Positions 1-64,000 of a stretch of 64,000 nt of DNA are shown one piece after another (the stretch's first letter is position 1; every line of letters begins with the position of its first letter). A program made the translations under genes and the position numbers. The stretch lies in contig NC_090399.1 of NCBI RefSeq assembly GCF_036365525.1, positions 66,334,862 through 66,398,861 of the forward strand, written 5' to 3'. The notes beneath the pieces were generated by a model. That model was given only the letters and a program-made list of their open reading frames with translations, was not told where the DNA came from and made no database searches. This stretch comes from Heterodontus francisci. Its lineage: Eukaryota.

Positions 1-3000
1 TTCCCTCGCTCTCAGTTCCCCCCTCACTCGTTCACTCACTATCAGTTCCCCCCTCACTCGTTCCCTCGCTCTCAGTTCCCCCTCACTCGTTCCCTCGCTC
101 ACGATTCCCCCCTCACTCGTTCACTCACTATCAGTTCCCCCCTCACTTGTTCCCTCGCTCTCAGTTCCCCCCTCACTCGTTCCCTCGCTCTCAGTTCCCC
201 CCTCACTCGTTCACTCACTATCAGTTCCCCCCTCACTCGTTCACTCACTATCAGTTCCCCCCTCACTCGTTCACTCACTATCAGTTTCCCCCTCACTCGT
301 TCCCTCGCTCTCAGTTCCCCCCTCACTCGTTCACACACTATCAGTTCCCCCCTCACTCGTTCCCTCGCTCTCAGTTCCCCCCTCACTCGTTCACTCGCTC
401 TCAGTTCCCCCCTCACTCGTTCACTCACTCTCAGTTCCCCCCTCACTCGTTCGCATCGCTCTCAGTTCCCCCCTCACTCGTTCCCTCGCTCTCAGTTCCC
501 CCCTCACTCGTTCCCTCGCTCTCAGTTCCCCCCTCACTCGTTCCCTCGCTCTCAGTTCCCCCCCTCACTCGTTCCCTCGCTCTCAGTTCCCCCCTCACTC
601 GTTCACTCGCTCTCAGTTCCCCCCTCACTCGTTCCCTCGCTCTCAGTTCCCCCCTCACTCGTTCGCTCACTCTCAGTTCCCCCCTCACTCGTTCGCTTCG
701 CTCTCAGTTCCCCCCTCACTCGTTCGCTCACTCTCAGTTCCCCCCTCACTCGTTCCCTCGCTCTCAGTTCCCCCTCACTCGTTCCCTCGCTCTCAGTTTC
801 CCCCCTCACTCGTTCCCTCGCTCTCAGTTTCCCCCCTCACTCGTTCGCTCACTCTCAGTTCCCCCCTCACTCGTTCGCTCACTCTCAGTTCCCCCCTCAC
901 TCGTTCCCAGGCTCTCAGTTCCCCCCTCACTCGTTCGCTCGCTCTCAGTTGCCCCCTCACTCGTTCCCTCGCTCTCAGTTGCCCCCTCACTCGTTCCCTC
1001 GCTCTCAGTTCCCCCCTCACTCGTTCCCTCGCTCTCAGTTCCCCCCTCACTCGTTCCCTCGCTCTCAGTTCCCCCCTCACTCGTTCCCTCGCTCTCAGTT
1101 CCCCCCACTCGTTCCCTCGCTCTCAGTTGCCCCCTCACTCGTTCCCTCGCTCTCAGTTCCCCCCTCACTCGTTCCCTCGCTCTCAGTTCCCCCCTCACTC
1201 GTTCCCTCGCTCTCAGTTCCCCCCTCACTCGTTCGCTCGCTCTCAGTTCCCCCCTCACTCGTTCGCTCGCTCTCAGTTCCCCCCTCACTCGTTCCCTCGC
1301 TCTCAGTTCCCCCCTCACTCGTTCCCTCGCTCTCAGTTCCCCCCTCACTCGTTCCCTCGCTCTCAGTTCCCCCCTCACTCGTTCCCTCGCTCTCAGTTCC
1401 CCCCTCACTCGTTCCCTCGCTCTCAGTTCCCTCCTCACTCGTTCCCTCGCACTCAGTTCCCCCCTCACTCGTTCCCAGGCTCTCAGTTCCCCCCTCACTG
1501 GTTCACTCACTCTCAGTTCCCCCCTCACTCGTTCACCCGCTCTCAGTTCCCCCCTCGCTCGTTCTCTCGCTCTCAGTTCCACCCTCGCTCATCCCCTCGC
1601 TCTCAGTTCCCCCCTCGCTCTCAGTTCCCCCCTCGCTCGTTCCCTCGCTCTCAGTTCCCCCCTCACTCGTTCCATCGCTCTCAGTTACCCCCTCACTCGT
1701 TCCCTCGCTCTCAGTTACCCCCTCACTCGTTCCTTCGCTCTCAGTTACCCCCTCACTCGTTCCCTCGCTCTCAGTTCCCCCCTCACTCGTTCACTCACTA
1801 TCAGTTCCCCCCTCACTCGTTCCCTTGCTCTCAGTTCCCCCCACACTCGTTCACACACTATCAGTTCCCCCCTCACTCGTTCCCTCGCTCTCAGTTCCCC
1901 CCTCACTCGTTCACTCACTATCAGTTCCCCCCTCACTCGTTCACTCACTATCAGTTGCCCCCTCACTCGTTCACTCACTTTCAGTTCCCCCCTCACTCGT
2001 TCACTCACTATCAGTTCCCCCCTCACTCGTTCCCTCGCTCTCAGTTCCCCCTCACTCGTTCCCTCGCTCTCAGTTACCCCCTCACTCGTTCACTCACTCT
2101 CAGTTCCCCCCTCACTCGTTCACTCACTCTCAGTTCCCCCCTCGCTCTCAGTTCCCCCCTCACTCTCAGTTCCCCCCTCACTCTCAGTTCCCCCCTCACT
2201 CGTTCGCTCACTCTCAGTTCCCCCCTCACTCGTTCGCTCACTCTCAGTTCCCCCCTCACTCGTTCGCTCACTCTCAGTTCCCTCCTCGCTCGTTCGCTCA
2301 CTCTCAGTTCCCCCCTCACTCGTTCGCTCACTCTCAGTTCCCCCCTCACTCGTTCGCTCACTCTCAGTTCCCCCCTCACTCGTTCGCTCACTCTCAGTTC
2401 CCCCCTCACTCGTCCCCTCGCTCTCAGTCCCCCCTCACCTGTTCCGTCGCTCTCAGTTCCCCGCTCACTCGTTCCCTCGCTCTCAGTTCCCCCCTCACTC
2501 GTTCTGTCGCTCTCAGTTCCCCCCTCACTCGTCCCCTCGCTCTCAGTTCCCCCCTCACTTGTTCCCTCGCTCTCAGTTCCCCCACACTCGTCCCCTCGCT
2601 CTCAGTTCCCCCCTCACCTGTTCTGTCGCTCTCAGTTCCCCCACACTCGTCCCCTCGCTCTCAGTTCCCCCCTCACTCGTCCCCTCGCTCTCAGTTCCCC
2701 CCTCACTCGTTCCCTCGCTCTCAGTTCCCCCCTCACCTGTTCTGTCGCTCTCAGTTCCCCCACACTCGTCCCCTCGCTCTCATTTCACCCCTCACTCGTT
2801 CCCTCGATCTCGATTCCCCCCTTACTCGTTCACTCACTATCAGTTCCCCTCTCACTCGTTCCCTCGCTCTCAGTTCCCCCCTCACTCGTTCCCTCGCTCT
2901 CAGTTCCCCCCTCACTCGTTCACACACTATCAGTTCCCCCCTCACTCGTTCCCTCGCTCTCAGTGCCCCCCTCACTCGTTCACTCACTATCAGTTCCCCC

Positions 3001-6000
3001 CTCACTCGTTCACTCACTATCAGTTCCCCCCTCACTCGTTCGCTCACTCTCAGTTCCCCCCTCACTCGTTCGCTCACTCTCAGTTCCCCCCTCACTCGTT
3101 CGCTCACTCTCAGTTCCCCCCTCACTCGTTCGCTCACTCTCAGTTCCCCCCTCACTCGTTCGCTCACTCTCAGTTCCCCCCTCACTCGTTCGCTCGCTCT
3201 CAGTTCCCACCTCACTCGTTCGCTCGCTCTCAGTTCCCCCCTCACTCGTTCGCTCGCTCTCAGTTCCCCCCTCACTCGTTCGCTCACTCTCAGTTCCCCC
3301 CTCACTCGTTCGCTCGCTCTCAGTTCCCCCCTCATTCATTCACTCACTCTCAGTTCCCCCCTCGCTCGTTCTCTCGCTCTCAGTTCCCCCCTCGCTCGTT
3401 CCCTCGCTCTCAGTTCCCCCCTCACTCGTTCCCGCGCTCTCAGTTCCCCCCTCACTCGTTCCCTCGCTCTCAGTTCCCCCCTCACTCGTTCCCTCGCTCT
3501 CAGTTACCCCCTCACTCGTTCACTCGCTCTCAGTTCCCCCCTCACTCGTTCACTCGCTCTCAGTTCCCCCCTCACTCGTTCACTCGCTCTCAGTTCCCCA
3601 CTCACTCGTTCCCTCGCTCTCAGTTCCCCCCTCACTCGTTCCCTCGCTCTCAGTTACCCCCTCACTCGTTCCCTCGCTCTCAGTTACCCCCTCACTCGTC
3701 CCCTCGTTCTCAGTTCCCCCCTCACTCGTTCCCTCGCTCTCAGTTCCCCCCTCACTCGTTCACACACTCTCAGTTCCCCCCTCACTCGTTCCCTCGCTCT
3801 CAGTTCCCCCCTCATTCATTCACTCACTCTCAGTTCCCCCCTCGCTCGTTCTCTCGCTCTCAGTTCCCCCCTCGCTCGTTCCCTCGCTCTCAGTTCCCCC
3901 CTCACTCGTTCCCTCGCTCTCAGTTCCCCCCTCACTCGTTCCCTCGCTCTCAGTTACCCCCTCACTCGTTCACTCGCTCTCAGTTCCCCCCTCACTCGTT
4001 CACTCGCTCTCAGTTCCCCCCTCACTCGTTCACTTCGCTCTCAGTTCCCCCCTCACTCATTCCCTCGCTCTCAGTTACCCCCTCACTCGTTCCCTCGCTC
4101 TCAGTTACCCCCTCACTCGTCCCCTCGTTCTCAGTTCCCCCCTCACTCGTTCCCTCGCTCTCAGTTCCCCCCTCACTCGTTCACACACTCTCAGTTCCCC
4201 CCTCACTCGTTCCCTCGCTCTCAGTTCCCCCCTCACTCGTTCCCTCGCTCTCAGTTCCCCCCTCACTCGTTCCCTCGCTCTCAGTTCCCCCCTCACTCGT
4301 TCCCTCGCTCTCAGTTCCCCCCTCACTCGTTCCCTCGCTCTCAGTTCCCCCCTCACTCGTTCACATCACTATCAGTTCCCCCCTCACTCGTTCCCTCGCT
4401 CTCAGTTCCCCCACTCGTTCCCTCGCTCACGATTCCCCCCTCACTCGTTCACTCACTATCAGTTCCCCCCTCACTCGTTCCCTCGCTCTCAGTTCCCCCC
4501 TCACTCGTTCCCTCGCTCTCAGTTCCCCCCTCACTCGTTCACACACTATCAGTTCCCCCCTCACTCGTTCCCTCGCTCTCAGTGCCCCCCTCACTCGTTC
4601 ACTCACTATCAGTTCCCCCTCACTCGTTCACTCACTATCAGTTCCCCCCTCACTCGTTCACTCACTATCAGTTCCCCCCTCACTCGTTCCCTCGCTCTCA
4701 GTTCCCCCCTCACTCGTTCCCTCGCTCTCAGTTACCCCCTCACTCGTTCACTCACTCTCAGTTCCCCCCTCACTCGTTCGCTCGCTCTCAGTTCCCCCCT
4801 CACTCGTTCGCTCGCTCTCAGTTCCCCCCTCACTCGTTCGCATCGCTCTCAGTTCCCCCCTCACTCGTTCCCTCGCTCTCAGTTCCCCCCTCACTCGTTC
4901 CCTCGCTCTCAGTTCCCCCCTCACTCGTTCCCTCGCTCTCAGTTCCCCCCTCACTCGTTCCCTCACTCTCAGTTCCCCCCTCACTCGTTCCCTCACTCTC
5001 AGTTCCCCCCTCACTCGTTCACTCACTATCAGTTCCCCCCTCACTCGTTCACTCACTCTCAGTTCCCCCCTCACTCGTTCACTCACTCTCAGTTCCCCCC
5101 TCACTCGTTCGCTCGCTCTCAGTTCCCCCCTCACTCGTTCGCTCACTCTCAGTTCCCCGCTCACTCGTTCCCTCGCTCTCAGTTCCCCCTCACTCGTTCC
5201 CTCACTCTCAGTTCCCCCCTCACTCGTTCACTCACTATCAGTTCCCCCCTCACTCGTTCACTCACTCTCAGTTCCCCCCTCACTCGTTCACTCACTCTCA
5301 GTTCCCCCCTCACTCGTTCGCTCGCTCTCAGTTCCCCCCTCACTCGTTCGCTCACTCTCAGTTTCCCCCTCACTCGTTCCCTCGCTCTCAGTTCCCCCTC
5401 ACTCGTTCCCTCGCTCTCAGTTTCCCCCCTCACTCGTTCGCTCACTCTCAGTTCCCCCTCACTCGTTCGCTCACTCTCAGTTCCCCCCTCACTCGTTCGC
5501 TCACTCTCAGTTCCCCCCTCACTCGTTCACTCACTATCAGTTCCCCCCTCACTCGTTCACTCACTATCAGTTCCCCCCTCACTCGTTCCCAGGCTCTCAG
5601 TTCCCCCCTCACTCGTTCCCTCGCTCTCAGTTCCCCCCTCACTCGTTCCCTCGCTCTCAGTTCCCCCCTCACTCGTTCCCTCGCTCTCAGTTCCCCCCTC
5701 ACTCGTTCCCTCGCTCTCAGTTCCCCCCTCACTCGTTCCCTCGCTCTCAGTTCCCCCCTCACTCGTTCCCTCGCTCTCAGTTCCCCCCTCACTCGTTCCC
5801 ACGCTCTCAGTTCCCCCCTCACTCGTTCCCACGCTCTCAGTTCCCCCCTCACTCGTTCGCTCGCTCTCAGTTCCCCCCTCACTCGTTCGCTCGCTCTCAG
5901 TTCCCCCCTCACTCGTTCCCTCGCTCTCAGTTCCCCCCTCACTCGTTCCCTCGCTCTCAGTTCCCCCCTCACTCGTTCCCTCGCTCTCAGTTCCCCCCTC

Positions 6001-9000
6001 ACTCGTTCCCTCGCTCTCAGTTCCCCCCTCACTCGTTCCCTCGCTCTCAGTTCCCCCTCACTCGTTCCCTCGCTCTCAGTTCCCCCCTCACTCGTTCCCT
6101 CGCTCTCAGTTACCCCCTCACTCGTTCCCTCGCTCTCAGTTCCCCCCTCACTCGTTCCCTCGCTCTCAGTTCCCCCCTCACTCGTTCCCTCGCTCTCAGT
6201 TCCCCCCTCACTCGTTCCCTCGCTCTCAGTTCCCTCCTCACTCGTTCCCTCGCACTCAGTTCCCCCCTCACTCGTTCCCAGGCTCTCAGTTCCCCCCTCA
6301 CTCGTTCGCTCACTCTCACTTCCCCCGTCACTGGTTCACTCACTCTCAGTTCCCCCCTCACTCGTTCACCCGCTCTCAGTTCCCCCCTCGCTCGTTCACC
6401 CGCTCTCAGTTCCCCCCTCGCTCGTTCTCTCGCTCTCAGTTCCCCCCTCGCTCGTTCCCTCGCTCTCAGTTCCCCCCTCGCTCATCCCCTCGCTCTCAGT
6501 TCCCCCCTCGCTCTCAGTTCCCCCCTCGCTCGTTCCCTCGCTCTCAGTTCCCCCCTCACTCGTTCCCTCGCTCTCAGTTACCCCCTCACTCGTTCCATCG
6601 CTCTCAGTTACCCCCTCACTCGTTCCCTCGCTCTCAGTTACCCCCTCACTCGTTCCCTCGCTCTCAGTTACCCCCTCACTCGTTCCCTCGCTCTCAGTTA
6701 CCCCCTCACTCGTTCCCTCGCTCTCAGTTCCCCCTCACTCGTTCACTCGCTCTCAGTTCCCCCCTCACTCGTTCCCTCGCTCTCAGTTACCCCCTCATTC
6801 GTCCCCTCGTTCTCGATTCCCCCCTCACTCGTTCACTCACTATCAGTTCCCCCCTCACTCGTTCCCTCGCTCTCAGTTCCCCCCTCACTCGTTCACACAC
6901 TATCAGTTCCCCCCTCACTCGTTCCCTCGCTCTCAGTTCCCCCCTCACTCGTTCACTCACTATCAGTTCCCCCCTCACTCGTTCACTCACTTTCAGTTCC
7001 CCCCTCACTCGTTCACTCACTATCAGTTCCCCCCTCACTCGTTCCCTCGCTCTCAGTTCCCCCTCACTCGTTCCCTCGCTCTCAGTTACCCCCTCACTCG
7101 TTCACTCACTCTCAGTTCCCCCCTCACTCGTTCACTCACTCTCAGTTCCCCCCTCGCTCTCAGTTCCCCCCTCGCTCTCAGTTCCCCCCTCACTCTCAGT
7201 TCCCCCCTCACTCTCAGTTCTCCCCTCACTCGTTCGCTCACTCTCAGTTCCCCCCTCACTCGTTCGCTCACTCTCAGTTCTCCCCTCACTCGTTCGCTCA
7301 CTCTCAGTTCCCCCCTCACTCGTTCGCTCGCTCTCAGTTCCCCCCTCACCTGTTCCGTCGCTCTCAGTTCCCCCCTCACTCGTTCCCTCGCTCTCAGTTC
7401 CCCCCTCACTCGTTCTGTCGCTCTCAGTTCCCCCCTCACTCGTTCCCTCGCTCTCAGTTCCCCCCTCACTCGTTCCCTCGCTCTCAGTTCCCCCCTCACC
7501 TGTTCTGTCGCTCTCAGTTCCCCCCTCACTCGTTCCCTCGCTCTCAGTTCCCCCCTCACTCGTTCTGTCGCTCTCAGTTCCCCCCTCACTCGTCCCCTCG
7601 CTCTCAGTTCCCCCCACACTCGTCCCCTCGCTCTCAGTTCCCCCCACACTTGTTCCCTCGCTCTTAGTTCCCCCCTCACCCGTTCACACGCTCTCAGTTC
7701 CCCCCTCACTCGTTCACTCACTATCAGTTCCCCCCTCACTCGTCCCCTCGCTCTCATTTCACCCCTCACTCGTTCCCTCGCTCTCAGTTCCCCCCTCACT
7801 CGTTCCCTCGCTCTCAGTTCCCCCCTCACTCGTTCACACACTATCAGTTCCCCCCTCACTCGTTCCCTCGCTCTCAGTGCCCCCCCTCACTCGTTCACTC
7901 ACTATCAGTTCCCCCCTCACTCGTTCACTCACTATCAGTTCCCCCCTCACTCGTTCCCTCGCTCTCAGTTCCCCCCTCACTCGTTCGCTCACTCTCAGTT
8001 CCCCCCTCACTCGTTCGCTCGCTCTCAGTTCCCCCCTCACTCGTTCGCTCGCTCTCAGTTCCCCCCTCACTCGTTCGCTCACTCTCAGTTCCCCCCTCAC
8101 TCGTTCGCTCACTCTCAGTTCCCCCCTCACTCGTTCCCTCGCTCTCAGTTCCCCCCTCACTCGTTCCCTCGCTCTCAGTTCCCCCCTCACTCGTTCCCTC
8201 GCTCTCAGTTCCCCCCTCACTCGTTCCCTCGCTCTCAGTTCCCCCCTCACTCGTTCCCTCGCTCTCAGTTTCCCCCCTCACTCGTTCGCTCACTCTCAGT
8301 TCCCCCCTCACTCGTTCGCTCACTCTCAGTTCCCCCCTCACTCGTTCACTCACTATCAGTTCCCCCCTCACTCGTTCCCAGGCTCTCAGTTCCCCCCTCA
8401 CTCGTTCGCTCGCTCTCAGTTCCCCCCTCACTCGTTCCCTCGCTCTCAGTTCCCCCCTCACTCGTTCCCTCGCTCTCAGTTCCCCCCTCACTCGTTCGCT
8501 CACTCTCAGTTCCCCCCTCACTCGTTCCCACGCTCTCAGTTCCCCCCTCACTCGTTCGCTCGCTCTCAGTTCCCCCCTCACTCGTTCGCTCGCTCGCAGT
8601 TCCCCCCTCACTCGTTCCCTCGCTCTCAGTTCCCCCCTCACTCGTTCCCTCGCTCTCAGTTCCCTCCTCACTCGTTCCCTCGCACTCAGTTCCCCCCTCA
8701 CTCGTTCCCAGGCTCTCAGTTCCCCCCTCACTCGTTCGCTCACTCTCACTTCCCCCCTCACTCGTTCGCTCGCTCTCAGTTCCCCCCTCGCTCGTTCACA
8801 CCGCTCTCAGTTCCCCCCTCGCTCGTTCTCTCGCTCTCAGTTCCCCCCTCGCTCGTTCCCTCGCTCTCAGTTCCACCCTTGCTCATCCCCTCGCTCTCAG
8901 TTCCCCCCTCGCTCTCAGTTCCCCCCTCACTCGTTCACCCGCTCTCAATTCCCCCCTCACTCGTTCACTTCGCTCTCAGTTCCCCCCTCACTCGTTCCCT

Positions 9001-10970
9001 CTCTCTCAGTTCCCCCCTCACTCGTCCCCTTGCTCTCAGTTCCCCCCTCACTCGTCCCCTTGCTCTCAGTTCCCCCCTCACTCGTTCCCTCTCTCTGTTC
9101 CCCCCTCACTCGTTCCCTCGCTCTCAGTTCCCCCCTCACCTGTTCAGTCGCTCTCAGTTCCCCCCTCACTCGTTCCCTCACTCTCAGTTACCCCCTCACT
9201 CACTCACTCACTCTCAGTTCCCCCCTCACTCGTTCGCTCGCTCTCAGTTCCCCCTCACTCGTTCTCAGTTCCCCCCTCACTCGTTCCCTCGCTCTCAGTT
9301 CCCCCCTCACTCGTTCCCTCTCTCACAGTTCCCCCCTCACTCGTTCACTCACTCTCAGTTCCCCCCTCACTCGTTCACTCACTCTCAGTTCCCCCCTCAC
9401 TCGTTCACTCACTCTCAGTTCCCCCCTCACTCGTTCACTCACTCTCATTTCCCCCCTCACTCGTTCACTCACTCTCAGTTCCCCCCTCACTCGTTCACTC
9501 ACTCTCAGTTCCCCCCTCACTCGTTCACTCACTGTCATTTCCCCCCTCACCCCTTCACTCACTCTCATTTCCCCCCTCACTCGTTCACTCACTCTCAGTT
9601 CCCCCCTCACTCGTTCACTCACTCTCAGTTCCCCTCTCACTCGTTCACTCACTCTCAGTTCCTCTCTCACTCCTTCACTCACTCTCAGTTCCCCCCTCAC
9701 TTGTTCACTCACTCTCAGTTCCCCCCTCACTCCTTCACTCACTCTCAGTTCCCCCCTCACTCGTTCCCTTGCTCTCAGTTCCCCCCTCACTCGTTCCCTC
9801 TCTCACAGTTCCCCCCTCACTCGTTCACTCACTCTCAGTTCCCCCCTCACTCTTTCACTCACTCTCATTTCCCCCCTCACTCGTTCACTCACTCTCAGTT
9901 CCCCCCTCACTCGTTCACTCACTGTCATTTCCCCCCTCACTCGTTCGCTCACTCTCTGTTCCCCCCTCACTCTTTCACTCACTCTCATTTCCCCCCTCAC
10001 TCGTTCACTCACTCTCAGTTCCCCCCTCACTCGTTCACTCACTGTCATTTCCCCCCTCACCCCTTCACTCACTCTCATTTCCCCCCTCACTCGTTCACTC
10101 ACTCTCAGTTCCCCCCTCACTCGTTCACTCGCTCTCAGTTCCCCCCTCACTCGTTCACTCGCTCTCAGTTCCCCCCTCACTCGTTCACACGCTCTCAGTT
10201 CCCCCCTCACTCGTTCCCTCGCTCTTAGTTCCCCCCTCACTCGTTCCCTCGCTCTCAGTTCCCCCCTCACTCGTTCACTCGCTCTCAGTTCCCCCCTCAC
10301 TCGTTCCCTCGCTCTCATTTCCCCCCTCACCCCTTCACTCACTCTCAGTTCCCCCCTCACTCGTTCACTCACTCTCAGTTCCCCCCTCACTCGTTCACTC
10401 ACTCTCAGTTCCCCTCTCACTCCTTCACTCACTCTCAGTTCCCCTCTCACTCCTTCACTCACTCTCAGTTCCCCCCTCACTCCTTCACTCACTCTCATTT
10501 CCCCCCTCACTCCTTCACTCTCATTTCCCCCCTCACTCCTTCACTCACTCTCAGTTTCTCCCTCACTCGTTCACTCACTCTCAGTTCCCCCCTCACTCGT
10601 TCACTCACTCTCAGTTCCCCTCTCACTCCTTCACTCACTCTCAGTTCCCCTCTCACTCCTTCACTCACTCTCAGTTCCCCCCTCACTCCTTCACTCACTC
10701 TCATTTCCCCCCTCACTCCTTCACTCTCATTTCCCCCCTCACTCCTTCACTCACTCTCAGTTTCTCCCTCACTCCTTCACTCACTCTCAGTTCCCCCCTC
10801 ACTCCTTCACTCACTCTCAGTTCCCCCCTCACTCCTTAACTCACTCTCAGTTTATCCCTCACTCGTTCACTCACTCTCAGTTACCCCCCTCCCTCCTTCA
10901 CTCACTCTCAGTTCCCCCCTCACTCCTTCACTCACTCTCAGTTCCCCCCTCACTCTCAGTTACTCCCCTC
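1..10970. repeat. 30-bp minisatellite in MHC intron 3 (ctcagttcccccctcactcgttccctcgct), about 365 copies, runs off the window start
   Basis: 30-nt periodicity is directly visible. The + strand is C/T-rich. This array explains the multi-thousand-aa ORFs. Confidence 0.98.
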
Positions 10971-10974
10971 ACTC

Positions 10975-11250
10975 ACCCTCTCCTCCTCCGTCACAGTCCG
11001 TTCCCTCATTCACTCACTCACCTTCACCCTCACTCCACCTCCCCCTCAATCACTCTCACTCTCTCCTCCTCCGTCACTGTCCCTTCCCTCATTCACTCAC
11101 TCACCTTCACCCTCACTCCACCTCCCCCTCAATCAATCTCACTCTCTCCTCCTCCGTCACAGTCCGTTCCCTCATTCATTCACTCACCTTCACCTTCACC
11201 CTCACTCCACCTCCCCCTCAATCCCTCTCACTCTCTCCCCTCACTCACTC
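10975..11250. repeat. About 3 copies of an ~85-bp CT-rich unit next to the exon 3 donor
   Basis: ctcctcctccgtcac...tcaccttcaccctcactccacctccccctcaatc recurs three times. Confidence 0.8.
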
Positions 11251-11258
11251 TCACTCAC

Positions 11259-11531
11259 CGGGTCTCAGTTCTCTTTCTCCCAGTTTCAGGTATTTCTTCA
11301 GCCACTCGATGCAGATTCCCTCCAGGTAACCCTTCACCTGCTGGCCCAGGGCCTTGTTCTGATCCCACTTGTTCTTGGTGATCTCTCCCCAGGTGAGCGG
11401 GGTCACCCACACCATGTTCTCCTTGTCGAAGTTGATATAATCTTTCCCGTCCCAGCCGTACTGGAAAAACCCCCCGGTGCTGCCGTCATCCCGCAGTTCA
11501 CAGCCGTACATGATCTGCCAGGTGTGTATCC
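11259..11531 (-). CDS. UAA: MHC class I exon 3, alpha2 domain (GIHTWQIMYGCELRDDG...TKNKW...GYLEGICIEWLKKYLKLGERELRP)
   Basis: 273 nt with acceptor cattaacag| and donor G|GTGAGT, after a 117-nt intron 2. Contains both alpha2 cysteines, DGKDY, and the T143/K146/W147, Y159, W167 and Y171 equivalents. Confidence 0.97.
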
Positions 11532-11648
11532 CTGTTAATGAGAGAGAATCACATCCCAGATCACTGGATCATTCAATCCCCATTCCCACATTCCCCACAT
11601 CCCCCATTCCCGGACTGATCCCGGGTGATGAGACTGAGAGACACTCAC

Positions 11649-11909
11649 CGGCAGACTGGTTAGTCCGCTCCGTCAGGATCTGAATAGCGACCTTCCCGCC
11701 CTGCTCCCAGCCCAGCGCGATCTGTGTCTGCTGCTCCCAGTAATCCGGACCCTGAGTCTCCGCCATCCACCTCTGCCGAGGCATCATCTTCTTCTGATCA
11801 CTGTTATACTGAACAAACTCCATCTCATCCACATAACCGACCACAACAAACTCCGGGAGACCGGGAATCGGGGTCATTGAGGTGTAGAAATACCGCAGAG
11901 AGTGAGAAT
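11649..11909 (-). CDS. UAA: MHC class I exon 2, alpha1 domain (DSHSLRYFYTSMTPIPGLPEFVVVGYVD...GPDYWEQQTQI...ERTNQSA)
   Basis: 261 nt bounded by the acceptor tgtgtttcag| and the donor G|GTGAGT, phase 1 at both ends. Carries the class I hallmarks SHSLRYF, PEF..VGYVD, DYW (Y59), R84 and an N-Q-S glycosylation site. Confidence 0.97.
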
Positions 11910-13895
11910 CTGAAACACAGAGACAGGGTTAGAATAGAGACTGAACCAGACACAGAAATAAATCCAACACAATCCCCACCCTGCACCCAGCTCTGTGTAT
12001 CTGTGTCTGTCTCTCCCAGTACTCGGGGTCTAGACACAGTGAGAGACTGAAACACAGAGACAGGGTTAGAATAGAGACTGAACCAGACACAGAAATAAAT
12101 CCAACACAATCCCCACCCTGCACCCAGCTCTGTGTATCTGTGTCTGTCTCTCCCAGTACTCGGGGTCTAGACACAGTGAGAGAGTGAAACACAGAGACAG
12201 GGTTAGAATAGAGACTGAACCAGACATAGAAATAAATCCAACACAATCCCCACCCTGCACCCAGCTCTGTGTATCTGTGTCTGTCTCTCCCAGTACTCGG
12301 GGTCTAGACACAGTGAGAGACTGAAACACAGAGACAGGGTTAGGATAGAGACTGAACCAGACATTCAAATAAATCCAACATAATCCCCACCCTGCACCCA
12401 GCTCTGTGTATCTGTGTCTGTCTCTCCCAGTACTCGGGGTCTAGACACAGTGAGAGACTGAAACACAGAGACAGGGTTAGAATAGAGACTGAACCAGACA
12501 TAGAAATAAATCCAACATAATCCCCACCCTGCACCCAGCTCTGTGTATCTGTGTCTGTCTCTCCCAGTACTCGGGGTCTAGACACAGTGAGAGACTGAAA
12601 CACAGAGACAGGGTTAGAATAGAGACTGAACCAGACACAGAAATAAATCCAACATAATCCCCACCCTGCACCCAGCTCTGTGTATCTGTGTCTGTCTCTC
12701 CCAGTACTCGGGGTCTAGACACAGTGAGAGACTGAAACACAGAGACAGGGTTAGAATAGAGACTGAACCAGACACAGAAATAAATCCAACATAATCCCCA
12801 CCCTGCACCCAGCTCTGTGTATCTGTGTCTGTCTCTCCCAGTACTCGGGGTCTAGACACAGTGAGAGACTGAAACACAGAGACAGGGTTAGGATAGAGAC
12901 TGAACCAGACATTCAAATAAATCCAACATAATCCCCACCCTGCACCCAGCTCTGTGTATCTGTGTCTGTCTCTCCCAGTACTCGGGGTCTAGACACAGTG
13001 AGAGACTGAAACACAGAGACAGGGTTAGAATAGAGACTGAACCAGACATAGAAATAAATCCAACACAATCCCCACCCTGCACCCAGCTCTGTGTATCTGT
13101 GTCTGTCTCTCCCAGTACTCGGGGTCTAGACACAGTGAGAGATTGAAACACAGAGACAGGGTTAGAATAGAGACTGAACCAGACACAGAAATAAATCCAA
13201 CATAATCCCCACCCTGCACCCAGCTCTGTGTATCTGTGTCTGTCTCTCCCAGTACTCGGGGTCTAGACACAGTGAGAGAATGAAACACAGAGACAGGGTT
13301 AGAATAGAGACTGAACCAGACACAGAAATAAATCCAACACAATCCCCACCCTGCACCCAGCTCTGTGTATCTGTGTCTGTCTCTCCCAGTACTCAGAGTC
13401 TAGACACAGTGAGAGACTGAAACACAGAGACAGGGTTAGAATAGAGACTGAACCAGACATAGAAATAAATCCAACACAATCCCCACCCTGCACCCAGCTC
13501 TGTGTATCAGTGTCTGTCTCTCCCAGTACTCGGGGTCTAGACACAGTGAGAGACTGAAACACAGAGACAGGGTTAGAATAGAGACTGAACCAGACACAGA
13601 AATAAATCCAACACAATCCCCATCCTGCACCCAGCTCTGTGTATCAGTGTCTGTCTCTCCCAGTACTCGGGGTCTAGACACAGTGAGAGACTGAAACACA
13701 GAGACAGGGTTAGAATAGAGACTGAACCAGACACAGAAATAAATCCAACACAATCCCCACCCTGCACCCAGCTCTGTGTATCAGTGTCTGTCTCTCCCAG
13801 TACTCGGGGTCTAGACACAGTGAGAGACTGAAACACAGAGACAGGGTTAGAATAGAGACTGAACCAGACACAGAAATAAATCCCAACACAATCCC
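11910..13895. repeat. 137-bp tandem array (14 full units + 1 partial) at the 3' end of intron 1
   Basis: The ctgaaacacagagacagggtt marker recurs from 11910 to 13828 in exact 137-nt steps (14 x 137 = 1918). Confidence 0.97.
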
Positions 13896-13929
13896 TGGAG
13901 ACTCGGGTCCGCTCACAATGAATGCTGTC

Positions 13930-15012
13930 AGTAATATAAAATTGGTTGGCAGACAGGAAACAAGGAGTGGGAATGGCAGGCAGTGACTACTGGGGTACCG
14001 CAGGGATGGGTGCTAGGACCCCAGCTATTCACAATATAGATTAATGATTTAGATGAGGGAACTAAATGTAATATCTCCAGATTTGCAGATGACACAAAAC
14101 TGGGTGGGAGGGTGAGTTGTGAGGAGGATGCAGAGAAGCTTCAGGGTGATTTGGACAAGTTGAGTGAGTGGGCAAATGCATGGCAGGTGCAGTATAATGT
14201 GGATAAATGTGAGGTTATCCACTTTGGTAGCAAAAACAGGAAGGCAGATTATTATCTGAATGGCTGTTAGCTGGGACTGGGAATATACAGCGAGACCTGG
14301 GTGTTCTCGTACACCAGTCGCTGAAGGTAAGCATGCAGGTGCAACAGGCGATAAAAAAGGCAAATGGTATGTTGGCCTTCATAGCGAGAGGATTCGAGTA
14401 CAGGAGCAGGGATGTCTTGCTGCAATTATACAGGACCTTGGTGAGGCCACACCTGGAATATTGTGTGCAGTTTTGGTCTCCTTATCTGAGGAAGGATGTT
14501 CTTGCTATAGAGGGAGTGCAGCGAAGGTTTACCAGACTGATTCCTGGGATGGCGGGACTGATGTATGAGGAGAGATTTTGTTGGTTAGGATTATATTCAC
14601 TGGAGTTCAGAAGATTGAGGGGGGATTCATAGAAACCTATTAAATTCTAACAGGACTTGACAGGGTAGATGCAGGAAGGATGTTCCCGATGGTGGGGGAG
14701 TCCAGAACCAGGGGTCATAGTCTAAGGATACGGGGTAAACCTTTCGGGACTGAGATGTGGAGAAATTTCTTCACCCAGAGAGTGGTGAGCCTGTGGAATT
14801 CGCGACCACAGAAAGCAGTTGAGGCCAAAACATTTATGTTTTCAAGAAGGAGTTAGATTTTGCTCTTGGGGTGAAAGGGATCAAAGAGTATGGGGCAAAA
14901 GTGGGAACAGGTTACTGAGTTGGATGATCAGCCATGATCATCATGAATGGCGGAGCAGGCTCAAAGGGCCGAATGGCCTACTCCTGCTCCTATTTTCTAT
15001 GTTTCTATGTAA
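13930..15012 (+). mobile_element. 5'-truncated CR1 LINE (RT C-terminus + 3' tail)
   Basis: GVPQG/FADDTKLGG region, [15 protein letters not shown], and the tail ggcctactcctgctcctattttctatgtttctatg. Contains stops and frameshifts. Confidence 0.93.
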
Positions 15013-15059
15013 TAGGCCGAGACTTTGGCCCAGTCACATTGAACACCGTATGAGTGAGA

Positions 15060-16696
15060 GGAGTCTGGGGTAACTCACCCACTGGCAGACTGAGGGTGAG
15101 GGGTCTGGGGTAACTCACCCACTGACAGACTGAGGGTGAGGGGTCTGGAGTAACTCACTGACAGACTGAGGGTGAGGGGTCTGGTGTAACTCACTGACAG
15201 ACTGAGGGTGAGGGGTCTGGGGTAACTCACTGACAGACTGAGGGTGTGGGGTCTGGGGTAACTCACTGACAGACTGAGGGTGAGGGGTCTGGGGTAACTC
15301 ACTGACAGACTGAGGGTGTGGGGTCTGGGGTAAACACCCACTGACAGACTGAGGGTGAGGGGTCTGGGGTAACTCACTGACAGACTGAGGGTGAGGGGTC
15401 TGGGGTAACTCACTGACAGACTGAGGGTGTGGGGTCTGGGGTAAACACCCACTGACAGACTGAGGGTGAGGGGTCTGGGGTAAACACCCACTGACAGACT
15501 GAGGGTGAGGGTTCTGGGGTAACTCACTGACAGACTGAGGGTGAGGGGTCTGGGGTAAACACCCACTGAAAGACTGAGGGTGAGGGGTCTGGGGTAACTC
15601 ACCCACTGACAGACTGAGGGTGAGGGGTCTGGGGTAAACACCCACTGACAGACTGAGGGTGAGGGGTCTGGGGTAAACACCCACTGACAGACTGAGGGTG
15701 AGGGGTCTGGGGTAACTCACTGACAGACTGAGGGTGAGGGGTCTGGGGTAAACACCCACTGAAAGACTGAGGGTGAGGGGTCTGGGGTAAACACCCACTG
15801 AAAGACTGAGGGTGAGGGGTCTGGGGTAACTCACCCACTGACAGACTGAGGGTGAGGGGTCTGGGGTAAACACCCACTGACAGACTGAGGGTGAGGGGTC
15901 TGGGGTAACTCACTGACAGACTGAGGGTGAGGGGTCTGGGGTAACTCACTGACAGACTGAGGGTGAGGGGTCTGGGGTAAACACCCACTGACAGACTGAG
16001 GGTGTGGGGTCTGGGGTAAACACCCACTGACAGACTGAGGGTGTGGGGTCTGGGGTAAACACCCACTGAAAGACTGAGGGTGAGGGGTCTGGGGTAACTC
16101 ACCCACTGACAGACTGAGGGTGAGGGGTCTGGGGTAAACACCCACTGACAGACTGAGGGTGAGGGGTCTGGGGTAACTCACTGACAGACTGAGGGTGAGG
16201 GGTCTGGGGTAAACACCCACTGACAGACTGAGGGTGAGGGGTCTGGGGTAAACACCCACTGAAAGACTGAGGGTGAGGGGTCTGGGGTAACTCACCCACT
16301 GACAGACTGAGGGTGAGGGGTCTGGGGTAAACACCCACTGACAGACTGAGGGTGAGGGGTCTGGGGTAACTCACTGACAGACTGAGGGTGAGGGGTCTGG
16401 GGTAACTCACTGACAGACTGAGGGTGAGGGGTCTGGGGTAACTCACTGACAGATTGAGGGTGAGGGGTCTGGGGTAAACACCCACTGACAGACTGAGGGT
16501 GAGGGGTCTGGGGTAACTCACTGACAGACTGAGGGTGAGGGGTCTGGGGTAACTCACTGACAGACTGAGGGTGAGGGGTCTGGGGTAAACACCCACTGAA
16601 AGACTGAGGGTGAGGGGTCTGGGGTAAACACCCACTGACAGACTGAGGGTGAGGGGTCTGGGGTAACTCACTGACAGACTGAGGGTGAGGGGTCTA
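15060..16696. repeat. 36/39/40-bp G-rich minisatellite (gggtctggggtaactcactgacagactgagggtgag and variants)
   Basis: Visible tandem units with three interspersed length variants. Confidence 0.96.
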
Positions 16697-16819
16697 GTCT
16701 ACTCCTGAACTGAGTCATTCCGAGTAGAGGGATTGAGGTTCAGGAATCTGTCATTAGGGACAGAGTGACTGAGCTCATGAATAAATATGAGCTGATCAGA
16801 GAGAGTCATGGATTTGTCA

Positions 16820-17265
16820 ATCCCTCCCCATGACCTACACTGACTCCCAGTTAAACAATGTCTCCATTTTAAAATTCTCATCCTTGTTTTCAAACCCCTC
16901 CCTGACCTCATCCCTCCCTATCTCTGTAATCTCCTCCAGTCCTAAAACCCTCCGAGATATCTGTGCTCCTCTAATATAGGCCTCTGAACATCCCTGATTT
17001 TAATTGCTCCACCATTGGTGTCCGTGCCTTCAGTTACCTCAGTCCCAAGCTCTGGAATTCCCTCCCTACACCTCTCAGCCTCTCCACCTCACTTTCCTCC
17101 TTTCAGACACTCTTTAAAACCTCCCTCTTTGACCAAGCTTTTGATCATCTGACCGAATATCTCCTAATGTAGCTCAGTGTCATACTTTGTTTTATAATGC
17201 TCTGTGAAGTGGCTCGGGATGTTTAATTATGTTAAAGGCGCTATGTGAATATAAGTTGTTGTTGT
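16820..17265 (+). mobile_element. L2-type LINE 3' end fragment
   Basis: Degenerate LH.LPV..FKILILVFK...RAF...PKLWNSLP coding remnant, followed by the tail aaaggcgctatgtgaatataagttgttgttg. Confidence 0.7.
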
Positions 17266-17446
17266 AATCTTTACACATTCAGGAGCTTTTCCTCACATTT
17301 GGACCAACTAGGAGGTTGTTAATGAAGAGGAACTAAGTGTCCCTTCTGAAAGGGAATAAATAATAAACTGTATCAAAAATACAGAAACCTTCCAGGAAAC
17401 TGAGTCTCTCAGATTAAAGTGAAATTCCCAGGCTGGGGGATGTTCG

Positions 17447-17735
17447 AGAGATACAGCACGGAAACAGGCCCTTCGGCCCACTGAGTCTGTACTGACCATC
17501 AACCACCCATTTTTACTAATCCTACATTCCTACCACCTACCTACACCAGGGGCTATTTATAATAGCCAATTTACCTATCAACCTGCAAGTCTTTGGCTTG
17601 TGGGAGGAAACCAGAACCCCCGACGGAAACCCATGCGGTTACAAAGAGAACTTGCAAACTCTGCACAGGCAGAACCCAGAATTGAACCCAGGTCACTGGA
17701 GCTGTGAGACGATGGTGTTAACCACTGCGCCGCCC
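17447..17735 (-). mobile_element. HE1-like tRNA-derived V-SINE
   Basis: tRNA-like head (ggcgcagtggtt...gggttcaat), V-domain-like ggtttcctcccaca, and CR1-type tail gggccgaagggcctgtttccgtgctgtatctc. Homologous to the copies at 21269 and 34391. Confidence 0.85.
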
Positions 17736-17849
17736 TTTTTATTTATTTTTTCTTCTATAAACTGAGTTTCTATACTTTTCCCACATGGGGGTTATTTGAT
17801 TTATTTCACCGCATTTTAACCCCTTGTGTCCCAGTCTCTCTGAGTTTTG

Positions 17850-17943
17850 CTGCTCAAGTGATATGAACCCATGTCCACAGAGCAATATCCTGGGTCTCTG
17901 GGTTATTAGTCCAGTGACAATACCACTACGTCACTGCCTCCCC
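17850..17943 (-). mobile_element. Short tRNA-like SINE head fragment
   Basis: Minus strand gtgacgtagtggtattgtcactggactaataacccagagacccagg...atgggttcata has A- and B-box-like motifs. Confidence 0.4.
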
Positions 17944-18022
17944 AATTGGATGATGCCATCCAATCCCCCTGGTGCCCACTGGGAGCAGGAGGCCTGAACA
18001 GTACCTGCGGACACCGCGCACT

Positions 18023-18215
18023 CCCTCTCCACCATCCAGTACACCCCTGACTCTGGTCAACTTGGCAGTGCCCTCTCCACCATCCAGTACACCCCTGACT
18101 CCGGTCACATTGGCAGTGCCCTCTCCTCCACCATCCAGTACACCCCTGACTCTGGTCACATTGGCAGTGCCCTCTCCTCCACCATCCAGTACACCCCTGA
18201 CTCTGGTCAACTTGC
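18023..18215. repeat. 48/51-bp tandem repeat, about 4 copies
   Basis: ccctctc(ctc)caccatccagtacacccctgactctggtca recurs four times. Confidence 0.9.
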
Positions 18216-18460
18216 CAGCCTGTGCCCTCTCCCTGCCAGCCACATGAACCTGGACTGATGGAGGTGCAGATTCCTGAGCAGCAGTTCCTGGAGTAGATCC
18301 ATCATTCCTGATGGGAGACTGCTCCGGCTGGAGGTCTCCATGTTCCAGATCCTGATCTGTTCCTGGTAAAAGACAGGCAGCTCCTGCACTTCCCACAGGA
18401 AGACCCCCAGGTTTTCAAACAGGAGCTCTGGACGAAAAATGTTGCAAGCGCACACCATCT

Positions 18461-19380
18461 GGGAGGAGGCTCGACGTACAGGTATCTCTACAGGGTCTGA
18501 AGGAGGAGACTCGACGTACAGGTATCTCTGCAGGGTCTGAAGGAGGAGGCTCGACGTACAGGTATCTCTGCAGGGTCTGAAGGAGGAGGCTCGACGTACA
18601 GGTATCTCTGCAGGGCCTGAAGGAGGAGGCTCGACGTACAGGTATCTCTGCAGGGTCTGAAGGAGGAGACTCGACGTACAGGTATCTCTGCAGGGTCTGA
18701 CGGAGGAGACTCGACGTACAGGTATCTCTGCAGGGTCTGAAGGAGGAGACTCGACGAACAGGTATCTCTGCAGGGTCTGACGGAGGAGACTCGACATACA
18801 GGTATCTCTGCAGGGTCTGAAGGAGGAGGCTCGACGTACAGGTATCTCTGCAGGGTCTGACGGAGGAGACTCGACGTACAGGTATCTCTGCAGGGTCTGA
18901 AGGAGGAGGCTCAACGTACAGGTATCTCTGCAGGGTCTGAAGGAGGAGGCTCGACGTACAGGTATCTCTGCAGGGCCTGAAGGAGGAGGCTCGACGTACA
19001 GGTATCTCTGCAGGGTCTGACGGAGGAGACTCGACGTACAGGTATCTCTGCAGGGTCTGACGGAGGAGACTCGACGTACAGGTATCTCTGCAGGGTCTGA
19101 AGGAGGAGGCTCAACGTACAGGTATCTCTGCAGGGTCTGAAGGAGGAGGCTCGACGTACAGGTATCTCTGCAGGGCCTGAAGGAGGAGGCTCGACGTACA
19201 GGTATCTCTGCAGGGTCTGAAGGAGGAGGCTCGACGTACAGGTATCTCTGCAGGGTCTGACGGAGGAGACTCGACGTACAGGTATCTCTGCAGGGTCTGA
19301 CGGAGGAGACTCGACGTACAGGTATCTCTGCAGGGTCTGAAGGAGGAGACTCGACGTACAGGTATCTCTGCAGGGTCTGA
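18461..19380. repeat. 40-bp minisatellite, 23 copies (ggaggaggctcgacgtacaggtatctctgcagggtctgaa)
   Basis: Exact 40-nt periodicity over 920 nt with no indels. Confidence 0.98.
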
Positions 19381-19499
19381 ATGTGGAAAGTCTCTGCCTC
19401 ACCAGAATTTACAGCAGCACAAGTGAATTCCGAAGTAATACCCGTAAACTGAACATAATTAAACCCTCAATTAATCGACAATTAATACCAAGCATTCGA

Positions 19500-19985
19500 T
19501 AGTGAGAAACTGCTCCCTCTGGTGCTCGAATCAGGAACAAGAGGCATCATCTGAAAATTCGAGCGAGGCCATTTCGGAGGGAATTCAGGAAACAATATCC
19601 CATATAAAGAGCAGTGGATATCGGGAACTCTCTCCCCCACCCCCCCTCCCCCCCAAGGCTGTGGATGTGGGGGCTCAACTGAACCTTTCAAAACTGAGAG
19701 AGATTTTTACAGAAGCAAAATACTGAGAATGTTGGAAATCTGAAATAAAAATAGAAGATGCTGGAAATACCCAGCAGGTTTAGCAGCATCTGTAGAGAGA
19801 GAGAAACAGAGTGAATGTTTCAGTTCAATAACCTTTTATCAGAACGTTGTTTCTCTCTCCGTTGTTAGCTTTTTATTTGGAAAGGATATCACGGGATAGC
19901 GAGCAAAGGTACAGATCAGACATGATTTAATTGGCTGGTGGGAGAGACTGGAGGGGCTGAAAAGCCTCCTGTTGTTGTGTTCCTG
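19500..19985 (+). mobile_element. Old CR1 3' fragment interrupted by a Penelope-like terminal repeat fragment (~19712-19860)
   Basis: CR1-like EKL.PLV...RGH.LKIRARPFR and tail remnants flank gatgctggaaatacccagcagg...cagcatctgtagagagagagaaacagagt, a common shark repeat that I attribute to Penelope-like elements. Confidence 0.55.
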
Positions 19986-19994
19986 TCTCCATCC

Positions 19995-21861
19995 CAGCCT
20001 GGCACCAAAACCCGCTCAGACCCCAATACCAACTGACCAAGGGTTAATACCCCAGTACACAGCCTGGCACCAAACCCGCTCAGACCCCAATACCAACTGA
20101 CCAAGGGTTAATACCCCAGTACACAGCCTGGCACCAAACCCGCTCAGACCCCAATACCAACTGACCAAAGGTTAATACCCCAGTACACAGCCTGGCATCA
20201 AACCCGCTCAGACCCCAATACCAACTGACCAAGGGTTAATATCCCAGTACACAGCCTGGCACCAAAACCCGCTCAGACCCCAATACCAACTGAGCAAGGG
20301 TTAATATCCCAATACACAGCCTGGCACCAAACCCGCTCAGACCCCAATACCAACTGACCAAGGGTTAATACCCCAGTACACAGCCTGGCATCAAACCCGC
20401 TCAGACCCCAATACCAACTGACCAAGGGTTAATATCCCAATACACAGCCTGGCACCAAACCCGCTCAGACCCCAATACCAACTGACCAAGGGTTAATACC
20501 CCAGTACACAGCCTGGCACCAAAACCCGCTCAGACCCCAATACCAACTGACCAAGGGTTAATACCCCAGTACACAGCCTGGCACCAAACCCGCTCAGACC
20601 CCAATACCAACTGACCAAGGGTTAATACCCCAGTACACAGCCTGGCACCGAAACCCGCTCAGACCCCAATACCAACTGAACAAGGGTTAATACCCCAGTG
20701 CACAGCCTGGCACCAAAACCCGCTCAGACTCCAATACCAACTGACCAAGGGTTAATAACCCAGTACACAGCCTGGCACCAAACCCGCTCAGACCCCAATA
20801 CCAACTGAACAAGGGTTAATACCCCAGTACACAGCCTGGCACCAAACCCGCTCAGACCCCAATACCAACTGAACAAGTGTTAATACCCCAGTACGCAGCC
20901 TGGCACCAAAACCCGCTCAGACCCCAATACCAACTGACCAAGGGTTAATACCCCAGTACACAGCCTGGCACCAAACCCGCTCAGACCCCAATACCAACTG
21001 ACCAAGGGTTAATACCCCAGTACACAGCCTGGCACCAAACCCGCTCAGACCCCAATACCAACTGACCAAGGGTTAATACCCCAGTACACAGCCTGGCACC
21101 AAAACCCGTTCAGACCCCAATACCAACTGACCAAGGATTAATACCCCGATACACAGCCTGGCACCAAAACCCGCTCAGACCCCAATACCAACTGACCAAG
21201 GGTTAATACCCCAGTACACAGCCTGGCACCAAACCCGTTCAGACCCCAAAACAAACTGACCAAGGGTTTTTTTTTTATTTAGAGATACAGCACTGAAACA
21301 GGCCCTTCGGCAAACCGAGTCTGTGCCGACCAACAACCACCCATTTATACTAACCCTACAGTAATCCCATATTCCCTATCACCTACCTACACTATGGGCA
21401 ATTTACAACGGCCAATTTACCTATCACCTGCAAGTCTTTTGGCTGTGGGAGGAAACCGGAGCACCCGGCGAAAACCCACGCAGACACAGGGAGAACTTGC
21501 AAACTCCGCACAGGCAGTACCCAGAATCGAACCCGGGTCCCTGGAGCTGTGAGGCTGTGGCGCTAACCACTGCGCCACTGTGCTCAGACCCCAAAACCAA
21601 CTGACCAAGGGTTAATACCCCAGTACACAGCCTGGCACTGAGACCCTCTCAGATCCCATTACCCACTGACTGAGGGTTAATACCCCAGTACACAGCTTGG
21701 CACTGAGACCCTCTCAGTCCCCATTACCCACTGACCGAGGGTTAATACCCCAGTACACAGCCTGGCACTGAGACCCTCTCAGACCCCATTACCCACTGAC
21801 TGAGGGTTAATACCCCAGTACCCAGTCTGGCACTGAGACCCTCTCAGTCCCCATTACCCAC
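19995..21861. repeat. 64/65-bp minisatellite beginning at the exon 1 splice donor, split by a SINE
   Basis: Unit cagcctggcaccaaacccgctcagaccccaataccaactgaccaagggttaataccccagtaca. A variant subtype lies to the right of the SINE. Confidence 0.96.
21269..21583 (-). mobile_element. Full-length HE1-like V-SINE with A-rich tail
   Basis: A box tggcgcagtgg, B box ggttcgattc, V-domain gggtgctccggtttcctcccaca, CR1-derived tail and poly(A). Flanked by a ~30-bp direct repeat. Confidence 0.92.
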
Positions 21862-21910
21862 CTGCAGAGACCCCTCCACACAGAAGGACGAACACTGTCA
21901 GTCCAATCAT
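21862..21910 (-). CDS. UAA: MHC class I heavy chain exon 1 (leader peptide MIGLTVFVLLCGGVSA + 1 nt)
   Basis: Minus strand reads ATGATTGGACTGACAGTGTTCGTCCTTCTGTGTGGAGGGGTCTCTGCAG|GTGGGT. This is a hydrophobic 16-aa signal peptide ending VSA with a phase-1 donor, which joins exon 2 (G|AT = Asp). It lies just downstream of the SXY/CCAAT promoter. Not in the ORF track (too short). Confidence 0.9.
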
Positions 21911-22080
21911 TGCTGCTTGACTCGATGGGCTGCCAATCATTTCCCAAGAAACTGTCTTCTCTCTGTCCGTGAGTTGTACCCAGTCTGGATCCTGATCCTT
22001 CTGGACTGTGTCTGTGCCCAGAACTATATGTCTGTGCCCTTTACCCAGGGCTGGTTGTATGAATCACAGAAACCTCCAGA

Positions 22081-22150
22081 CTGATTGGTTCAATGGTATG
22101 TTAGTGTCCAATGAGAATAAAAACAGGCTGTGAGTCAGCAGACTCTGGGT
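22081..22150 (-). promoter_or_regulatory. Proximal X2-Y-CCAAT module of the MHC I promoter
   Basis: Minus strand: CCCAGAGTCTGC-TGACTCA (22131-22137), 18 nt, ATTGG (22108-22112), 19 nt, CCAATCAG (22081-22088). This order is typical of class I promoters. Confidence 0.65.
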
Positions 22151-22211
22151 AGAAGAGTCCTGGAGAGTTTGAGTTGGTGTCGAAATAAACTTCACAAATA
22201 TCATGAATTAT

Positions 22212-22300
22212 CCAATCAGAGAAAGACTTTAAACAACATCATCAGTTACCAGGGAGAATAAAGAGAACAAGGTTTGGGAATTGATCAAGAAACTGAAAGT
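22212..22300 (-). promoter_or_regulatory. ISRE plus S-X-Y module of the MHC I promoter
   Basis: ISRE GAAACTGAAAGT (22289-22300, + strand). Minus strand: S-like CAAACCT (22270-22276), 16 nt, X1 CCTGGTAACTGATG (22240-22253), 20 nt, Y box CTGATTGG (22212-22219). Confidence 0.8.
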
Positions 22301-22324
22301 AGTTTGATAAAGAACATGACAGAA

Positions 22325-24620
22325 GGAAGAACATTAGGAACAGGAGGAGGTCAATGAGCCCCTTCAGGCCCACTTCACCATTCACTCCCTCAGGCCCACT
22401 CCTCCATTCACACCCTCAGACCCACTCCTCCATTCACCCCCTTAGATCCACTCCTCCATTCACCCATTCAGGCCCACTCCTCCATTCACCCCTTCAGGCC
22501 CACTTCACCATTCACCTCCTCAGGCCCACTCCTCCATTCACTCCCTCAGACCCACTCCTCCATTCACCCACTCAGACCCACTCCTCCATTCACCCCTTCA
22601 GGCCCACTTCACCATTCACCTCCTCAGGCCCACTCCTCCATTCACTCCCTCAGACCCACTCCTCCATTCACCTCCTCAGGCCCACTCCTCCATTCACTCC
22701 CTCAGACCCACTCCTCCATTCACCCCCTCAGGCACACTCCTCCATTCACCTCCTCAGACCCACTCCTCCATTCACCCCCTCAGACCCACTCCTCCATTCA
22801 CCCCCTCAGGCACACTCCTCCATTCACCCTCTCAGGCCCACTCCTCCATTCACCCCCTCAGACCCACTCCTCCATTCACCCCCTCAGACCCACTCCTCCA
22901 TTCACCCCAGCAGGCCCACTTCACCATTCACCTCCTCAGGCCCACTCCTCCATTCACTCCCTCAGACCCACTCCTCCATTCACCTCCTCAGGCCCTCTCC
23001 ACCATTCACCCCCTCGGACCCACTCCTCCATTCACCCCCTCACGCCTGCTCCACCCTTCACCCCCTTGGGCCTGCTCCACCATTCACCCTCTTGGACCCA
23101 CTCCTCAATTCACCTCAGGCACACTCCTCCATTCACCTCCTCAGGCCCACTCCTCCATTCACCCTCTCAGGCCCACTCCTCCATTCACCCCCTCAGGCAC
23201 ACTCCTCCATTCACCTCCTCAGGCCCACTCCTCCATTCACCCCCTCAGGCCCACTCCTCCATTCACCCCCTCAGACCCACTCCTCCATTCACCCCCTCAG
23301 GCCCACTCCTCCATTCACCCCCTCAGACCCACTCCTCCATTCACCTCCTCAGGCCCTCTCCACCATTCATCCCCTCGGACCCACTCCACTATTCACCCTC
23401 TTGGGCCCACGCCTCCATTCACCCCCTCAGGCCCACTCCTCCATTCACCCCCTCAGGCCCACTCCTCCATTCACCTCCTCAGGCCCACTCCTCCATTCAC
23501 CTCCTCAGGCCCTCTCCACCATTCTCCCTCTTGGGCCCAATCGTCCATTCACCCCCTCAGGCCCACTCCTCCATTCACCCCCTCACGCCTGCTCCACCAT
23601 TCACCCCCTTGGGCCTGCTCCACCATTCACCCTCTTGGGCCCACTCCTCCATTCACCCCCTCAGGCCCGCTCCTCCATTCACCCCCTCAGGCCCACTCCT
23701 CCATTCACCCCCTCAGGCCCACTCCTCCATTCACCTCCTCAGGCCGTCTCCACCATTCACCCCCTCGGACCCACTCCTCCATCCACCCCCTCGGACCCAC
23801 TCTACCATTCACCCTCTTGGGCCCACTCCTCCATTCACCCCCTCAGGCCCACTCCTCCATTCACCCCCTCAGGCCCACTCCTCCATTCACCTCCTCAGGC
23901 CATCTCCTCCATTCAGCTCCTCAGGCCCTCTCCACCATTCACCCTCTTGGGCCCAATCGTCCATTCACCCCCTCAGGCCCACTCCTCCATTCACCCCTCA
24001 CGCCTGCTCCACCATTCACCCCCTTGGGCCTGCTCCACCATTCACCCTCTTGGGCCCACTCCACCATTCACCCCCTTGTGCCCGCTCCTCCATTCACCTC
24101 CTCAGGCCCACTCTCCATTCACTCCCTCGAACCCTCTCCTCCATTCACCCGCTCGGGCCCACTCCTCAATTCACCCCCATTGGGCCTGCACTGTCATTCA
24201 GCCCCCCGGGCCTGCTCTGCCAGTCAATCAGATCCTGGCTGATCCATTTAACTGCCTTTACTCCATATCCTTTATCCAATAAAAATCTCTGATTGTTCCC
24301 ACCATCCCCAGCCTTTTTGGTTGACAGTTACAGGTTTCTACTCCCCTTTGTGTGAAAGTAGTTTCACCGTCTCTACCCTATCGAATCCTGTCAATATTAG
24401 TTCACCCTCAACTTTCCACACTCCAGGGATTACAACCCAGGTTTATACAACCTCCCTGTACAGCCCAGTATCATTCTGGTGAATCGACACCCCCTCCAAG
24501 ACCAATCTATCCTTCCTGTGATATGGTACCCAGGGCTGAACACAGTTCCCCAAATGTGGATCTGACCCAGGCTCTGTCCAGCTGGAGTATAATTAACTCC
24601 TCTGTATTCCCATCTCCTCG
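22325..24620 (-). mobile_element. Old minus-strand CR1 3' end hosting the 26-bp array
   Basis: Left flank aacattaggaacaggaggagg and right flank cattcagccc...cctgctctgcc..tcaatcagatcctggctgatc match the reverse-complemented CR1 tail. IHIWGTVFSP is a remnant of [12 protein letters not shown]. Confidence 0.7.
22355..24215. repeat. 26-bp C-rich minisatellite (caggcccactcctccattcaccccct), about 70 copies
   Basis: 26-nt periodicity, which gives the 26-aa three-frame cycle in ORF 22354..24282. Confidence 0.95.
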
Positions 24621-24639
24621 AGAGAAAGGCCAACACTCC

Positions 24640-24995
24640 ATTAGACAGACTGGTGAGAGGGGCAGACACATGGCTGGTGAAATTTAACACAGAGCAGGGT
24701 GAAGTGATGCCTTTTGGTCAGAAGAATGAGGAGGGACAAAATAAAAATAAACGGTATAATGTTAAAGGGGGTGCAGGAACTGTCAGATCTGGGGGTTTAA
24801 TACAAGTGGCAGGAAAAGTTGATAAAGCTGTTAAAAATGCATCCGGGATCCTGGGTTTTGTAAATAGAGGCACAGAGTCCCAAAGCAAGGAAGTAATGCT
24901 GAACCTTTATAAAACACTAGTTATAAGCCCCAGTTAGAGTAATGTGACCAATTCTGGGCACAACACTTTGAAAACGATGTCAAAGCCTTGGAAGA
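24640..24995 (+). mobile_element. CR1 RT fragment
   Basis: ADTWLVKFN...KAVKNASGILGFVNRG..SKEVMLNLYKTLV. Confidence 0.85.
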
Positions 24996-25114
24996 GTTTT
25001 TTTTTATTTGTTCATGGGATGTGGGCATCGCTGGCTCGGCCAACATTTATTACCCAACCTTAATTGCCCTTGGGAAGCGGCTTTCTTGAACCACTGCAGT
25101 CCGTTGTGTGCTGT

Positions 25115-25366
25115 TGTTGTGGTAGTAACTTAGATAGGGTGTTGATGTAAAAGTCTCGGAGTCTGGATATGGTCAACTATTAACTCATTTATTATTTATA
25201 CATCTCAATTTACACTCTCCACAAGCCTCTCTAGCCAGCAACCTTTGTGCAGCTACTCTCTTCTTCCAAAGCTCATTATCATGTGACTGTTACATCATCA
25301 TTACTACAGTGGGAGGGGTTTCTCTCACTGTTTCCAGCATTAACCCTTTCAGGCCCTTATACTACA
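25115..25366 (-). mobile_element. 3' LTR of the Gypsy element, preceded by a polypurine tract
   Basis: On the minus strand the PPT GGGGGGAGA (25367-25375) is immediately followed by TGTAGTATAAGGG. AATAAA lies inside and the LTR ends in ...CA. The left boundary is uncertain by about 3 nt. Confidence 0.7.
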
Positions 25367-25396
25367 TCTCCCCCCAAGTCTCTGTCAATACATATA

Positions 25397-26977
25397 CCAG
25401 ACAGCCTACACCCTAGGATTCTAACAGAGATAGCTGCAGCTATCGTGGATGTGAGAGCTATGATTTTCCAAAATTCCTTAGATTCAGGAACAGTCCTATC
25501 AGATTGGAAGTTGGCAAATGTTATATCGCTTTTCAAGAAAGGAGGGAAAGAGAAAACAGGGAAATACAGGCTCGTGAACCTAACATCAGTCATTGGGAAA
25601 ATGTTGGAATTCATTATGAGGGAAGTCTTAACAATGCACTTAGAAAAGCACAGTATGGTTAGAACAAGTCAAGATGGTTTTACTAAAGGGAAATCCTGTT
25701 TGATAAATGTATTCGCGTTTTTTGAAGATGTAACTAGTAGGGTAGATAAAGGGGAACCAGATGATGTCGTATACCTGGATTTCCAAAAGGCATTCGATAA
25801 TGTGCCACACAAAAGGTTAATTGGCAAGATAAGGGTTCATGGTGTTGTGGGTAATATATTAGCATGGGTAGATAATTGGTTAACAGACAGAAAGCAACAA
25901 GTGGGTATAAACGGGACATTTTCAAGTTGGCAGGCAGTAAATAGTGGGGTGCTGCTGGGATCAGTGCTGGGGCTTCAGCTACCACAATCTATATTAATGA
26001 CTTAGATGAAGAATCAGAGAGTAATATATCTAAGTTTGCTGATGATATAAAGGTAGATGAAAAGGTAAACTGTGGGGAGGACACTGAGAGGCTGCAAAGA
26101 GATATAGGCAGGATAAGTGAGTGGGCAACAAGATGGCAGATGGAGTATAATGTCGGGAAGTTTGAAGTTGTTCATTTTAGTCGTAAAAATAGAAAAGCAG
26201 AATATTTTTAAAGGTGTGAAACTTGTAAGTGTTGATGTTCAAAGAGACTTGGGTGTGTTTGTACAAGGAACGCAGAAAGTTAACATGTAGGTACAGCAAG
26301 GAATTAGAAAGGCAAATGACATGTTGGCCTTTATTGCAAGGGGATTGGAGTACAGGAATAAGGAAGTATTGCTATACTTGTACAGGGTTTTGGTGAGACC
26401 ACATCTGGAGTAGTGCGTGCAGTTTTGGTCTCCACATTTAAGAAAGGATATATTTGCATTGGAGGCAGTGCAGCGAAGGTTCACTAGATTGGTCGCTGAG
26501 ATGAAGACGGGGGTGGGGGGGGGTGGTGTCCTATGATGAGAGGCTGAGTAAATTGGGCCTGTATTCTCTGGTGTTTAGAACAATGAGAGGTGATCTAATT
26601 GAGACATACAAGATTCTGAAAGGGCTTGATAGGGTAGAAGCTGAGAGATTGTTCCCACTGGTCAGTGAATCTAGAACACAGGGACACAGTCTCAGGATAA
26701 GGGGCCAATCATTCAGGACCGAGATGAGGAGAAATTACTTCACTCAAAGGGTTGTGAATCTTTGGAATTCTCTATCCCAAAGGGTTGTGGATGCTCCATC
26801 ATTGAATATATTTAAGGCTGGGATAGACAGACTTTTGGTCTCTCGGGGAATCAAGGGATACGGGAAGAGGGCAGGAAAGTGGAATTGAAGCCCGAGATCA
26901 GCCCTGATCATATTGATTGGTGGAGCAGGCTCGATGGACAATATGGTCTACATCTGCTCCTATTTCTTGTGTTCTTT
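25397..26977 (+). mobile_element. 5'-truncated CR1 inserted into the Gypsy 3' UTR
   Basis: PDSLHPRIL...YRLVNLTSVIGK...VYLDFQKAFDNVPH...FADD, through to the 3' tail. Flanked by a candidate TSD acatat. Confidence 0.93.
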
Positions 26978-26984
26978 AACATAT

Positions 26985-29642
26985 TGTTTTTTGACTTTAC
27001 CTACTACTCTTTCGTCCCCGCAAAGTCTCTGATTTCACAGATATAGTCTGTTAGGAGGTTTCGCGACTCTCTCTGATTTTGTTCTCGGATGATCTTGTAA
27101 GTCATGATTGCTGACTTGAATGATTTTGATGAAGGATTGTCGTATCGTGTTGGGTCTGGGGTTTTCTTCATCATCATCTGGGTCAGGCTGTATAATCGTG
27201 ATTGACTATTGCCTCTGAGGAATAGTTCTGATATTGATCTTCACTCAGTTTCGGTAAGTCTCTGGCACAAAACATTTTGCTGTAATTTCAAGCATTCTAT
27301 AAGAGTTTTCCCAGTCTCTTAGTCTCCAGTAGACCCAGACATCCAATCCCAGAAGCAATGTTTTAGGTAACACAGAAAGTTGTGTTTTTATCTTCCTGCC
27401 CATCAGTAACTCTGCGGGTGATATTCCACACAGCAATGGTATAGATTGATAAATTAGAAGTGAGATTGGGAGGTCTTCATTCTTCTTCAATAAGGACTTT
27501 TTGGTTCTTAAACCTCTTTCAACTTCACCATTCGACTGTGGATAACGTGGTGAACTTGTCAGATGTTTAAATCCCGTTTTTGTTGCAAATTGTGTGAAAT
27601 ATTTATTTGCAAACTGTGGTTCGTTGTCTGACACGACTTCGTCAGGGATACCATGTGTCACAAAGATGTCATGTCGAACTCGTACAACTGCTTCTGTTGT
27701 TGTTGAATACAATCTTCTCACTTCAATCCATCTTGAGTAATAATCAATGATTATTATGTAGGACTTTCCGTTGAACACCTGGACATTACCAAGGTTTGGT
27801 CGTAAATTGAGTAGTTATCGGAGGTTCTCGCTGTTCTGGTCTTTATATTGTACATATTCTGGATCAGATTTTCAATGTCTTTGGATATTTCTGGCCACCA
27901 CACTGATGACTGTGCCCTTGCTCTGCACTTTGTTATTCCCAAGTTACCTTGATATAGAGGCTCCAAGATATCTAATCTAATGAACTAGGAATGACCAGTC
28001 TGTCATTATAAACTAGCAAATCAGCGATGATTGTGAAGTGTTTTCTATGTTCATAGAAAGTTTTCATTGTCTTCCCATTAGGACGTTCTTGTAGCCACCC
28101 TTGTGTTCAATACTGCCTTATTCCAATACATTCTTCATTGCTTTTCTGGTTGCGACTAATTTATTGCAGTTTCTGTATACTTGTTGGCTATTGTTGTGCA
28201 GTTTATTGTAAATATGACTCTATCTGGTCCACAAAGTTCAGATCTTCTTGTGTCAGATAGTCTACCATCGCTCTTGATAGCGCATCAGTGGAAGTTTGTA
28301 TCTTTCCCTGAACGTATATGGTCTCATACATATACCTCATCTGCAGCTATCATTGTTGGTCATGTAGATTTATAGTGTGTCAATATGTCTGGCGAAATGA
28401 GAATTTCTTTAATCTTCCGGAAGGCTTGTTCTTGGTGTAAACTCCAACACCACGCTTGATCTTTTTTCAGAAATTGTCTTTGTGGTTCTGTTACCTACAA
28501 TAAATGAGGTAGAAATTTGACTAATTGATTCACCATTCCAAGGAATCTTTGGAGCTGCTGAACGGAAGTAGGAGGGAATTCTGTAATGGCTCCTGTCTTC
28601 TGTGGTCTGCCATTATACCCTTACTTCTTACCATGTGTCCCAAGAAATGAATTGATGGCTTGGAGAATTCGCATTTCTCGTTCAATGTTAACTCTGCTTC
28701 TTGAAGCCGTTGTAAAACTACTCAAACTCTTTGGTCATGTTCCTGTACTGACTGCCCATGTACCAGGATGTCATCCAAGTGACAAATAACTCCCTTGAGC
28801 CCTTGTGAGATGTTAGACATAGACCTTTGGAAGATCTCTGGTGCGGAAATTAGCCCAAATGGTAACCAATTGAAACAAAACCTCCCGAATGGGGTTACAA
28901 ATGTGGGTAGTAATCTTGAGGTCTCATTGAAGGGAACCAGCCAAATCCCACTACTGGCATTGAGTTTGCTAAACTCAATTTTGCCAAGCTGTCATCTGCT
29001 GAGGATATCAGATGAAGTTCCCTCGTTACTGCTTTGTTAATCTGTGTTAAATCCACACAGATACAAAGAGTACCATTTTGTTTTGCGACTGGAGCCAAAG
29101 CCGAACACCATTCAGTTGGTTTAGTAACAGGAGAAATGATTGCCACCCTGGTCATCTCTTCCAGCTGTTCTTCAACTTAGTTCATCAATGGGTGAAGTAT
29201 CTTTCTGGGTGTAAAGATACACACTGATCTGGCATCTTCTTTTAGTGTGATTCATTACTTTATATCTTCAGTCTTCCTAGTCCTGAGAAAAGATCTGGAT
29301 AGTTTGCTTGAAAGCGACTGTTTACCTGTGGCTGTTTGACTTTGTCAATCTTCTAAATCAGATGTCGGTCTAAGCTCGCTTTTCTGCTCAACAGGGAAAA
29401 TTCCCGGTTTTGCAGGATGTACAGGGTTTCCATGATTTGTCTCCTTCTAAACTGGAGAGTTTATTGAAGCTTACTCTTCACTTCCCGTTGGGTCCCGCCT
29501 GGACCATTCAACTGTGTGTCTGCCATTTGTAGCAATGTCTCATCAACCATGGAGCTTGGTCTGATAGAACTGTGACACTAGCACCTGGGTCCAGTTTGAA
29601 ATTCGTTAAATGTCCATTTACATAAAGGTTCACCATCCAATA
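26985..29642 (-). mobile_element. Decayed Ty3/Gypsy pol (protease-RT-RNaseH-integrase); gag and 5' LTR missing
   Basis: FKLDPGASVTV (protease), WCSALAPVAKQNGTLCICVDLTQIN (RT), GITKCRARAQSSVWWP and IDYYSRWIEV...HGIPDEVVSDN...SSPRYPQSNGEVER (integrase), C-terminal KPPNRLYL*. Many stops. Confidence 0.93.
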
Positions 29643-29644
29643 TG

Positions 29645-29757
29645 CTGTGGTGAAAGAGCAGGAGAGTGGGACTAAGTAGACAGCTCCATCAAAGAGCTAG
29701 CACAGACACAGTGGGCTGAATGGCCATCGACGCAGTAACATTCTGTGATTCTGTGAA
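29645..29757 (+). mobile_element. CR1-type 3' tail fragment
   Basis: gtgggactaagtagacagctccatcaaagagc...gggctgaatggcc...attctgtgattctgtg. Confidence 0.6.
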
Positions 29758-30199
29758 TTACACAAAACGACAGTTTCACAGTGATGGATTTAAACAATAC
29801 TGAATGAGGTAATGAGCTCTGATGGTATAAAATCTATTCCCTGTTGATGTGTTTCTGCACTGTTATCTCAGGACCGATCCCTGGCCCTCTCCGAGTGGTC
29901 TCCTCCTGTGCTGGATCAATCTGTCATTCAGTTGGATTCAGTGTGACACTCTGAGGCATGACACTCGGAGGAGCGACACTCCGAGGTGTGAGTCTGAACA
30001 CAGGAGCTGATACTGGATTCTGGGGATAGTTGGGTGCAGTTGGAAATCACTTGCTGTGAGTGTGTGACAAGCTCAATATGAGGGTTTACTGTGGGTGAAG
30101 GTGGAGTAAACATTGGCTTCTCAGAATAAACTGGACTGCAGACAGTGCACAGACTGTGCGGACTGTGACAGGGGAATGTCAGAGTTGTGTAACAGCAGT

Positions 30200-31660
30200 G
30201 GGCTGTGTAATCGTGCTGACCTCACCGGGCTGTGTAATCGTGCTGACCTCAACGGACTGTGTAATCGCACTGACCTCACCGGACTGTGTAATCGTGCTGG
30301 CCTCACCGGACTGTGTAATCGTGCTGACCTCACCGGGCTGTGTAATCCTGCTGACCTCACCGGACTGTGTAATCCTGCTGACCTCACCGGGAGGTGTAAT
30401 CGTGCTGACCTCAACGGACTGTGTAATCGTGCTGACCTCACTGGGATGTGTAATCGTGCTGACCTCACCGGACTGTGTAATCCTGCTGACCTCACCGGGC
30501 TGTGTAATCCTGCTGACCTCACCGGACTGTGTAATCGTGCTGACCTCACTGGACTGTGTAATCATGTTAACCTCACCGGACTGTGTAATCGTGCTGACCT
30601 CACCGGACTGTGTAATCGTGCTGACCTCACCGGACTGTGTAATCGTGCTGACCTCACCGGACTGTGTAATCGTGCTGACCTCACCGGACTGTGAAATCAT
30701 GCTGACCTCACTGGACTGTGAAATCATGCTGACCTCACTGGACTGTGTAATCATGTTAACCTCACTGGACTGTGTAATCGTGCTGACCTCACCGGACTGT
30801 GTAATCGTGCTGACCTCACTGGACTGTGTAATCATGTTAACCTCACCGGACTGTGTAATTGTGCTGACCTCACTGGACTGTGTAATCATGTTAACCTCAC
30901 TGGACTGTGTAATCGTGCTGACCTCACCAGACTGTGTAATCGTGCTGACCTCACTGGATGTGTAATCATGTTAACCTCACCGGACTGTGTAATCGTGCTG
31001 ACCTCACAGGACTGTGTAATCGTGCTGACCTCACAGGACTGTGTAATCGTGTTAACCTCACCGGACTGTGTAGTTGTGCTGACCTCACCGGACTGTGTAA
31101 TCGTGCTGACCTCACCGGACTGTGTAATCATGTTAACCTCACCGGACTGTGTAATCGTGCTGACCTCACCAGACTGTGTAATCCTGCTGACCTCACCGGA
31201 CTGTGTAATCATGCTGACCTCACCGGACTGTGTAATCGTGCTGACCTCACCGGACTGTGTAATCCTGCTGACCTCACCGGACTGTGTAATCATGCTGACC
31301 TCACCGGACTGTGTAATCGTGCTGACCTCACCGGACTGTGTAATCCTGCTGACCTCACCGGACTGTGTAATCCTGCTGACCTCACCGGACTGTGTAATCA
31401 TGCTGACCTCACTGGACTGTGTAATCCTGCTGACCTCACCGGACTGTGTAATCATGCTGACCTCACCGGACTGTGTAATCGTGCTGACCTCACCGGACTG
31501 TGTAATCATGTTAACCTCACCGGACTGTGTAATCGTGCTGACCTCACCGGACTGTGTAATCCTGCTGACCTCACCGGACTGTGTAATCCTGCTGACCTCA
31601 CCAGACTGTGTAATCATGCTGACCTCACTGGACTGTGTAATCGTGCTGACCTCACTGGAC
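30200..31660. repeat. 27-bp minisatellite (ggactgtgtaatcgtgctgacctcacc), about 54 copies
   Basis: 27-nt periodicity. Confidence 0.97.
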
Positions 31661-31984
31661 ATGATTCAGGTCATGATACCCAGTGACACGGTTGCTGTGT
31701 TTGTCTATAAAATAACAGTGACTACATTTCAGATAATTCACAGACTGGGAGGCACATGAGGACATGAACGGTGCACGATAGCATCGAGTTTCAACAACAT
31801 CTTTTCAAACATAGCTCAGGGACTTTCCAACAGCGATAAAAACAAGGGAGGGGCAGGGAGAAACCAACTGTGTGCGAGAGTCCAAAAACAACGAGACTGC
31901 AAAAGAGGCGTGTGAGGAGAGAGTGAGCAGGGTCAAAGAGTAATGTGACTGGATAGAAACAGGTGACTGTATTACAGAACAATG

Positions 31985-33565
31985 ATAGAACTCACCCCTC
32001 ACTCCCACCCCTCATCACCCTGTGACCTCTCTCTGAAAGAGCTCTCCCCTCACTCCCACTCCTCATCACCCTGTGTCCTCTCTCTGAAAGAGCTCTCCCC
32101 TCACTCCCACTCCTCATCACCCTGTGTCCTCTCTCTGAAAGAGCTCTCCCCTCACTCCCACTCCCCATCACTCTGTGTTCTCTCTCTGAAAGAGTTCTCT
32201 CCTCACTCCCATTCCCCATCACCCCATGTCCTCTCTCTGAAAGAGCTCTCCTCTCACTCCCATTCCCCATCACTCTGTGTTCTCTCTCTGAAAGAGTTCT
32301 CTCCTCACTCCCATTCCCCATCACCCCATGTCCTCTCTCTGAAAGAGCTCTCCTCTCACTCCCATTCCCCATCACCCTGTGTCCTCTCTCTGAAAGAGCT
32401 CTCCTCTCACTCCCATTCCCCGTCACTCTGTGTTCTCTCTATGAAAGAGCTCTCCCCTCACTCCCACTCCTCATCACCCTGTGTCCTCTCTCTGAAAGAG
32501 CTCTCCTCTCACTCCCATTCCCCATCACTCTGTGTTCTCTCTCTGAAAGAGTTCTCTCCTCACTCCCATTCCCCATCACCCCATGTCCTCTCTCTGAAAG
32601 AGCTCTCCTCTCACTCCCATTCCCCATCACCCTGTGTCCTCTCTCTGAAAGAGCTCTCCCCTCACTCCCATTCCTCATCACTCTATGTACTCTCTCTGAA
32701 AGCGCTCTCCCCTCGCTCCCATTCCCCATCACCCCGTGTCCTCTCTCTGAAAGAGCTCTCCCCTCACTCCCATTCCCCATCTCCCCGTGTCCTCTCTCTG
32801 AAAGAGCTCTCCCCTCACTCCCATTCCCCATCTCCCTGTGTCCTCTCTCTGATAGAGCTCTCCTCTCACTCCCATTCCCCATCATCCTGTGTCCTCTCTC
32901 TGAAAGCGCTCTCCCCTCGCTCCCATTCCCCATCTCCCCGTGTCCTCTCTCTGAAAGAGCTCTCCCCTCACTCCCATTCCCCATCTCCCTGTGTCCTCTC
33001 TCTGATAGAGCTCTCCTCTCACTCCCATTCCCCATCATCCTGTGTCCTCTCTCTGAAAGAGCTCTCCCCTCACTCCCATTCCCCATCACCCTGTGTCCTC
33101 TCTCTGAAAGAGCTCTCCCCTCACTCCCATTCCTCATCACTCTATGTACTCTCTCTGAAAGCGCTCTCCCCTCGCTCCCATTCCCCATCTCCCCGTGTCC
33201 TCTCTCTGAAAGAGCTCTCCTCTCACTCCCATTCCCCTTCACCCTGTGTCCGATCTTTGAAAGAGCTCTCCCCTCACTCCCATTCCCCATCGCCCTGTGT
33301 CCTCTCTCTGAAAGAGCTCTCCCCTCACTCCCATTCCCCATCTCCCTGTGTCCTCTCTCTGAAAGAGCTCTCCTCTCACTCCCATTCCCCATCGCCCTGT
33401 GTCCTCTCTCTGAAAGAGCTCTCCCCTCACTCCCATTCCCCATCGCCCTGTGTCCTCTCTCTGAAAGAGCTCTCCCCTCACTCCCATTTCCCATCGCCCT
33501 GTGTCCTCTCTCTGAAAGAGCTCTCCCCTCACTCCCATTCCCCGTCACCCTGTGTTCTCTCTCTG
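31985..33565. repeat. 51-bp minisatellite (ctctctctgaaagagctctcccctcactcccattccccatcaccctgtgtc), about 31 copies
   Basis: 51-nt periodicity, seen as the 17-aa cycle LSLKELSPHSHSPSPCV. Confidence 0.97.
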
Positions 33566-34390
33566 TTCTGGAAATTCTTCCCCCACTCTGTCTGGTGGAA
33601 CATTGGCGGGGGGTGCGGGGGGGGGCGGGGGAGTAAATGCTGTCCAGGATGTTCTGAGAGGCAAGTTTGCCACATTTGAAAAGGACAAACAAAAGGCATC
33701 ATTTAGCCGTGTTTGGAGCAGGAGTTAGTCGATTTGTGTAGTCGATTTTATAGCAGAGCACTTACTGAACAGTGGTAGAATTGGGCAGAGTGAGCATGGA
33801 TTTACAAAGCCAATGAATGTGGTTTATTTGGACTTTCAGAATTCCTTCGACAAATTCCCACAGAAGTGATTAGCATGTAAAATTAAAGTGCATAGGATTG
33901 GGGGTAGTGCATTGCGATGGATAGAAAATTGGTTGGCAGACAGGAAACAAAGAGTAGGGATAAATGGGTCTTTTTCCGAATGGCAGGCAGTGACTAGTGG
34001 GGTACCGCAGTGATCGGTGTTAGGACCCCAGCTATTCACAATATATATTAATGATTTAGATGAGGGAACTAAATGTAATATCTCCAAATTTGCAGATGAC
34101 ACAAAACTGGGTGGGAGGGTGAGTTGTGAGGAGGATGCAAAGAGGCTTCAGGGTAATTTGGACAAGTTGAGTGAGTGGGCAAATGCATGGCAGATGCAGT
34201 ATAATGTGGATAAATGTGAGAGTATCAAATTTGGTAGCAAAAACAGGAAGGCAGATTATTGTCTGAAAGGCTATAAACTGAGAGAGGGGAATATGCAGCG
34301 AGACCGGGGTGTTCTTGTACACCAGTCGCTGAAGGTAAGCATGCGGATGCAACAGGCGGTAAAAAAGGCAAATGGTATGTTGGCCTTCAT

Positions 34391-34728
34391 TTGAATTTTT
34401 TTTTGTGTTAGAGATACAGCACTGAAACAGGCCCTTCAGCCCACCGAATCTGTGCCGACCATTAACCACCCATTTATATTAATCCTACATTAATCCCATG
34501 TTCCTACCACATCCCCACTTTCCCTACCACCTACCTACACTCAGGGCAATTTACAATGGCCAATTTACCTATCAACCTGTATGTTTTTGGCTGTGGGAGG
34601 AAACCGGAGCACCCGGCGAAAACCCACAGAGTCACAGGGAGAACTTGCAAACTCCGCACAGGCAGTACCTAGAATCGAACCCAGGTTACTGGAGTTGTGA
34701 GGCTGCGGTGCTAACCACTGTGCCACCC
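34391..34728 (-). mobile_element. HE1-like V-SINE
   Basis: Homologous to 21269-21583, with A/B boxes, V-domain, CR1 tail and A-rich end. Confidence 0.9.
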
Positions 34729-47100: not shown

Positions 47101-50100
47101 CCAGAGCAGCAGTGACAGTGGACCTGGGTGGAGACTGAGTACAGGGACTGAGGGGTTAAATCAGGAGGAGAGAGGCAGCTCAGAGACTGACCCAGAGTAG
47201 CAGTGACAGTGGACCTGGGTGGAGACTGAGTGCAGTGACTGAGGAGTTAAACTGGGAGAGAGTGGGAGTTCAGAGACTGACCCACAGCAGTAGTGACAGT
47301 GGACCTGGGTGGAGACTGAGTACAGGGACTGAGGGGTTAAATCAGGGAGAGAGAGGCAGCTCAGAGACTGACCCAGAGCAGCAGTGACAGTGCACCTGGG
47401 TGGAGACTGAGTACAGGGACTGAGGGGTTAAACTGGGAGAGAGAGGCAGCTCAGAGACTGATCCAGAGTAGCAATGACAGTGGACCTGGGTGGAGACTGA
47501 GTACAGGGACTGAGGAGTTAAATCAGGGAGAGAGAGGCAGCTCAGAGACTGACCCAGTGCAGCAGTGACAGTGGACCTGGGTGGAGACTGAGTACAGGGA
47601 CTGAGGGGTTAAATCAGGAGGAGAGAGGCAGCTCAGAGACTGACCCAGAGCAGCAGTGACACTGGACCTGGGTGGAGACTGAGTGCAGTGACTGAGGGGA
47701 TAAATCAGGAGGAGAGAGGCAGCTCAGAGACTGACCCAGAGTAGCAATGGACAGTGGACCTGGGTGGAGACTGAGTGCAGTGACTGAGGAGTTAAACTGG
47801 GAGAGAGAGGGAGTTCAGAGACTGACCCACAGCAGTAGTGACAGTGGACCTGGGTGGAGACTGAGTACAGTGACTGAGGGGTTAAATCAGGGAGAGAGAG
47901 GCAGCTCAGAGACTGACCCAGAGTAGCAGTGACAGTGGACCTGGGTGGAGACTGAGTACAGGGACTGAGGGGTTAAACTGGGAGAGAGAGGCAGCTCAGA
48001 GACTGATCCAGAGTAGCTGTGACAGTGGACCTGGGTGGAGACTGAGTACAGGGACTGAGGGGTTAAATCAGGGAGAGAGAGGCAGCTCAGAGACTGACCC
48101 AGAGCAGCAGTGACAGTGGACCTGGGTGGAGACTGAGTACAGGGACTGAAGGGTTAAATCAGGGAGAGAGAGGCAGCTCAGAGACTGACCCAGAGCAGCA
48201 GTGACAGTGGACCTGGGTGGAGACTGAGTACAGGGACTGAGGGGTTACATCAGGGAGAGAGAGGCAGCTCAGAGACTGACTCAGAGCAGCAGTGACAGTG
48301 GACCTGGGTGGAGACTGAGTACAGGGACTGAGGGGTGAAATCAGGGAGAGAGAGGCAGCTCAGAGACTGACTCAGAGCAGCAGTGACAGTGGACCTGGGT
48401 GGAGACTGAGTACAGGGACTGAGGGGTTAAATCAGGGAGAGAGAGGCAGCTCAGAGACTGACCCAGAGCAGCAGTGACAGTGGACCTGGGTGCAGACTGA
48501 GTACAGTGACTGATGAGTTAAACTGGGAGAGAGAGGGAGTTCAGAGACTGACCCAGAGCAGCAGTGACAGTGGACCTGGGTGGAGACTGAGTACAGGGAC
48601 TGAGGGATTAAATCAGGGAGAGAGAGGCAGCTCAGAGACTGACCCAGAGTAGCAGTGACAGTGGACCTGGGTGGAGACTGAGTACAGGGACTGAGGGGTT
48701 AAATCAGGAGGAGAGAGGCAGCTCAGAGACTGACCCAGAGCAGCAGTGACAGTGGACTTGGGTGGAGACTGAGTACTGGGACTGAGGGGTTAAATCAGGA
48801 GGAGAGAGGCAGCTCAGAGACTGACCCAGAGCAGCAGTGACAGTGGACCTGGGTGGAGACTGAGTATAGGGACTGAGGGGTTAAATCAGGAGGAGAGAGG
48901 CAGCTAAGAGACTGACCCAGAGCAGCAGTGACAGTGGACCTGGGTGGAGACTGAGTACAGGGACTGAGGGGTTAAATCAGGAGGAGAGAGGCAGCTCAGA
49001 GACTGACCCAGAGTAGCAGTGACAGTGGACCTGGGTGGAGACTGAGTGCAGTGACTGAGGAGTTAAACTGGGAGAGAGTGGGAGTTCAGAGACTGACCCA
49101 CAGCAGTAGTGACAGTGGACCTGGGTGGAGACTGAGTACAGGGACTGAGGGGTTAAATCAGGGAGAGAGAGGCAGCTCAGAGACTGACCCAGAGCAGCAG
49201 TGACAGTGCACCTGGGTGGAGACTGAGTACAGGGACTGAGGGGTTAAACTGGGAGAGAGAGGCAGCTCAGAGACTGATCCAGAGTAGCAATGACAGTGGA
49301 CCTGGGTGGAGACTGAGTACAGGGACTGAGGAGTTAAATCAGGGAGAGAGAGGCAGCTCAGAGACTGACCCAGTGCAGCAGTGACAGTGGACCTGGGTGG
49401 AGACTGAGTACAGGGACTGAGGGGTTAAATCAGGAGGAGAGAGGCAGCTCAGAGACTGACCCAGAGCAGCAGTGACACTGGACCTGGGTGGAGACTGAGT
49501 GCAGTGACTGAGGGGATAAATCAGGAGGAGAGAGGCAGCTCAGAGACTGACCCAGAGTAGCAATGGACAGTGGACCTGGGTGGAGACTGAGTGCAGTGAC
49601 TGAGGAGTTAAACTGGGAGAGAGAGGGAGTTCAGAGACTGACCCACAGCAGTAGTGACAGTGGACCTGGGTGGAGACTGAGTACAGTGACTGAGGGGTTA
49701 AATCAGGGAGAGAGAGGCAGCTCAGAGACTGACCCAGAGTAGCAGTGACAGTGGACCTGGGTGGAGACTGAGTACAGGGACTGAGGGGTTAAACTGGGAG
49801 AGAGAGGCAGCTCAGAGACTGATCCAGAGTAGCTGTGACAGTGGACCTGGGTGGAGACTGAGTACAGGGACTGAGGGGTTAAATCAGGGAGAGAGAGGCA
49901 GCTCAGAGACTGACCCAGAGCAGCAGTGACAGTGGACCTGGGTGGAGACTGAGTACAGGGACTGAAGGGTTAAATCAGGGAGAGAGAGGCAGCTCAGAGA
50001 CTGACCCAGAGCAGCAGTGACAGTGGACCTGGGTGGAGACTGAGTACAGGGACTGAGGGGTTACATCAGGGAGAGAGAGGCAGCTCAGAGACTGACTCAG

Positions 50101-53100
50101 AGCAGCAGTGACAGTGGACCTGGGTGGAGACTGAGTACAGGGACTGAGGGGTGAAATCAGGGAGAGAGAGGCAGCTCAGAGACTGACCCAGAGCAGCAGT
50201 GACAGTGGACCTGGGTGGAGACTGAGTACAGGGACTGAGGGGTTAAATCAGGAGGAGAGAGAGGCAGCTCAGAGACTGACCCAGAGCAGCAGTGACAGTG
50301 GACCTGGGTGGAGACTGAGTACAGGGACTGAGGGGTTAAATCAGGGAGAGAGAGGCAGCTCAGAGACTGACCCAGAGCAGCAGTGACAGTGGACCTGGGT
50401 GGAGACTGAGTACAGGGACTGAGGAGTTAAATCAGGGAGAGGGAGGCAGCTCAGAGACTGACCCAGAGCAGCAGTGACAGTGGACCTGGGTGGAGACTGA
50501 GTACAGGGACTGAGGGGTTAAATCAGGGAGAGAGAGGCAGCTCAGAGACTGACCCAGAGCAGCGGTGACAGTGGACCTGGGTGGAGACTGAGTACAGGGA
50601 CTGAGGGGTTAAATCAGGGAGAGGGAGGCAGCTCAGAGACTGACCCAGAGTAGCAGTGACAGTGGACCTGGGTGGAGACTGAGTACAGGGACTGAGGGGT
50701 TAAATCAGGGAGAGAGAGGCAGCTCAGAGACTGACCCAGAGCAGCAGTGACAGTGGACCTGGGTGGAGACTGAGTACAGTGACTGAGGGGGTAAATCAGG
50801 GAGAGAGAGGCAGCTCAGAGACTGACCCAGAGCAGCACTGACAGTGCACCTGGGTGGAGACTGAGTACAGGGACTGAGGGGTTAAGTCAGGGAGAGAGGG
50901 GCAGCTCAGAGAGTGACCCAGAGCAGCAGTGACAGTGGACCTGGGAGGAGACTGAGTACAGGGACTGAGGGGTTAAATCAGGGAGAGAGAGGCAGCTCAG
51001 AGACTGACCCAGAGCAGCAGTGACAGTGGACCTGGGTGGAGACTGAGTACAGGGACTGAGGGGTGAAATCAGGGAGAGAGAGGCAGCTCAGAGACTGACC
51101 CAGAGCAGCAGTGACAGTGGACCTGGGTGGAGACTGAGTGCAGTGACTGAGGAGTTAAACTGGGAGAGAGTGGGAGTTCAGAGACTGACCCACAGCAGTA
51201 GTGACTGTGGACCTGGGGGGAGACTGAGTACAGGGACTGAGGGGTTAAATCAGGAGGAGAGAGAGGCAGCTCAGAGACTGACCCAGAGTAGCAGTGACAG
51301 TGGACCTGGGTGGAGACTGAGTACAGGGACTGAGGGGTTAAACTGGGAGAGAGAGGCAGCTCAGAGACTGATACAGAGTAGCTGTGGCAGTGGACCTGGG
51401 TGGAGACTGAGTACAGGGACTGAGGGGTTAAATCAGGGAGAGAGAGGCAGCTCAGAGACTGACCCAGAGCAGCAGTGACAGTGGACCTGGGTGGAGACTG
51501 AGTACAGGGACTGAGGGGTTAAATCAGGAGGAGAGAGGCAGCTCAGAGACTGACCCAGAGCAGCAGTGACAGTGGACCTGGGTGGAGACTGAGTACAGGG
51601 ACTGAGGGGTTAAATCAGGGAGAGAGAGGCAGCTCAGAGACTGACCCAGAGCAGCACTGACAATGCACCTGGGTGGAGACTGAGTACAGGGACTGAGGGG
51701 TGAAATCAGGGAGAGAGAGGCAGCTCAGAGACTGACCCAGAGCAGCAGTGACAGTGGACCTGGGTGGAGACTGAGTGCAGTGACTGAGGAGTTAAACTGG
51801 GAGAGAGTGGGAGTTCAGAGACTGACCCAGAGCAGTAGTGACAGTGGTCCTGGGTGGAGACTGAGTACAGGGACTGAGGGGTTAAATCAGGGAGAGAGAG
51901 GCAGCTCAGAGACTGATACAGAGTAGCTGTGACAGTGGACCTGGGTGGAGACTGAGTACAGGGACTGAGGGGTTAAATCAGGGAGAGAGAGGCAGCTCAG
52001 AGACTGACTCAGAGCAGCAGTGACAGTGGACCTGGGTGGAGACTGAGTACAGGGACTGAGGGGTTAAATCAGGGAGAGAGATGCAGCTCAGAGACTGACC
52101 CAGAGCAGCAGTGACAGTGGACCTGGGTGGAGACTGAGTACAGGGACTGAGGGGTTAAATCAGGAGGAGAGAGGCAGCTCAGAGACTGACCCAGAGCAAC
52201 AGTGACAGTGGACCTGGGTGGAGACTGAGTACAGGGACTGAGGGATTAAATCAGGAGGAGAGAGGCAGCTCAGAGACTGACCCAGAGCAGCAGTGACAGT
52301 GGACATGGGTGGAGACTGAGTACAGTGACTGAGGAGTTAAACTGGGAGAGAGTGGGAGTTCAGGGACTGACCCACAGCAGTAGTGACAGTGGACCTGGGT
52401 GGAGACTGAGTACAGGGACTGAGGGGTTAAATCAGGGAGAGAGAGGCAGCTCAGAGACTGACCCAGAGCAGCAGTGACAGTGGACCAAGGTGGAGACTGA
52501 GTACAGGGACTGAGGGGTTAAACTGGGAGAGAGAGGCAGCTCAGAGACTGATCCAGAGTAGCAGTGACATTGGACCTGGGTGGAGACTGAGTACAGGGAC
52601 TGAGGAGTTAAATCAGGGAGAGAGAGGCAGCTCAGAGACTGACCCAGTGCAGCAGTGACAGTGGACCTGGGTGGAGACTGAGTACAGGGACTGAGGGGTT
52701 AAATCAGGAGGAGAGAGGCAGCTCAGAGACTGACCCAGAGCAGCAGTGACACTGGACCTGGGTGGAGACTGAGTGCAGTGACTGAGGGGATAAATCAGGA
52801 GGAGAGAGGCAGCTCAGAGACTGACCCAGAGTAGCAATGGACAGTGGACCTGGGTGGAGACTGAGTGCAGTGACTGAGGAGTTAAACTGGGAGAGAGAGG
52901 GAGTTCAAAGACTGACCCACAGCAGTAGTGACAGTGGACCTGGGTGGAGACTGAGTACAGTGACTGAGGGGTTAAATCAAGGAGAGAGAGGCAGCTCAGA
53001 GACTGACCCAGAGTAGCAGTGACAGTGGACCTGGGTGGAGACTGAGTACAGGGACTGAGGGGTTAAAGTGGGAGAGAGAGGCAGCTCAGAGACTGATACA

Positions 53101-56100
53101 GAGTAGCTGTGACAGTGGACCTGGGTGGAGACTGAGTACAGGGACTGAGGGGTTAAATCAGGGAGAGAGAGGCAGCTCAGAGACTGACCCAGAGCAGCAG
53201 TGACAGTGGACCTGGGTGGAGACTGAGTACAGGGACTGAGGGGTTAAATCAGGAGGAGAGAGGCAGCTCAGAGACTGACCCAGAGTAGCAGTGACAGTGG
53301 ACCTGGGTGGAGACTGAGTACAGGGACTGAGGGGTTAAATCAGGGAGAGAGAGGCAGCTCAGAGACTGACCCAGAGTAGCAGTGACTGGACCTGGGTGGA
53401 GACTGAGTACAGGGACTGAGGGGTTAAACTGGGAGAGAGAGGCAGCTCAGAGACTGACCCAGAGCAGCAGTGACTGTGGACCTGGGGGGAGACTGAGTAC
53501 AGGGACTGAGGGGTTAAATCAGGAGGAGAGAGAGGCAGCTCAGAGACTGACCCAGAGCAGCAGTGACAGTGGACCTGGGTGGACACTGAGTACAGTGACT
53601 GAGGGGGTAAATCAGGGAGAGAGAGGCAGCTCAGAGACTGACCCAGAGCAGCAGTGACAGTGGACCTGGGTGGAGACTGAGTACAGGGACTGAGGGGTTA
53701 AATCAGGGAGAGAGAGGCAGCTCAGAGACTGACCCAGAGTAGCAGTGACTGGACCTGGGTGGAGACTGAGTACAGGGACTGAGGGGTTAAACTGGGAGAG
53801 AGAGGCAGCTCAGAGACTGACCCAGAGCAGCACTGACAGTGGACCTGGGTGGAGACTGAGTACAGGGACTGAGGGGTTAAATCAGGAGGAGAGAGAGGCA
53901 GCTCAGAGACTGACCCAGAGCAGCAGTGACAGTGGACCTGGGTGGAGACTGAGTACAGTGACTGAGGGGGTAAATCAGGGAGAGAGAGGCAGCTCAGAGA
54001 CTGACCCAGAGCAGCACTGACAGTGCACCTGGGTGGAGACTGAGTACAGGGACTGAGGGGTTAAGTCAGGGAGAGAGGGGCAGCTCAGAGAGTGACCCAG
54101 AGCAGCAGTGACAGTGGACCTGGGTGGAGACTGAGTACAGGGACTGAGGGGTTAAATCAGGAGGAGAGAGAGGCAACTCAGAGACTGACCCAGAGCAGCA
54201 GTGACAGTGGACCTGGGTGGAGACTGAGTACAGGGACTGAGGGGTTACATCAGGGAGAGAGAGGCAGCTCAGAGACTGACCCAGAGCAGCAGTGACAGTG
54301 GACCTGGGAGGAGACTGAGTACAGGGACTGAGGGGTTAAATCAGGAGGAGAGAGGCAGCTCAGAGACTGACCCAGAGTAGCAGTGACAGTGGACCTGGGT
54401 GGAGACTGAGTACAGGGACTGAGGGGTTAAACTGGGAGAGAGAGGCAGCTCAGAGACTGACCCAGAGCAGCAGTGACTGTGGACCTGGGGGGAGACTGAG
54501 TACAGGGACTGAGGGGTTAAATCAGGAGGAGAGAGAGGCAGCTCAGAGACTGACCCAGAGCAGCAGTGACAGTGGACCTGGGTGGAGACTGAGTACAGTG
54601 ACTGAGGGGGTAAATCAGGGAGAGAGAGGCAGCTCAGAGACTGACCCAGAGCAGCAGTGACAGTGGACCTGGGTGGAGACTGAGTACAGGGACTGAGGAG
54701 TTAAATCAGGGAGAGAGAGGCAGCTCAGAGACTGACCCAGAGTAGCAGTGACTGGACCTGGGTGGAGACTGAGTACAGGGACTGAGGGGTTAAACTGGGA
54801 GAGAGAGGCAGCTCAGAGACTGACCCAGAGCAGCAGTGACTGTGGACCTGGGGGGAGACTGAGTACAGGGACTGAGGGGTTAAATCAGGAGGAGAGAGAG
54901 GCAGCTCAGAGACTGACCCAGAGCAGCAGTGACAGTGGACCTGGGTGGAGACTGAGTACAGTGACTGAGGGGGTAAATCAGGGAGAGAGAGGCAGCTCAG
55001 AGACTGACCCAGAGCAGCAGTGACAGTGGACCTGGGTGGAGACTGAGTACAGTGACTGAGGGGGTAAATCAGGGAGAGAGAGGCAGCTCAGAGACTGACC
55101 CAGAGCAGCAGTGACAGTGGACCTGGGTGGAGACTGAGTACAGGGACTGAGGGGTTAAATCAGGGAGAGAGAGGCAGCTCAGAGACTGACCCAGAGTAGC
55201 AGTGACTGGACCTGGGTGGAGACTGAGTACAGGGACTGACGGGTTAAACTGGGAGAGAGAGGCAGCTCAGAGACTGACCCAGAGCAGCAGTGACTGTGGA
55301 CCTGGGGGGAGACTGAGTACAGGGACTGAGGGGTTAAATCAGGAGGAGAGAGAGGCAGCTCAGAGACTGACCCAGAGCAGCAGTGACAGTGGACCTGGGT
55401 GGAGACTGAGTACAGTGACTGAGGGGGTAAATCAGGGAGAGAGAGGCAGCTCAGAGACTGACCCAGAGCAGCACTGACAGTGCACCTGGGTGGAGACTGA
55501 GTACAGGGACTGAGGGGTTAAGTCAGGGAGAGAGGGGCAGCTCAGAGAGTGACCCAGAGCAGCAGTGACAGTGGACCTGGGTGGAGACTGAGTACAGGGA
55601 CTGAGGGGTTAAATCAGGAGGAGAGAGAGGCAACTCAGAGACTGACCCAGAGCAGCAGTGACAGTGGACCTGGGTGGAGACTGAGTACAGGGACTGAGGG
55701 GTGAAATCGGGGAGAGAGTGGCAGCTCAGAGACTGACCCAGAGCAGCAGTGACAGTGGACCTGGGTGGAGACTGAGTACAGGGACTGAGGGGTTAAATCA
55801 GGGAGAGAGAGGCAGCTCAGAGACTGACCCAGAGCAGCAGTGACAGTGGACCTGGGTGGAGACTGAGTACAGGGACTGAGGGGTTAAATCAGGGAGAGAG
55901 AGGCAGCTCAGAGACTGACCCAGAGTAGCAGTGACTGTGGACCTGGGGGGAGACTGAGTACAGGGACTGAGGGGTTAAATCAGGAGGAGAGAGAGGCAGC
56001 TCAGAGACTGACCCAGAGCAGCAGTGACAGTGGACCTGGGTGGAGACTGAGTACAGGGACTGAGGGCTGAAATCAGGGAGAGAGTGGGAGTTGAGAGACT

Positions 56101-57708
56101 GACCCACAGCAGTAGTGACAGTGGACCTGGGTGGAGACTGAGTGCAGTGACTGAGGAGTTAAACTGGGAGAGAGTGGGAGTTCAGAGACTGACCCACAGC
56201 AGTAGTGACAGTGGACCTGGGTGGAGACTGAGTACAGGGACTGAGGGGTTAAATCAGGGAGAGAGAGGCAGCTCAGAGACTGACCCAGATCAGCAGTGAC
56301 AGTGGACCTGGGTGGAGACTGATTACAGGGACTGAGGGGTTAAATCAGGAGGGGAGAGGAGGCTCAGAGACTGACCCAGAGCAGCAGTGACAGTGGACCT
56401 GGGAGGAGACTGAGTACAGGGACTGAGCGGTTAAATCAGGGAGAGAGAGGCAGCTCAGAGACTGACCCAGAGCAGCAGTGACAGTGGACCTGGGTGGAGA
56501 CTGAGTACAGGGACTGAGGGGTTAAATCAGGGAGAGAGAGGCAGCTCAGAGACTGACCCAGAGCAGCAGTGACAGTGGACCTGGGTGCAGACTGAGTACA
56601 GTGACTGAGGAGTTAAACTGGGAGAGAGAGGGAGTTCAGAGACTGACCCAGAGCAGCAGTGACAGTGGACCTGGGTGGAGACTGAGTACAGTGACTGAGG
56701 GGTTAAATCAGGGAGAGAGAGGCAGCTCAGAGACTGACCCAGAGTAGCAGTGACACTGGACCTGGGTGGAGACTGAGTACAGGGACTGAGGGGTTAAATG
56801 AGGGAGAGAGAGGCAGCTCAGAGACTGACCCAGAGCAGCAGTGACAGTGGACCTGGGTGGAGACTGAGTACAGTGACTGAGGGGTTAAATCAGGGAGAGA
56901 GAGGCAGCTCAGAGACTGACCCAGAGTAGCAGTGACAGTGGACCTGGGTGGAGACTGAGTACAGGGACTGAGGGGTTAAACTGGGAGAGAGAGGCAGCTC
57001 AGAGACTGACCCAGAGCAGCAGTGACAGTGGACCTGGGTGCAGACTGAGTGCAGTGACTGAGGAGTTATACTGGGAGAGAGAGGCAGCTCAGAGACTGAC
57101 CCAGAGCAGCAGTGACAGTGGACCTGGGTGGAGACTGAGTACAGGGACTGAAGGGTTAAATCTGGGAGAGAGAGGGAGTTCAGAGACTGACCCACAGCAG
57201 CAGTGACAGTGGACCTGGGTGCAGACTGAGTGCAGTGACTGAGGAGTTATACTGGGAGAGAGAGGCAGCTCAGAGACTGACCCAGAGCAGCACTGACAGT
57301 GGACCTGGGTGCAGACTGAGTGCAGTGACTGAGGAGTTATACTGGGAGAGAGAGGCAGCTCAGAGACTGACCCAGAGCAGCACTGACAGTGGACCTGGGT
57401 GCAGACTGAGTGCAGTGACTGAGGAGTTATACTGGGAAAGAGAGGCAGCTCAGAGACTGACCCAGAGCAGCACTGACAGTGGACCTGGGTGCAGACTGAG
57501 TGCAGTGACTGAGGAGTTATACTGGGAGAGAGAGGCAGCTCAGAGACTGACCCAGAGCAGCACTGACAGTGGACCTGGGTGCAGACTGAGTGCAGTGACT
57601 GAGGAGTTATACTGGGAGAGAGAGGCAGCTCAGAGACTGACCCACAGTAGCAGTGACAGTGGACCTGGGTGGAGACTGAGTACAGGGACTGAGGAGTTAA
57701 ACTGGGAG
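41200..57708. repeat. ~91-bp tandem array, ~16.5 kb, about 180 copies
   Basis: Unit cagtgacagtggacctgggtggagactgagtacagggactgaggggttaaatcagggagagagaggcagctcagagactgacccagagcag, with 89-93 nt variants. Confidence 0.98.
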
Positions 57709-57769
57709 CGAAAGCCTCCCGCAAAATCACCATAACAAAAGCAGCATCTGAAATTCAACTTTAATGATA

Positions 57770-60700
57770 TCACAACCAGGGAAGGAGCCAATCGGTGAGC
57801 AGCTGTTAACTGTTTCCAGTTAATAGTCTCGATATTAAAGCATGGCAGGGCACCTCAGCCCCGTGGATTGCACATCCTGTGACATGTGGGAAATCCTGGA
57901 CGCGTCTCATTACCTGGACCACAACATGTACAGGAAGTGCTGCCAGCTAGCACAGGTTTTGGAACCTGAGTGCCAGCTGGAGTTAGCGTGGGACATCCGT
58001 GAGGGTGAGAGCTTCATGGATAGCACGTTTCTGGAGATGGTCACTCCACAGCTTAAACATGTGCTGGCGGAGAAGAAATGGGTGACCAACAGAAGGACCA
58101 GGCAGGCAGGGCAGGGATCCCATGAGTGTATCTCCCTCACCAACTTGTATTCAGTTCTGAATACTGGTGAGAGTGATGGTTCATCTGGGGAATGCAGCCA
58201 CTGCCAAGACCACAGCACCGTAGGTGGTTCAGCTGCACGGGGGTGGGAGTGGGAGTGGGGGGGTTTGGAAAAACATGAAAGAGTAATATTGTTTGTAGAT
58301 TCAATAGAGAGGGGAACAGACAGGCGATTCTGTGTCCACAGACATGAATCCAGGATGGCCTGTTGCCTTCCTGGTGCCAAGGGTGGATACGTGGATGTCA
58401 CTGAGCGGCTACAGGATATTCTGAGGGGGAGGGTGAACAGCCAGAATATGTGGTCCATATCAGCACCAATGACATAGGCAGAAAGAGGGATGAGGTCCTG
58501 CAGGCAGATTGGAGGGAGCTGGGAGAGAGATTGAACAGCAGAACCTCAGAGGTAGTAATCTCTGGATTACTCCCAGTACCATGTACTAGTGAGTACAGAA
58601 ATAGAAAGATAGAGGTGATGAATACATGGCTGGAGAGATGGTGCAGGAGGGAGGGCTATAGATTCCTGAGGCTGAGGGACTTGTTCTGGGGGAGGTGGGA
58701 TCTGTATACACCCGAGTGTTCCACCTCGACAGGGCCAGGACCTGTATCCTCGCAGGGATATTGTTGGTGCTGTGGAGCAGGGTTTAAATGAGTTTGGCAG
58801 CGGGGTGGGAACCTGAGAGTAGATTCAGTAGAGAAAGAGGTTGTTTTGGAAATGGAAGGCAGAAAACTAGTAAGTGTGTTTGGGAGACAGAGGAAACAAA
58901 GGCCAGAAAATAGACAGCAAGGGAGTTTGGTAATGCTAAGTGGTATATACTTCAATGTGAGAAGTCTAGGGAATAAGGCAGATGAGCTGAAAGCACAGAC
59001 TGAGATGTGGGAGTATGATATTATAGTTGTTACTGAGACATGGCTGAAAGAAGGGCAGGAATGGCAGCTCAACATTCCTGGCCACATGGTTTTTAGAATG
59101 AAAAAGGAGGGGGCTTTATAATATTGATTCAAGAAACAATTATAGCTGTGAGGAGGGACAATACGGTAGAAGAACAAAAAAAGAGGGCAATCACACTCCT
59201 GGGAGTGCATACAGACCCTTAAACAGTCAGAGGGCAACAGAACAGCAATTATGTAGGTGAATCTTTGAGAAGTGCAAAAACAATAGGGCAGTAATAGTGG
59301 GGGATTTCAACGACCCTAATATTAACTAGGATAGAATGAGTGTGAAAGGCACAGAGGGAGCAGAATTCAGATGCATTGCTGAGAATGTTTTTAGCCAGTA
59401 CGTAGCAAGTTCAACAAGAGAGGGGACAGTTCTGGACTTGGTTTCGAGAATGAAGCTGGGCAGGTGGGAGGGGTATCAGTTGGGGAGCACTGGTGGAAGT
59501 GACCGCTATTCTGTTAGAATTGGGGCAGTTATGGAAAAGGACAAAGATAGACCAGGAATAAAAGTTCTCAATTGGGGAAAAGCTACGTTTACTAAGCTGA
59601 GATATGATTCAGCCAATGTGGACTGGAAACAGCTACTTGAAGGTAAATCAGTGCCAGATCAGTGGGAAGCACTCAAGGAAAAGATAGCGAGGGTTCAGAG
59701 CAAGTATGTTCCCTTCAAGAAAAATGGTGGGACTAACAATCCAGAGCCCTGGGGATGTCAAGGGGTTTAAAGGAGAGGATAAAGAAAAAAAAGGGAAGCT
59801 TATGACAGATACTGAGAGCTCAATACTGCAGAAAACCTAGAGAAATATAAAAAGTGTCGGAGTGAAATTAGAAAGAAAATTAGGAAAGCAAAGAGAGGGC
59901 ATGAAAAAATATAAACAAGCAAAATCAAAGAAACCCAAAGATTGTTTTTAAATACATAAAGAGCAAGAGGATACCTAAAGAAAGAGTAGGGCCTATTAGG
60001 GAACATAAGGGTAACCTGTGTGTGGAGACAGAGGACATGGGTATGGTTCTGAATAAATACTTTGCCTCTATTTTCACAAAAGAGAGGGATGATACAGACA
60101 CTGCAATCAGGGAGGAAGAGTGTGAAATATTAGAAGATATTAACATGGTGAGAGAGGAAGTATTAAGGGGCTTAACATCTTTGAAAGTGGATAAATCCCC
60201 AGGCCCAGATGAAATGTATCCTAGGCTGTTAAGGGAAGCAAGAGAAGAAATAGCGGAGGCTCACTCTCACGTTGACAGGCTGTGACTAGTGGGGTACCGC
60301 AGGGATCAGTGTTTGGGCCCCAGCTGTTCACAATATATATCAATGATTTGGATGTGGGGACCAAATGTAATATTTCCAAGTTCGGGGATTTCACAAAACT
60401 AGGTGGGAATGTGTGGTGTGAGGAAGATGCAAAGTGGCTTCAAGGAGATTTGGACAGACTTAATGAGTGGGCAAGAACGTGGCAGATGGAATATAATGTG
60501 GAGAAATGTGAGGTTATCCACTTTGGTAGGAGGAATAGACGTGCAGAGTATTTCTTCAAGGTAAGCGATTAGAAAGTGTAGATGTACAAAGGGACCTGGG
60601 TGTCCTTGTCAATAAGTCACTGAAAGCTGACATGCAGGTGCAGCAAGCAATTCGGAAGGCGAATGGTATGTTAGTCTTTATCACAAGAGGATTTGAGTAT

Positions 60701-62808
60701 AGGAGTAGTGAAGTCTTGCTTCAATTGTATAGAACCTTGGTTAGACCACACCTGGAGTACTGTGTGCAGTTTTGGTCCCTTACCTTAGGAAGGATATGAT
60801 TGTCATAGAGGGAGTGCAACGAAGGTTCACCGGACTTGTTCCCGGGATGGCGGGACTGTCCTGTGAAGAGAGATTGGGGAAACTAGGCCTGTATTTTCTA
60901 GAGTTTCGAAGAATGAGAAGTGATCTCATTGAAACCTACAAAATACTTAAAGGGATAGACAGGGTAGATGCAGGCAAGATGTTTCCCCTGGCTGGGGAGT
61001 CTAGAACCAGGGGACACAATTTCAAAATAAGGGGGAAGCCACTTAGGACAGAGATGAGGAGAAATTTCTTTACTCAGAGGGTTGTGAATCTTTTGAATTC
61101 TCTACCCCAGAGGGCTGTGGAAGCTCAGTCATTGAGTTTGTCTAAAGCAGAGATTGACAGATTTCTAAATACCAATGACATAAAGGGGATATGGGGATAG
61201 TGTGGGGGTAAAAGGCATTGAAATGGATGATCAGCCATGATCATATTGAATGGCGGAGCAGGCTCGATGGGCTGAATGGCCTACTCCTGCTCTGACGTCC
61301 CTATGTTCGTCTGACAATCATTTTGCAATCCTCTCTGACTCTAGGTGAGGTGTGAGAGGACTGGAGGATTGCTAACATTGTATCCTTGTTTAAACGGGGA
61401 GAAAGAGATAGACCGAGGAATTACAGGCCACTCAGCCTAACCCTGGTGGTGGGAAAATTATTGGAAAACGTTCTGCAGGACAGGATAAATCTTCATTTAG
61501 AAAGACACAGATTAATCAAAGACAGACAGCAGGGATTTGCTGAGGAAAGGTCATGTCTGACGAACATGATTGACCTTATTGAGGAGGTAACAAGGAGGGT
61601 CTATGAGAGAAATGTATCCAATGTAGTCTATATGGATCTTAGCAAGACTTCCTGATAAGCTCCCACATGGCAGATTGGTCACAAAAATAAAAGCCCCAGG
61701 ATCTAAGACAAAATGGCAAATAGGATCCAAAATTATCTCAGAGGCAGGAAACAAAGGGTAATGATTGATGGGTGTTTTTGGGACTGGAAGCTGTTTCCAG
61801 TGGGAGTCCGCAGGGCTCTCTGCTAGTTTCCTTGCTTTTAGTGGTATATATCGATGATTTGGACTTGAATTTAAGGTGTATGATTGAGAAGTTTGCAGAT
61901 GTTACAAAAATTGACCATGTGGTTGATAATGAAGAAAACTAGATTGCAGCAAGATATCAATGGACTTGTCAGGTGGGCAGAACAGTGGCGAATGGAGTTC
62001 AAGCCAGAGAAATGAGGCAATGTATTTGAGGAAGGCTAACAAGGCAAGGGTATACCCAATAAATAACAGGATGTTGAGAGGTGTAGAGGGACAGAGGGAC
62101 CTTGGAGTGCATGTACACAGACTCCTGCAGGTACCTGGACAGGTAGATAAGGTGGTCGAGAAGACATACAGGATACTTACCTTTATTAGCTGAGGCATAG
62201 ATTCTAAGATCTGGGAGGTTGTGCTGGAACTGTATTAAACACTGGTTAGGCCACAACTGGAGTACTGTGTACAGTTCTGGTCACTGCACTATAGGAAAGA
62301 TGTGATTGCACTGGAGAGGGTGCAGAGAAGATTTACCAGGATGTTGCCTGAACTGGAGAATTTTAGTTATGAAGAAAGAATGGATAGGCGAGGGTTGTTT
62401 TCTTTGGAACAGAGGAGGCTGAGGGGAGACCTAATTGAAGTGTATAAAATTAGGAGGGGTCTGGATAGAGTGGATAGGAAGGACCTATTCCATTTGGTTG
62501 AGGGATCCATAGCAGGAGGCACAGATTGAGGATGAGAGGTAGGAGGTTTAGAGGGGATTTGAGGGGAAATCCTTTCACCCAGAGGATGGTTGGGATCTGG
62601 AACTCACTGCCTGGAAGGATGGGAGAGGCAGAAACCCTCATAACATTTAAAAAGTACTTGGATATGCAATACAAGTGGCATAACCTACAAAACTACAGAC
62701 CAAGAGCTGGAAAGTGGGATTACACTGGGTGGCTCCTTGTCAGCCAGCACGTTCACGATGGGCCAAATGGTCTCCTTTCATGCTGTAAATATCTATGATT
62801 CTATGATG
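57770..62808 (+). mobile_element. Near full-length decayed CR1 LINE (ORF1 zinc finger + esterase, ORF2 endonuclease-RT, 3' tail)
   Basis: ORF1 MAGHLSPVDCTSCDMWE...CCLPGAK...VHISTNDIG. ORF2 YFNVRSLGNK..DIIVVTETWL, GDFN, KSPGPDEMYPRLL, NYRPLSLT. Tail ctatgattctatg. Many stops and frameshifts. Confidence 0.92.
60263..61309 (+). mobile_element. Younger 5'-truncated CR1 nested in the older CR1
   Basis: The host reads EIAEA | LTIILQSS across the insert. The insert runs from SGVPQGSV to its own 3' tail. Confidence 0.88.
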
Positions 62809-62811
62809 TAA

Positions 62812-63100
62812 TTTACTCAGCCACTCAACAAAGGACAACTCTCTGATCCCAGGAACCAATCTAATGAGCCTTCATTGTACCACCTCCAAGGCAAGTCTAT
62901 CCTTCCTTAAATATGGAGACCAAAACTGTGCACAGTATTCCAGGAGTGGTCTCACCAAATCCCTGTACAATTGTAGGAAGACCTCTTTATTCCTGTACTC
63001 CATTCCACTTGCAATAGAGATCAACATCCCATTTCCCTTCCTCATTGCTTGCTGTGCCGGCATGCTAACTTTCTGTGTTCCTTGTACAAGGAGACCCAAC
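62812..63100 (-). mobile_element. CR1 RT fragment
   Basis: LQLYRDLVRPLLEYCAQFWSPYLRKD. Confidence 0.88.
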
Positions 63101-63111
63101 CTGTCGAAACC

Positions 63112-64000
63112 CTGCTGGGAGGGGGTTAAAGTGCAGCAGTTCAGGGGGCAGTGAGGCTGGGGGGAGGGGGGTTAAAGTGCAGCAGGTCAGGGAGCAGTGA
63201 GGCTGGGAGGGGGTTAAAGTGCAGAATGTCAGGGGGCAGTGAGGCTGGGAGGGGGTTAAAGTGCAGCAGGTCAGGAGGCAGTGAGGCTAGGAGGGGGTTA
63301 AAGTGCAGAATGTCAGGGGGAGTGAGGCTGGGAGGGAGTTAAAGTGCAGCAGGTCAGAGGGAGTGAGACTGGGAGGGAGTTAAAGTGCAGCTGGTCAGAG
63401 GGCAGTGAGGCGGGGAGGGGGTTAAAGTGCAGCAGGTCAGAGGGAGTGAGGCTGGGAGGGAGTTAAAGTGCAGCAGGTCAGAGGGAGTGAGGCTGGGAGG
63501 GAGTTAAAGTGCAGCAGGTCAGGGGGCAATGAGGCTGGGAGGGGGTTAAAGTGCAGCAGGTCAGGGGGCAGTGAGGATGGGAGGGTGTTTAAGTGCAGCA
63601 GGTCGGGGGTCAGTGGAGCTGGGAGGGGGTTAAAGTGCAACAGGTCGGGGGTCAGTGGAGCTGGGAGGGAGTTAAAGTGCAGCAGGTCAGGGGGCAGTGA
63701 GGCTGGAGGGGTGTTAAAGTGCAGCATGTCGGGGGTCAGTGGAGCTGAGAGGGGGGTTAAAGTGCAGCAGGTCAAGGGGCAATGAGGCTGGGAGGGGGTT
63801 AAAGTGCAGCAGGTCGGGGGTCAGTGGAGCTGGGAGGGAGTTAAAGTGCAGCAGGTCAGCGGGCAGTGGAGCTGCGAGAGGGTTAAAGTGCAGCAGGTCA
63901 GGGGTCAGTGGAGCTGGGAGGGGGTTAAAGTGCAGGGGCTCAGTGGAGCCGGGAGGGGGTTAAAATGCAGCAGGTCAGGGGGTCAGTGGAGCTGGGAGGG
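63112..64000. repeat. 42-bp G-rich minisatellite (gggagggggttaaagtgcagcaggtcagggggcagtgaggct), runs off the window end
   Basis: 42-nt periodicity. Confidence 0.95.

Follow-up and report, generated by a model that had tools for sequence, protein, structure and literature searches.

A 137-bp tandem array before the alpha1 exon of a horn shark MHC class I gene: a probable 'mirage'-type minisatellite

Why should the first intron of an MHC class I gene end in a row of nearly identical fragments of the very exon that follows it? Such a row stands directly before the alpha1 exon of a class I gene of Heterodontus francisci, in the window analysed here (the whole stretch of 64,000 nucleotides; all positions are counted from its first letter). 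The fragments may be donors of sequence for the polymorphic alpha1 helix, cassettes that are occasionally spliced into the transcript, a stimulus to recombination beside the exon, or simply what is left when a duplicated intron-exon border is amplified. To choose among these readings, the host gene, the make-up of the repeated unit, its likeness to the exon, the use of its splice signals and its presence under other organism labels were examined.

Host gene and anatomy of the array

The exons of the gene (Table 1) were searched singly against the protein set, and the matching protein, P0159, was reached via a representative search together with a search using Triakis scyllium UAA (P0003). Both the alpha1 and the alpha2 exon are 100% identical to P0159, a 353-aa protein named 'class I histocompatibility antigen, F10 alpha chain-like [Heterodontus francisci]'. 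It is a full-length class I chain, which also contains a C1-set domain (PF07654) and in which the usual peptide-terminus residues, as read by eye, are kept. PF00129 domains, the usual exon phases and spliced RNA identify the host as an MHC class I heavy chain gene. The MHC class I gene of H. francisci in which the array lies is of classical type and highly expressed. Intron 1 of this gene is about 9.95 kb long, and the acceptor G of the real alpha1 exon is at 11910.

Table 1. Features of the gene, the array and its surroundings, in positions of the window (a slash marks a splice junction)
Feature	Position	Strand	Basis
Authentic alpha1 exon, 261 nt, phase 1-1, SHSLRYFYT...GPDYWEQQTQIALGWEQGG...NQSA	11649..11909	(-)	Pfam MHC_I 1e-24; P0159 86/86
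Intron 2, 117 nt, the sole intron border region here without an array	11532..11648	(-)	RNA contig depth zero, joints skip it
Alpha2 exon, 273 nt	11259..11531	(-)	Pfam MHC_I 6.5e-25; P0159 90/90; loose ends at 11259 and 11532
Leader exon, coding part, ATGs at 21940 and 21910, donor cag/gtgggt (GT 21861-21860)	21862..21940	(-)	sequence; P0159 N-terminus MIGSPSSQAAMIGLTVFVLLCGGVSA; RNA loose ends = 21865-21889
137-bp tandem array, 14 full units plus a partial 15th unit (authentic intron end and exon start)	11901..13895	(-)	TRF, in-register cutting
14 decoy acceptors, one per unit	12047..13829	(-)	pattern search, variant table
Last full unit, equal to the unit consensus	11975..12111	(-)	sequence, unit cutting, variant table
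Copy of the intron 1 3' end in the last full unit (CTAAC branch-point-like motif, pyrimidine tract, AG)	12047-12111	(-)	
Exon-derived cassette of the last full unit	11975-12046	(-)	
Alpha1-helix fragment (DPEYWERQTQIHR, 1-nt indel, WVQGG), homologous to exon ~11695-11748	11975..12030	(-)	alignment, translations
Exon-start copy TCTCTCACTGTGTCTAG	12030..12046	(-)	sequence; V-SHCV-stop in the phase set by exon 1
65-bp x 4.3 array from the exon 1 donor, decoy GTGGGTAATGG, GT at 21796, 21731, 21666	21583..21861	(-)	TRF, sequence, pattern search
Fragment of an interspersed repeat, 38 nt upstream of the array; limits the unique intron DNA that is the source of the unit	13934..14700	(.)	blastn

Tandem Repeats Finder (TRF) reported one array at this place, with a period of 137, 14.6 copies, 98% matches and 0% indels. 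When the array was cut in register, 14 full units were obtained, and the 15th, a partial one, proved to be the real end of intron 1 running into the real exon. The sense strand of the array is the minus strand, and the array stops exactly at the alpha1 acceptor. Each unit consists of three parts. The first is a stretch of 65 nt, the same as the authentic 3' end of intron 1, which ends in ...CTAACCCTGTCTCTGTGTTTCAG; over these 65 intronic nucleotides the unit consensus and the last partial unit show 0 differences. The second is a stretch of 17 nt that resembles the start of the exon, reading TCTCTCACTGTGTCTAG after the cag where the true exon reads ATTCTCACTCTCTGCGG. The third is a 55-nt fragment of the alpha1 helix, ending in GCAGGGTGGG. 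It can be seen that the identity between the array and the authentic border runs up to the AG and ends at the first exon base. An earlier note on this DNA, made from the letters alone, had described a tandem array of 14 cassettes directly upstream of the alpha1 exon, each composed of an intron end with its acceptor, an exon-start mimic and a helix fragment; both TRF and the in-register units confirm this description. The repeats lie head to tail and are of minisatellite size, each unit joins an intron end to part of the neighbouring exon, and the authentic border forms the terminal unit, as is found in minisatellites of the 'mirage' type. No open reading frame spans the array, the longest ones being of 105-108 aa, and no Rfam family was found in 11000-15000.

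The array does not stand alone. Fourteen distinct tandem arrays, with periods between 23 and 137 bp, were found in the window and occupy most of introns 1 and 3; intron 3 is filled by a 30-bp satellite of more than 10.9 kb, and a 91-bp satellite of 16.4 kb is also present in the window. At the other end of intron 1, the 65-bp array has the exon 1 donor as its exact starting point and contains three further copies of this donor, so that it is the mirror image of the acceptor array across the intron. The alpha2 donor also adjoins an array, as intron 3 begins with gtgagtgagagtgagtga and leads directly into satellites of similar GTGAG-rich motifs. Altogether, three of the four visible intron ends have an array beside them, and in two cases the array has demonstrably copied the splice site. 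Since there are many arrays in the window and several of them lie at splice sites, array formation at exon borders is common here. When the flank of the array was compared with the window by blastn, further copies of the interspersed repeat that lies upstream of the array were found at 33921-34390, 60273-60999 and 25928-26662.

Source of the cassette and variation among the units

The 72-nt exonic part of the unit was aligned locally with the real exon, and the score was compared with those of 2000 dinucleotide-preserving shuffles. The shuffles scored 16.6 +/- 2.5, with a maximum of 31, and none of the 2000 reached the observed score of 49, which lies about 13 standard deviations above them. 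A chance resemblance of the cassette to the exon was therefore rejected. The homology that the earlier note had proposed, with a shuffled-sequence check in mind, is thus established, while its estimate of about 40/57 matching nucleotides, made by eye on an ungapped comparison, gives way to a gapped global alignment of the helix fragment with the exon in which 45 of the 55 aligned columns are identical and three 1-nt gaps occur. The longest exact matches between cassette and exon are of 9 and 11 nt. The translations given in that note could also be reproduced: the cassette reads DPEYWERQTQIHR and then, past the 1-nt indel, WVQGG, against GPDYWEQQTQIALGWEQGG in the exon. The differences from the adjacent exon fall at positions equivalent to 56, 58, 62, 67, 68 and 71.

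The helix fragment reads PEYWERQTQI, and a 12-codon open stretch of the cassette, PEYWERQTQIHR, was compared with other class I chains. This stretch is consensus-like: it agrees with other functional chains at 10 of the 12 positions and with the adjacent exon at 8 of the 12. Among the chains that agree at 10 are P0214, a paralog from H. francisci, Triakis UAA, a protein of the white shark and even one of a frog. In addition, the cassette starts with TC-TCTCAC, and the exon of the array's own gene starts with AT-TCTCAC. Alpha1 exons that are joined to the leader and start with TC-TCTCAC were found, at loose ends at 11907, in RNA contigs of the same animal (run X5, organism A) and of organism C (run X12). 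These comparisons support the view that the cassette is not a copy of the present allele's exon. It is probably a scrap of exon from another allele or allelic lineage, from a paralog or from an ancestor: the TC-TCTCAC start, the agreement of 10/12 against 8/12 and the identity that ends at the AG all fit such a source. The same three observations would also fit a later exchange of the adjacent exon by recombination. Neither the RNA contigs nor the class I proteins compared yielded an allele or paralog that matches the cassette. The earlier note is supported in its claims that each unit copies the intron 1/alpha1-exon border with an internal deletion and that this copy was not taken from the present allele. 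Its description of the array as a fossil, derived from a different or older allele or paralog and then amplified into a minisatellite, is a fair reading, supported in essence.

Across the 14 units there are only 12 variant site/base states. In the helix fragment four such states occur in units 1-4, and units 5-14 carry none. Four variants are common to units 8 and 12, a spacing of four units, and one is common to units 1-3. This pattern of shared variants is that of ordinary local duplication, which is typical of minisatellite turnover.

Decoy acceptors, splicing and the unit in other organisms

A pattern search with the 29 nt ahead of the acceptor gave 15 matches including the authentic site, and the splice signal is thus duplicated as in a mirage. 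The G of the decoy AG is found at 12047, 12184, 12321, 12458, 12595, 12732, 12869, 13006, 13143, 13280, 13417, 13554, 13691 and 13828. In 11 of the 14 decoys the AG is kept, and the complete acceptor is identical to the real one; the remaining three are destroyed, by G>C at 12184, G>A at 13143 and G>T at 13280. In other words, three of the 12 variant states hit one nucleotide, the decoy acceptor G, and each changes it to a different base. Under a uniform model, some site would be hit three times with a probability of about 0.011, and one or other of the two AG sites with a probability of about 1.5e-4, both calculated post hoc on a small sample. The three different losses of the acceptor G hint at selection against the decoys, and hence at a small cost. 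As 3 of the 12 variant states lie on this nucleotide, the array seems not to be strictly neutral.

The use of the acceptors was followed in RNA. Four runs were examined as Logan contigs over 11257-12111, which covers 1.5 units; such contigs collapse the array to one unit and drop rare variants. Run X5, the assembly's own sample, behaves as RNA: the exon depth is 2-6e5, the depth of intron 2 is zero, and the joints skip this intron. The loose ends at 11912 carry a sequence that is exactly the window's 21865-21889, in the leader exon, so that exon 1 is spliced to the authentic acceptor. The unit is seen in X5 as a single 167-nt contig (137 + k-1) with a depth of 56, about 1e-4 of the exon depth, which is the level expected for unspliced precursor. 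No leader-to-cassette junction is listed in the RNA contigs, which derive from NMD-competent tissue and from which rare variants are dropped. At contig level, below the resolution of which rare decoy use would fall, regular splicing is undisturbed, again as in mirages. If a decoy were used, translation in the phase of exon 1 would give V-SHCV-stop, that is, the premature stop expected of a poison exon. By direct reading, 6 of the 9 positions of the 5' splice-site consensus are matched by the donor-like AGG/GTGGGG at the end of the cassette, and 8 of 9 by the real alpha1 donor, CCG/GTGAGT. Exon definition is likely to account for the choice of the real site, as a full exon with the strong donor CCG/GTGAGT follows the real acceptor only, and every cassette closes with the weak AGG/GTGGGG.

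Under three other organism labels the unit was found as well, 97-99% alike, and the alpha1 exons in the contigs differ by 9-13%. The unit-to-unit junction is a 167-nt stretch with 2 differences in organism B and a 167-nt stretch with 3 differences in organism D (a DNA run). In organism C, a 154-nt contig runs over cassette, intron part and cassette with 4 differences, and the TAG reads CAG. In the alpha1 exons from RNA contigs, 34 letters are different and 6 gaps occur in B, and 23 letters are different in C. An assembly artefact was considered and rejected, as independent contig sets from four organism labels all contain the junction between units, three of them as a 167-nt contig (137 + k-1). 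A conserved unit beside diverged exons could mean constraint. The same contrast is, however, equally expected from homogenisation of the intron, old exon lineages and slow mutation rates in sharks, and the exons compared in the other organisms may be paralogs. The presence of the unit in other organisms does not by itself show a function.

Formation of the array, rival readings and known systems

Taken together, the results make it probable that the array is a 'mirage'-type minisatellite, formed by a tandem duplication across an intron-exon border that was internally deleted and then amplified. The duplication would have taken in the last 65 nt of intron 1 and about the first 215 nt of an alpha1 exon. 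The upstream, truncated copy would then have lost about 140 nt of its interior, by which the start of the exon became fused to the helix segment (~56-74 in HLA numbering). Finally, unequal exchange or replication slippage may have amplified the 137-nt product to 14 copies, and the same exchange or slippage would keep the units uniform and the authentic intron end identical to them. The mismatch between the scrap and the adjacent exon could be explained either by a source that differed or by a later swap of the adjacent exon through recombination. No function is shown for the array, which places 14 decoy 3' splice sites before the real one, 11 of them with an intact AG.

One functional possibility is that the decoys serve as poison exons, the cassettes being occasionally spliced in as 67-nt exons (cag/TCTCTC..., AGG/GTGGGG) whose in-frame TAG leads to nonsense-mediated decay, tuning class I output or slowing the removal of intron 1. 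The 11 complete acceptors identical to the real one and the in-frame stop after SHCV are what this would require, the cassette end GCAGG/GTGGGG resembles the gene's own exon 1 donor GCAG/GTGGGT, and the unit is conserved under other organism labels. Moreover, the three independent losses of the acceptor G (P ~1.5e-4, post hoc) suggest that the spliceosome sees the decoys. However, such losses indicate a cost and not a maintained function, the unit reaches about 1e-4 of the exon depth in the RNA contigs with no leader-cassette junction listed there, and the TAG is replaced by CAG in organism C; furthermore, the corresponding arrays of amphioxus and of human F7 are silent in normal splicing. Maintenance as poison exons is therefore unlikely. 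As for a resemblance by chance, or an artefact of the assembly, the repeat-rich region and the fact that the likeness was initially judged by eye gave reason to consider it, but the shuffles, none of which reached the score, together with the unit junction in contig sets under four organism labels, make it improbable in the extreme.

Alternatively, the array may act on recombination. Minisatellites with a G-rich core are associated with meiotic exchange, and the unit ends in a G-rich, core-like stretch (GCTGGGTGCAGGGTGGGG); the array could thus be a hotspot beside the alpha1 exon, favouring exchange of this exon between haplotypes and homogenising intron 1. An authentic intron end that equals the units up to the AG, with the identity ending at the first exon base, agrees with such a role, as does organism B, where a divergent alpha1 exon (34 differences, 6 gaps) is carried on the same intron end. 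Yet the pattern follows equally from ordinary homogenisation of the intron and balancing selection on the exons, and the window is full of unrelated arrays, which means that none of them needs a role; we regard a hotspot as quite unlikely. A more direct role was proposed in the earlier note, namely a cis-linked bank of donors for micro-gene-conversion into the polymorphic alpha1 helix, comparable with the chicken immunoglobulin pseudogenes. MHC micro-gene-conversion is exemplified by mouse H-2K mutants templated by Q-region genes. The cassette is indeed homologous to the stretch that lines the groove, with the differences at the equivalents of 56, 58, 62, 67, 68 and 71, and the cassettes lie only 66 nt to 2 kb from their target. 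On the other hand, the 14 fragments are almost monomorphic (with their four states confined to units 1-4), so that the bank would hold no diverse donors; a 1-nt indel lies within every fragment, exact matches with the exon do not exceed 11 nt, and the adjacent exon contains no cassette tract. In the RNA contigs of three organisms, the depth of the cassette is that of the single array contig, and no expressed exon with a cassette-like helix was found among them. Ten variants are listed for the helix part of the exon; in the gapped alignment none of them takes the cassette state, so that in this small sample no tract could be traced. The Arg codon agrees only partly (GAGAGG in B and C against GAGAGA in the cassette); this codon is common in shark class I. 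The donor bank thus found no support and is very improbable, even though the absence of the array from other species, which the note had named as a sign against it, was not observed: the unit also occurs under three further labels. A wider claim, that the array is maintained across horn shark species as a cis element seeding alpha1 exchange, either as a hotspot or as an 'ERQTQI' short-tract template, and that class I genes share border arrays derived from splice sites, has in our view only a slim chance of being right.

The reading as a mirage minisatellite has consequences for several fields. Such minisatellites, so far described chiefly from amphioxus, with a single counterpart in humans that lies at a donor, would occur in a jawed vertebrate as well, in a highly expressed polymorphic gene and at both ends of one intron. 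The locus offers a natural test of 3' splice-site choice, with 14 decoys identical through branch point, pyrimidine tract and AG save for the three independently inactivated ones. The cassette keeps alpha1 sequence that has been lost from the neighbouring exon, and could help to date the exchange of exons between MHC lineages. Arrays of this kind can also mislead gene predictors and allele typing. The present evidence reveals no new mechanism of MHC diversification.

In the literature on shark MHC intron minisatellites and on shark class I gene conversion, no precedent was found for an array of MHC exon fragments, and the array is best compared with three known systems. Like the chicken immunoglobulin pseudo-V arrays and the templates of MHC micro-gene-conversion, it consists of truncated, promoterless copies of a polymorphic segment in cis by an expressed gene. 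The members of known donor sets are varied and have sufficient length for pairing, whereas the shark fragments are nearly identical, 55 nt long and frameshifted; no converted acceptor of the shark cassettes was found in the adjacent exon or in the RNA contigs of three organisms, a small sample. A second counterpart is the 37-bp VNTR in IVS7 of human F7, in which the first unit spans the exon 7 donor and the pseudo-sites, several in number and identical, are silent (PMC1557585). It corresponds to the 65-bp array at the shark exon 1 donor, which is likewise a vertebrate minisatellite over an exon-intron border. In F7 the 5' splice sites are duplicated and the authentic one is the first in 5'-3' scanning; in the 137-bp shark array the 3' splice sites are duplicated and the authentic one is the last. 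A rule of first-site scanning does not, therefore, explain the choice of the shark acceptor, and exon definition is more likely to do so.

The closest likeness is with the 'mirages' of amphioxus, among them those of the globin gene BflGb6, where units of 150-160 bp in 3-6 copies are composed of an intron 3' end and the 5' part of an exon, and where the duplicated splice signals leave splicing normal and the units show concerted evolution (PMC3087553, PMC3902484). The shark array shares with them the head-to-tail units of intron 3' end and exon 5' part, with the authentic border as the last one, the duplicated AG signals together with normal splicing, and the concerted evolution of the units within the array. 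It differs in that it lies in a vertebrate MHC class I gene and counts 14 copies, that its exon part is internally deleted, which joins the start to a helix segment lying about 140 nt downstream, and that this exon part is 18-30% different from the neighbouring exon. Length polymorphism and somatic instability have been shown for Adh3, while the shark array is known from one assembly. What is particular to the shark array is the internally deleted exon part, the MHC host, and decoys that stand upstream of the authentic acceptor.

Decoy acceptors of the 137-bp array

Within the 137-bp array of intron 1, three separate units carry another base in place of the G in the AG of their decoy acceptor (T at 13280, A at 13143 and C at 12184), and these changes make up 3 of just 12 variant states of the entire array. 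Under a uniform model, applied post hoc, the probability of such clustering at the AG sites is about 1.5e-4. In DNA contigs from organism D (X13), short variants of the unit were recovered which correspond to window positions 12032-12065, span the decoy acceptor and the start of the cassette, and carry 4 differences in 31 nt. Their depth was 23-43, as against 3.8 for the window-like unit. The commonest unit of organism D probably differs from that of the window at the decoy splice site.

Start of the alpha1 exon in other transcripts

RNA contigs from the assembly's own sample (X5) and from organism C (X12) contain a second class of spliced transcript, in which the alpha1 exon starts with TC-TCTCAC (Val-Ser-His; window 11907-11909, minus strand), whereas that of the host gene starts with AT-TCTCAC (Asp-Ser-His). 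The TC-TCTCAC start is common to this second class and the cassette of the 137-bp unit. The transcript class is another allele or paralog.

Repeats in the rest of the window

By the listed array coordinates, tandem repeats make up roughly half of the window. The start of intron 3 runs straight into an 83-bp × 3.2 array, followed by a satellite with a 30-bp period, built from GTGAG-rich motifs, that exceeds 10.9 kb in length; the alpha3 exon of the host gene lies beyond the window. Four copies of the same interspersed repeat are present, one of which forms the boundary of the unique DNA upstream of the 137-bp array. The ORFs flanking some copies look like reverse-transcriptase fragments.

Coordinates of intron 3 and of repeats in the window
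Feature	Position	Strand	Remark
Intron 3	1-11258	(-)	first bases gtgagtgagagtgagtga
Interspersed repeat	13934-14700, 33921-34390, 60273-60999, 25928-26662		70-89% alike
39-bp array	15051-16695
40-bp array	18462-19381
64-bp array	19995-21268
65-bp × 4.3 array	21583-21861	(-)	starts precisely at exon 1 donor
26-bp array	22359-24178
27-bp array	30203-31660
51-bp array	31983-33565
Satellite, 16.4 kb	41266-57708		91-bp units; 454-bp higher-order period; 93% matches

Leader and donor of exon 1

Two ATGs, each followed by ATTGG, lie in the same frame at 21910 and 21940 (minus strand). The annotated class I protein P0159 starts at the upstream one, and its leader is therefore 10 residues longer than those of other shark class I chains. 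The exon 1 donor motif GTGGGTAATGG recurs in three further copies within the 65-bp array, with GT at 21796, 21731 and 21666. This array is a donor-side "mirage", a minisatellite across an exon-intron border, and corresponds to the F7 IVS7 VNTR of humans.
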